NCBI RefSeq assembly: GCF_020745735.1
Contig: NC_083430.1
Coordinates: forward strand, 36,570,909-36,634,908
Reading direction: 5' to 3'
DNA from: Hemiscyllium ocellatum
Lineage: Eukaryota
Length of the DNA stretch: 64,000 bases
Below are positions 1-64,000 of the stretch, piece after piece. Numbering within the stretch: position 1 is the stretch's first letter; the number at the start of each line of letters is the position of its first letter. The translations under genes were made by a program, and so were the position numbers. The notes under the pieces are model-generated. The model was not told where the DNA came from. It worked only from the letters and a program-made list of their open reading frames with translations, and searched no databases.

Positions 1-436
1 GCAGTGGGGTTACCCGTTGTATGACATGAACCCAAGGTCCCAGTTGAGACCATCCTCATGGGGACTGAACTTGGCTATCAGCCTCTGCTCGGCCTTTTTG
101 CATTGTTGCCTGTCCCGAAATCTGCCTTGGAAGATGGTCACCTGAAGGGTCCGAGGTGAAATATCCCAGATTGCTGAAGTGTTCCCTGGCTGGTGATTGT
201 TGTGCGGTGTCCATTCATCCCTTGCTATAGCCTCTGCTCTGTCTCACCATGCCTCAGGGCATCCTTGCCTGCAGCATATGAGATAGACCACATTGGCTGA
301 GTCACATGAGTACCTGCCGCGTACATGGTAGATGGTGTCCCCACATGTGCTGGTGGTATCTGTGTCGACACTCTAACACATCTTGCAGCGTCTGCTGTAA
401 CAGAGTTGTATGGTGTTGGCCTGAAGGCTGGGCAGT

Positions 437-928
437 TTGCTTGTTGCAGTGATTGTTCACAGCAAACTGCCCAGCTTCAGGACAACATCAACCACTACAC
501 CGTACAACCCCATCATAGCAATCACTGCAAGACATGTCAGTGTCGACACAGATACCAACATTACATGTGGGAACACCATCCACCATGTATACGGCAGGTA
601 TGCATGTGACTCAGCAAATGTGGCCTATCTCATATGCTGCAGGCAAGGATGCCCTGAGGCACAGTACATTGGCGAGATAGAGCAGAGGCTACGGCAATGG
701 ATGAATGGACACTGCGTAACAATCACCAGGCAGGAGTGTTCCCTCCCAGTCGGGGAATACCTCAGCAGTCAGGGACATTCGACCTCAGACCTTCAGGTGA
801 CCATCCTTCAAGGCGGACTTCAGGACAGGCAACAACGCAAAATGGCCAAGCAGAGGCTGATAGCCAAGTTCAGACCCCAAGAGGATGGCCTCAATTGGGG
901 CCTTGGGTTCATGTCACATTATATGTGA
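437..928 (+). pseudogene. Degenerate GIY-YIG endonuclease domain of a Penelope-like retroelement
   Basis: Translation YACDSANVAYLICCRQGCPEAQYIGEIEQRLRQWMNGH...GLN matches the PLE GIY-YIG pattern. No reverse transcriptase precedes it. Confidence 0.8.
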
Positions 929-959
929 CCCCACTGCACTATACGCTCTCACAACAAGC

Positions 960-1148
960 ATGCGCGCGCGTGCACACACACAGAAGCACACACTCGCGCA
1001 AACCCTCTCTCATACACCACCACCCCCACTTACACCTGCTCACAGACTTATATCCCATTACACTTTCACACACACACACACACACTCTCTCACAGACACT
1101 CTCACACCCACAGCCACACACTCAGTCTCCCCTGCACGCGCACACACA
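960..1148 (+). repeat. CA/CT-rich low-complexity tract within the PLE 3' region
   Basis: Imperfect (CA)n/(CT)n runs are directly visible. Confidence 0.85.
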
Positions 1149-1595
1149 AGTTTGTGGGGTGAATTTGTTCTTACAAAATCACATTTTATTTTGCTTATAA
1201 ACTGCATAAATCCATGTAAGATTCTGTAACTCCCACTTTAGAAATAGAATCAGTCTGACCTAATATTGGGACACAGACAAACTTCGATACATTATCTGAG
1301 CTGAAATGGCATCTATTTGTTAAAGCTATATTGAGAATGTAACTTTAAAAAAGTTCTGGGATTTACGTATGAAGGAACCAAAACTAACATGATCATTTTA
1401 AAACATGAAAGACTTAAGCCAAATTTGTTTAATATTACATTCAATGACACTGCAATCCTCTTGCTATAAATTCTGTGTCTTATGATTCTGTTCCACAACC
1501 ACCTGAAGAAGCATCGCTTAGAAAGCTAGTGATTCCAAATAAACCTGTTGGACTATAACCTGCTGTTGTGATTTTTAACCTTTTCCAAGCTACTA

Positions 1596-2985
1596 ATAGT
1601 TCAGAAGAAGGGTTACTGGGCCTAAAATGTGGACTCTGCTTTCTCTGCATAGATGATGCCAGACCTGAAGGATTTAGAGTCCTAGATTCATAGAGATGTA
1701 CAGCATGGAAACAGACACTTCAGGCCAAACCATCCACACCGACCAGATATCCCAACCCAATCTAGTCCCACCTGCCAGCACCCGGCCCATATCCCTCCAA
1801 ACCCTTCCTACTCATGTACCCATTGAAATACTTTTTAAATATTGCAATTGCACTAGCCTCCACCACTTCCTCTGGCAGCTCATTCCATACACGTACCACC
1901 CTCTGCATAAAAAAGTTGCCCCATAGATCTCTTTTATATCTTTCCCCCCTCACCCTAAACCTATGCCCTCTAGTTCTGGAGTCCCCGACCCCAGGGAAAA
2001 GACTTTGCCATTTACCCTATCCATGTCCCTCAATTTTGTAAACTACTATAAGGTCACCCCTCAGTCTAGGACACTTCAGGGAAAACAGCCCCAGCTTGTT
2101 CAGCCTCTCCCTGTAGCTCAAATCCTCCAATCCTGGCATTATCCTTGAATATCTTGTCTGAACCCTTTCAAGTTTCACAACATCTTCCTGATAGGAAGGA
2201 GACCAGAATTGCATGCAATATTCCAGCAGTAGTCCAACCAATGTCCTGTACAGCCGCAGCATGACCGCCCAACTCCTGTACTCAATACTATGACCAATAA
2301 AAGAAATAATACCAAATGCCTTCTTCACTATCCTATCTAGCTGCGACTCCACTTTCAAGGAGCTATGAACCTGCACTCCATGGTCTCTTTGTTCAGCAAC
2401 ACTCCCTAGGACCTTACCATTAAGTCCTGCTAAGATTTGCTTTCCCAAAATGGAGCACCTCGCATTTATCCGAATTAAACTCCATCTGCCACTTCTCAGC
2501 CCATTGGCCCATCTGGTCAAGATCCTGTTGTAATCTGAGGCAATCCTCTTCACTGTCCACTACATCTCCAACTTTGATGTCATCTGCAAACTTACTACTC
2601 TTATGCTTGCATCCAAATCATTTATGTAAATGACAAAAAGTCGAGGGCCCAGCACCGATCCTTGTGGCACTCCACTGGTCATAGGCCTCCAGTCTGAAAA
2701 ACAACCCTCCACCACCACCCTCTGTCTTCTACCTTTGAGCCAGTTCTGTATCCAAATGGCTAGTTCTCCCTGTATTCCATGAGACCTATCCTTGCTAATC
2801 AATCTTCCATGGGGAACCTTGTCGAACGTCTTACTGAAGTCCATATAGATCACATCTACCGCTCTCCCCTCAATCCTCTTTGTTACTTTCTCAAAAAACT
2901 CAATCATGTTTGTGAGACATGATTTCACATTTCTCCAGCAATTTCTTGTTTCAGATTTCCAACATTCACAGTTCTTATTTGTATT
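1596..2985 (+). mobile_element. Old PLE-terminus element split by a CR1 LINE insertion
   Basis: 1596-1670 (ttcagaagaagggttactgggcc...gatgccagacctg) resumes at ~2929 (ttctccagcaatttc...tcagatttccaacattcacagttc). The same string is contiguous in other copies (e.g. 28520-28575, 39528-39620). Confidence 0.6.
1675..2928 (-). mobile_element. 5'-truncated CR1-clade LINE (RT C-terminus plus 3' UTR)
   Basis: ORFs 2560..2928 ([46 protein letters not shown]), 2017..2553 and 1762..1953 are typical CR1 ORF2 segments with frameshifts. The 3' end has short ctatga-type repeats. Confidence 0.92.
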
Positions 2986-3678
2986 TTAATGACCAACTCC
3001 TACTCAGAGATAGAGACAGGATAGAGGAATTCAATCTTTATGAAAATCTGAGCACTCTCTAACTGAAATAACTGGAACTACAGTCACACAAGGAGAGGAG
3101 ATATTCATTGGGCTAAATACTAACCTCTCATCCAGCTTGAAAGTAACACAGATAGACCCTTTAATATAGACTCACCAACTGGCTCAACTCTGGAATACAA
3201 CTCAAAGCACAATGAATTAACATCTCCCTGAAATGACAGAGTGAGACAAAGTAGCTGAAAACACAGCACAGATCAGATTGAGAATGGAACAAAGGAGGTA
3301 CAAGTGGAGAACCATCCAGTTGCATGACAGTTTGGAACTCAGAAGACCTGGGTGACAGCTCATTTCCCCACCTATTGATTCAGCTTATCTTGTGTTTGTT
3401 GTTATTTTTACTCAATTCTCTTTCCAATGTTCAACCTTTCAGACATTCCATTGCATTCCGGATCACAGCAACTTGCTAATTTTAAACAAAGTCCTCAGGT
3501 TGTCTGGACAATGTCTCGGGTTGGCTGCTATTATTTCAAAAACCTGGAGGTAGAGAGTCTGGGGATTTCTGAGACGGAGCTCGGTCGGTGGTGATTTTAT
3601 CCAAAGCCCTCCTGTTATGTCTCATGTTCATGAAAGCAATGATGTGAACAGCAGAAGCCATGATTTAACCCACTTTAC

Positions 3679-3771
3679 CTTGAGGATTTCCTGGCACTCC
3701 TTGTTTGCCAAACCACCAACATTCGGAAGATCTGAAGGTCTGAAGGACTCCTCACCCACGAATGGAATTAA
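3679..3771 (-). CDS. MED30: MED30-like coding exon 3 (LIPFVGEESFRPSDLPNVGGLANKECQEILK)
   Basis: Acceptor tttccgtag| and donor AAG|gtaaag; 93 nt, phase 0-0. Resembles MED30 QLIPYVEED...ERREIAE. The gene is probably a paralog rather than the ortholog, and its final exon was not found in the window. Confidence 0.8.
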
Positions 3772-4349
3772 CTACGGAAAGTATAGAAAGCAGACTTTGT
3801 AAAGGAACACAAGAACAGAGGCCATTTAGCTCAAATCTGCTACCCCATCTATTGAGAACACCGATCTGTAACTTCACATTCCTAAATTCCCTAACCTAAC
3901 AAAATAAAATTCAATATAGTCTTGCAAGTTTCATCTGACCACAACCTTCCAGAGCATTTTGCAAGAGATTTTCAAATTCCATTATATTTATTGTATCAAA
4001 CCATGCTCCTGACATCACCTAACATTAAGGCTACATCCTCTTATTCTGTATTCCCTCAGCAGAGAAAATAGTTTGAACGTATCTACTCAGTTAAATTCTG
4101 ATCATTTTAATCACCTCAATTAGATCCTCAACTTCTAAACCATAGAAATACAGATCAGGTTTATGAATATAGCATCCCTTTGAGCCCTGCTACTATTCTG
4201 CAATATCTGATATATCCCCTTCCATTTGGCTGACCAACACCTGCCCTTCCTTCAGCATTGTTAACATCTGGTTAATCGCACCACTCAGTTTAATATGTTT
4301 AAAGTTACAAGGAGACAGGTGGCGAGTGCTATTAAATCTGAGCACTTAA

Positions 4350-4460
4350 GAGCTCCTGTGGTGCATTGTTAGTGTCCCCTACCTCTAATCTGGGAGGCCC
4401 AGGTTCAAGTCACACATGCTCCAGATGCATGCCATTACATCTCTGAACAGATTGAAATCC
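4350..4460 (+). mobile_element. Short tRNA-derived SINE-like repeat (related copies at ~6510-6605 and ~9505-9600)
   Basis: A-box-like tggtgcattgttag and B-box ggttcaagtc, followed by a shared tail (catctctgaacag). It recurs in the window. Confidence 0.55.
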
Positions 4461-4702
4461 ATAAGGGAGCAACTATAACCCTGGGTGGTGGGAGGAACTG
4501 TGAGACTGAATAGTTAAACTACACCCTGTTTTGGAATTTTAGTCTTACCGACTGGTCCAGATTGACAAGTAATCATTCATTTTAAAACTGAAAAGAGGGT
4601 GCGGCCCATTAACTCCAGACTTCATTTCAATTTCCTCGGCCTATTGTTTGCACTGAAAAGTGAGCCTTTTCGAAAGAAAGCAGTGTGTTTGTTGCTAGCT
4701 AC

Positions 4703-4861
4703 CTCTGTAACAGAGACATCAGAGACTCCACACATCTCTCCACACTTATCATATAACAACCGCAGTTTCTTGAAGAGCAGGGTAAGCTGACGTAGGTGCT
4801 CCTGCAGTTTGTTGTACCGCTCCTGATATACCACATGATTCTGTGTGACTCCATTTGGAAG
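4703..4861 (-). CDS. MED30: MED30-like coding exon 2 (LPNGVTQNHVVYQERYNKLQEHLRQLTLLFKKLRLLYDKCGEMCGVSDVSVTE)
   Basis: Acceptor ttttttaatgcag| and donor GAG|gtagct; 159 nt. Clear similarity to MED30 LPNGVT...KLQDNLRQLSVLFRKLRLVYDKC. Confidence 0.93.
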
Positions 4862-7800
4862 CTGCATTAAAAAACAAGTAGTAAGTTACAGATTCGGTAC
4901 AGGGAGAACTTAAAATTCCCAACATGCAAACATGCCCTTCCAATCACAGTGACTCAATGCCACCTTTAATCTTTCTCTCAAATACTCTCCTCTTGCGTCT
5001 TTCTTTTAACAGCTAGAAACATTAATGAGAGCTCAAAATCATGATAGCACTTCACACAGTAAGCAGAGAAATTGGTTCCTCCAACTGAGTCAGCGATCTG
5101 CGTAGAAAAATTTTAGGTAAGTAGCAAAAGATGCAGAGACAAGATTATAAAAAGCAGTGGATTACTGTATTCGGTCATATTCCTGCAGCAGGGCTGAATG
5201 CATATCAAATTGCACTTTTCAAATATTTATCTAATACCCTGTTAAAAAGGAAAAAAATTAGAGGCACCAGCACCTCCATATTCCTTTAATGACACCTTGG
5301 GGCACTGTCCTGCATTGAGGTTTTTCTTGGAAGTATGCAAGAGACATTTCACATGACCTCTCAATTAGCCCAGTTTAATGTATGCTGGAGGGGATGGGTT
5401 TATTTTAATTCCTTTAATTAGTGACCAAGTCCATTCACAGCAGAGTATCGACAGCATCCCTGCTGTAGAGTTAATTAAGTCACACATGCTCCAAATGCGT
5501 GTCATAACATCTCTGAACAGGTTGAAGTACATAGGGAGGAACGATAACCCTGAGTGGTGGGAGGAACTGTGAGACTGAGTAGTTAAACTCCACCCTGTAT
5601 TGGAATAATAAATCTGCCAAGCTCAAAAGCAGATATGGAGATCTCAGGGATTTCATTACAGCAGGTCAGGAAATCTCAGCTAGTTTGCACTGGCCCAGGA
5701 GCAAACACAGTGCAGATTCACAGCAATAATACCAATGCTAAAAGAGTGAAATGCTGACCATTATATTCCCTCAAACGCAGAAGAATAGGGGATTGTCCAA
5801 GGATGGCCATTTAAGAAAATTGACATGAGAGAGCGAGAGCGAAACTATTTTCTCTAGTGGGATAATCCTGAGAGAAAAAAAAGAGTTTCATCTTAAAAAT
5901 TCAAGCTAAACCATTTGGGATGCTGTCAGGAAACATTTCTTCAAACAAAGGATAGTGGAAATCTGGAATACTAAAAAGCCAATGAGGTCGAGGTTGGTTC
6001 AAAACTTCATACACAAAAAATCAATAGGTTTTTGTTCATTAATGCTGTGGAAGATGGAGTGGCAATGCAGAACAGTCACAATCTCGGTGCGTGACAGTGC
6101 AGGCTCGAGTAATTGAATTGCATAATCCTGTCCCTATATTGTGAAAACATTGTCAACTCTGGTCTGCACAAAGGTGTAGGTGAGGCCATTCATTCATTCA
6201 CAGCATGTTAGACGTCCAGTAGTTCTGTTTCTTCTAAAACTTCTGAAATGCAAAATCTGTTATTACATCAGAAAGCACAAGGTCTACATGTAAGTGGTGG
6301 CTCAGATCTTTCCTTGGGGGGGGGATGGGCAGGTCACCTGCCCTATGTTACATGAGTTCCGGCGCCATTCAATTCAACAGGTTTTGGCTCCATCTTTTAG
6401 AAGTGTGAGCTGAAAAATAAAGATGGTTAGAGCAAAGCAATATTGAGAACTTTGATTGATGGAACCAATCATGTCTCTCATTAAACAGTGGAATTAAAGA
6501 CAGGAACAACAGAGGGTACGTGTGGCACAATGGCAGTGTGGGTTCAAGTCCCACCTGTTCCAGAGGTGTTGTAGTATCATCTCTAAACAGGTCGATTAGA
6601 AAATATCTAGAGGAATAACAGAAGGAAATATAATGAATGAGAATCAAATCAAATAGAAAGGGAGAGAAAGAAAGTTGTCAAGAGGGAGGTACGAGATTGT
6701 TAAATTTGAACATTAAATTACAATTGACCAGCTGCAGTAATGAGAGTTTGTGATTCTAGTTGTGCCCTTTCTCAACTGGAGGGCTTGAGGGACGTCACTT
6801 TTTCTGATTTTGAGAATCTTTACAATGTTATGTACCAGCTCTAACTTTGTGAGGTGTTCGGTGACTAATTAATGTGAAAATGCAGCTCATAATTTGAGAA
6901 TCACTAGGGGGCGGTGGTGATGAGGGAAAGATACTTTGATCTTGAAGCTAAAGGCAGAAGGGGACAAAACATCTAGCAACTTGTGATGATTAGCAGCTCA
7001 AGGGATATCTCATCCTCTAAATAAGTGATCAACTAACAAGTGAACAAGAGAGAGTGCCTTTAAGCTAACTTAGTTCCCCAATTCTGTGCTCTTATTTCAG
7101 CTTCCAGTGGCTGTGCTTTCTAATATAACGATACTTGATACAATTAATTGCAACTTACACTGACCAGAAGTGAGTGCTGGGACAGATCGGAATGGAACCA
7201 AGCAAGATGTGCACAGAGGAGATAGCGGAAGAGGATTCAGTTGTAACGAGGAAACCTGGTTGTATTGAAGGAAAACAGCTGGCAAGTGACTTGATAGAGG
7301 CAAGGAAGAACGTATGGGATGGAAGTTCTGTGCCTCAAACATTGCTTCGAATTTTAGATCAATGGGTTACAAATTAAAACTCATTGAAGGCAATTTTAAA
7401 AGTGAATTACGAATTGCCTCTCATTCTCAAGGTCAACATGCAAAAGAATTGCTGGACGGGATTTTGGAGTCAAAAAACTAAGTAATTAAATGCTTGGAAG
7501 GAAAGGGTGTAGGGGGAGCAGTGTGCAAGTTCTAGCCAATTGGCTGAACTGGATTCATAAATCTTAAACACTCAATATTTGAAAAGCCTGTTTCTGTGCT
7601 GCACACTAACAGGAAATCTGCCTATTCCCCAGAGTACTAAATCCGAAAGAGTCACATTTGACTCAAAACAGGAAGCCATTCTTTCTCCATGGATATTACC
7701 AGACCTGCTGCGTTTCTCCAGCGTTTAGCTTTTATTTCAAGTCTCCAGAATCCACGGAATTTTATTTATTGTTTTCAAAATCTTTATCCTACTCCCATTA

Positions 7801-7939
7801 AAAGTAATTCGCAGGATGTGCTCTGTAAATTGCTCCCGTTTCCACCAACTCAAAGTGGCTCAGTATATAGCAACTGCGACATCTCCTGGTCAAAATCTCA
7901 GACTGCAACTCGACAGGAAACAGCCGGATGTTTTATAAA

Positions 7940-8580
7940 AACCGAAAGAACGGCAGATGCTGTACATCAGAAACAAAAGCAGAAATTAAAGGGAGAGTGC
8001 AGCAGGTCTGGCAGCATCTGAGCAGAGAAATCAAGAGTTAACATTTTAAGTCCAGTGGCATTTCCTCAAAACTGGTGGTAGCTAGGAAAATGTCGGTTTA
8101 TATGGGGGGGGGGGGGGGGAGAGTGGGGAAAGAGGGCCAGGAGTAAACAATAGATGGGGAGAGAACCCAAAGAGAGAGAGAGGAACAGTTAGACAGACAA
8201 AGGAGTAGATAATGATCTGGCAAGGAGGGTGAATAGCTGTTAATGGAGATTGATAATGGCTAACAGTGGGTACTGTGTGATAACAAAGCCTGGTGTGTGG
8301 AGATAGGGGCTAGGACATGGGAGGGTTCAAGCCCTAAAGTTATTGAATGCAATATTGAGTCCAGAGGGCTGCAGGGTCCCCAACTTATGAAGAGCTTCGC
8401 TGGAGCACTGCAGCAAGCCTGAGACAGAGATGTCGGCCAGGGAACAGCGTGGGGTGTTGAAGCAGCAGGCAACTGGAAGCTCAGCCTCATTTTCGAGGGC
8501 AGAAAGGAAGTGTTCTGTGAAGCAGTTACTTAGTCTGTGCTTCATTTCCCCAATGTAGAGGAGACCACGTTGTGAGTGGT
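7940..8580 (-). mobile_element. PLE 3' fragment (terminus plus degenerate GIY-YIG C-terminus)
   Basis: The terminus matches other PLE ends in the window. Minus-strand ORFs contain LPVACCFN...LGTLQPSGLNIAFNNF, similar to the PLE endonuclease C-terminus. Confidence 0.7.
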
Positions 8581-9739
8581 TTGTTTTTATTTATCATTGC
8601 ACTTGATCATTTTGGAATTTTCCTGGGTCACACAGGTCATTTGCAATGCTAAATAACAGTATCAGCTTGCCAAAATACTGGAAACACATCAGCAAAGACC
8701 ATGAGGGCGAGTGAATTCACTGGATCCTTGAAAGGAAAATTGGAGTTTGGCTATCAGCCATGCTCAACAGTCATATCTCATTAAATAATGAAAGAAACCT
8801 CACTACAACGTTTTCATCACAAAGACGGTCAGCTTCCACCTTCATAATATCACTCATCTCCAGCCCCTACCTTAGTTCACCTGTTGTGGAAATTATACCC
8901 TTTATAAAAGGTCAGCCCATCCAAAGCTCTGCTGACCGACAGCCTTCTTCCTGAACTGCAATGGCTCAGACAACTTTAGTATCTTTAATTTTTCATTCTT
9001 ACACTGAGATTTAAATAGACCCAGACAAAAGGAGGGGAACCCCAATGAAGCTGGTTTGGGAACTATAGACCCAAAGTCTCTTTGCCATCCAAGCACACTA
9101 CTTTTAATATGTCTGAAATTGCTTACATCCTGTTTCTCAAACATGTTACTTTCAGAAAGAAATCTAAGCGAACCAATATTAACTGCTTCTGCCATTTCCT
9201 AGTCAATCTTTTTCACAAATTGTCTACAAACTTCACCTGCCTCAAGCACAAACCATGTCCTTTGGCTCGACTCTCTGACCAATGGGTAAACGGCTCTTCA
9301 TAGTTTACAATATTTGGATCCCTGTGGTTTGTATGGCTCAGTCACTGTACCATTATGAGAACTTATTTCATGTCAGATGTAAACAGACTGGTTACATGTT
9401 TCCTTTTTTAAAACTTGCAGGCAGGCAAACAGAACTGGTGCTTGTGGCTTTCAACAGGAAACACTAACAGAGCTCAAATCTCATACAGTTAATAAAGCCT
9501 AAAGCCGTCTTGTGGCAAAGTGGTAGTGTCCCTACCCCAGAACGGGAGGCACAGGTTCAAGTCCCACAAACTCAAGTGATGTGTACTAACATCTCGGACA
9601 GTGAAGGAACGGCAATGTATTTCGAAGCCAGAATGATGTGCCCCTTGAAGGGGAACTTGCAAGTGTCCTTGTCCTAGTTAACTGAGGTCAAAGGTGCTGT
9701 TGAAGATGCCTTGGTGAATTGCTGCGCTGCAGTAAAGTA

Positions 9740-10012
9740 TCTGTGTGGTGTTGACACGTTCTCAGTGTCTGTGTGGGTTTCCTCAAGGTGCTCCAGTTCC
9801 CTCCTACAATCCAAACACGTGCAAGTTAGGTGGATTGTCCATGCTAAATTGCCCTGTAGTGTCCGGAGATGTTCAGAATAGTTGGATCAGCCGTGGTAAA
9901 TGTGAGGTGACAGGGATAGAATAGGGGGTTGGGTCTGTCTGCAACGCCCTTCATGAAGTCAGTGCAGATTCGATGGGCTGAATGGCTTCTTTCTGCACTG
10001 TAAGGATTCTAG
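9740..10012 (+). mobile_element. Degenerate V-domain (HE1-like) SINE
   Basis: Contains gtgtgggtttcctc..gtgctcc..ttcc.tcc.acaatccaaa..gtgca.gttagg, shared with the intact copy at 43924. Confidence 0.75.
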
Positions 10013-10256
10013 GATATTGTAGATGATCTGGGAGCTGGTGAAAAGCACTATGTGAATGCAAGTCTTTTCTTCCTGAAATGAGTGGACAAGCCTGCTGTGA
10101 CAACAAAGAATGTCTTTCATGCTCTCTCTGCCTAACTTATGCTGTAATTTAACTGAAAGTCATTGGTGCAGATGTTTTGTACCTGAATTCAACGGTGTCC
10201 TATCGCTCAATACAACAACGAGCAGTACATTAAGGAAGGAGGGAGAAGGCAGTCAC

Positions 10257-10451
10257 CTGCGTTGCCCGGAGCAAGTGGAAGATGTCCATTGTACGTGCCA
10301 CAATGTCCTGAACAGTCTCCTGGCCGACTTTGCAGAGGGTGACACATGTGATCTCACGCACGGCACTCGGTGGTTGCTGTGGGGGGACTGGCGCTGCAGT
10401 CTGAGAGTGTAGGCCAGGGACCCTTGGCCCAGCACCCGGTAGCGCTGTCAT
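10257..10451 (-). CDS. MED30: MED30-like first coding exon (MTALPG...AVREITCVTLCKVGQETVQDIVARTMDIFHLLRATQ)
   Basis: ATG at 10451, donor CAG|gtgact, 195 nt. The motif LC(K/R)xGQETVQDIVxRTM(D/E)IFxLLR is the MED30 N-terminal signature. A splice acceptor (tgtttctctgcag|) lies at 10465, just upstream of the ATG. Confidence 0.93.
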
Positions 10452-11289
10452 GACCTAAGGCAACCCTGCAGAGAAACAAACAAGGAGAGACAAGTATGTA
10501 AATGATTCCTTGAAGGGGTTTGGAGTTTAGAAAGTGCAAGTTGATCAGATCAAGGTGTTTTAAATGATTCAATGACTTGACACACAACAGCAGTTCTAGA
10601 TGGAACCCTAGAAACAAGGGGCTAGCCTGTTCAAAAGCAACTTACATTTATATGAAACATCTTCAACACCATAAAATTTCCCAAAGCAATTCAAAAGAAT
10701 GTGATCCAACAAAAAATTGATACCAAGCCACAGGAGGAAAATTTGGGTCAGGTGACCAAAAGCTCAGTAAAATGACGGAATATATGGAGCATTCCAAAAG
10801 CAAAAAAGGTAGATACAGGAAGGTTCGAGGAACTCTGGGACTAGGAACCAAGCATCTGAGGCACAGCTGCCAATGGTAAAATATCGTAACTGGAGAAGCA
10901 GAGAGATCGCTGTGGAGGAAGACACGGCAAAATCAATACTTTTTCTCTCCCCCAAAGAGGTAGAAAGAATTGTGGAACTCTGATTCCTAAAGTCTGTGAA
11001 TTCCATGAGCCATGGGAACTTGCACAAAATCCATACATATTTTTTGGGTAAGGGCAGCGAGAGATTTCAAACAAAGAATGGTCCATCATTTAAAGGAACA
11101 GATTAGCTATAATCTACTGATGATAGCAACTTCTATGCAATATCTTGTTACAGTAGCTTGTGAGAAGATTACCCATCCTTCCAGCTAGACAAAGATTTCA
11201 ATCATGAATAGAAATTAATATAGACAAAGAAAATAAACAGTATAAGAATAACCTCCTTAAGGAAAAGCACCTATTTTACAGACAGCCAC

Positions 11290-11702
11290 TGTTCAGTTAG
11301 TTGCACCCACCTCAGTCAGAAGGTCCAACACTTATTCCAGGAATTGGTGCAGAGAAATCCCTGCTGGCATTTCACTGCAGGACTGATGGAATGTTGCACT
11401 GTCAGAGGTGTTTATTTTTATGTAAGACATGAAACCAAGGTTCTGTCAACCTCCTTAGCTGGATGTAAAAGCTCCCATGACACTACTTTGAAGACAAGTG
11501 GGGAGGTCTGCCTGGTATTCCAGCTGATATTTATTCTTCCACTAACACCAATACTAATAATAGTAAATTATCTGGACGTTATCTCAATCTGCTAAGAACA
11601 AAGTGGTTGCTGTTTCCTTCATCACACAGAGACCAAACTTCAAAAGCACTTGGGTGACAACAGATCACAAATGTGCTATTCGATGCAACTCTTTCTTCTT
11701 TT
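11290..11702 (+). mobile_element. Deu-domain SINE (SacSINE1/AmnSINE-like), old copy
   Basis: Contains tgcactgtcagaggtg...aaaagctcccatgacactactttgaag...attatctggacgttatc...cttcaaaag...tgcaactctttc. Related copies lie at 17880-18200(-), 26250-26870, 30720-30930, 38650-38810, 45520-45910(-) and 50690-51100. Confidence 0.6.
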
Positions 11703-11829
11703 GATTCACAATTAGCTTTAGATTTAAATCAGCAAAAGCCTGCACATAGCAATAAAATGAAATCTTTCTCATTGTACAAGGATGCATATCCACAGGTGCT
11801 TCCATAGTAAAGATGCTATGGAGCTTTAG

Positions 11830-12345
11830 CTACACAAACCTGCCTCTTTAAACAGGCCATGGTGCTCACAGTCACCACTTCAAAACATTTATCTCATTCA
11901 AAACTCTGCTGCTCATATCCTATTTTGTGCTAAGTCTCACTCACCCATCATACCAGTGTAAACAAACCTACACCAGCTTCCAATGTGACAAGTTGATTTA
12001 AAATAAAAATGTTCATCCTGTGTTTAGATTCCACCAGGACTTCAACTCTTCTTTATTTCTGATGAGCAGTCCTGCACACCTCACACTCCTGTAATTTTAG
12101 TAGTTTCTGTATCCCGCCTGCCCAACCCCAATTTCCTTCAATTCACCATTAGCAGGTGCATGGTCAGATACTTGGACCACAAGCTTTGGAAGCTTCTCCT
12201 TAGCTTCTCTATTCTCCTTAAAGCCTGTCAGAGTCCCTTTGACCAAGTTTTTCACCAACCTTTCTATCTCCATCTTTGGTTCTGTCTAGTTCTCTGATTA
12301 ATTGCCCTGTGTTACTTTGGATGTTTTGTTGTGTCAAAGGTACAG
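11830..12345 (+). mobile_element. Degenerate L2-type LINE 3' end
   Basis: The stretch caaaactctgctgctcatatc...cacccatcataccagtg...ctacaccagcttccaatg reads like the L2 ORF2 C-terminus (QNSAA...PITPV...LH.LP). Confidence 0.5.
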
Positions 12346-12873
12346 TTTTTAAACTTAACATCGTAGATGGTAAAGATGCTGCTTATAGTGGCACAGAGCC
12401 AGCAAATATCTTAAACTGATAAAATGGACTACAGATTGTTGTCATGTGCTTTTTTCCCTCCCTTATACAGAATCCCATTAGCTCCCCCACACCCAACTTA
12501 TTGAAAAAAATTTACTCATGTTGCAGTTATTCCAGTTTTATATAATCATTCTCAAGATGTGAATGTCAAATGGCAAGGTCACCCTTTATTGCTCATTCTT
12601 CTGAATTGCTCTGCTAAAGTGTTGCTATTTTTCTTGGTCTGTACCCCTAAAATTCCTGTGTTCCCTTATCCCATGTCTCTCACTCAAGAATACAAAACCA
12701 CAAAGGGAACAATAATGAATAGTACGTGCGTAAAAAAGGTGTGGATCAGATAGTATTTAGACATTTTCCAAGGGGCATTTGACATCCTTAGTCTTCCTAT
12801 CAGGACTGTGATCAGACCTCAGTTATCATTCACAGAGTCATTCTGCGAGTTATTAATGTCTTTTGTACTCTGT

Positions 12874-13142
12874 TCGGGACAAAGAAAAAAATTGCAGGTG
12901 CTGGAATCCAAAGTAGACAGGCAGGAGGCTGGAAGAACACAACACGCCAGGCAGCATCAGGAGGTGGAGAAGTCTATATTTCAGGTGCCACCGTTCTTTA
13001 GGACTGGGGGGTGGGTATAGGGGGAGCTACACTGTCCTCTACACACTACCAATCTTGAAGAAGAGTCACACCAAAAACTTAAACTTCTGGCTTGATGCTG
13101 CCTGGCTTGTTGTGTTCTTCCAGCCTCCTGCCTGTTCTACTA
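12874..13142. mobile_element. Old fold-back PLE-terminus element with TSD
   Basis: Inverted arms gtagacaggcaggaggctggaagaacacaac / gttgtgttcttccagcctcctgcctgttctac. Flanking direct repeat tttgta(c/t)tctgt at 12862-12873 and 13143-13154. Confidence 0.75.
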
Positions 13143-13474
13143 TTTGTATTCTGTAGCAGTCCTCCCTGTATTAACCACAGTTTGGTGTCATTGACCACCT
13201 CAAACTTTGCCAATGAAAGTCTGTCCATCTCAATCTTCCAAACATTCAAGTGACCCTGAAACATGGACAAATGTCACTGACTTGTTTGTATAGGCATACC
13301 CTGATGTTCACTGTCTCAGCTTGGCTGGCTTGAGTGTCAAAGTTTGTTGGATTTTTTCTTAAATTTCTAAAAAGTGAAGCTAACAAAAGTTAGGTTTATG
13401 CAATCTCTCAGTTTTTTCAAAATAAAAATTTGTTCATGGGATGTGGCTCTCTCTGGCTAGGCCAGTACTGTATT

Positions 13475-14160
13475 TAGACTCATAGAATCATAGAGATGTA
13501 CAGCATGGAAACAGACTCTTCAGTCCAACCTGTCCATGCTGACCAGATATCCCAAACCAATCTAGTTCCACCTGCCAGTGCCCGGCCCATATCCCGCCAA
13601 GCCCTTCCCATTCATATACCCATCCAAATGCCTCTTAAATGTTGCAATTGTACCAGTCTCCACCACTTCCTCATTCCATACACGTACCACCCTCTGTGTG
13701 AAAACGTTGCCCCTTAGGTCTCCCTTATATCTTTCCCCCTCAACCTAAACCTATGCCCTCTAGTTCTGGACTCCTCAACCCCAGGGAAATGACTTTATCT
13801 ATTTATCCTATCCATGCCCCTCAATTTTGTAAACCTCTAAGGTCACCCTTCAGCCTCCAACGCTCCAGGGAAAACAGCCCCAACCTGTGCAGCCTCTCTC
13901 TGTAGCTCAGATCCTCCAACCCTGGCAACATCCTTGTAAATCTTTTCTGAACCCTTTCAAGTTTCACAATACCTTTCCGATAGGAAGGAGACCAGAATTG
14001 CACACAATATTCCAATAGTGGCCTAACCAATGTCCTGTAGAGCCGCAACATGACCTCCCAACTCCTGTACTCAATACTCTGACCAAAAAAGGAAAGCAGA
14101 CCAAACGCCTCCTTCACTATCCTATCTACCTGCGACTCTACTCTCAAGGAGCTATGAACC
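13475..14160 (-). mobile_element. 5'-truncated CR1-clade LINE
   Basis: ORF 13821..14171 (LYRTLVRPLLEYCVQFWSP...LERVQKRFTRM) belongs to the same family as 1675-2928. Confidence 0.9.
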
Positions 14161-14397
14161 ATCTTGACCATCCTTAATTGCTAGGAATTAACTGGCTTGC
14201 TAGCTCCATTTCAGAGGGCAGTTACTGGCTGTGGAGTCATATGCAGGCCAGATCAGGTAAGAATGACAGGTTTCCCTGTGTCAACCAGATAGGTTTTTAA
14301 AACAACGGTCTCCATCATGCTAGTTTTTGTTTTAATTCTAGAACATTAGCCTGACTGCTGGATTACCACGCAGATCACCTTCAAAGTTAGAATAAAA

Positions 14398-14656
14398 GTG
14401 GTTAGCACTGCTACCTCAGCGTCATTCCAGCCTCCGACAACTGTGTGTGGATTTTGCACATTCTCCCCATGTCTGTGCGGGTTTCCTCCCACAATCCAAA
14501 GATGTGCAGGTTAGGTGAATTAGCGTAGTGTTAGGCGTATTAGTCAGGAATAAATATAAGATAGGGGAACGGGTCTGGGTAGGTTACCCTCCGGAGGGCG
14601 GGTGTGGACTTGTTAGGCCGAAGGGCCTGCTTCCTTACTGCAGGAAATCTATTCTA
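14398..14656 (+). mobile_element. V-domain (HE1-like) SINE, partly deleted
   Basis: gtggttagcactgct...tgtgtgtggattttgcacattctcccc...gttaggccgaagggcctg. Confidence 0.8.
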
Positions 14657-15559
14657 AAATTATCTTTTTACAGACAGGAGAAAATATTTAGTATTCAAAA
14701 GCGTCAATAAGAGAATTCGATGCGTCGACCTGCTTTCCCTGGTTTCGCTCAAATCAACGCAAGGTTTCTTGCTGGGATGAGCCGACTATCAAAATAACTA
14801 TGAACCCACGTGCTGAGGAGAGTAGAGAGGAAAGTGGAGATCTGTTTTTGACAAAGCTATCTTACACTCTTCCCATGTGGGCGTCCTTTTCAAATTCCAA
14901 ACGCCCAGAAACAGATTGAGAGAGGAAGTGGCCCCAGCTGTTGCAAACTTCTGCCCCGGGGGAGAAGACCATTCGATTTAAAATGAAACACACGGGGCGC
15001 AACAGCGAGAGAAATCAGCCCCCGCCGTTAAGTGTTTTAACTGGATTAATTTGTAGAAAAGCGACATGGATAACTTTGTGGAAGAAAGAGGGCGGAATTT
15101 TTTGAAGATATTACAAATAGGAAACGGCAGTAAACTCCCTCTTGTAACAGGAGGGAGACCATGCGCTGATCGTCAATTAGAGAAAAGAGGGAGGGAGAAA
15201 CCAAGTCAATCTCATAGGGGGAGGGTCACAGGGGAAGAACACTTGTCAGTTTCAGGAGACCCTAGAGACACTGTATCAAACATTTCGAGCGCTGGTGAAG
15301 TCAACATTCCGAGACAATGTTACAACGTTCTAAACAAGTTGCTACAATGTATCACAACATGTCAGACATTCCACAACCGTCCCACACCCTACTGCAAAAA
15401 CAACTCACTAAATACTTTCTACTTGTTTTAATTCAGAAACAAAATTGAACTCAAGAAACAATGGACTGCACGACACTGACTCAATTGTGTCATTGCTAGA
15501 AACAGAGCGGCGCCGAATCTTTTGTCCTCAAAAAGTTAGCTTGTTTATGTTCTTTATGA

Positions 15560-15900
15560 GACTCACACACAGATGAGGAAAGAACTAGCCGCTCCTCCTC
15601 CCCCAATTCCGATATTTACCTTACACCTCTCTCAGCTTAAAATCCAAAACCGCCAAGTTTGCTCTCCAGCCTTTCGTATGTAAAATAGAAACTTTCAATA
15701 TTGTAACAGGAAGAGGTCTTGTTGTTCGTGAACAAATCAGTGATCGAAGGTAATGACTTCACTTCCGCACCGCTAAGTATCGCTCCGTGATTGAGTGAGT
15801 TCTTAGATTACGGGAGTTGGCGAATGGGTTTGAAAGATTTGTTGGCCGTCCCTTCTAGTTCAACGAAAAGGAGACATTGCTACGTCAAACATATAACGTC
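15560..15900 (-). promoter_or_regulatory. Probable promoter and non-coding first exon of the MED30-like gene
   Basis: Local CpG enrichment over ~14700-15900, ETS/GABP motif CACTTCCG at 15760-15767, CRE half-site tacgtca at ~15881. Minus-strand donor candidates are AG|gtaaat at 15620 and |gtgagt at 15567. The acceptor before the ATG at 10465 needs an upstream exon. Confidence 0.55.
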
Positions 15901-15998
15901 TCCTTTATAGAGAGGCAAAGCTGATCGAATCCTATACGGTGAATAAAGGAAACAAGTAAATTATGTAAATAATATTGTCATTAATATACTCTGTACGG

Positions 15999-16259
15999 TT
16001 GAAAATGTGTTGCTGGTTAAAGCACAGCAGGTTAGGCAGCATCCAAGGAACAGGAAATTCGACGTTTCGGGCCAGAGCCCTTCATCAGGAAATTCGACGT
16101 TTCGGGCCAGAGCCCTTCATCAGGAACCTGATGAAGGGATCTGGCCCGAAACATCGAATTTCCTATTCCTTGGATGCTGCCTAACCTGCTGTGCTTTAAC
16201 CAGCAACACATTTTCAACTGTGATCTCCAGCATCTGCAGACCTCACTTTTTACTCGAAG
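15999..16259. mobile_element. Young fold-back PLE-terminus mini-element with 15-bp TSD and three hammerhead cores
   Basis: Near-perfect inverted arms (gaaaatgtgttgctggttaaagcacagcagg... / ...cctgctgtgctttaaccagcaacacattttc). TSD atatactctgtacgg at 15984-15998 and 16260-16274. Confidence 0.9.
16056..16126 (-). ncRNA. Tandem pair of minimal type-I hammerhead ribozyme motifs
   Basis: The minus strand reads (TTC-CTGATGA-AGGGC-TCTG-GCCC-GAAAC-GTC-GAAT) twice, as a 35-bp direct repeat at 16051-16085 and 16086-16120. It has the conserved CUGANGA/GAAA core, helix II, a palindromic ACGU in place of helix III and a GUC cleavage triplet. Activity is untested. Confidence 0.7.
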
Positions 16260-16969
16260 ATATACTCTGTACGGGCCTGCCGGTGCCTACCGATCGTGCT
16301 AAAAGTGTATTACTAGAATCAGCATGGACTATCTCCACCAGCTAGAGAGGAGTGTGGAAAGAGAGGATAACAGACTGTCCATTCCTCCACCCAAAAGTTA
16401 CATCCAACCTTTGAATAGGCCTGAAAACAAAAACATGCTGCAGATCACAGCGGGTCAGGTCTTGCTCTTCAAAACCAGTTTCTCTCAGCTTTTGGCCAAC
16501 TATCACAACAACCAAAAGAGCTCGGTTTTCTTTATTAAATCACTCCTAACATATACATTATTTTCTGGTGCATTATCTCGCCTGCAGACTATATTGTGCA
16601 CTAAAATAAGAGGTATAGTGTCAACTCAATGTACACGCTCAACTTCTAGAGCAAGATCCATGCTTGTCAGGAGACAATTGTCACCAATTAGATTCATAGA
16701 GTGATGAAAAGGGAGACCAGCCCAAGATGTCGGTGCTGGGACTTTGATGTTCTTATCAGATCATTCTATCAAATTTTCCCCCATATTTATCCATTTCATT
16801 TTTAAAAACTTCTTGAATCTGCTTCTATCACACTTTTCAGCCAGTGCACCTTTATTTGTAGTGAAGAGTAAAACATTATTTCTTCAAGCAGTCTCTAGAT
16901 CTGTTTAGGGATACTGGCAAGAGACTCAATATGGCATACAAATTTTGAAATACAAAGTTTCAACTAATG

Positions 16970-16975
16970 TTTATT
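16970..16975 (-). terminator. Candidate poly(A) signal (AATAAA) for SLC30A2
   Basis: tttatt on the plus strand ~540 nt past the stop, at the end of an AU-rich 3' UTR. A second one lies at 16851-16856. Confidence 0.55.
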
Positions 16976-17515
16976 TTTGTTAGCAAAACTTTAATTAAAG
17001 TATTGTTTCATAAATATGAAGAACATGGATATAGACAATTCTAGAAACATTAAACAATAAACTTATTTTAACAAAATTGTCAATATTGGTTTCCCAGCAC
17101 CAGGAATAAAGGTCAGACCAATCTTTTAAAAGTTACATTCAAGAAAATGGATTATCTCAACTCAAAGATGAAGTTCTCTCTCCCAACCATTCTCCTAGAA
17201 GACATCAATACATCCACCAAACAATATTGCTGGTGGGAGATGAATATCCAATTGATACATTTATGGTCAAGTTTCATTTTGCAACTACACAAAAATGTCT
17301 TAAAAGCCTTAATCTTACATTGTATAAAGGACACCACAACCCACTGTCAACACAATGGCTGGACTCTGGTTTAGACAGCAGTAAGGTAACTTCACTTCAC
17401 ACATTATCTTTCCTCTTGTACACAACTCATTCCAGATGTGATTCCCCAAGAAATGAACTCAAATCATGCCTCTCTCAGACATACAGATTAGAGAAACTCC
17501 TTGCACTGATGGGAA

Positions 17516-17661
17516 CTAATCTCTGGGTTCCTGGCATTCCTTACAATTGACCATATCATCAGAATAATTTTCTATTTGGATAGTGATGGAATGGAAGTCA
17601 AACTTGCTGTGGAGCATATGGTTAGCTTCAGCCAATATTTCCCGAGCATTTGCATCCTCAT
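17516..17661 (-). CDS. SLC30A2: Zinc transporter ZnT2, exon 8 (..EDANAREILAEANHMLHSKFDFHSITIQIENYSDDMVNCKECQEPRD*)
   Basis: Acceptor ttcttgcag|, TAG at 17518-17516, 146 nt. C-terminal TIQIE...CxxC motif of vertebrate ZnT2/3/8. Confidence 0.93.
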
Positions 17662-18265
17662 CTGCAAGAAACAAAGTTCACAAATCATAAAAATGAGCAA
17701 AAAAGGGAAGAAATTAAAAAAGGCTAATGGAATCTTGATCTTTATCTGAAGTGAATACACTATGATGCTAAAATCTTAGTTCGAAAAAATGTCATTTCTC
17801 TTTTAAATTGCAGGCCTGACATTTTAGAAAATGGAAGCAGGAGGGAGTATTGTGGGCCTGCCTTGTATTCGTGGTTTAAGATTGATTGTGAAACACAGCT
17901 GTGTGCTGAAAAATCTTAACACGTGTCTACCAATTTGGTGATAACTAGAATTATGTTTTAGTGAGATTGTCAGTAGGATAAATATTGGACAGGACACCAA
18001 AGAGGACTCCCTTCCTCTTCTCATAATGCCATGAAATCTTTTACATTCACCCAAGAGCTCCAATGGGACCCAGATGTCATCTTTCATTTGGGATGTTAAA
18101 CTGACAGTGCAGCACACTCTGTACTGACACTTTTAATTTGAATTGTGTGTACCAGAATTGAACCCAAAATCATCCCACTCAGGGGAAAGAGAGTGACCCA
18201 TGGCCAATACAGCTTTAAAATACTTACAGCAATCCATGTCAAAAGCAAAATACATTAACACTTAC

Positions 18266-18400
18266 TGATGGCAATGTGGACTGACAACAGTGGTTGGTTG
18301 ACGGTCAGTGCCCAGATGTGGAGGCTGTGCATCGCTTTCACCCCATCAATTAACAGGAGAGACTCTTTAACCTGATTAAAATCCATTCCTTTTGGAATTC
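18266..18400 (-). CDS. SLC30A2: ZnT2 exon 7 (GIPKGMDFNQVKESLLLIDGVKAMHSLHIWALTVNQPLLSVHIAI)
   Basis: tttttgacag| ... A|gtaagt; 135 nt; HSLHIW zinc-binding motif of the C-terminal domain. Confidence 0.95.
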
Positions 18401-20206
18401 CTGTCAAAAATGCAGTGCTGAGCTTCAGTGTGAATGATGAGCGTCAATGAACACATTGTGCTCTTATTTTCAACCTTACTGTTTCCCCAGCAACTAAATG
18501 AATATCTCTACATCCCTTGCTTTCATGTCTTAGTTCTTTTTGTGACAAGACTACATCTTAACTGACTTTAACTCCCTCCATATCTCAAATTCTGCCAAGA
18601 CTCAAACCCTTGTCTCCCACTCAGAGGCTCAAGAACATCTCCCATGCATTGGCAGAATGCAAAGGAAGACAAATGTCATCCCCACTGGAACCTTGAGTTC
18701 CCAGTATTTCTCTCACTTCCTCTTCCTCCTCCCCCTCCCCAACTCTTCCCCACCCACCCCCCAGTCAACACCTTCCTTATAACTCTTCAAAATCAATGCT
18801 ACCATCTCACCTACTTTTTTCTATTCACAACAGACTTGTTTTATTGTGCAATCCCTTTCAGATTTCAAGTGACAGCACAGTTGTGCATCTTAAAGAGAAC
18901 TTTGCTTGGTATAAATCTTTGTTCTGTGCACACCATATTTCTCATTGCTGCATAAACACACATCTTAGAAAACATTTATATGGCCTCCCACTGCTTTAAA
19001 TATTTCTTCATAGTTCTTATTCTACCTCTTTCCATTGAACTCAAACTGACAATATAATTCCCTACAGAAACTGATTCTTTCCTCCACCATCACCAATTTG
19101 TCAACTCACTTACTCTTCACACCTTTCCAAAGTCAAAGGCTTTGAAAGCTAAGCAAGACCATTCTTCTTTTGCTTCATATGTTCCCATGCTTTCTTCACT
19201 GTGGCATTCTGCACCTTCATTTACGTTTTCTCAGCAGATGAAAATGTTAAATCACTGAACTTCGCCAAGACAATTCAGCCCATCATGTCTGCAGCCGCTA
19301 TCAAATGATCATTATAACTTAATACCATTCGCCATACCCTTGCATGTTGTTTCTTTTCATTTAAGCATCTAATGTCCTTTTGAATGTCTCAATTGACTCT
19401 GCCCTCACACCTCCAAGCAATGAATTCTAGACATAAACCACTCACCGAAAGAGAGAATATTTTTCACATGTCAATTTCTACAATTTGCAAATCACTTTAA
19501 ATCTATGCCACCTTTGTCTCAATCCTCTTACTCAGTTTCCCATTACACTGTCTATCCAGATTCCTTCATGATTTTAAAATCATCTATTAGATCTCTTTGC
19601 CTTCTTCTCTCGAACCCCAAATTCACCAATTTTATCCCTTACTGAAGTTTCTCATTCCTAGAAACATTTATGTAAATCTTTTCTGCAATGCACGGATATT
19701 CTTCCTATAGTATAGCACTCAAAATGTACGCAGTGCACAATGCCTAACAACTGTCTTGCATAAATTCAGCATGACCACCTCGCTCTTGTACTGCAAACTG
19801 CATTTCGAAAGCTGAAGATGCTGAGTATTTTCTTAACTGCTCTTTACCAGACTTCCAAATGTTCTCTCAAAAATCACGCTTCACTTCTCTAATATGCTTT
19901 TCACTTATCCTCTGAATACCTGTAGTTTTTTTTTGATTCTCAATTGCATTTTCAACTGGACACTTGTCATAACATACTTTTACTTCTTTATTTTAATTTT
20001 TACCTTTTTATTCCATCCGGAGAGCTCTAGATTTGTTTGTCCTCTTTCAAGGAGAACATACATTGAATTGTACCCAAAGCCTTTCCTCTTTGAAGGTAGA
20101 ACAGTGTTCTGCTTCAAGTTTATCTTATCAACATTTCATTCTAGTCTAAGTGGCAGGGTCCATTCTTGCACCTTAAAGTCAGCTCTTCCCAGAGTTAATT
20201 ACTTGC

Positions 20207-20312
20207 CTTCCATTAGTATGCAGAGAACGTCCCTCAGAATGGAGATGGTGGCCCCCAGAACAAGAATGGAAAAAAGGAAAGTGCAGATTGGATCCACTAT
20301 TTTATATTCAGG
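20207..20312 (-). CDS. SLC30A2: ZnT2 exon 6 ([35 protein letters not shown]), ending in a GC donor
   Basis: gtatttag| ... GAAG|gcaagt; 106 nt keeps the frame into exon 7. Confidence 0.92.
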
Positions 20313-21331
20313 CTAAATACAAATGAAACAAAAAAAAACTTATTCCAATGCAGTGAGCAAATGTTTAAATATCCCTTCACACTCAGAGATTCTGAAGTTT
20401 AACAGAAAATCAGTTGTGTTCTTTTCAGGGATCTCCGAATCCCTGGTTCCTGTATGAACAGGAATATTGTCAATCCAAGTACATTGCTTCAGCATGAAGT
20501 AAATCTCAATATTTTAAGAGCTAATTGCAGTAAAATGCATCAAAGAATACAGTGTGACACATGCTCAAATTCCTTCACCATACAATTGGCAGTTGCATAT
20601 TCAGCTGTCTCAGCACCAAGGTCTGGAATTCTTTCCCTAAACCTCATCTTTCTTCTGCTTTTTTAAATTCCATGTCCTTGACCATCTCTTCAAATACAAC
20701 TCAGTACCAAATTTTGTTGAAAGTCATTCCTAAAGCACCTTGGGACACTTTACTAGGACTCTCTCTCCCACCCCTAACAATCCTCCAATGATTGTCCATA
20801 GTTTTCCAGGAATTAAAGGTTAGTCATCTCAAGACTCCTAATAGCCACCTGGAGGAAAACAAAAACACAGGAGTGTAAAACTTGTCTATTACCCCATGTT
20901 TTTTGAACATTTTCAGTTATCAATCCTAAAGTATTGAACATGAGTTAAAAAGCTATTTGAGTAGGGGGAACAATCGGGGCAGGAACAAAACCTAAAGAAA
21001 TGCATTCATATTTGGTAACATGTAGAAATAGGGTTTAATGACCTTACAGATGACCCTCAGAAGTAAGCTGTGATGGAACTGTAGCCTCAGTATCATACAC
21101 TCATACTCTGCTAGGCTGGAACCTATTGAGTGCAGGATGTGTCACTCTGTATCCTTACCCTCCTTACAGCCCGTGAATAAATGCTGTTCAAAAGTAGCTT
21201 AGAAGTATAGCCTGTGCCCAGATGAAGATCCCAAAAAACTCATTCTACAACATGCCCTCCCCAAAATGCCCATTTACAAAATTAGATGTATTCCCCTTAA
21301 AAGCCATGTTACCGAAAGACTGTTCCTGTAC

Positions 21332-21524
21332 CTTGAAGTAGATGATATAGGCAGCAATTAGGACACTGATGCTTTGTAACAGGTCTCCTACAACGTGGAT
21401 GAAGGCAGCTCGTACACTGGGGTTCACGTGGCTATTGGCATTGGATTCGATATCATGTGGTCTGACCTCTCCTGTGCTGCCGTGGCTGTGGTTGTGACCA
21501 GACTGATGAAGAATGATGCCCATT
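21332..21524 (-). CDS. SLC30A2: ZnT2 exon 5 ([15 protein letters not shown]...[31 protein letters not shown])
   Basis: ccacag| ... AAG|gtacag; 193 nt; His-rich loop and TM5 HxxxD site-A motif. Confidence 0.95.
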
Positions 21525-23366
21525 CTGTGGGGAGGTAGTGTTAGGAACAGGCAAAAAGAGAATTTATAATTGGGTATGTAGCGAGACTTAAGTTTCAGTA
21601 TATACACAAAATTTCATGTGATAAGGTTGGATGATAGCCAAGTACTGTACTGAGTGCCACATACAGACAGCACCAAAAGTTTGTTCATGTTGTGATTTTG
21701 TTGACATCAGAGCTGGGAGAATACATTTACTACAGTTGTTTTCAATACAACTGGAATAAGATGAGAGGGCATTTTATAAAAGATCAGGCAGGGTTTCCAA
21801 TCTTGATTGTTACAAGTGATCCCTCCCGATGTTTACTCCAGAATAGATGTATAGCTTTTTAAAAATATTCATTCATAAAATGTGAGCATTGCTGACAAGG
21901 TGAGCATTTATTAACCATCCCTAACTGCCCTGAAGATGATGGTGGTGAGTCACCTTCTTGAAATGTTACAGTTTATCAAATGAAGGTACACATCCAAAGC
22001 GCTGTTAGGAAGGGAACTCCAGAAATTTGACAAGCTACAATGAAAGAACAGCAAAATAGTTCCAAGTCACAATGATGTGTGGCTTGGAGGAGCTCTGACA
22101 GCTTGTGGTGTTCCTATTTCTGCTATCCTTTTCCTTCTTCATGGTAAATGTATGAGTCTGTGACCTGCCGCTGATCAAGGCTAGAGTTTTGCATGAACAC
22201 CACCCCCCAGCCCCAAACATACACACATACTCATCCCCAACGGTTTTCTGTAATGCTGAAGTCAAATCCAGAGATCTGTTGAAACTCATGTTGACCAGAA
22301 CAGATACCAAGAAATATGTTGACAACCTCCTATAGAATAGTGCAATGGGTATCACTAATACAGCAGAGGGTGGGAGAAGGCAAAGTTCAACCTGAAATCA
22401 AATGGTCCCCCAATATTATCCAACCATTCCATTTAGCAATTCAACAGTGATTGGCTGATGAAGTAGGATGTTGAAGAACTTCACAGTATAACTCATCTCT
22501 TTGGGTCTGCTGTGGACTCACTGAGATTAATTGTTATGATTTATCAATAACTCTGTATCATTGTATTCTTGAAACTGTAGAAGAAAAGCTCAATCAAATT
22601 GGAGTCTTTCTGGTCCAACATTTCTCATGTTCCCAAGACTATTCCTTTAAACTGTTGCATGATAGTGACTAATAGGATAGTGCCAAGTATTGGAATCTGC
22701 CAATAGCTCTTACCTTCTGTGACAACGGAAATGATGGAACTCAATATCCCTGGCCTCAGCAAGATTGGCAAATTATCTGTTGTATTATTGTTTCTAATCT
22801 CTACCCAGAAACTCCTAGTAAAAATCACAAATCCAGCTTCAAATTTTCCTGGCATGCATTGCCCATTCCTCATTGACTCAAATGCAATGGTTTGCGAGGC
22901 CATTTCAGAGAGTAGGTTAAAAACAATTACATTGTTGTGGGTCTGGATTCACATGCAGATCAAACCAGGTACAAATGGAAGTCTTTTTATCCTCAGCAAT
23001 AGTTATTATGGTCAACATTCTCAAGACAGGATTCATATTCCAGATTTGTTAATTTAATTTGAACCCATACCTCCCAGAGCACTGGCCAGCGCATTTGGAT
23101 TACTAGTCCAATAATGCTACCATTGCGTCAACATCTATTACCCAGTCATGTCTTCATCCTGATGGTAATCAGTGATGCCTGAAGTAACAGGCAGAAAGAA
23201 ATGCATTTAGACAATGACAAAAAGAGTGGACAATTAAACAAGTTACTGAATGGTAGCTAGTGTTCAACGAGACTACATCCTGCCAAGAGTCAGGGCTTTC
23301 CTGACAGGAGCGGAGAAAGGTCAAACAAAAAGTAACAAAATGCTACTTACATAAGAGGATACTCAC

Positions 23367-23520
23367 AAAATATTTACTGCGACAGCACCTCCTGAGGTGA
23401 TCACCATGGCACCACCTTTAATGTCGTACTGCCCAGAAATGAGTCGCTCAATCGCCAGATAGACAAGTACACCTGTCACCACCCAGATGGAAAACACAGA
23501 GACCAGAGCTCCTAGAATCT
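23367..23520 (-). CDS. SLC30A2: ZnT2 exon 4 ([51 protein letters not shown])
   Basis: tgtcctgaag| ... TT|gtgagt; 154 nt; closely matches ZnT2 TM3-TM4. Confidence 0.95.
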
Positions 23521-24959
23521 CTTCAGGACATCAGGAAGAAGAGAGTTCATTTGTATAAAATAAATGGGCAGAACATGCACAGGTAAATCCTAATTTACTA
23601 AACTAGCAGATAGCTATTCCGGTCTCAACTAAACAGAATGTAAGCAAGTACAACAATCTCAGATTTAACAAAAGCCTTGCAGTAACTAGACTGAAATAAC
23701 TTGCCAGCATGTCTTGGAAAGCTGAGGGTCAGGTTGCCCAAATAAACTTACTTATGGAATTGCTGTGGTTTCATGGTATTCATAGAAACATATGAGCAAG
23801 AGCAAACCATTCAGCACCTCGAACTTGCTGTGCCATTCCACACAATCGCTGATCATCTACCTCATCACAACTTCTCACTTATTCATGGGATGGTGGGTAT
23901 CACTGGCTCGGGCAATATGTATTGTCCACCCCTAAGTTGCCAGAGGGTAGTTTTAAGTAAACCACTTTGCTGTGGGCCTGAAGTCATATGTAGGCCAGAC
24001 CATGTAAGAATGGCTGTTCCCTTCCAAAAAGGACATTAGTGAAGCAGATGGGTTTTTCCTGAAACAATCAATAATGATTTCATGGTCACCATTAGACTCT
24101 TAATTCCAGATTTGCTTTTATTGAATTCAAATTGCATCATCTGTCATGGTGGGATTTGAACCCAAAACATTACCTGGATTTTTAGATTAACAGTCTAGTG
24201 AGAATGCCACTACACCTTTGCCTTTATATATCCCTTGATGTCATTACTGTTTGAAATCAATTCCTGAACAAACTCAATGACTGAGTTTCTGCTGTCCTCT
24301 GGGGATACAGCATTTCCAAAGATTCACTATTCTCTGGGTAAGGAAGTTCCTCATCTCAATCCTAAACAGCGCGTCCCTTATTCTGAGAGCTAGTTGTACA
24401 TCGCCCACCCCCACCCAAGAGAAAGATCCTTTGCGCATCCACCCTATCTAATTTAAATATTGTTATCAGCTGCATAAGCATCTGTCATTGTCTGCAGCAA
24501 GCTAGAAAATCAAGCTGATTGCAAATGGATAATGATATCAAGACTAGAAAGCCACAAGGCTACAGTTGGGACACATATTTTAGATAAAGGAGTGGATCTG
24601 AAGAAATTCTGCAAAACAAATCTTTAGGATGTTGCATAATGAGGAACCTCTGCAATGCTGCAGATATGACATTGAGATCTACTGGCTACAGAAAAGGTAA
24701 AAAAGATGCCAGTGACAGATAATCATTCCCATACTCTCGGACACATACATATTGGTGGTTTGGCTCAGTTTTCATTAATAAACCCACAATGCTGTCCCTC
24801 ACCCTCACAAATACCATGTAAAACCTCCCCAAGCAAAGCTAGTCTTCATAATTAACTTCAGCAGGAAGAATAAAAACAAAGATATTTCAAATCAAATGGG
24901 ATTTGACACAGAAAATGAACCTCAGTTATCTCAGGATTCACCATTAATAGCTTCTTTAT

Positions 24960-24983
24960 AATCAATCAATCAATCAATCAATC
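24960..24983 (+). repeat. (AATC)n microsatellite
   Basis: About six direct copies of aatc. Confidence 0.9.
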
Positions 24984-25218
24984 TCCTATTTCTTTACCTA
25001 TGCCTTGATTAATCCCCTTTTGCTCTACACCACCATCTCTTTTTGTCATTTAATTTCCGCTATGACAGAACCTTCTATTCATCCTTTTCTATCATTGTCC
25101 TCGTCACCTTACCCTTTCTTTGCACTTACATAAAAACTGTGACATTTCTAACAACTTCCAGTTCTGACAAATGACCGTCAACCTGAACGTTTGTTTCTCT
25201 CTTCACAAATGCTGTATG

Positions 25219-25305
25219 GGACTAGGTTGGGTTGGGATATCTAGTCGGCATGGATGGGTTGAACCAAAGGGTCTGTTTCCATGCTGTACATCTCTATGAC
25301 TATAT
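25219..25305 (+). mobile_element. CR1 LINE 3'-end fragment
   Basis: gggactaggttgggttgggatatct...ccatgctgtacatctctatgact is the reverse complement of the LINE 3' end at 1690-1770. Confidence 0.85.
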
Positions 25306-25542
25306 GACCCTTTCAGACAAAGGGTTTCCCATGTTTCCAAGATTCACAACATGTCACTTTGCAATTTCTTAAGCAATTCGCCCCACAGGGATCATGGGTA
25401 TCTTTGAAAAGGAAAAGCAGAGAGTGGATTGTATTAAAAGCTGATTTGCTCAAATAAATGTAAACAAAAGAAACATACAGTCACTCACACTGATGAACGA
25501 TCTCTCACCACGTCTATGTATAAATACCCAGTCTGGTCTCAC

Positions 25543-25689
25543 CTGAGCGATGCCAGCCAAAGTTCATGGTTTTAGTTGCAGGCCGAGAAGAAATCCACAG
25601 TGAAAACAAGCTGACAAGCATAGTGGCAAAGTCCGTCAAGAGATGAGCAGCATCGGTCATGATAGCCAGACTCTGTGCCAAGTATCCCC
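25543..25689 (-). CDS. SLC30A2: ZnT2 exon 3 ([48 protein letters not shown])
   Basis: ttcttattcag| ... G|gtgaga; 147 nt; TM2 HxxxD motif; [13 protein letters not shown] is ZnT2-like. Confidence 0.95.
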
Positions 25690-26449
25690 CTGAATAAGAA
25701 AGATAAATGGTTGGCAAGGATCAGAACAAAGGATTTCAATATTATCCCTATTTATTCCAACATCCTGAGTAGCCACCACAATACCATTGCACAATAGCCC
25801 TACTCCATTTTAATTTTCTCCCCATCTTTTCTGAAGAAGGTTCCCGTTTCTGGACATAATTCTGACACCAATGTACCATAAGTAACCACGCTTTAGGGAT
25901 TAAGAAGTTTTAATGGGCTAGTTGATCTGTACATATGCACTTTGCCATTAGAAATGGTGAAGAGTGAAAACTGGATAATTTCAATGATCCTTCCCAAATA
26001 CACCAAGGCTGATTGCAACGACCGTTCAACCATGGGCATGGTTGACTCAGCAACGTCAATGCCAGGAATTTCCGATTCAAATGGTTCTTTACTAATTTGA
26101 ATTGGTTAAAGGAATTTATTTTCAAAAATGTATTGGTTTAAGTATTCTCCTTAACAGAACCCAATTAACACTAGTTTCAAATCAAATATGGAATTGAAAT
26201 GCTTGGACGGTATAGCGACAAAAATATCTTTCCATTCTTTTGTAGGAGAGTAGCTGCAGCTCAGAGGATAATACCCTCACCCAAGTTAGAAGGTCCTGGA
26301 TTAATTTCACATTCCAGGCACAAGGACACTGATCTAGGCTAATATTCTTAATGCAATATTGAATGTGCTACACTAACGTAAGTGCTGTTTTTCAGATACA
26401 ACGTTAAACCAATGTATATTACATCAGTGAAAGTAAAAAGATTACACAA

Positions 26450-26683
26450 TGTAGTGATTCTAATGAAGTTAGCCAGGTAGATCTCATAGAACATAAGTTC
26501 CCTGACTGGACTCGGCTAACTGCCCCAATCAAGGAGCCCTGGCTGACAGATATAAACAGGAGAGTCAGACATCCTGTTCACTCAGAGCTGGCTCTGAGGA
26601 AGCCAGACAAGTCTCAAGTGCTATGTATATGTAAACAAAGGATGACTTGGTGGTGGGATACCAGCCTCTGTAGAGTTATTTCA
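26450..26683 (+). mobile_element. Solo-LTR-like element (TG...CA) inserted into a Deu-domain SINE
   Basis: Starts TGTAGTGATT, ends GTTATTTCA, has an internal TATAAA, and interrupts the SINE. A diverged reverse copy lies at ~49058-49312. Confidence 0.5.
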
Positions 26684-26908
26684 TGCAGTACTATTGAAAG
26701 AGCAACGGTTAATTATGGCTACTGTTCTGGTCAATATTCATATCTCAACCAATGCCATCTGGCAATTATCAAATAGCTGTTTGTGTGAGCTTGCTGTCAG
26801 CTGCATTTCCCACATTACCACAGTGGTCCCACTTCAAACATTATCAATAAAGTATGCTGAGGATGTTAAATATCCAAGATAATAATAAGTTGTTGTTTCC
26901 TTCTTTAC

Positions 26909-27117
26909 CTATTATTTCACTAATTATAAAGACCAAACAAACAGCAGAAGCTAGATATAGCCTCCTACGGGCATTCTCTTTATCCACTTCCTTATGATCT
27001 CCAGAGGATTGGCTGGAATGGCAATGCCCAGGCTCCAGTTGTTCTAGGACAGGGTCCATATGTTTCAGACTGCCACGTAATTTGGTTGAAAAGGTTTCAC
27101 AGTGCTCCAGGGAAGTG
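26909..27117 (-). CDS. SLC30A2: ZnT2 exon 2 (TSLEHCETF...PGHCHSSQ...ARRRLYLASAVCLVFIISEII)
   Basis: tttatag| ... G|gtaaag; 209 nt; N-terminal HCH motif and TM1. Confidence 0.92.
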
Positions 27118-27315
27118 CTATAAACCAAAGAGGAAAACAAAACCTATAAATATAATAAAGGGAAATGGCAATATAGTAGTAACATCACTGTATTAGTAAT
27201 CCACAGAGCCAGACTAATGCTCTGAGTTCAAATCACCCCACATGGTAGCTGATGGAAACTAAATTTAATCAATGGTGTCATCATGTTATAAAGTACAGAC
27301 TACTGATCGTTAATC

Positions 27316-27612
27316 GGGCGGCACGATGGCACAGTGGTTAGCACTGCTGCCTCACAGCGTCAGAGACCCGGGTTCATTCCCGTCTCAGGCAACTTTGTGT
27401 GTGGAGTTTGCACATTCTCCCCGTGTCTGAGTGGGTTTCCTCTGGGTGCTCCGGTTTCCTCCCACAGTCAGAAAACGTGCAGGTTAGGTGAATTGGCCAT
27501 GTTAAATTGCCTGTAGTGTTAGGTGAAGGGGTAAGTGTCGGGGAATGGGTGTGGGTGGGTTACTAGTTGGGCTGAAGGGCTTATTTCCACACTAAGTAAT
27601 CTAAATCTAAAT
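27316..27612 (+). mobile_element. tRNA-derived V-domain SINE (HE1-like)
   Basis: A box tggcacagtggtt, B box ggttcattccc, V domain and a (taatc)-type tail; near-identical to 43924-44233. Confidence 0.9.
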
Positions 27613-28353
27613 TTCCACTGATCTGACGCCTGGAACTTACATGGAAGGAAACGTCTTCTAAAAAAAGGAACTCAAAACACTAACACAAAATGGCCACAGG
27701 GATCACCTGACCCACACAGGTTAATTTCATGAAATCAATATAAATTAGACCAACGTATAATATGAGCTGAAATTAACATTCTCCCCATGGCCAATCAAAT
27801 CAGTCAGTAAAGCCCCATGCAAACAGTGAAACAGTTCTTATGTGCTACTTGATCGACATCATTATGAGAATCTACAAATGTTGGAGTTAAAGCATCTATT
27901 TCAATTAGCAATCTGGAAACAACACCTCCATGGACTCAGCTTTTATTATAAAAAGGAGCATTTTGACAGACCAAGAGAGCTGGAATTAAGAAAGCAGAAC
28001 CGAACATACACTGACAATTTTGAAAAACATGAAGATTTGTGAGAGTAACTACAGTTGAAGGGGAGCCACAGGGGAACAATTAGATTTAAACCAGTCATAA
28101 GCTGATCTCACTGCATCAAGACCTTTGAAATAATTGGAAAAATAACTCCTTGTTATTGGACTTCTAAATTCTCCCTGCGTTCCTTGCCTCCCTCCACCTT
28201 ATAACTTCTCTGTTTTATTTTTCTTTGCATGTTCGGGAACTGATTTACTGTTGCTTCAATCAAGCATTAGATGTACTGTTTTTAAATCATTTATTTTTAA
28301 AAACTTGAGCGAGTTTAGTCAATGAATACAATTTTAAAACACACAAGAGAATC

Positions 28354-28580
28354 AAAACAGAAAATCAAAGAACTGTGGATGCTGAAAATCTAAAACAGAC
28401 ACAAAAAGTAGCTGGAGAAACTCAGCAAGTCTGGCAGCATCTGTGGAGAGAAAGACAAATTAATGTTTCAGGTTCAGCTATCTTGCTTCAGAACCAAACA
28501 GGACACAAAACATTCACTCTGCTTTCTTTCCACAGATGCTTTTAGACCTGCTGAGTTTCTCCAACAATTTCTGTTGTGGT
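28354..28580. mobile_element. Fold-back PLE-terminus element with 9-bp TSD
   Basis: Arms gctggagaaactcagcaagtctggcagcatctgtgga / tccacagatgcttttagacctgctgagtttctccaac. TSD aagagaatc at 28345-28353 and 28581-28589. Confidence 0.75.
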
Positions 28581-29014
28581 AAGAGAATCTGTCTGATTTT
28601 ATTTCTGCATCTCATATATGACTATGCTATACAAAAAGAGTCTAGAATTTAAAATTCACTTCATTAACAACAGCTTTGTATGCAATGAGAGGAAAGTAGC
28701 TTATTCACTTTAATGGACCAGTCGCAACAATAAAATTTGGAATTGAGAGCTAATCTCAGTGATGGTAACCACAAAATTATTGGTGATTATCTTAAGAACC
28801 CATCAAATTCACTACGAACATTTAGAACAGGAAATCTGCTAGGCTTAGGCAGGCAGGCGAATATGTGACATTCAACCTGCAACAATGTGATTAACACAAC
28901 TTTTCTCATGGGCAATAATGATTGCCCTTACCAGTAATGTCCACATCACATGATTAAATTTTTAAAATAACAAAATGTCAATTCAACCCTCTGAATGCCT
29001 TTGCCCATCTTTTA

Positions 29015-30152
29015 TAGTCATAGAGATGTACATCACGGAAACAGACCCTTCGGTCCAACCTGTCCATGTCGACCAGATATCCCAACCCAATCTAGTCCCA
29101 CATGCCAGCACCCAGCTCATATCCCTCCAAGCGCTTCCTATTCATATATCCATCCAAATGCCTTTTAAACATTTCAATTGTACTAGCCTCCACCACTTCA
29201 TCTGGCAGCTCATTCCATACACGTACAATCCTCTGAGTGACAAAGTTGCCCCTTAGGTCTCTTTTATAGCTTTCCCCTCTCACTCTAAACCTATGTCCTC
29301 TAGTTCTGGACTCCCCGACCCCAGGGAAAAGGCTTTGCCTATTTACCCTATCCATGCCCTTCATAATTTTGTAAATCTCTATAAGTTCACCCCTCAGCCT
29401 CCGATGCTCCAGGGAAAACAGCCCCAGCCTGTTCAGCCAATCCCTATAGGTCAAATCCTCCAACCCTAGCAATATCCTTGTGAATCTTTTCACAATATCT
29501 TTCCGATAGGAAGGAGACCAGAACTGTACACAATATTCCAACAGTAGTCTAACCAATGTCCTGTACTCAATACTCTGACCAATAAAGATTTGCACATCCT
29601 GTCCCTCAGGATTCCCTCCAACAAGTTACCCACCACTGATGTCAGGCTCACTGGTCTATAGTTCCTTGGCTTGTCCTTATCACCTTTCTTAAACATGTTA
29701 GTCAATCTCCAGTCTTCCAGCACCCCACTTGTGACTATCAATGATACAAATATTTCAGCAAGAGGCCCAGCAATCACCTTTCACTTCCCACAGAGCTCTA
29801 GGGTACACCTGATCAGGTCCTGGGGATTTATCCACTTTTATGTGCTTCAAGACATCCAGCATTTCCTCCTCTATAATATGCACATTTTTCAAGATGTCAC
29901 CATCTATTTGCCTACATTCTATATCTTGCATGTCCTTTTCCACAGTAAATACGGATGCAAAATAAGCGTTTAATATCTCCCCCATTTTCTGTGGCTCCGC
30001 ACAAAGGCCACCTTGCTGATCTTTGAGGGGCCCTATTCTCTCCCTAGTTACCCTTTTGTCCTTAATATATTTGTAAAGACCCTTTGAATCTCTTAAATTC
30101 TATTTGCCAAAGCTATCTCATGTCCCCTTTTTGCCCTCCTGATTTCTCTCAA
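29015..30152 (-). mobile_element. CR1-clade LINE with internal deletion
   Basis: ORFs 29755..29985 (KSPGPDQVYPR), 29490..29777 (NYRPVSLTSVVG) and 29092..29595. The central RT core is missing. Confidence 0.9.
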
Positions 30153-32066
30153 GTATAATCTATCAATTCTAACTTTTTAATCCAATATCTTGTTTCCCCG
30201 CATTACTCCAACCCTTAGTTAAAAAGCTTGATTCCAATACTGATAAATTTTGCAAATATGGCCTGCTGAAGCAATCCAGTGTTCCTGATTTCACTCTTCT
30301 TTTTGAAAGGGTTCTATTACCCAGTTTATCACTCTCAAAGTACTGCTTGCCTCAAACTTCTGTCACTTTCAATATTATGCCCCAAGATGTCAATCAGATC
30401 CACATTGCCAGTTTAGGTTGGAGTTGGTTGCATTAAATAAAACTCAAAACGAATGTCTAACTAATTTTCTTGAGACAGCCTACCTTGCCACTTTCATTCC
30501 CCATGGCACTGGGCTGCCCTGCAATTTGTCAGACAGACTTAAATCTAACATCAGGCTACATATATTGCCAAACGAACAGCACATTCTACCAGTTGATCAC
30601 CCAAAGGTGAATGATCAACCCTGTTCTTTACCTGCATGGTGTTGAGATGTTCACTGATTCATTCTGTTGATCGCAACATTCTCAAAATCTTCATTTCTAA
30701 ATCTTGGCTCAGGGGCCACTATCAGTGGGGTTAAGGGTGTGGGTTCAAGCCTAACTCAAAATTTGGGAACAAAATCTTGACTAACACTCTAGTGCATTGT
30801 CAGAGGTGTTGTTCTGCATGAGACATTACACCAAGGCTCAGCCTGGACATTTGGATGAACACAATAGATCTCATTATACTAATTCAAAGTAGAGAAGAGT
30901 TCTTCCCGCTGCCAGAAACAATATTTCAATTAAAAATTACTTTAACATAGCACTGTGATGACCACTCAATTTCTTCAACTGCTTTACCAAAATAATATAA
31001 TTACTGAAATGCCAATATCTAGATTCTTTTAATGTGAGGTGATTGCCATACTCTATCGTACAGTCTGTGGCAGAGCAAGGTGTTTGTCCAATGACAGGGA
31101 AAGCTGAGATCACAGACACCAAACTCCATTGCCTGGATGGGGACAAACATTATTAATCCCTATCCTAGGGAGCTGTTGTCCTGCTTGCTTGTGGGTCAGC
31201 ATCAGAGCAGAGAGTGCTCTGTATCAACAAGCCCCTGTAAATTCAGCAGACACATTGCTGGAACGACATCAGGCTGCTGTTCAAATCCAGGAATAGCACA
31301 AAAATAGGTTGTTCAATCATTGCCACATTTGTTGCTAGTGGGATCTTGCTTATCTGCATTGCTGTGATGTAAGAAACATGGCACTCAGTTCAGCAGGACC
31401 TCAAGTGCTATCATGCAAGGCACTATATAAATGTAAGTCTTTTCCCTCACTTCTCCAATTACTAGCTTTTAAAAGTACAGCTTGGTATTGTCCTGGCTTT
31501 ACTTCCTTTCACCTGTAGTCCCCTGTACTCCCCACCAAGCTGTTTGCTAATTTTCTTTCTTCCCCTTATCCGTTACTGGTTTGTTCAATTTCCTTTATGT
31601 GGCTCATTCAAGCGACCCGTTCTTCAATGTCTGGGGCAGGAAACTATCGAACTGCAATGGGCATCACAAATTTGATTCTTACCTAATAACCATTTCCAAA
31701 TAACACGCGCCATCCCAATGGGGAATAAAGTGCTGGAGAAATTCAGCAGGTATGGCAGCTCTGCAGAATCACGGGACTCGAACCACGAATTCTTTTGGCC
31801 TCTCCAGTACTCGCTGGGTTTTTAAAATGTCAAAGCTCCAGCATGCGCGGTATTTCACTTCTATTCAGGAGGTTCGTTTTCGCCTCCCTTACTGGGCAAC
31901 ACTGAGAATGCAATTTTCGCCCAGTTAGTGGTCAGACCCAGGAACACGGAATTCTAACACACACCCAAACACCAGATGTCTGGGGAGTTTTTGAATTTCA
32001 CGGCAACCCCGGACGAAAGGCAAAGAGATGATGTTGAAGGCGGGCGAATGTTTGACTGACACTTAC

Positions 32067-32137
32067 CCGGCGGATCGGCTGCTCCCGGGGGCCAGCGAGT
32101 TCTTCAGAAGCGGAGATGTTTCGGGTATTTCATCCAT
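32067..32137 (-). CDS. SLC30A2: ZnT2 exon 1 coding part (MDEIPETSPLLKNSLAPGSSRSA)
   Basis: ATG in a good context (ACGATGG), donor GG|gtaagt, 71 nt, phase 2 matching exon 2. It sits in a CpG-rich region and contains an ExxxLL motif. Total CDS is 1161 nt (386 aa). Confidence 0.8.
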
Positions 32138-32229
32138 CGTTTTTCCAACTTGAAAAATAAAGGCGAGATCTCGTAGTTTGGGGCAAGTTCTCAATCCCAC
32201 TTGGGACTGTTCCCAGAGCTGAAAAACTT

Positions 32230-32353
32230 GAGTGCAAAGTTCCCCTGAGGGGGGTTTAAAGTGATCAGGAGACCTGGGACGTGTGCTCTGACATCTTTTT
32301 ATCAAGAGTTTCGGACCGTGTGGAACTGCTGAACCCGGCTCTCCCCGTGTGCA
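32230..32353 (-). promoter_or_regulatory. SLC30A2 core promoter with two metal-response elements and a TATA-like box
   Basis: The MRE core TGCRCNC occurs on the minus strand at 32230-32236 (TGCACTC) and 32347-32353 (TTTGCACACGG context). GATAAAAA lies between them at 32296-32303. Confidence 0.65.
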
Positions 32354-32538
32354 AATGGGAACTCGGGGGCAAAGTTGGAAACAATTCTAAAGCAAAGATT
32401 GGGGCGAGCTGTGCAAATATCACAAATTCTCCTGAAAATTGAAATCTTACCGATGAGCGTGTTCCAAAGTTGCATTTTTATTTCACCAACGTGGGTTGTT
32501 AATGTGAAATTTAAACCCAAACTCATAGCATTAGATAA

Positions 32539-32684
32539 TGATTTGGAGATGCCAGTGTTGGACTGGGGGTGGACGAAGTTAATAAAATCACACAACACCA
32601 GGTTAAAGTCCAACAGGTTTATTTGGAAGCTAGTGCTTCCAAATAAACCTGTTGGACTATAACCTGGTCTTGTGTGATTTTTTT
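32539..32684. mobile_element. Fold-back terminus of the first PLE family (47-bp arms, 4-nt loop) with 13-bp TSD
   Basis: aaaatcacacaacaccaggttaaagtccaacaggtttatttggaagc-tagt-gcttccaaataaacctgttggactataacctggtcttgtgtgatttt. TSD tag(c/t)attagataa at 32526-32538 and 32685-32697. The same terminus occurs at 1525-1580. Confidence 0.85.
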
Positions 32685-33165
32685 TAGTATTAGATAAATT
32701 AGTTTTACCGTGCTGTTGCTCATTCGACTTGTGTTTGTACGGTCTGCCCAAGCAAGGAAAACTTCTCAAAATTTCTCACATTTCAACAACAAATTGCATT
32801 TCCCCAAGAGGGACTGTAACCAGAGTGCTGAGGGTCAGGTGAGGAAGTTGGCTGAGGAGTGTACGTTTGTGTAACTGTAGGGGGCGCACTCACTGTCCAG
32901 GCATGCTGCAGGTAGACATCAGAATCTTATTCAGAGCTGTCGTAACAACTGCAGAACCAATAACGTCTTCCTGTTCAAACGGTTATCTGATGTGCAGCAC
33001 CGTACATCCTGGGTGATTTCACTCATCCAACCTAATATGCTCAAAATTGTAGTTTTAGTTCAATTGACTGGACGGTCAGTTGGCAATGCAGGGTGATGTC
33101 AACACCATGGGCTCAATTCCCACATTAGCTGAGGTTACAATGAAGGCTGAGATTACTCCATCTCA

Positions 33166-33712
33166 GCACTGTGGCTCAGTGGTTAGCACTGCTGCCGCAC
33201 AGTGCCAGGGACTCAGGTTTGATTTGACCCCTCTGCTGACTGCATGGAATTTGCACATTCTCCCTGGGTCTCGATGGGTTTTCTCCCACAGTCCAAAGAT
33301 GTACATGTTAGGTGGATTGGATGTGCTAAATTGCTCATTGTGACCAGGGATGTGCAGATAAGGTTGATTAGCTGTGGAAAGTGCAGGGTTACAGGGATAG
33401 GGTAGAGGATGTCAGTCTGGATAGGTTGCTGTTCGGAAGTCAGTGTGGATTTGATGGACCAAATAACCTGCTTTTGGATTAGTGGTGCTAGAAGAGCACA
33501 GCAGTTTAGGCAGCATCCGAGGAGTAGCAAAATCGACGTTTCGGGCAAAAGACCTTCATCAGGAATAATTTGCCCGAAACATCGATTTTGCCGCTCTTCG
33601 GATGCTGCCTGAACTGCTGTGCTCTTCCAGCACCACTAATCCAGAATCTGGTTTCCAGCATCTGCAGTTATTGTTTTTACCCAAATAACCTGCTTCCACA
33701 TTGTAGGGATTC
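33166..33712 (+). mobile_element. V-domain SINE interrupted by a PLE fold-back element
   Basis: SINE head tggctcagtggttagcactgct. The tail resumes after the insertion as ccaaataacctgcttccacattgtagggattct. Confidence 0.75.
33474..33680. mobile_element. Fold-back PLE-terminus mini-element with 15-bp TSD and minus-strand hammerhead core
   Basis: Arms ggattagtggtgct.gaagagcacagcag / ctgctgtgctcttccagcaccactaatcc. TSD ccaaataacctgctt at 33459-33473 and 33681-33695. Core ATTC-CTGATGA-AGGTC-TTTT-GCCC-GAAAC-GTC on the minus strand at ~33531-33566. Confidence 0.88.
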
Positions 33713-34039
33713 TGTGAGTCTCAATCTCTCCCCTCACCTGAGGTGTGGTGACTCTTGAGCCAAACTCACCGTTACCCATCTGTTTGTGGTGAGAGAGTAG
33801 CCCTATGGTCCTCTGGAACAATGGTGACTTTTGCTTACTTTCACATAGCCAAGGAAAGGCAGGGAGCCAAGCATCAGAGTGGGGCAGTGAGATGAGCTCA
33901 CGGTGGGGCAGCAAGTAGGGATCTGGGGTGGTTCGACAGTTTTTTTTCAGTGGGACACTGAAGTAGTAAGATGCTCACATTGAACTGAATGGTGACAAAG
34001 CTCCATAGCAGAATAGCAAGGCAAATGGTGCAGTGAGCT

Positions 34040-36250
34040 GGGTGTGGTACTGAGAGGGAGGAATCGTTAACCAAAGAAGTTCAAGAAAAACTATTTAATT
34101 AAAAAGTGGTAGCAAGTCAGATGGTTGGACAGAATGTAAAAAAAGCAAAAAATGACTAAAAGACAGGTAAGGATGGAAAAAAATCAGTCTGGGAAAATGT
34201 CAGCTCGAAATATAAAAACAGATGGTAAGAGTTTCTATAGCTATTTAAAAAGGAAAGACATTAACAATCTGAGAATTGTTCCTGTAGAAAGTGAATCTGG
34301 GGAATTAATGCTCAAAAATATGGATATGGTAGGTGAAGTGAATTTGTTTTTTTGCATTTTCACTATAAAGGATGCAAGTAACATCCCAGAATCAGGCTTC
34401 AAATCAGGAAGTGGGAGGGAGAGATGAACTCAATTACAATCATTAGAACTGAGGTGAATTGTTGAAATTGTGAAATGACAAGTCCCCAGTTCCTACTAGA
34501 CTACATCTTAGAGACTTTCAACTAAAGGGTTACTGAGAAATGGATAGTTTGGTTTTAATTCTTCAACATTCACTAGATTCTGGGAAGATTGGAAATAGCA
34601 AATGTAGGTCCTTTATTCACAAAAGCATGGGGGACTAAAAATAAGGAAATTACATGCCAGTCAACTTAACACCTGTCATTGGCAAAGTTTTACAAGCTAT
34701 TATTAAGTAAGCTATATGAGGGCACTTTGATAACATCAAGATAAATAGACTGGGTCACCATTGTTTTATGATAGGGAAATTATGTTTGACCAATTGGCAA
34801 CATCTGCTGTGGATAAAGGGGAACTGGTGGATATACTATACTTAGAGTTCCAGACGGTCACATTAGGTTATTGTGGAAAGCAATCATGTAGTGGATGGGA
34901 CAACATATTGGCATGGAGTAAAGATTGGCTATTGTACAGGAAACAGAGGCATAAGTTGGTCATTTTTGGTTGGCAAGTTGTCATGAGTGTGTGTTACAGA
35001 AATCAATGCTGGGCCCTCAATTTTTCACAATTTGTATAAGTGACTTGGATGAACAAACCAAAGTCATATTTGCTAAATTTGCTGATTACACATACAAAGG
35101 TGGAAAAGTAAGGTACAAAGAGGACACAAGGAGCCTGCAACTGGGGATAGATAGGTAAAGTGAATGAAAAAGATCTAGCAAATGGAATATCATGAGGGAA
35201 AGTGTGAAGTTTTTCATTTGGCAGGAAGAATAAAAAAGATGCATATTATGTGAGTGAAGAAACAACCCTTTAGAACTGAGATGATGAGGAATTTCTTCGG
35301 TCAAAGGATAGTTCATCTGTGGAACTCATTGCTGTGGAGGCCAATTCATTAAGTATCTTTAAGACAGAGATAGTTAGGTTTTTGATTAGCAAGGGGACCA
35401 AGTGTCATGGGGAGTATGGGGTTGAGAAATATATTAGCCATGGTCAAATGGTGGAGCAGACCCATTGGGCCAAATGGCCTAATTCTGCTCCTATATCTAA
35501 TGGTCTTATTATTATCTAAATGGTGAGAGATTTGAGAACTCTGAGATATAGTGTGTTCCTGAAGTCCTAGTGTATCAATTAGAAAAGTTTAGTAGGCAGG
35601 TGCAGCAAATAATTTTGGAAAATAAAGAAGGTATCATTTATTGTGAGGGGAATTAAATGTGAAGTAGGGATGTTATTACTTCAGATATCCAAGTGAGACC
35701 GAACCTGCAGTACCATGCACAACATGAGTCCATCTTTTTTAAGGATGTTATGAATGCATTGGAAGCAGTTCAAAGAAATTTCTTTAGACTTACACCTAGA
35801 ATTTGCAGGTTGAAAAAAAGGAAAGTTTAGACAAGCTTTTATCAACTAGAGTTTAGCCAAGTAAGAAATGATTTGATTGAAACAAGAAAGGTTCAGAGGG
35901 GTCTTGACAAATGATGTAAAAATTATGTTTCCTCTTGCAGAAGGATCTGGAATCAGGAGTCACTGTTTCTAAATCAGGAATCCCACCGACCTAAGGCAGA
36001 GGGAAGAAGAAATTATTTCTCATCGAGGGTCATAAGACTTGGAACTCTATTCTCCAAAAGTTGTTTGAACTGGAATTCTTGAATGTTTTTAAAAATGTTT
36101 TCTTGAATATTCAACAGGTAGATAGATTTTCAGTAAGCAAGGGGTGAAAGGTTATCAGTGTAAGTGGAAATGCAGACTAAACTGATCCATCGTGGTCTTA
36201 CTGAATTTGGAGCAGGTTTGAGATGCAGAATGGCCTACTACTATGCCTAA
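34040..36250 (+). mobile_element. Highly degenerate CR1-clade LINE (with nested LINE 3' fragments)
   Basis: Fragments ARNIKTDGKSFYSY.KRK, AVDKGELVDILYLEFQ and SMLGPQFFTICISDLDE...KFADYT..GG are CR1 ORF2-like. Confidence 0.8.
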
Positions 36251-36383
36251 TTTTGGCATTTGTCTTTATAAAGGTACCAGCTACAGTTCAGAATTGGAGG
36301 AGGATAGACAGAGACCTTTAAAAAATTACATTTATATAGTGCCGTTAATGACCTTTAACAATCTCAATGTACTATATAGACAA

Positions 36384-36600
36384 TGAAGAGAAAGTGAGGA
36401 CTGCAGATCCTGGAGATCAGGGTCAAAAAGTGCAGCACTGGGAAAAGCACAGCCAATCAAGTAGCACCCGAGAGCAGGAGAGTCAACATTTCGAGCCTAT
36501 GCTCTTCATCAGGAACAGCTTATGCTTGAAATGTCGACTCTCCTGCTCCTTGGATGCTGTCTGACTAGGTGTTTTGCCAGCACCACACTTTTTGACTCTT
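36384..36600. mobile_element. Fold-back PLE-terminus element with TSD
   Basis: Inverted arms around cttcatcagg / gcttatgcttgaaatgtcg. TSD tatagacaa at 36375-36383 and 36601-36609. Confidence 0.8.
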
Positions 36601-37165
36601 TATAGACAAAGAGTATATTTTGTAGTCTCATTACTAGTGTAATATAAATCTCGTGAGAGTTGTAGTGCTGCAGGGAGTTACAATGATAGGAATATAGAAA
36701 GTAAGAGCAAAAGTATGTAATTAAGCCCTATTCTGACATTCAACTAGATCATGACTGATCATCTACCTCAATGCCACTTTCCTGCATTAATCCATATCCC
36801 TTGATTTAATATCTGAAAATCTGTCAATGTCTACCTTAATCTCAATGATTCAGCTTCCACAACATTCTAGAATACAGAATTCCAAAGGTTCAAAGATAGG
36901 GATGGATGAAGCCCCTGAAGGAATTCGAAAACAAGATGAAAGTCTTAAATCAAGGACAACCAGATCAGTAATAACTGAACTGTACTGGAGCAAGTTGGGA
37001 CATGGAAATAGTTTAGAATAAATTTAAATCACTAACAGTGAGAGATGGAAGACTGGCTAAGAAAACATTTTATTATTGAATCTAGAGGTAACAAAGGTAT
37101 GGATGAGAGTTCCAATAGTGAATGAAAGAATGTTTTGAATTGGTAGCACAAACAAGCCATATAGC

Positions 37166-37259
37166 ATTCCTGATGAAGGGCTTATGCTAGAAACGTCGAA
37201 TTCTCTATTCCTGAGATGCTGCCTAACCTGCTGTGCTTTGACCAGCAACACATTTGCAG
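37166..37259 (+). mobile_element. Single-arm PLE terminus beginning at a hammerhead core
   Basis: ATTC-CTGATGA-AGGGC-TTAT-GCTA-GAAAC-GTC-GAAT followed by the pLTR body. Flanked by atatagc at 37159-37165 and 37260-37266. Confidence 0.75.
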
Positions 37260-37569
37260 ATATAGCTTAAGTGGTCAACAACAGTATTTATGTTCCACAC
37301 TAGCCTTCTCCCACTCTAGATCATCTCACCCTATCAGTACATCATTCTGCTCTTCATTTTCTCCCTTGTGCTTATCTAACTTCCCCTTTAATTTAGCGAT
37401 GTTGATCATTTCAACCATGCAAAGTTCCATGAACTGAGAATTACACAGAGTTGTTTAAACCTTTTCCCTCGTTGTCTCAGACCACATAGTATAAAGCCTT
37501 GTAAATATTAAGTGCTTAACAGTCAGGGTTTGTAAATGCACCCCGAATTTTAATTTTTCTTTGCTCTTT

Positions 37570-37668
37570 AGATTAGATTACTTACAGTGTGGAAACAGGC
37601 CCTTCAGCCCAACAAGTCCACACCGACCCTCTGAAGAGCAACCCACCCAGACACATTCCCCTACATCT
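37570..37668 (-). mobile_element. V-SINE 3' tail fragment
   Basis: agattagattacttacagtgtggaaacaggcccttc is the reverse complement of the SINE tail at 44190-44232. Confidence 0.75.
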
Positions 37669-37677
37669 ATAATTACA

Positions 37678-38440
37678 GGCTCAGCAGGTCTGGCAGCATC
37701 TCTGGGAAGAATGTTTTGAGTCTGGTGACTTTTTAATCAGAACTGATAGCAGCTCGGACAAAGTGGTATTTGTGCTGAAGATGAGGTTGGGAGGGGAAGG
37801 AGTGGGGAAGAAAGGTGAGTGGATAAGTGGAGATAAAGCCCAGAGAGAAAGCGAGAGTGATATACGAAAAGGGTGGCAAATGAGAAAAAATGAGATAAAG
37901 TTCTTTGAGCTTCAGCTGCAACCGAAATGTTCGTGTGGGAACACTGTGTGGTACAACATTTCTGCTACAGGCCTGCTGCAGTGTTTCAGCAAACCTGAGC
38001 ACAAGCCCAATGAACAACAGCTCATTTTCTTCTTGGGGGATCTGCAGCCTCAACATTGAGTTCAATAAATCTAGAGCCTGATTTTATCTTCTACATTTTT
38101 TACCCATGCCCACACTCAGTTCTGTCACGACTTGGGTTGCTTTTAGCTACACTGAGCTCTTATTTTCTCTGTATTCAGCCTCTTTTCAGTGCTGGCTTAT
38201 TATCAATAATACCCTCAATTGCCCACCCCTTTCTATCAAGCTCTCTCTCTGGGTTTCATCACCACCTATCCACTCACCTGTCTCCACTTTGCCCCCAATT
38301 CCATCTTGAGTATAAACATCACTTTATCCTAGTTGCTCTTAGTTCTGATGGATAGCCAATGGACTGGAAATGTTAACTTTGCTTTCTCCGCACAGATGCT
38401 GTCAGCCCTGCTGAGTTTCAGTAGCAAGTTCTGATTTATT
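37678..38440. mobile_element. Old fold-back PLE with degenerate endonuclease C-terminus
   Basis: Terminal arms ctcagcaggtctggcagcatct / agatgctgtcagccctgctgag. The internal ORF fragment ISATGLLQCF...EQQLIFFLGDLQP is similar to 7940-8580. Confidence 0.65.
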
Positions 38441-39067
38441 TCTTCCCCTGTGCTTCATTTGAGTTGACAAGTTAATAGAATAGTTCTTGATGAATTTCTG
38501 TGTGCCAAATAGATCTCTTAAAGTAGTTTTGCTCCCTTACCAATTATGATGTAATACTAATGGTGAAATCTCATAGGAGCTTGAATGACATGGGCTATGG
38601 CAAGAAGTATGGGAGGATCATGTGAGAACTCAGTCAACGCTCTTTTCAGTAGATTATCTGGTCATTATCAGATTGCCGTTTGTGGTAGTTTGTTCTGTGT
38701 GAATTGGGTGTAGCATGTCTACTGTTCAACATCGACTACATTTCAAAAGTATTCCATTGGTAATAAAGTGTCTTGTGATCATGAAAGGTGCTATATTAAT
38801 GCAAGTTTTCCAGTGGCCTTTTCTCAGCTCTAACATATTGTGAGTTCTCTCTGTGTCACACCATGCTTTCTTATTTTCTTTGCTGGCCTTCCAACTCTGT
38901 GCTATACTGATTTAAGTTCTCGCTGAACCTTTTTTTTTGCTATTCACTGGACAACCATTCTGGTGGCTGGCAAAATGATTAAATTAGTCTCTCAAACCTG
39001 CACAGCCAGGAATATGGAACATCGAAACAAGATTAGGCATTCAGCCAGTCAACTTTATTCTAGCATT

Positions 39068-39209
39068 AGGCAAAAGTGAGGACTGCAGATGCTGGAAATC
39101 AAAATCCAGATTAGAGTGGCGCTGGAAAATCACAGCAGGTCAAGCAGCATCCGAGGAGCAGGAAAATCGATGTTTCGGACAAAAGCTGTTCATCAAGACT
39201 GAAGGCCTA
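39068..39209 (-). mobile_element. PLE terminus (single arm) with TSD
   Basis: aaagtgaggactgcagatgctgg...gatgtttcggacaaaagctgttcatcaag. TSD tattct(a/c)gcatt at 39056-39067 and 39210-39221. Confidence 0.75.
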
Positions 39210-39854
39210 TATTCTCGCATTGATCATTTACCCCAACTGCATTCTCCATCTTATCCCCATAGGTTCTCTGTGTATTCAAAATATATTGATTGCTTTACTG
39301 AAAATAGTCAATGACTAAATTGACTAGTGATTGATGCACACCCCTCTATGATGGGGACTCCAAGGATCCTCTGAATGAAGACATTCCCCTCCTCTCCGTC
39401 AACCCTTTTTCCTGAGACTATAAGTATTTGTTTTAGGCTCTCCAAGCAGTGGAAGTAACTTCTTACCATCTACATAATGTACCTTCATAAGTTAACTCCT
39501 TAAGACTTATCATTACTTTTGGTGTTGGTTCTGAAGAAGGGTCACTGAATTCAAAACATTAACTCTTCTTTCTCTTCACAGATGCTGCCAGATTTGAATT
39601 CTTCCAGTAATTTCTGATTTTTCTTTTTATCGTTCTAGTGGTTCGTGTTTAAGGCTATTCCTGTCATGATACGTCTAGTATCGAACATGATAACAAGAAG
39701 ATCAATAAATTGGTCAAAGGAGATTGCAAGGATTGTCTAGGGACTTCTACCTCATCACAATCAGCTTGATCAGAAGAGAAAGGAACACCAAAAGAAAACA
39801 ACCAAAAAATCCCAAGAAATTGAGGTAAACCAGAGAAGGTAATGTAGAGATAAG

Positions 39855-39860
39855 TTTATT
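39855..39860 (-). terminator. Candidate poly(A) signal (AATAAA) for TRIM63
   Basis: tttatt ~1.15 kb downstream of the stop codon. Confidence 0.5.
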
Positions 39861-41005
39861 TATGTGGAATAATTTCAAACAACATACAGGCATGAAAATG
39901 AAGTGACCATCATAACCGAGTTTTTAAACTGACATCTCAGGAATCTGCTTCAACTAAAAATCTATTCTTAAATATAATGATTGACTTGCTGCTTACTTGC
40001 ACCATTTCCTATTTCTCATTTCAAGTCTCCTGATCTTCTGATAATTGATTATTTCCTTATTTCTATGCTCTACATTTGCCATCTACAATGCATTCAGTTT
40101 CCATTTAGTGATTCTGAGGGCTGTGGTTCTCAACCTGGGGTCCCAGGGATTTAATAAAGACTTTTCAGGAAAGAAGATAAGTGGGATCCATTGCTGTGGT
40201 GATGTAAGTCAGGCATACACTATTGGTTATTATTTTGGTTTCCTTGGATCTGCTGGAGGAACACATCTGAGAGCTCACCCACTGTAATAGGATTAACAGG
40301 GCAGGTAAGAGATACCAGAGAGACCAGGAATGGATTCTTGGATCTGGGACTCAGGGGAGGATATGAAGGAGCTACTGTGTCAACCTTGTCCAGAAAACCT
40401 AGAAGCATAATCAAATTCAGTCAGTGATGCAACTGGGCTCTAGATCAGAACTAGAGAAAAATCACATAATCCTTTAATGGGGATATAATGAATTTTACTT
40501 TCAGAAATCTAAAATGAAAAATTTATATTGTTAGAACTTAGATAGGATGAAGGGATCCGTGATGACTGAAACCATTTGAAAAGTGGATTTACAATCCTAG
40601 AAGTCCATGAACCAGTGACTTAGGGAAGCTTTTGGATCCAGCCCTTTGCCTATCACAAACTGGAGATTGCTACAATGTAGGGCTTCAGCTAAAAATCTAA
40701 TGGAATAGCACACATATTGCAGATGGACTTAAGCTATACTAAATGCTAAATCTCAATGTTTTAAAAAAATACAATGAATTATTACTCCATTGTATTGTAT
40801 ACAAAAATAAGATATAAAATGTACAAAACCATTAATTTTGCACCATATAAAAACATTTTTTGATATTTTTTCAAAACATTTTTATGAACAAAAAGAAAAT
40901 TGTTGAACAAGTTTTACTTCTTCCTCAGCTGTCTGTGACTCTGCAGGGCATGATAATCCCAAGAATTCACAAGAGACGTTCCACGTCACCATCACAACAG
41001 CAACA

Positions 41006-41016
41006 TCACTGCTGGT
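41006..41016 (-). CDS. TRIM63: TRIM63 exon 9 coding part (DQQ*)
   Basis: gttcccttctacag|AC CAG CAG TGA completes phase 1 from exon 8. A very short terminal coding exon as in mammalian TRIM63. Confidence 0.75.
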
Positions 41017-42729
41017 CTGTAGAAGGGAACATGAAACAAACACTATCACTATGCTATTTCCCTTGCTTGGAATCTCTCAAGCCCTTCCAGCATCCCCCAT
41101 CTCTGGATGCTGAATGTTCCAACCAATGCTGAGTTTCAGATTGCCAGGTGAGATGCACACCCAGTGGCTACCAATGTCAGAACATCCTAAACAGTGACCC
41201 CTTCAATCCCTCAAAGCCTACTATGGGCAGTGGTAGATGTGGTTTTGGGAAAGCACATAAGTGTGTGCTCCTATGCAGATTTTCCAGCTCCTAGTTTGTA
41301 TTGTAGAGAGCTAAACTGATGTCAAAACCAAAGTCCTACTTGCAAGTGACTGCAGTGTCTCACATCTCATTACCAATGTCATAGAGCTGGACAGCTTTTG
41401 CTATTTTTATACAAGAGAGCTGCAAAATCCCTTGACAGGGCCATTTTCAACAATGACCCAAAACATATCTGCACTTTCTAGAAGTGAAACCATAGCCAAT
41501 AATGGATGTCTATGAAACCTGGGGTGGGATAAAGTTTGACCAGTCACTAAGTTTAATTAAACAATTGACAATATAATGGAATTTTGACAGTGATTGGTGA
41601 AGTGAGCAGAGACCAACTTGTATGATGACCAAATAAGAACTCTCCTGTTAACCCAATGTTGTTCAATGCGCAATTAACTTACGTATACTGGTCGAGCCTG
41701 TAGGAGTTGATATCTGGCTAAGCCACAACGGGAAGCACTCCATTGGACTGACCAGCCCTGTATTAAGGAAGGAATGGGTGTTGCCATCAACATTCACCCT
41801 TATGGAAAATAGCCACCGCCTCCACCACTTTCTCTGGTCACTGCCTCAGACTGAACCAGTGATGGGTGAATAGGACTTAGGGTGCAGCTTTCCCTCCTGT
41901 AAGTGGTGAGACAGGTGGGTAGAAGGGGATATAAGTAGGTGAGTTGGCCATTACACGGTACTCTATGCCTTCTTACCTCCTCGCTAATTAGATTCCAGGC
42001 ATGAAAATCTATGAGCAATCTTCTTTACTTGCCACTAATTAAGGACATTTAAGTTGTCAATAATTGAACATTAAAAGGCCTCATGTTGTTGAATATCTGT
42101 CTTCACCATAGTGGGGAATGTTAGCTCGTTTCCCATTTGGGAAAGCAGAGTAACCCGACTGCAAGGTCATGGAGGAAGGGAGAGTGCGGTTACTCCATTT
42201 GCTGAAATCTAGGGGGAGTGAGTGGGATTCAAGGCAGTGGGCTCTGATGGCCACTTCCCTGCTCTTGTATAAAGAGGATAAAAATTATTTAACTTCATGC
42301 TGCTGGACCCCTGAGGAATAGACTTTGACCAGCCGTCCTTAAGATCCAGAAGCTGCTGGGCCTCCAATTTTCCAGTGTGTCAAGGCTTGCAATAGACTGA
42401 GAAAGCTAGTCACCTCTTAGCATGTTGCCTCCACACCTCTTTTATTTTGAACAAGGGAAAATTGCACCCCTGGAGTGAGAGTTAGGACTCAGGCACCAGA
42501 GTTTTGGATGCTGTCTAGTTTATAGGGGTACAAAGTGAGAAGTTGGTCAGGAATGATCGTCCACTAAGTCATCACTTTTTACATTTAGTTGTACTGAAAA
42601 TGATCCTATTAATCCCACTCTACTCAATACTTCTCGTGACCTCTTTCTAAGATGCTTGCTAGATGTGCTCGAGCAATTTACTGAGAGGCAACCACGTCTG
42701 ATCTGAATAGAAAGCTCTGATTTCCTCAC

Positions 42730-42795
42730 CATCAGCTTGATCTTCCACTACGTCCTCTTCCTCAGTCTCCACCTCTTCCTCTACCTCTTCTTCAT
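42730..42795 (-). CDS. TRIM63: TRIM63 exon 8, acidic tail (DEEEVEEEVETEEEDVVEDQAD)
   Basis: tctctttatccag| ... G|gtgagg; 66 nt, phase 1-1. Confidence 0.88.
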
Positions 42796-43001
42796 CTGGA
42801 TAAAGAGAACATTGATATCCGTCACTCCTCTTTCTGACTGCAGTACTTGCAGATTGGTATTTTGTATTATTTAGAAATATTTATGTAGATTTTGAGCAAG
42901 TTTTGAATTGAAGTTTTATGCAATAACCCTACAGCATTTGTAGCTTATGTTCTGATTAAAAATCAGGTCAGTTCGACACCAAAAGAAAATGTTGGCAAGT
43001 A

Positions 43002-43214
43002 CAGGGTGACCCCCGTATCTGCAGAATCATTTTCTGTGGTTTCAGTTACCCATAGTTTACCACGGCCCAAACATATTATAGGGAACCTTCAGGAATCAGG
43101 GATCACAGGGCTGTCGGGAAGGTAGATTTCCCATTGAAATGAATGGGTTTGCTCCTATCTGCAGTTTTGGGCTTCCGTGATAGGTCCTGGAACATATCAA
43201 CTGCAGGACTACTA
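43002..43214. mobile_element. Tigger/MER44-like non-autonomous DNA transposon (MITE)
   Basis: TA-flanked. The left end cagggtgacccccgtatctgcag...ttctgtggtttcagttaccc and the right end ...gtcctggaacatatc...gcaggactact resemble Tigger7/MER44 ends. Confidence 0.55.
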
Positions 43215-43923
43215 TATCCTGATCTCCATTGGTAATTTTATTGGGAAAGTGGGAATGGTTCTAACTGAGCATCAGTTTCAAACAGTCAGCACAAGCTCAA
43301 TGAGTTAACAGGCCTCCTTCTGTGCTGTATCAGTCTATAATTCTATGAGGAAAATGTTTCATCTATCTATCAATGCATTACATCTCTCAGAAATACCTTT
43401 ATCAATGGGAGATGGTGACAAAGTGATAATGTTTAACAAACGGTAATCAATAACCCCAGGCTAATGTGCTGTGTTGTGGATTGAAAACTCAGAGCAACTG
43501 GTAGAATTGAAAATCAATTTAAACATCTGAAATTGAAAGCTAGTTTCAGTAATGGTGACCATGACACATCATTGACTGTCGTCATGATTTCCGTTTCACC
43601 AGCCTTAGAGAAGGAAAATGGCTCAATCTTAAGTCTGTACTGAGTTGGCTGAGCACAACTAAGGGCATTAATAAAAGAGTAACCATTGCTCACAGTAAAC
43701 CCCTGCGTAAATCAGACTGAATTCCTGCCCATTGGTTGCTATTGAGACCAAGAAATGGAATGATTGAGCTGAGCTATCTGGGCCTGTCCATATTTCAATA
43801 ATCTGCCAAAATTCACTGCCTAGTTGTATTAAAGCTTATGGACCCAAGACATTTTTTTAGATACTCTTCACTCCCAGTATCTGGGCGTCACTGGCTAGGC
43901 CAGTATTTATTACCCATCCTAAT

Positions 43924-44233
43924 GGGCGGCACGGTGGCACAGTGGTTAGCACTGCTGCCTCACAGCGCCAGAGACCCGGGTTCAATTCCTGACTCAGGCG
44001 ACTGACTGTGTGGAGTTTGCACATTCTCCCCGTGTCTGCGTGGGTTTCCTCCGGGTGCTCCGGTTTCCTCTCTCAGTCCAAAGATGTGCAGGTTAGGTGA
44101 ATTGACCATGCTAAATTGCCCATAGTGTTAGGTAAGGGGTAAATGTAGGGGAATGGGTGGGTTGCGCTTCGGCGGGTCGGTGTGGACCTATTGGGCCGAA
44201 GGGCCTGTTTCCACACTAAGTAATCTAATCTAA
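43924..44233 (+). mobile_element. Full-length tRNA-derived V-domain SINE (HE1-like)
   Basis: GGGCGGCACGGTGGCACAGTGGTTAGC (A box), GGTTCAATTCC (B box), V domain (tgtgtggagtttgcacattctccccgtgtctgcgtgggtttcctccgggtgctccgg) and a LINE-like tail ending (taatc)n. CpGs are retained, so it is young. Confidence 0.92.
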
Positions 44234-44732
44234 TTGCTCAGACGGCAATTTAAAATCAACTATGTTGCCGTGAATCTGGAGTCATGTGTAAGCCAGACCA
44301 GATAAGAATGGCAGTTTCCTTCGCTAAAGGACATTACCAAAGCAAGTGGATCTTTCTGACAATCGGCTTTGGTTTCACGGTCATCTTTAGACTCCCAATT
44401 CCAGGATTAGCAGTCTAGTGATAATACCACTAGGTCACCACCTCTCCTGGTTAGTTAGATGTAATTAGCTAGATAGTTTTATGGGAGTTAAGATATATAT
44501 TAGCCATGATCAAATTGAATAGTGGAGCAGGCCAAAGTATCCAAATGGCCTCCACCAACTCCTATGTTCCTTCTATTGGAATTTAATTGTTACCTATTCC
44601 TATGTCCATTCTGAATAGCATTGTGTTACAGTGCATTAAAGGTCCCCAGGGATGAATGCTCACTGCACTGAACCACTATCCTCCACCACAATGTTTTTTT
44701 TTGCCAAACATCAATATCTACAATGGTAGTAC

Positions 44733-44857
44733 CTGTTCCAAATCTTATATTCTTCAGGGTTTCCTCTGCCATTTCCAGATCCACTGAAAATTGGTCCATA
44801 TTCTCAAATCCATCTTCATATTCTGGTATATGGGAGGTTCTGGAGGCACCAATGATC
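44733..44857 (-). CDS. TRIM63: TRIM63 exon 7, COS box region (IIGASRTSHIPEYEDGFENMDQFSVDLEMAEETLKNIRFGT)
   Basis: actttcag| ... G|gtacta; 125 nt; GFENMD.F..DL motif of MuRF proteins. Confidence 0.93.
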
Positions 44858-46024
44858 CTGAAAGTTGAATTAAAGAAAATAATTTAGATGTATTTAGATG
44901 CTAAGGTAATCACGAAATATACAATAAAGCAAGAACGTGAAGCTGAGGTGGGAGATCTCAGCTTTAATGAATGTCAGAGCAAACCGAAAGAGCTGTATAG
45001 CTTCCTTCAGTGCCTCTTTCCAATTACATTCGTAAATGTTAAACCAATCCTGCTCAATTCCTTTTATCAGTAGTGCATTTCAATTAGAAGAAAGAACTAA
45101 AGAAATTGAGGAGATATTTCTCTTTGCAGTCTGTTGTTACAATCTGGTGTACACAGCCTGTAAGTATAGTAGAAGTTGATTCAATAGTGACTTACAAAGA
45201 AATGGATGAATTCTTTGAAAAGGAGGAAAAAAACTACAGCATTCTGAAGAAACAGTAAGCTGCAGGCATGATGGGCTGAATGGCCTCATCATGCTCTACA
45301 TCATTCTATAAATGTGTAGTTACGTACAGCCTTATCTCATGCAAAGAGTCTCCAAAGATAAACAGCCAGTATGTCCTGCTTCTGTGCTTATCATTCTGTC
45401 AGTCTGCATTTATGTACAGCTTTATTATATGTGTAGGATCTAGAGTAGACAAATGATCAGAATCTCTGTTTTTGGTGGTCTTGGTTTAAAAACAGACCTA
45501 TATTAACAAAGTATTGATCATGAGCACCAGCTATCTCAAAGTGCTTAATATGGTCACAGTCAGAATGTCGGAAATGTAGCATGGGTGTCTGCTCAGCAAA
45601 CCCCAACAAAGAGCAACATGAAGATATTTGGAGAATTTGTTTCTGTGATGTTAATTGAGTGATAAATATAAATAATGAAAACAGGGAGACCTCTGCTGCT
45701 CCTCTTCAAAATACTACCATGAGATCTTCTATGTCTTCATGTGAGCATAGGCAGGGTTTCAGTCACTGTCTAATTCAAAAGATACCCCTCTTAACAGTGT
45801 AGCTTTTTCCACAGTGCTGCATTGGAAGGTACTTAAGTTTCTGCAGTTGGGCTTAAATGATGATACTTCAAGGTGAAAACATTATCAGCTGAGTGACAGC
45901 TGACACTCATGAGAGAGGAATGTTGGCCAGGACTCCAGGGATATCAAACTGTACTTGGTAGCTTGGGTTATTCAGGAATATTAATGTTTGTATCACATGT
46001 ATTGCATGAGGTTAAAAGTTAGCC

Positions 46025-46240
46025 GCTGAAAATGTGTTGCTGGTTAAAGCACAGCAGGTTAGGCAGCATCCAAGGAAATTCGACGTTTCGAGTGTCACAC
46101 TCTCCTCATTCCTGATGAAGGGCTTATGCCCGAAACGTTGAATTTCCTATTCCTTGGATGCTGCCTAACCTGCTGTGCTTTAACCAGCAACACATTTTCA
46201 GCTGTGATCTCCAGCATCTGCAGACCTCATTATTTACCCT
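46025..46240. mobile_element. Young fold-back PLE-terminus mini-element with 14-bp TSD and hammerhead core
   Basis: TSD gttaaaagttagcc at 46011-46024 and 46241-46254. Plus-strand core ATTC-CTGATGA-AGGGC-TTAT-GCCC-GAAAC-GTT-GAAT at 46108-46143. Confidence 0.9.
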
Positions 46241-47325
46241 GTTAAAAGTTAGCCATTAACATTCAACCTTTAAAGTAGTGTGTATCTTTATATAATTCCA
46301 GCTGTGAAGAACCCTTCCCTCCCCTCTCTCCAACTCCCCCTACAATTTACAGAAGTGGTATTTTCATTTCGTACACCTCTGTCTGAATAGCCATGCAGAG
46401 TGAAAGTAAAAAATAAAGAATAACTCCAAAAATTTTGAATCACACAGATGAATAGTTCCAATTTATGAACTGACCTCGACCAGTCCTGTGAATACAGCAA
46501 AATGTAATGTTCAGGCCCAGAGAGGGAGAGAAGAGGAAGTTCTCCCCCAATTTTAAACTGTTGACTGCTAGGACCAATTGTAACACTCTAGCACCTCCTG
46601 GCAACCCAAACCCAGAAAGTTATGAGTTCAAATCCCATTCCAGGATTTGTGTGTGTATTCTAGGAAGAGACATTGTCAATGGTACTAATGTTGATTGTTA
46701 GGCCATTTATTTGGTCAGTAAGTCATAAAAGATTAGTGGCACTATCCGCAGAAGAAATATTCCAGTCCATGTCCATACCAGCAACAGTAGATGGCCTGTC
46801 AATTGCCATAATTCTTTGTGCAATTTCGCTGTGCATGTCTCAGCTGATATGTTTCCTTACATAACATAAAAGATTTCAAAACAACAAAACATAAAAAAGT
46901 TCACTGCCTGCAATGCACTTTAGGACCTACTAAATGTGTGAACAGTGATATATCAGTACAATCCTGTGATTTGAAGCTCTTTCTTTTCTGTATCAATACA
47001 AGGTGTATTACATTTCATTGGAAGACAAATGCTGGTGTGGACTGGGTAAGGTTCAGTCATGATGTCCTCCTGGGTCAATCAGCTGTCTGACATTCGCTGT
47101 TTTGTTTTACTGATCATAGTATCAGAGAGCAAACAGACCTCAGAAACTATGACCCAGAAAGGGTCAAGTGAACCTTGGCAATGTCCAGTTGATCCAATTA
47201 ATCATTAGAATCAATAATTACATTTCCAAAATGGAAGGAATAATTGAGTTATATATGCTGGATCGTAAAATTTATCTTTTATAAAATAATGAGTGCAAGT
47301 TCATTTAAACTCAAACAACACTTAC

Positions 47326-47348
47326 TTTTCCAGGAGTTTCTTTGCATT
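47326..47348 (-). CDS. TRIM63: TRIM63 exon 6, 23-nt microexon (NAKKLLEK)
   Basis: ttcctttccacag|AATGCAAAGAAACTCCTGGAAAA|gtaagt; required to link phase 0 (exon 5) to phase 2 (exon 7). Confidence 0.88.
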
Positions 47349-47961
47349 CTGTGGAAAGGAATAGAAGATTGATTAAATATTTGAAGATTTTATCCTGAAA
47401 TGTAAAGGAAATTTTACATAATAAGCAATAAATCTAATAATGCACTTAGAACAAAATATCAGCTTGTTTTCTGACTTACATCCGATCTCTGTCTCCAGTT
47501 TTATGAAAGACATTTTATATGTTTAACAGATTTCTTGCAGAGGTAGTTAGCAGTATCAGGAGTGGGAAGATGGAAACATAAATATTAAGCACAATCAGCT
47601 TCCTGAAAAGCTTCATTGGTTGACTCTGTTTGATACTAAATCATATCTGGATGAGGGGAGATTCTAACTGTGAAAACTGTATGGAATTATTTGCTCTGGG
47701 TTTGGGCAATGATTGTGGGTTAGAATTACACTTCACATTCCAGGGTCAGAGCTGGATTGTTTTACTCATGCCTGTGTAATGGGACTCAGGTAAAAATGCT
47801 ACTCCCTAAGCCACCTCTAATATTGTGATGAACCACCTGGATGTCAGCAATGGGCTCTGGTATGGAATCCATATGCAACTTGTAACTATGTCCTAAATGG
47901 AAATGTGCCTCAGTGAGCAGAACATCATAGCAGTGGATCTATTTGGGGAAGCGTCTCTTAC

Positions 47962-48195
47962 CACAAGAAAGGTAGCAATTCCAGGTTCCTCCATGAATTG
48001 AATTGCATTTTCTATTAGTTTAGACGATGTCTCTAGATGTTCTTTGTGTTGCCTGATCAGATCCTTGATGAATGTTACTCTGTCCTCTTGTTCTTTTGTA
48101 ATTGATTGAAGCATATCATCTTTCCTTTGCTCCAGAATAGTGTATAACTTGTCAAACTGTTCCATGAGCTTGTGTTTCTGGTGTTTGCTGTTCTC
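47962..48195 (-). CDS. TRIM63: TRIM63 exon 5, coiled coil (ENSKHQKHKLMEQFDKLYTILEQRK...MEEPGIATFLV)
   Basis: tttctttcctcag| ... GTG|gtaaga; 234 nt. Confidence 0.95.
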
Positions 48196-48787
48196 CTGAG
48201 GAAAGAAAAACCTTCAGCGTATGGTACAAAGTAGATGCAGTCCGGCAGATGTCACTAGTTTCACTGAAAGGTTAACACAGACCTTCACTTGTACTGAGAG
48301 ACAGCCAGCCCTGGTTAGATTGTACATAGTGTGGGAATACTTCATTGAATCTACTGATTAATCAGTTATCTATGATGGAGCATAGGCACAGGATTTTCTC
48401 CTTAAGCATACAGACAATTGTCACAGTTTAAGGACACTGAATGGGCCATTTAAGACTAAGACAAAGGGAAATTTCTTCCAGACGCTGGTGAGCTTATGGA
48501 ATTCTTGGCCACTGAAAATGGTTGAGGCCAAAATATTGAATGTTTTCAATGAGGAATTAGACATAATTCTTCAGGCTAAGTGAGCAAAGGGTATGGATAA
48601 AAAAAGGGAAAAGGATTCTGAGTTGGATGATCAGCCATGATAATATTGAATGGTGGAGCAGGCTCGATGGACTGAATGGCCTGTCCCACTTATATTTTCT
48701 ATATTTAGATGTTTCCGTTGCTTCACCACAATGTTGCTCATAATGGTGAAGGCAAAAAGCCAATTAATGTCCAGTCTGTAACCATCG

Positions 48788-49022
48788 GGTAAAAAATGAG
48801 GTCTGCAGATGCTGGAGATCACAGCTGAAAATGTGTTGCTGGTTAAAGCACAGCAGGTTAGGCAGCATCCAAGGAATAGGAAATTTGACGTTTCGGGCAT
48901 AAGCCCTTCATCAGGAATGAGGAGAGTGTGCCAAGCAGGCTTATGCCCGAAACGTCGAATTTCCTATTCCTTGGATGCTGCCTAACCTGCTGTGCTTTAA
49001 CCAGTAACACATTTTCAACTCA
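48788..49022. mobile_element. Young fold-back PLE-terminus mini-element with 15-bp TSD
   Basis: TSD agtctgtaaccatcg at 48773-48787 and 49023-49037. Minus-strand core CTGATGA-AGGGC-TTAT-GCCC-GAAAC-GTC at ~48888-48914. Confidence 0.9.
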
Positions 49023-49962
49023 AGTCTGTAACCATCGCCTTCCAAATTGAGAGAGGCATGGAAATAACTGCACAGACGCTAGTACCCTGTCACCAGTGCA
49101 TAGTACACTGGCTGCAGCCAGCAAGCTTAGAACCAGTCTCCCAAGCTGAGGAGATTCTAATCTCCTGGTTACTTTTTTTCTCCTGGTTATATTTCTTTTT
49201 CCAAGGAGATTGTAATATTGGTCAGCCAGGACTTTCCTGATTGGCCCAGATTAACAATCCCAATCAAATGACCCACATAGTCAACCAGATTAACCTGGTT
49301 CCAATCACTAAACACTAGTGGAATGCTTCTCTGTTATTCAGTTTCAAACAAATTATCATTGTCAGTTCATTTTAACTTTCAGTTCGGTGCCTAACCTAAT
49401 CTTATTCAATTTTACTTTCCTTTTGAATGAATAAATTGTCTCAGCATTGCTTGCTGTGAGTAGAATTCAGTTCCTTACAATCTCCTTTTCTACTCCCTGT
49501 TATCACTACCATTTATTTAGCACCTTTTAAAATAGTAAAACATCACAAAGTGCTTTACCAATTGCTGGTAAAGCACAACATTTGAAATGGTATTTAAACA
49601 TGTGGTCAAAAGCATAGTAAAAGCAGTACGTTTTGAGCTGTCTTTTAAAGCTAGAGAGATATATGGAGGGATTTTCAGTTTTTAATCCTTCCCGAGTGAA
49701 GAATCATATCAACTTTGTTTCATTTACTCAGCCCTCTAAAATAGTCTTGAAAGAATACACACTGAATACTCAAGCAAAATATTCCTGGGACATTTTTAAA
49801 ACTGGTTAGTTTTACACGAGCTATCTTAGAAGCAATGTAAGGAACACCACACACTGTCATTAGGATTGATGAAATTAGCCATCCCCACAAATGTGAAGGA
49901 AGAATGCAGGCAATCTATTTAAGAGACCCACTGCTCAGAATTCTCTGTCAGTTATACCATAC

Positions 49963-50058
49963 CTCAATGCTTTTGCAGGTCTCTTCCAACTGGTCGACAA
50001 TGACTTGGACTCTGTCATTGCCAGCCATGAGCATGGCAATTCGATCAGTCAGTTCTGT
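49963..50058 (-). CDS. TRIM63: TRIM63 exon 4 ([32 protein letters not shown])
   Basis: gcttccatag| ... GAG|gtatgg; 96 nt; AGNDRVQ motif. Confidence 0.95.
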
Positions 50059-50286
50059 CTATGGAAGCACAGAAGAACAGACACGTAAGAAGAACTGACA
50101 GCTTTAAAAAAAATTGCTATTGTGTAACAAGTAGAGTAGTGTTTGAAACTGGAAATCAATTCGATTCTTAGAGTGTTTCTGCAAATGGTAAAAGCTGGTC
50201 AGGTTTCACTACACCTTAGGAGTACCAATATGGGTCCCAAAGCAGAAAGCATCAGGTACTTGTTTAGAAGGTGTGAATATAGCCAC

Positions 50287-50630
50287 TTAGAGTCATGGAG
50301 GTGTGCAGCACGGAAAGAGACCCTTTGTTCCAACACGTCCATGCCAACCAGATATCCTAACCTTTTAGCTTTGACCAAAGGTCAGTTAGACTCAAAACGT
50401 CAGCACTTTTCTCTCCTTACAGATGCTGTCAGACCTGCTGAGATTTTCCAGCATTTTCTCTTTTGGTTTCAAATTCCAGCATCCCTAGTAATTTGCTTTT
50501 ATCCTAACCTAATCTAGTCTCATTTGCCAGCATTTGGCCCATAAACCCTTCCTATTCATATACCCATCCAGATGCCTTTTAAATGCTGTATTTGTACCAG
50601 CCTCCACCACTTCCTCTGGCAGCTCATTCC
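50287..50630 (-). mobile_element. CR1 3'-end fragment interrupted by a PLE terminus (50364-50499)
   Basis: CR1 3' UTR sequence is split by an insert flanked by TSD tatcctaacct (50353-50363 and 50500-50510). Confidence 0.8.
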
Positions 50631-51895
50631 TTCCAACTCAAAAAAAGTTAACAATAACTATCGATGACATACTAACTCACGATGGCCATGATTCAGTGAG
50701 TAGCAGACTGATCCCCTGAGTTACAGGTTCCAACTCTGTTCTAGGCAACTGAGCAAATAAAATCTATTCTGACATTCCAGTGCAGTACTAACAGAGTGCT
50801 GCATAGTCAGAGGTGCTGTCCCCCAGATGTGGCTGAAGTCCTGCCATTGTCTCAAGCAGTCCAGTGATAAAGAACAGCAGAGTAGTTGGCCTCAATGTTC
50901 TTGGTTACTATTGGTCAATCTACATGAACAAAAACATTATTTGGTCTTTATCATATGTTTGTTTCTGAGAACTTACTAATGAGTAAGTTGTTGTATTTCC
51001 TGTGATACAACAGTGACTGCACTTGATAATTATGGACTTTTTGGAACACACATTGGGATATTCTGACGTTATGAAAGCTGCCATAGAAATGCAAGTGACT
51101 GTACAAGTCCTTCCTGACCCAGGGATTCAGAGCAATTAAAGGACAGACAAGTTGGGGCAAAAATAATACCAATCCTGTTCATAATAAAATTTAACAAGAA
51201 ACTTTTTTCTCTTTATTTCAGATAGTAAGATGCCTCTTGCTTATAGAAGTAATGTACAGTCTGAATAACTAAATGATAAGTTAGCATTTTGAAAATTTTA
51301 TGGCATAGGATTTTGACAATTGTGCTACATTCCTGAACTGAGCCCAGAAGTGAAATCAACAGACAATTCCTCTTTGTAGGACAGATGAAGTTTATCCCCC
51401 AGAAGAAAAAAACAGTAACTATGGTGATGGAGACATTCTGGTCTAACCCATTCCTGTATACTTCAATGTAGAGGACTGGTGCAGCCAGTACATTCATTTC
51501 AAAGTATGGCTGGCTTTTTATTTGCACCCCGCCCCACGCATATATTGCAACTTTCCATTCTAAATCTGTCAGTGAATTAGCTGTTATGCCCCCCAGCGTG
51601 GGATGGTAGGAATACAGTTTGCTCACAGGCCAGGTCTGAGTTAGCTGAACTCAGCCACATGGTGGCAATACCAGTTGGTTTGTCTGCCCTACAGTTCAGG
51701 AGAGGGAAAATCAGACAAGTGTTCCTTCTCCTGAATATGATCTTTGAGTCCAGCTGGAAATTGGGTGTGTTTGGACAAGGTTGAATGCTTCTACAGTGAC
51801 CCTCAAACAAAAATAACTCTCTACCAGCATTTTGTCAGTCTTACAGAGGAAGTGTAGAGTCAGACAGCTGATCATATCTGCTACCCACAATGTAG

Positions 51896-53494
51896 AGAGT
51901 GTGGTGCTGGAAAAGCACAGCAGGTCAGGCAGCATCTGAGGAGCAGGAGAATTGACATTTCAGGCATAAGCCCTTCATCAGGAATGAGGCTTGTGGGCCA
52001 GAGGGGCTGAAAGATAAATGGGAGGGGGGTGGGATTGGGGGGAACGTACCTGAGAATGCGATAGGTAGGTGTAGGTGGGAGAAGGTGATAGGTTGGAGAG
52101 GAGGATGGAGCAGATAGATGGGAAAGGTAATGGACAGGTCAGGAGGGTGGTGCCGAGTTGGAGGCTTGGAACTGGGATAAGGTGGGGGAGGGGAAATGAC
52201 AAAACTGGTGAAATCCACATTGATGCTGTGTGGTTGCAGGGTCCCAAGGTTGAATATAAGGAGTTCTTCCTCCAGGCATCAGGTGTTGAGGGTTTTGCGA
52301 TAGAGGAGGCCTAGGACCTGCATGTCCTTGGCAGAGATGGAGGGGGAGTTGGAGTGTTCAGCCACAGGATGGTGGAGTTGGTTGATGCGGGTGTCCCAGA
52401 GATGTTCTTTGAAACGATCTGCAAGTTGGTGTCCTGTCTCCCTGATATAGAGACCACTTAGGGTGCAACAGATACATAGGTGACATTGGTGAACGTACAG
52501 GTAAATTTTGTTGGATGAGGAAGGATCCTTTGGGGCCTTGGATGGAGGTCGGGGGGAGGTGTGGGTGCAAGTTTTGCACTTCCTGCAGTGGCAGGGAAAG
52601 GTGCCGAAAGTGGGGTGAGGGCGGGTGAGAGGCATGGATCTGACGAGAGAGTCGCTGGGGGAATGGTCTCTCCAGAAAGCTGATAGGGACAGGGAGGGAA
52701 ATATATCTCTGGTGATAGGCTCTGTTTGTGGATGACGGAAGTGACGGATGATGCGATGTGTATGGAGGTTAGTGGGATGGAAGGTAAGGACCAGGGGGGT
52801 TCTGTCCTTGTTGTGGTTGGAGGGGTGGGGTTCAAGGGCGGAGGTTCAGGAAGTGGGGGAGATGCGCAGGAGAGCATCATTGACCATGTGGGAAGGGAAA
52901 TTGTTATCTTGGAAGAAGGAGGCCATCTGGGATTTCCAACGGTGGAATTTTTGTTTCAGAGAACATTCCTCTCATTTCAGAGAACATCTCTGGGAGACCC
53001 GTACCAACCAAATACCACCGCCCTGTTGCTGAACATTTCAACTCCCCCTCCCACTCTGCCAAAGACACGCAGATCCTGGGCCTCCTCCATCGCCAAACCC
53101 TTACCATCCGACACCTGGAGGAAGAATGCCTCATATCCCGCCTTGGGACTCTGCAATCACACAGGATCAATGTCATTTTCACCAGTTTCCTCATTTCAAC
53201 CACCATCCCCCCACATTATCCCAGTCTCAAACCTCCAACTCAGCACCGCCCTTTTGACCTGTCCATCACCTTTCCCATCTATCTCCCACCTTCATCAACC
53301 TATTGCATTCTCAGCTACCTTACCCTCAACCCCACCCCCCTCCCATTTTTATCTCAGCCTCCCGGCCCACTGATGGAAGGGCTTATCCCTGAAACGTCGA
53401 TACTCCTGCTCCTCGGATGCTGCCTGACCTGCTGTGTTTTTCCAGCACCACACTCATGACTCTGATATCCACCATCTGCAGTCCTTACTTTCTC
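51896..53494. mobile_element. 1.6-kb fold-back Penelope-like element (second family) with GIY-YIG remnants
   Basis: The left arm (minus) ORF 52279..52635 reads GTFPCHCRKCKTC...LYIRETG...DRFKEHL...PVAEH. The right arm 52976-53494 is its inverted copy. Hammerhead-like cores sit near both ends. TSD ctac(c/t)cacaatg(t/c)ag at 51881-51895 and 53495-53509. Confidence 0.88.
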
Positions 53495-54187
53495 CTACTC
53501 ACAATGCAGCTATGAATAACACTTTCATCCAATTTAAGGAGACCAACGCATGGTTTAAAAAGCACAATGCAACTTAAATTTCTCCAAGTGAGCAGACAGA
53601 CAAGCTGAAATGTGGGAAACCATAGCTCAGAAGAATTCCCTCCTCCTTCCCTCCACCCAAGGCCAGCTGTCACACTGCAACACTCTTGTGCTAAAATTAG
53701 CCAGAGCGTCAAGAGGGTTTACGCACAAGGTTATGTTAACCCCTCATTGCCCAGGCATTTTTAATTGCTGCTTTATTCTTGTCGATCATAACAGGTTTAT
53801 AGGATATTTGTATGTCATTGAACCAAAAGCTCCAGACAGGTTTCCTGTCATGTTGTATTACATTCCTCAATTTTTCCTAAATTCCCTTCTCTTTGCTGTC
53901 ATGTTACAGATTCATAACGACATAGAATGAGGTCACTTGGCTCCTCAGGTATATGCTTTTACATCATTTTATTCCAATAGTTGGTGATCAGAGTTAAATG
54001 TCTGGTCTAACGAAAGCTCTATGCATGTTTTAAGATTATATCTCTGTATTGGACTACCATAAAAATGAATCCAAGTGCTTTGATTGTACTTTTTAAAGGA
54101 ATAGTTCATGTGCCATGTCAGTTTTAATAATTTTCAAAGATTTGACACACGTCTGCCCCTCCTTTCTCTTCCTAAACTATTCCTCAC

Positions 54188-54356
54188 CTTTTGCTGTTGA
54201 AATACATTCTGTAGAGGGGCCACCTCACAGTCCTTGTGAGCTCCAAAGACCTTGCACATTGAGCAGGTGGGAACTTGGCAAGAGATGCAGTAAATGTTGA
54301 TCTTTTCATCTTCATGCTCTTCACACATGGGCTGGTTACCTTTCTTCAAGGGTTTG
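54188..54356 (-). CDS. TRIM63: TRIM63 exon 3, B-box 2 ([56 protein letters not shown])
   Basis: gacatacag| ... AAG|gtgagg; 169 nt; intact B-box Cys/His. Confidence 0.96.
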
Positions 54357-55718
54357 CTGTATGTCAACGGAATAGATATATGTTCATCAGTATGTTGTTA
54401 ATCATAAGGAAGTATTGCAGGAGTGATGTGAATTACACAGAGAGTTTGCAGCTCAGAAACAGGCTCTTTGCCCTTTCTAGCTGATGGTGGTGTTTATTTT
54501 CCGCATGAGCCTTTTCTCACCCCTATTAATTTCAACCAATGACAGTAACCTAATACTTCCTCTCTCTTGTCCTTATCTATCGTATCTTTAAATGTATCAA
54601 AACAGAAATTGCTGGTGACACACAGCAGATCTGTAGGCAGTAAAAAGACAAGTATCTGCACCAAAAAATGTTCTATTTCTAACAGATGTTGATGAATTTA
54701 TTGTGCTTTTCCAGAATTTGCTATTTGCATTTCAGATTTCCAATACTCAGGACTATTTGTCTTCAATCCCCCCAGAGTGATTGTGCCTTTTTTTTGGTCA
54801 TATAAACTGACACTATTTTGGTACCTGTGCACACTGCAGCTAGCAAATGCATGATACGTTTGACATAATTAATACAAGATAGAGGAATAGACATTAGTAC
54901 CACGATTGAAAAGCGTATGTTTTTGAGGAGTTATTGATAAATATGGGTGGACATGTTCAGGGGCTGTGGGGGAGAAAGGAAGCTTGAAGACAGCAGGATT
55001 AAGAAGTAAGCATCTGCACCAAGTGAGACGTATGTAATGTGATATAGAGGGCAGGTGGGGATGTGGTGGGGAAAGCACAATAACCAGCGGACCCAGATTG
55101 GAAAAGCAGTACGAGGTTTGGATACAAGACTGGGAGAAGTTGCAGAGTTTTAAAAACTTATTCCCAGACAGTTGGCATTGCTGGAAAGATTGTCCTTTGT
55201 TATCCATCCTCTATTTGGTCTTAAAAAGGTGATGGTAATCATCATCTTTAACAGCTGTAGTCTGTGATGAAAGTCCTCTCACAGTACTGTTCTATGACTT
55301 TGATTCACTGATGATTAAGGAATTGTGATATTTGTCCAAGTCACAGTAAAATGGACTCAGGGCTCTTGCAGGCGATGGTATTTCCATGTTGCTGCTGCCT
55401 TTGTCCTTCTGGTGATGGGTTACTGAAATGAAAGTTCTATCTTGATTATGCCAACTCTTCCCTAACACTGGTGACAAAGGCCAATCATTGGATGGTATTT
55501 AAAAAACGGTCATAATTCTTTAAAATTATTTATTCTGGCTGCAGCTACATTTCAGAGCTGCTCATTGTTCATAAAGTTAAATCACTCATCATTAGATTTT
55601 TAAAAATGCTATTTGCTTTATGTCATAACATTCTGATATTTTTATGTAGCTCATTTCGTTAATGGCCAGGCATTTTTTTAAAGGCACAGCTCAGCAAAGT
55701 TGGGTAGTTACTGACCAA

Positions 55719-55760
55719 CTATTTTTAAACATTGAGGAACAGCTGGGCTAAATAAAATTT
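55719..55760. promoter_or_regulatory. Candidate intronic muscle enhancer (MEF2 site plus myogenic E-box)
   Basis: CTATTTTTAA (MEF2 consensus YTAWWWWTAR) at 55719-55728 and AACAGCTG at 55738-55745, followed by an A/T-rich MEF2-like ctaaataaaa. Confidence 0.4.
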
Positions 55761-57093
55761 GTGTCATCGTTACCACTTGAAACCTTGCCCAGATGACCTT
55801 GAGAATATGAATACAGTGGGAAGTCACTGTATCTTAACATGGGGAGTGAAAAGAAAATTCTTTAGATATTGTATGATCTAATTTTCATCTGAATTATAAC
55901 CCTCTGGTTAATGACCTGCTTCTTTTCCACCAGTAGAATATGAAATTGAAAAATAACTTTCCTTTATTCTATATCTTATCCCACCCTCAGGCATTTCCCC
56001 AGTGATTGAGATACAATTCATTGCTTTTGAACACAGGTCACTGTTGGTCCACAGGCTAATTAATTTAGTGCACCCTTTACAGACTCAAAAAATATTTCAA
56101 TTTGAAGATGACATTTTATATAGCTGCAAATTTACTTTATCCTAATCTACACTCAAAAAATTGAGAAAAGCTTGAAGATCTTAATCTATGAAATCAGCAT
56201 CTATCACACATTAAAAATCTTACTTCTGCTCCACATATTGTGAACGTTTTCTATTCCTACACTCAGGTTTATAATGCTTATTAAAATTTGAGCATGCCTG
56301 TATTAAAATTTGTCACATTGTAATTACACCCTCCTACCAGTGAAGGCACTGTAATATTACCCCAAATTGAAGTATGTTGTGACAAAGAATTTTACAGTTC
56401 AGAAATCCATGTTGGCATTTACACTCCATGCAGGCTTTCTCCCACCTAGTTTATTCTCACCATGTCAACAGATCTTTTTATTAATTTCTTCCTCTTGTGT
56501 TTATCTAGCTTCCTCTTAGAACCATCTATAATAATCATCTTCAGCCACTCTATATGGTAGCAAGTTTCACTGAATAAAGAAACTGTTCCTGCATTCTTTA
56601 TCAGTTTGATTAATTATGCCTTATTTTTATAACCCTCTTAGTTTTGGATTCCTTTACAGATGGAAACATCTCAATATCTGCTCCATCTAGCGCCTTCATA
56701 ATCTTCAATGTGAGTTGTTCACATGGGCAAGTTCCGTTATAAAAAGAAACGTATGACTTTGTAACAGAACTGCAAAAATAAACACAATATATAACAAACT
56801 AGGCTGGCATTACATCTTTGGACTCAGTCTAATTGTCCCTAAACATTATCCCCTCTTCAACTGAAGATTACAAGGTTTGGACTCTTGACATGTTCACATG
56901 ACACAATGCAGTAAATTCCAGCAAACACCTCCAGGAGGCATCTTTGCGACCATTGCATGAGATGTGTTATAATAATCATCTTCCCCGCCCAGCAATGGGT
57001 TTCCATCTTTCCCCCTCTCACTCAGCTGTATCTCTGACCCCTGCCTCTAATAACAAACTTGATGCAGAAGGAGAAATGGTTCCCCAGGCTAAC

Positions 57094-57260
57094 CTGATGC
57101 CCTCCTCCTTGTAGATATCAATGATGTTCTCCACCAGCAGGTTCCGCTGCAGTCCATATACCCCATGACGGTCCAGGATAACTTCATGTCGACAGGTTGG
57201 GCACCTAAATCTACCTCCAGAAATCATGGTACCTCGACCCTGCCAATATGGATTAGCAGC
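57094..57260 (-). CDS. TRIM63: TRIM63 exon 2, RING C-terminus and MFC domain ([55 protein letters not shown])
   Basis: ctttttttag| ... AG|gttagc; 167 nt; MuRF family conserved motif. Confidence 0.96.
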
Positions 57261-58137
57261 CTAAAAAAAGCACACACATACGTGAATCTACAAAATCACA
57301 AGCTCACACATTAGCACCATAGAAAACTGACTGTAATATTATACCTACTCATCATTTTTAAAAATAATGTCAAATGATGTCTTCTTAAAGTTTCTGCTTT
57401 AAAAAAATTTATTCAGTTAAAAGTTTATTAAATTTTATATTAAAGTGGTCGCCCTCAGCCTGAACGATCATTCCTATATTATATCAGTTACTTTATTTGA
57501 AATATATACTTAATTAATTATAAGATTCTTTGGGGTTGTGAACAGTGTTAAAGAATTGAAATTCTGCTTTGCTTCACATCTTTCTGTTTTGAGCACCTTT
57601 TGTGCAGAGGGCACTTGGTTCAGGTTCATTTTCATGTTTAGTCTAGCTGGTCTCGAGCTTCAGTTCAGTTGTTGCAACTGGTTTCAGTGGCCCTGGGCTG
57701 AGGAAAGGGGAAGAAATTAAACTGGGGCTCCCACTGGAATTTGCTCATGCATAGGCATCAGTACATGGCAGACCTAAATTTGGTAAGTGTACTTTCGAGT
57801 GTCAAACAGCCAGTTGACCTTCATTGTCAAGATTGGTGTTGGTGAGGTATGGGAAAGCGGGATCAACAAGCAAAACTCCGACTTTTATTTGTATAGCACA
57901 CATATCAAGGTACAAACATTCCATGGCGTTTCATGGGGACCACACCAAACTATACTTGACACCAAGCCACTGATGGAGATATTACACCAATCAAGTTACT
58001 GTAACCCAGCAAAGGGGTCAGAGTTTTCCAAAGAAAGTTTGAGAGGAGTTAGGCATTTCCAAATATTACAGTCTCTGAAAGTTTGGAACACTGAAAAGAA
58101 ACCCCAGTTTGAATGGACCCAGCTTAATAACACTAAC

Positions 58138-58296
58138 CTGGAATACATCATTGGCACATTTTCTGCATAGATTGTGTTGGCAAGGCAGGATCACAACTGG
58201 CTTTTCAAACATTTCGAGACAAATTGGGCAGATCAGTTGCTTCTCCAGCGTCTCCATCGTACTGGGTTGTCGAATAATGTTCGGCTGGAAATCCAT
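58138..58296 (-). CDS. TRIM63: TRIM63/MuRF1 exon 1 coding part, RING N-terminus ([53 protein letters not shown])
   Basis: ATG at 58296, donor CAG|gttagt, 159 nt. Total CDS is 1050 nt (349 aa). The short acidic tail and adjacency to SLC30A2 favour TRIM63 over TRIM54/55. Confidence 0.93.
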
Positions 58297-58485
58297 CTCC
58301 AAATATAGTGCGCACCACTTAAAAACCTGCTGAGTTGCGTTGCCTTTTTCCTCTCCCTGTCGCTGTCGTTGCTTTCAGTCAAATTCCTTGTTAGTATCCT
58401 CTTCAGAAGAGATTCACTGGAGCTCAGGCGTTGTGATAAGATTACTCCTTGTTCCTTTTCTGTCTGTGCACGACAGCTCATGTCC

Positions 58486-58680
58486 TTTTTATAAAGGTTT
58501 CCAGTGTCACATGATAGCTGGGGTCGGGGAGGTGGGGGATGGGGGAACATAGTCCTCAACATAACTTCTCCCATATTAGAAACTTGCAACGTGAAACTGA
58601 GAACAAGCAGGACCTGGAGATGCAGTCACATGTGACACTCAGCAAAACAACTTACACAGAAATAATAAATAAAAATAAAG
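58486..58680 (-). promoter_or_regulatory. TRIM63 proximal promoter: TATA box, M-box/E-boxes, A/T-rich MEF2/forkhead-like element
   Basis: TATAAAAA (minus) at 58486-58493, TCATGTGAC (minus) at 58506-58514, palindrome GTCACATGTGAC at 58625-58636, and ataaataaaaataa at ~58665-58678. Confidence 0.7.
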
Positions 58681-59789
58681 TTGCTAAACATTTTACATAA
58701 CTGCCAATAGATCAAGGTGAGTAGAAAACATCTTGTCCAAAATGTCCAACAAAAACAATTTTGTTTTCATAGTGCATCAAGGGAATTTTGAAAGAGCTTT
58801 AACAGGACAATCATGTAGATAATCATGGACGCTGAGAGTGAGGGAGAAAGGCATCAGAAAGTTTGTGTAGGTGTTGGTTATCTGGAGACTGTTGAAAGCA
58901 GGAAGGGCGGTTGTGAAGAAATGCAATCTTTTGGGGATGGGGAAACTCTCAGAGCAGGGGGATGTGATAGTGAAAGAGTAGAATGTAGTGACTAGCAGCC
59001 AGGAGTGAAATGGAGAATTGGTCTAGGTGGGTTTGCCTTGTTTTAATGTTTCTAGTCGGTGCATCTAGAGTTATTGTCAATGTGGCTGATATTGAAGAAA
59101 ACACAAATCCTTTCCACTTATCAGTTGCAACGATTCTGCAGCTGTTGAATGTAAGATATGTAGTAAATTCTGGTCTTGTCAACAACACTGAAACCCAAGA
59201 CTTAATTTTGTAAAGACTAGTAGATCTAAGCCCTGGGGTTTCCTCTGAATATTTGCCCACTACCTGAAATGTGTTCATGACAATTTTGTGGCTTAAACAT
59301 TGGACATAAGTGGGTCATGAGCACAACTCGAATAATGTTCAGATTCTCATCAATCTTAGTAAACATCGAAACTGTCCAAACAGATGTCCACCCACAACAC
59401 TTGCAACACCCCACATGCTCCAACACTCAATCACAAGTAACTCAAATGTGTTTGTTCATAAGTCTCAGTAGGAAGTCTTGTGGCACGATCACAATCCTAG
59501 TCACTGAACCAGAATCACCAGGTTTCAGCTCTACTACACATTTTAATAGCCAATAAAGATATATTCATAATGTGGCAAACATGCTGAGTATCAACCAATA
59601 AATCCTTCTAATTGGTGCTAGTGGCTGGGTTTAAGTTGAGGAGGTGTTCCTGATCAGCCACGTGACAGAAAGAACATTGGACACCATACTGTCACAATTT
59701 ACCATTTCTGACTACAACATGCATTTAAATTTTTTTAGTTTCCTTGTGAGACATGGACATTGCTGGCTCACCAGTATTTATGATGGTGA

Positions 59790-61190
59790 ACAATGAAACA
59801 ACTTACAGGAGGAGGAGGCTCCACAAAATCGCACCATGGTCAATGATGGAAGAGCCCAACACATCATTACAAAATATAAGGCTGAAACATTTGCAGCAAC
59901 CTTCAGACGGAAGTGGTGAATGGATGATGCACAGTGGTCTCCTCCACTGATACCCAGCATCATAAATACCAGTCTTCAGCCAATTTGATTCACTCCACAT
60001 GATATGAAGAAAGATTTGGAGGCACTGGATACTACAAATGCTATGCGACCTGACAACATTCTGGCAGTAATACTGTGCTCAAGAACTTGCTATTCTCCTA
60101 GCCATGCTGTTCCAGTACAGTTACAGTACTGGTATCTACCCGACAATGTGGAAAATTGCCCAGGTATGTCCTGTACACAAAACAAGTAAACACAATCCAG
60201 CCAATTACCGCCCCTTTCAGTCTACTTTCAATCATCAATAAAGTGATGGAAGGTGTCATCAACAGTGCTATCAAGCAACATCTGCTCAGCAATAACCTAC
60301 TCAATGCAGCCCAGTTTGGGTTCTGCCAGAGCCACTCAGCTCCTGCCCTCAACACAGCCTTAGTTCAAACATGGATAAAGGAGCTGAATTCCAGAGGTGA
60401 GGTGAGAGTGACAGCTGCATTCAACTGAGTGTGGCATCAAGGAGCCCTGGCAAAATTGGAATCAATGGGAATTGGGGGCAAAGTCTCCACTGGTTGGATT
60501 CATCCCTGACACATAGGAAGATGGTCGTGATTGTTGGAGATCAGTTATCTCAGCTGTAGGACAACTCTGCAGAGTAGTGTTCTAGGCCCAACAATCTTCA
60601 GTTGTTTCATTAATGACCTTCCCTCCATCATAAGGTCAGAAGTGGGGATGTTCACTGATGATTGCATAATGTTCAGCACCATTTGCGACTTCTCACATAC
60701 TGCAGCAGTCCATGTTCAAATGCGACAAGATCTAAATATCCAGACTTTGGACTCTCAATTCATGCCACACAAATGCCAGGCAATGACCATCACAGTAAGA
60801 GACAATCTATCTACTGCCTCTTGACATTCAATGATGTTACCATCACTGAATACCCCACTGTCAATTTTCTGGGGGATTATCATTGACCAGAAACTCAACT
60901 GAACTCATCACAGTGGTTACAAGCGCAGGTTAGAAGCTAGGAATACTGTGGTGAGTAACTCACTTCCTCACTACCCAACACAACCACACACCCTGAACAT
61001 CACCACAAGCAAGTTCTCCTCCAAACCACTCACCATCCTGACTTGGAAATATATCTCCAATTCTTCACTGTCACTGGGTCAAAATCCTGGAATCCCTTTC
61101 CTAAGGGCATTATGGGTTCTACCTTAAGCACAAGGACTATAGTGGTTCAAGAAGACAGGCCAAAACCACTTTCTCAAAGGCAACAAGTAA
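59790..61190 (+). mobile_element. Degenerate CR1/L2-group LINE (RT region to 3' end)
   Basis: ORFs contain MRPDNILAVIL, SLLSIINKVMEGVIN...QFGFCQSHSA and SVLGPTIFSCFINDLP...MFTDDC. Confidence 0.85.
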
Positions 61191-61714
61191 AGGACATCTT
61201 TTTTTAAAAAAATCATTTGTGGGGTGTGGGCATCGCTGGCTGGCCAGCATTTATTGCCTATCCCTAGTTGCCCTTGGGAAGTTGGAGGTGAGCTGCTTTC
61301 TTGAACCACTGTCCACCTGTTTTGGGTTGACTTGTTAGGGAGGGAATTCCCGGATTTTGACCCAGTGGCAGTGAAGAAACAGCAATATATTTCCAAGTCA
61401 TGATCATGAGTGGCTTCAATGGGAACGTGTAGATAGTGATGTTCCCATGTATCTGCTGCTCTTGTCCTTCTAGATGAAAGTGGTCATGGGTGTGGAAGAT
61501 GCTATCTACGGATCTTTGGTGAATTTCTGTAATGCATCCTGTAGACAGTACACACTGCTGCTACAGAGCATCTGTGGTGGGGTGAGTCAATAATTGTGGG
61601 AGTGGTGCAAATTAAGTGGGTTAACTTTGTCCTGGATGGTGTCAAGTTTCTTGAGTGCTGTTGGAACCACACCCATCCAGGCAGGTGGGGAGTATTCCAT
61701 TACACTCCTGCCTT

Positions 61715-62066
61715 CATACGATCCCTACAGTGTGGAAGTAGGCCATTCAATCTATTAAATTCAAACAAACCTTCCAAAGAACATTCCCCCCGACCCACCA
61801 CCTTCTCTATCCCTGTAATGCTGCATTTTCCATGGCTAATCCACATAGCCTACACATGCTTGGACACTATGGGCAACTTATCATGGCCAATCCACCTTAC
61901 TGGCACATTTTTCAACAGTGAGAGGACACTGGAGCGCCTGGAAGAAACCCACACAGATACGGGGAGAATGTGCTAAGTCCATACAGCCAATCATCTGAGG
62001 CTGAAATCAAACCCAGGTCCCTGGCACTGTGAGGCAGCAGTGCTAATCACTGAGCCATTGTGTCAC
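61715..62066 (-). mobile_element. V-domain SINE, minus strand
   Basis: gaaacccacacagatacggggagaatgtgc and ctgtgaggcagcagtgctaatcactgagcca are reverse complements of the SINE V domain and head. Confidence 0.8.
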
Positions 62067-62464
62067 AAGGATATGTGCCTTGTAGATGGTGGAATGGCTT
62101 TAGGGAATCAGGAGATGAGATACTTACCATAGTATTCCCAGCCTCTGACCTGCTGTTACAGCCATTATGGTTATGCAGTGAGTCCAGTTGAGATTCTGGT
62201 CAATGGTAACTCCCAGGATGTTGATAATGGGGGAGTCAGTAAAGGTAATGCCTCAAATATAAGAGACAGTGGTTGGACGTTTCTTATTGGAGATTATCAT
62301 TGCCTGGCATCAATGTTACTTGACACTTATTGTCCAGACCTTTTTGGATTTGAATATGGACTTCTTCAGTGTCTAAGGATTTGCAATGTTGCTGAACATT
62401 GTGCACTCATCAGTGAACATCCCCACTCCTGACACTATGGAGGTGGTAGATCATTGATGAAGTT

Positions 62465-62558
62465 TAAAAATGTGTTGCTGGAAAAGCGCAGCAGGCCAGG
62501 CAGCATCAAAGGAACAGGAGAATCGACGTTTTGGGCATAAGACCTTCTTCAGGAAACT
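62465..62558 (-). mobile_element. Single-arm PLE terminus with 14-bp TSD
   Basis: TSD tcattgatgaagtt at 62451-62464 and 62559-62572; degenerate core cctgaagaaggtcttatgcccaaaacgtcg (minus). Confidence 0.82.
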
Positions 62559-62924
62559 TCATTGATGAAGTTGCTGAGGATGGTTGGGCTGAAGATTTTA
62601 TCCTGAGGAACTCCTGTCCTGGAGCTGAGATGGCTGATGTCTAATAAAAGCACAACCATGCACCAGAAATCAACCAGTGGAGAGTTTGCCCGCCTGACTC
62701 CCATTGATACTAGTTTTGCACGTATAAGTGCAAGTTGTCACAGTGACTCATTCCTTGAGTAAACTGTAACACACTCCGATGTTGCCTGACATTCCAACCA
62801 GACGGTTGGGTACTGTAGGAAAGAAAGAAATTTTCTTCTGCTGTTTTAATGTTTAAAAATGCATTCACTCACAGGATGAGAATGTTGCTGGCAAGGGCGG
62901 CATTTATTGTCTATCCTTAATTGT

Positions 62925-63174
62925 TGAGAGTGTGTTGCTGGAAAAACACAGCAGCTCAGGTAGCATCTGCGGAGCAGTAGAATCAACATTTCAGGCAAAA
63001 GCCCTTCATCATTCCTGAATTGTGAAGTGGAATTAAGCTGCTCTCACATTCCTGATGAAGAGCTTATGCTGAAACGTCGATTGTCCTGCTCCTCGGATGC
63101 TGTCTGACCTGCTGTGCTTTTCTAGCAACACACTCTCGACTCTAATCTCCAGCTTCTGCAGTCCTTACTTTCTC
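62925..63174. mobile_element. Fold-back PLE-terminus element with 14-bp TSD and hammerhead core
   Basis: TSD ctatcc(t/c)taattgt at 62911-62924 and 63175-63188. Plus-strand core ATTC-CTGATGA-AGAGC-TTAT-GCT-GAAAC-GTC at ~63048-63078. Confidence 0.85.
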
Positions 63175-64000
63175 CTATCCCTAATTGTCCTTGAGGAGAT
63201 GTTGTGAGTTGCCTTGAACAATTGCAGCCCTGCAAAGGCATTCCAAGATTTTTAACCAGTGACAGTGAAGGAACAGTGGTATCATTCCAAATCAGGATAG
63301 CGAATGGCTTGGAGAGGAACTTGTAGGTATTGTTGTTCCCTGCCTTTGCAGGGAAAGGTATCTGGTGCCTTTGGCCTTCGAGGTGAAAGAGGTTCCAGGT
63401 TTGGAAGATGGTGCTGAAGGAAAATTGCAATTATCTAAGCATTTTTTAAAAAATTATTCTCACTGAGACTTAGTCTGAATGAACTAATCTTTGAATGGAT
63501 TTTTCAGGAAAAGTATAAGTACATTAAAAAAATTTTAAGTTCCACCAATAACCATCCAGAAGGGTCGAGCAGTCTCAAGGGACTGAATGATCAACTCCTC
63601 CTCATTTTTTTTTAGTTATACATCACGTGTTAATTGAGATTAAACTTTTAATTCTGAACTCAGAGAAGTAATGCCAAGTGCAAATGCGGTATTTTTCTTG
63701 AGCCGTGACTGTTTACACTCATTTTCACACATTTAAATGCTAGAGTATTCGAATGAGATTGGGATGACTTTTAGGAATAACTTGGCATTTCCAAAATAGC
63801 CATAATGTAGAATGCACCTTATCTATTACATCCAAGAAAAGTACCTCTGGCTGAAATAATGTGAACTGATGAAACTCAAAGTTTCTCAAAAAAAGCAATC
63901 CACTATCCAATCCTTTGGGCATGGTAAAATGTTAAACATGCTGTTTTATAATGACAGGTGTACTCTGCTGGGAAATGTGCAGTTTATTACTTCTTTCTGA

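Follow-up and report, generated by a model that had tools for sequence, protein, structure and literature searches.

A probable genome-duplication paralog of the Mediator subunit MED30 in the epaulette shark, shared with other cartilaginous and with ray-finned fishes

A stretch of 64,000 nucleotides from the genome of the epaulette shark, Hemiscyllium ocellatum (hereafter the window), contains part of a gene of the MED30 family whose protein departs at many positions from mammalian MED30. The locus raises the question of whether this is the shark's own MED30, a decaying copy, or a second and old MED30 gene whose product still serves in Mediator. In our judgement the gene (MED30-like) is likely an ancient, probably 2R, paralog of MED30, which arose in one duplication before cartilaginous and bony fishes split and still encodes a MED30-type Mediator subunit.

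On the minus strand, positions 3679-10465 hold three exons that are bounded by GT/AG, meet at phase-0 junctions throughout and code for 149 amino acids. The features of the locus, in the direction of transcription, are as follows.

42662 to 58374, minus strand: MuRF-type TRIM gene (read as TRIM63), the next gene upstream of the transporter
17516 to 27143, minus strand: ZnT2/3/4/8-group zinc transporter, here taken as SLC30A2, upstream of MED30-like; seven recognisable exons, stop at 17518-17516
15626 to 15716 (approximate limits), minus strand: putative non-coding first exon and transcription start of MED30-like, assigned by homology
10257 to 10465, minus strand: first coding exon (exon A); 14 nt of 5' UTR and codons 1-65, ATG at 10451-10449, AG acceptor, donor GTGACT
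4703 to 4861, minus strand: second coding exon (exon B); codons 66-118, end of helix 1 loop and helix 2, acceptor ...aatgcag, donor GTAGCT
3679 to 3771, minus strand: third coding exon (exon C); codons 119-149, variable linker and start of helix 3, acceptor ...ccgtag, donor GTAAAG
1 to 3678, minus strand: first 3.7 kb of intron 3, with exon 4 (31 aa and stop) beyond position 1

The window gene is the one annotated as 'mediator of RNA polymerase II transcription subunit 30-like' in the epaulette shark. All 149 window-encoded amino acids are identical to the first 149 of the 180-aa RefSeq protein XP_060703388.1, so that the 'MED30-like' listing suspected in an earlier note on this DNA does exist, and the 7,065 nt between the end of the zinc-transporter gene and the ATG are the same in the window and in the public gene table. 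The three in-frame MED30-family exons with canonical splice sites that the earlier note described were borne out by translation, Pfam and the AG/GT borders, but they are not the whole gene: the window carries three of its four coding exons and the missing one is the last. The C-terminal 31 aa, searched by tblastn with queries from six relatives, had no match anywhere in the window. Exon 4 is placed about 2.2 kb to the left of window position 1, because the ATG-to-stop span in the assembly is 12,696 nt (public gene table) and the Chiloscyllium locus is collinear, with window position 1 aligning to its position 22186 and its own exon 4 at 24387-24479. The annotated H. ocellatum model includes this last exon, as do the orthologous loci of Chiloscyllium, skate and chimaera; the limits of exon B are equal in Chiloscyllium, skate, chimaera and gar.

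At the 5' end, a 67-nt stretch (15639-15704) aligned with the extreme 5' part of the MED30-like mRNA of skate (76%, E 7e-5). The block is near-identical in Chiloscyllium, is followed by GT donors at about 15626, and in skate comes directly after the SMART template-switch oligo, which marks a capped 5' end and with which the cDNA contigs open. An Rfam scan of positions 1-20000 returned no family reaching its gathering score.

The Pfam Med30 profile (PF11315, gathering cut-off 28.1 bits) matched exon A at 39 bits (E 1.4e-9, profile positions 2-31) and exon B at 58.5 bits (E 1.3e-15, profile positions 32-79), both above the cut-off, and was carried by all relatives returned. In phmmer searches, the full 180-aa protein aligned collinearly over residues 19-180 with the MED30 chains 8t1i_Y (E 8.5e-55) and 7emf_3 (E 2.7e-53). 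Measured against the mouse and human chains of solved Mediator structures, the differences that the earlier note had quoted are real: ITCVTLCKVG stands where MED30 has VNTA(S/T)LCRIG, and GVTQNHVVYQERYN where it has GVTYHTGTYQDRLT.

A canonical, more conserved MED30 (XP_060680158-61), which the earlier note expected elsewhere in this genome, was found in the same assembly (GCA_020745735.1). It sits on a 144-Mb contig and MED30-like on a different contig of 55.9 Mb, both chromosome-sized. A profile search also recovered canonical MED30 from at least 15 other cartilaginous fishes. Several species' annotations call MED30-like plain 'MED30'. A reading of MED30-like as the sole shark MED30, as such naming would have it, was ruled out by the canonical copies in the same genomes.

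Canonical MED30 (TRAP25; structures 7EMF, 6W1S and 8T1I) and MED30-like belong to the same Pfam family, are collinear over the whole length, and agree in their four coding exons, in the phase-0 junctions between these and in the three-helix plan; their C-terminal helices are nearly identical. MED30-like, in contrast, is 54-55% identical to canonical MED30 and has a longer, proline-rich N-terminal tail starting MTALPGAGPR. Fixed differences set it apart at I34 and V37 in helix 1, at A63 and T64 at the end of exon 1, and at L101 in helix 2, and its loop reads GVTQ instead of GVTY. It is three residues shorter before exon 4, and lies on another chromosome among other neighbours. Twenty-eight positions that are invariant in all canonical MED30 proteins differ in MED30-like.

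In a tree of 53 proteins, the MED30-like (L-type) sequences of 11 cartilaginous and 12 ray-finned fishes formed one clade with support of 100/99, placing the shark gene outside tetrapod MED30, as the earlier note had foreseen. The canonical jawed-vertebrate proteins fell on one side of a branch (78/71) with hagfish outside, although the alignment is short (192 columns) and support for canonical monophyly and for the hagfish position is weak. Both types are present in the cartilaginous and in the ray-finned lineage, and each type forms its own group. Judged from the sequences, the duplication predates the cartilaginous/bony fish split. No L-type copy was found in the tetrapods examined, in keeping with the earlier proposal that the gene was kept in sharks and lost in mammals; retention is nonetheless broader than sharks. 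The 'MED30-like' proteins of gar, bowfin, sturgeon, bichir and teleosts share with the shark protein the clade, the derived residues and the N-terminal motif; the gar and pufferfish genes share with that of chimaera a tail-to-tail EXT1-like neighbour. The shark protein (61% identical to that of gar) is the less changed of the two, and its C-terminal helix still reads, as in canonical MED30, MDQLRNLIWDIN.MLAMRN, against MDQMRNLLWDVNAMLTLRK in ray-finned fishes.

How the second copy arose is best approached through its neighbours. A zinc-transporter gene does lie directly upstream on the same strand, as the earlier note had stated, ending at 17516, and the public gene table likewise lists a gene with Cation_efflux and ZT_dimer domains there; SLC30A2 and TRIM63, the names used here for the transporter and the MuRF gene, are read from gene order and not from a tree. 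The transporter exons matched SLC30A3, ZnT8 and SLC30A4 among solved chains, which include no SLC30A2: the TM2-3 exon scored 76 bits with SLC30A3, 63 with ZnT8 and 52 with SLC30A4, the C-terminal exon 37 with SLC30A3 and 24 with ZnT8, and the His-loop/TM5 exon 61.5 with Xenopus ZnT8 and 52 with SLC30A3. On such scores the transporter is not clearly ZnT8, and they do not set it apart from SLC30A3. In the TRIM gene, Pfam located a RING exon within 58069-58374 and a B-box exon within 54137-54397; the coiled-coil exon (47896-48213) matched that of human TRIM63 in sequence (PDB 4m3l, E 1.9e-15), and COS-box and acidic-tail exons are also present. In sharks the order is MuRF/TRIM63-like gene, zinc transporter, MED30-like, and chimaera has a 353-aa RING and B-box gene directly upstream of MED30-like.

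Gene order and strand fit the human block TRIM63 - SLC30A2 - EXTL1 on 1p36, which has SLC30A8 - MED30 - EXT1 on 8q24 as its counterpart. A reading of the shark block as TRIM54-SLC30A3 is disfavoured, since the EXT neighbour and the strand pattern speak against it. In chimaera, gar and Tetraodon (pufferfish), MED30-like stands tail-to-tail with an Exostosin (EXT1-like) gene. The EXT exon next to MED30-like is 69-76% identical to human EXT1, and that next to canonical MED30 in Diretmus 90%, the latter synteny being that of one teleost with an odd, fused gene model. EXT exons were absent from the window, from the Chiloscyllium locus including 10 kb downstream of the gene, and from the skate locus. 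Within 10 kb, the public gene table showed no gene downstream of MED30-like in H. ocellatum, no neighbour of shark canonical MED30, and no zinc-transporter or TRIM gene upstream of MED30-like in gar or pufferfish.

Both MED30 genes adjoin an EXT1-type gene. For that reason we infer that the single duplication that would have given rise to them, earlier than the divergence of cartilaginous and bony fishes, most likely copied a whole block during the second vertebrate genome duplication. The usual signature of a vertebrate genome duplication is at least three gene families in two blocks. An equally old but small segmental duplication of the MED30-EXT pair, with no whole-genome duplication, would account for EXT being the only flanking family shown beside both copies; the zinc-transporter and TRIM neighbours were placed by gene order and sequence matches, and the tree leaves the duplication node undated relative to cyclostomes. 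We regard such a local copy as unlikely, in that the order TRIM - ZnT - MED30-like - EXT mirrors the human 1p36 and 8q24 blocks.

Whether the product of the duplicated gene still belongs to Mediator was considered from its predicted fold. The AlphaFold2 model comprised helices at residues 36-64, 74-108 and 138-179, with a pLDDT of about 90 (77-94 within helices). In a Foldseek search of the PDB, the six best matches were all MED30 chains (E 1e-9 to 4e-8), the relative placement of helix 3 in the model being unreliable (TM 0.39-0.53). The modelled protein keeps the MED30 plan of a two-helix coiled coil, a loop and a third long helix. The helix at the C terminus, encoded by exon 4, shares 77% of its residues with the MED30 of the same shark and 81% with mammalian MED30, compared with 54-55% overall. 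In mouse Mediator, the C-terminal helix of MED30, with MED28, bundles with MED11 and MED22 (bioRxiv 10.1101/2020.10.05.326918).

We infer that MED30-like has the fold of MED30, in which a linker joins a two-helix coiled coil to the long helix at the C terminus, and that it would be incorporated into Mediator in the place of MED30 in the upper Tail, paired with MED28. Its nearly unchanged C-terminal helix would bundle with the Head subunits MED11 and MED22. Cells expressing the gene would therefore contain Mediator complexes with either MED30 or MED30-like. A role outside Mediator, as a coiled-coil protein with a new task or as a dominant-negative decoy binding MED28, could be argued from helix 1 and the loop, which are altered at positions invariant in all canonical MED30 (28 such positions), and from an L-type stem branch about ten times as long as canonical branches. 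Such a role nevertheless seems improbable: the Head-docking helix is the best-conserved part of the protein (77-81%), the three-helix layout is retained, and some 400 million years of strong purifying selection fit a constrained interface with several partners. Beyond Mediator membership as such, MED30-like may differ in function from MED30. That it is more than a spare copy, serving as a functionally distinct and mutually exclusive alternative in the MED28-MED30 pair, is a tentative idea that we hold to be rather doubtful. If it were true, two forms of Mediator, unlike at the upper-Tail/Head junction, would be assembled in sharks and in ray-finned fishes; MED30-like would recruit different partners through its altered surface at helix 1 and the loop, and tetrapods would have dropped the second form.

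The common origin of the two L-type groups bears on the same tree. The tree program warned of long branches, which could draw each divergent group to the base, and it is conceivable that MED30 was duplicated separately in cartilaginous and in ray-finned fishes and that long-branch attraction joined the copies. When either L-type group was removed, the remaining one still fell outside all canonical proteins, at the base of jawed-vertebrate MED30, where a long branch would be expected anyway. We consider separate duplications very unlikely, however. The AU test rejected a single clade of all cartilaginous-fish copies (delta lnL 36, p = 6.7e-5), and with it a duplication confined to sharks. At eight positions both L-type groups have a common derived residue, and hagfish keeps the canonical residue at five of these. 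The N-terminal motif MTALPxAGxRxPGL is common to cartilaginous and ray-finned L-type proteins, and the EXT1-like gene that stands tail-to-tail with MED30-like in chimaera, gar and pufferfish is of one and the same divergent type.

One pre-split duplication thus remains our preferred reading, and coding divergence points to a gene that has since been under purifying selection, with dN/dS of 0.13 for H. ocellatum against Chiloscyllium (3 amino-acid and 7 silent changes), 0.058 against skate and 0.066 against chimaera. In the little skate (Leucoraja), 12 short cDNA contigs with the template-switch oligo at the 5' end contain the complete spliced open reading frame; MED30-like is transcribed and spliced in skate. 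The chimaera protein has an NP_ accession and a GenBank record, AFK11398.1, which suggests that it was derived from mRNA. Expression in the epaulette shark itself is predicted from the RefSeq model and from these relatives. The earlier note had weighed a disrupted, unexpressed copy, and we saw no sign of one, given the last exon in the annotated model and relatives, the purifying selection, and transcription and splicing in skate. The notion that annotation error or pseudogene decay explains the H. ocellatum copy, owed to its last exon lying outside the window, is hardly credible in view of the intact frame, the canonical splice sites, 100% identity to a complete 180-aa RefSeq model, the few replacements relative to Chiloscyllium, and complete orthologs in more than 20 cartilaginous fishes. 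After the duplication, the L-type copy would have changed quickly along its long stem branch and then come under strong purifying selection, surviving in cartilaginous and ray-finned fishes and disappearing from the line of the tetrapods examined.

To our knowledge, paralogs of Mediator subunits are known for the kinase module and hardly discussed for the core or Tail. MED12/MED12L, MED13/MED13L and CDK8/CDK19 are described (PMC12451381, PMC2475620) as vertebrate-wide duplicates thought to be mutually exclusive at the same position. They resemble MED30 and MED30-like in being paralogous Mediator subunits, but their place is in the separable kinase module, and mammals retain them. The MED30 pair concerns an upper-Tail subunit in contact with the Head, its second member is missing from the tetrapods examined, and mutual exclusivity is putative, by analogy. 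Two Med30 paralogs in fish have already been reported (Bourbon 2008, PMC2475620), and a literature search on MED30 paralogs, or on MED30 with SLC30A2, gave nothing specific beyond that report and nothing under MED30-like names. MED30-like as an object is thus already known, from that report and from RefSeq annotation, and the present analysis adds the evidence on dating, synteny and selection. For more than 400 million years, two major vertebrate groups have kept this MED30 duplicate under strong constraint, and it would be a clear example of an ohnolog retained by fishes and lost by tetrapods. Zebrafish, which has both genes, is a convenient animal in which to ask whether cells regulate the make-up of Mediator at the Tail/Head junction.

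Intron 3 of MED30-like also contains a reverse-transcriptase fragment, at 2560-2985.

The divergent MED30-like gene runs on the minus strand, with three of its coding exons in the window:

10465-10257, minus strand: coding exon 1, with an AG acceptor, a 14-nt leader, the ATG at 10451 and the donor GTGACT
4861-4703, minus strand: coding exon 2, with canonical splice sites, phase 0
3771-3679, minus strand: coding exon 3, with canonical splice sites, phase 0

Together they encode 149 residues, and all junctions are phase 0. Translation and comparison with Pfam Med30 bore out the earlier note's reading of three in-frame MED30-family exons with canonical splice sites; exon 1 matched profile positions 2-31 (E 1.4e-9) and exon 2 positions 32-79 (E 1.3e-15), both above the curated threshold. 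The proposed residue differences from canonical MED30 are also real, as checked against mouse and human MED30 of solved Mediator complexes. The extent first given to the gene holds for these three exons, but MED30 genes include a fourth coding exon, which here lies outside the window. To trace the gene, exon 2 served as the query of an exhaustive profile search, and two word-indexed searches and cluster look-ups came after it. The matching record is the 180-aa H. ocellatum protein XP_060703388.1, "mediator of RNA polymerase II transcription subunit 30-like", whose first 149 residues are those of the window (100% identity). In the public assembly (GCA_020745735.1, 55.9-Mb contig) the gene covers 12,696 nt between its start and stop codons and a Cation_efflux gene ends 7,065 nt before its ATG; the same 7,065 nt separate the zinc-transporter stop codon (ending at 17516) from the ATG (starting at 10451) in the window, so the MED30-like stop codon is ~2.2 kb left of window position 1. 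The window aligns collinearly with the Chiloscyllium punctatum locus (L013), at 91-94% identity; its position 1 matches L013:22186, and Chiloscyllium exon 4 is at L013:24387-24479. Exon 4, the C-terminal exon, thus lies beyond the left edge, which is why tblastn of the whole window returned no match to it.

RefSeq annotates the gene in H. ocellatum and in >20 cartilaginous fishes as "MED30-like" or, inconsistently, "MED30", so the label that the earlier note suspected in non-mammalian annotations already exists. The finding is real and its first interpretation essentially right, and in H. ocellatum this is an already annotated gene of known kind. Our literature search found no paper naming a second MED30 gene or discussing its origin. 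This analysis adds a sequence-based dating of the duplication to before the cartilaginous/bony fish split, the finding of an EXT neighbour beside each copy, estimates of selection, and cDNA evidence from skate.

That the divergent gene is the sole shark MED30, as several shark records labeled plain "MED30" might imply, was excluded by canonical copies in the same genomes. These were retrieved with a profile built from canonical sequences and then from cluster lists. The second, more conserved copy expected elsewhere in the H. ocellatum genome is XP_060680158-61, which this assembly places on a 144-Mb contig; canonical copies were likewise found in Rhincodon, Stegostoma, Chiloscyllium, Scyliorhinus, Carcharodon, Heptranchias, Heterodontus, skates, rays, and Callorhinchus. 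Shark canonical MED30 is identical to a mammalian MED30 at 138/178 residues, and MED30-like is 54-55% identical to mammalian MED30 and to its own genome's canonical copy alike. RefSeq calls the divergent copy "MED30" and the canonical copy "MED30-like" in some sharks, Scyliorhinus canicula among them, and the reverse in other sharks, an inconsistency that could mislead orthology-based transfers.

The L-type (MED30-like) signature combines MTALPxAGxRxPGL at the N-terminus, RATQ where exon 1 ends, GVTQ in the loop, and LRLLY within helix 2. Annotated proteins that carry it occur in every major ray-finned lineage (bichir, sturgeon, gar, bowfin, and teleosts), and each of these lineages has canonical MED30 as well. 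In a maximum-likelihood tree of 53 proteins and 192 columns, 11 cartilaginous-fish and 12 ray-finned-fish proteins formed an L-type clade (support 100/99, stem length 0.98), separate from canonical MED30 as had been anticipated. The 22 canonical jawed-vertebrate proteins fell on one side of a branch with support 78/71, and hagfish MED30 lay outside both groups. A single clade of all cartilaginous-fish copies, as a duplication within that lineage would give, was rejected by the AU test (delta lnL 36.2, p = 6.7e-5). Because long branches can attract each other, the tree was rebuilt with either L-type group removed, and each group alone still branched outside all the canonical proteins of jawed vertebrates rather than next to the canonical copy of its own lineage. 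At eight positions the two L-type groups share a residue unlike the canonical one; hagfish keeps the canonical state at five of them (L-type residues I34, V37, T64, L101, and E157), which makes the L-type states there shared derived characters. These protein sequences date the MED30 duplication to before cartilaginous and bony fishes diverged. The proposal of a copy kept in sharks and lost in mammals stands in that it is absent from human and mouse, but ray-finned fishes keep it too. Two Med30 paralogs in fish were noted by Bourbon (2008; PMC2475620), whose study, with human, mouse, chicken, and frog among the animals examined, documents no second MED30 copy in these four.

The genes beside MED30-like bear on how the copies arose. 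Upstream on the same strand, beyond the zinc transporter, is one further gene:

42662-58374, minus strand: MuRF-type TRIM gene with RING, B-box, coiled-coil, COS-box, and acidic-tail exons

Its coiled coil matches human TRIM63, and the gene may be TRIM63 or TRIM54. Both Chiloscyllium and Hemiscyllium have a Cation_efflux gene upstream in the same orientation; among solved chains, of which none is SLC30A2, the window's transporter scored best with SLC30A3 for two exons and with Xenopus ZnT8 for one. The assignment to a TRIM63-SLC30A2 locus agrees with the upstream transporter and the TRIM63-matching coiled coil, but scores did not separate SLC30A2 from SLC30A3. In Callorhinchus milii the order runs from a 353-aa RING+B-box gene through MED30-like to an oppositely oriented Exostosin gene, and a convergent Exostosin gene likewise follows MED30-like in gar and Tetraodon. 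No EXT gene was seen in the window or, by the public gene table, within 10 kb downstream in H. ocellatum, nor within 10 kb downstream in Chiloscyllium. The Exostosin exon beside MED30-like scored 87 bits against EXT1, versus 46 for EXTL3 and 38 for EXT2 (solved chains), and over 59 residues its identity to human EXT1 is 69-76%; for the equivalent exon next to canonical MED30 in the teleost Diretmus, that identity is 90%. By these exons, each MED30 copy has its own EXT1-type neighbour, as block duplication predicts. The TRIM - ZnT - (MED30-like) - EXT order and strands mirror human TRIM63 - SLC30A2 - EXTL1 at 1p36 and parallel SLC30A8 - MED30 - EXT1 at 8q24.

Two loci differed in layout. In the chimaera (L001, 7-12134) no zinc-transporter gene was called in the 4.8-kb gap between the TRIM gene and MED30-like, unlike in sharks, and the whole MED30-like gene takes 2.1 kb, compared with 12.7-16.7 kb in sharks and skate. 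In Diretmus argenteus (L014, 10001-34183) the annotation joins canonical MED30 to 3' exons of EXT1, which share its strand and lie 6 kb beyond MED30 exon 3; no MED30 exon 4 turned up within this locus, and 10889-11353 holds a tandem array of partial exon-2 copies. Either local rearrangement or an assembly/annotation artefact would account for these oddities.

The four coding exons, phases, and splice sites of MED30-like are kept in Chiloscyllium, skate, chimaera, and gar. Over the window's 149 codons, Nei-Gojobori dN/dS was 0.13 against Chiloscyllium (dS 0.068, dN 0.009), 0.058 against skate (dS 0.98, dN 0.057) and 0.066 against chimaera, where dS was saturated. In the skate Leucoraja erinacea, 12 short Logan contigs carried the complete, uninterrupted 187-aa frame. 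Seven were retrieved, from seven different runs, and three were aligned to the genomic locus, splitting exactly at exon borders and adding an upstream non-coding exon. Two of the aligned contigs start with the SMART template-switch oligo, which identifies them as cDNA and marks a capped 5' end. The exact canonical skate protein occurred on 66 contigs and MED30-like on 12 to 13, which hints, crudely, that MED30-like is expressed at a lower level or more narrowly. The chimaera protein has an NP_ accession and a GenBank entry (AFK11398.1), suggesting an mRNA-derived record.

The AlphaFold2 model (47 aligned sequences) has a disordered proline-rich tail and three confident helices (36-64, 74-108, and 138-179), with first a short loop and then a disordered linker between them, and Foldseek against the PDB gave significant matches only to MED30 chains of mouse and human Mediator. 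In mouse Mediator, MED30 has exactly this plan and pairs with MED28 in the upper Tail, the C-terminal helices of both bundling with MED11 and MED22 of the Head (bioRxiv 10.1101/2020.10.05.326918). Identity between MED30-like and canonical MED30 is 77-81% in exon 4 (the C-terminal helix), 57-63% in the coiled-coil exons, 32-45% in the linker, and about 30% in the N-terminal tail. The higher identity of exon 4 indicates that the docking helix is kept, and fixed substitutions set helix 1 and the loop apart at sites where canonical proteins are invariant. On model and alignment, the simplest reading is that MED30-like would enter Mediator at the MED30 position and present a different exposed surface. 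Its incorporation into Mediator is a prediction, and it may be mutually exclusive with MED30 and may have a function of its own.

The 5'-most skate exon aligned to window positions 15639-15704 (76%, E 7e-5), and the surrounding block is almost identical in Chiloscyllium and followed by GT donors. These matches suggest that a non-coding first exon and promoter probably lie at ~15716-15626, which is 5.2 kb ahead of the ATG exon and 1.8 kb past the transporter stop codon. Just upstream is an ETS-type motif, GCGGAAGTG, which may point to a TATA-less promoter with broad activity. Some 300 nt upstream of the MED30-like putative start site lies an inverted repeat (15995-16221) with 95-nt arms (15995-16089 and 16127-16221, 96% complementary) and tandem units bearing CUGAUGA...GAAAC motifs; Rfam over window positions 1-20000 gave no family at gathering score.

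Repeats also occupy the introns. Intron 3 holds a reverse-transcriptase fragment (2560-2985, minus strand; Pfam RVT_1, E 1e-12), and two copies of a LINE-tail-like element of ~700 nt, 86-91% identical and oriented alike, lie at 1672-2345 in intron 3 and 13472-14134 in the 5' intron. Two copies of a short interspersed element (4407-4537 and 5477-5606; 87-92% identity) were placed in intron 1, between coding exons 1 and 2, and stretches resembling it by eye lie near 6520-6580 and 9510-9580.
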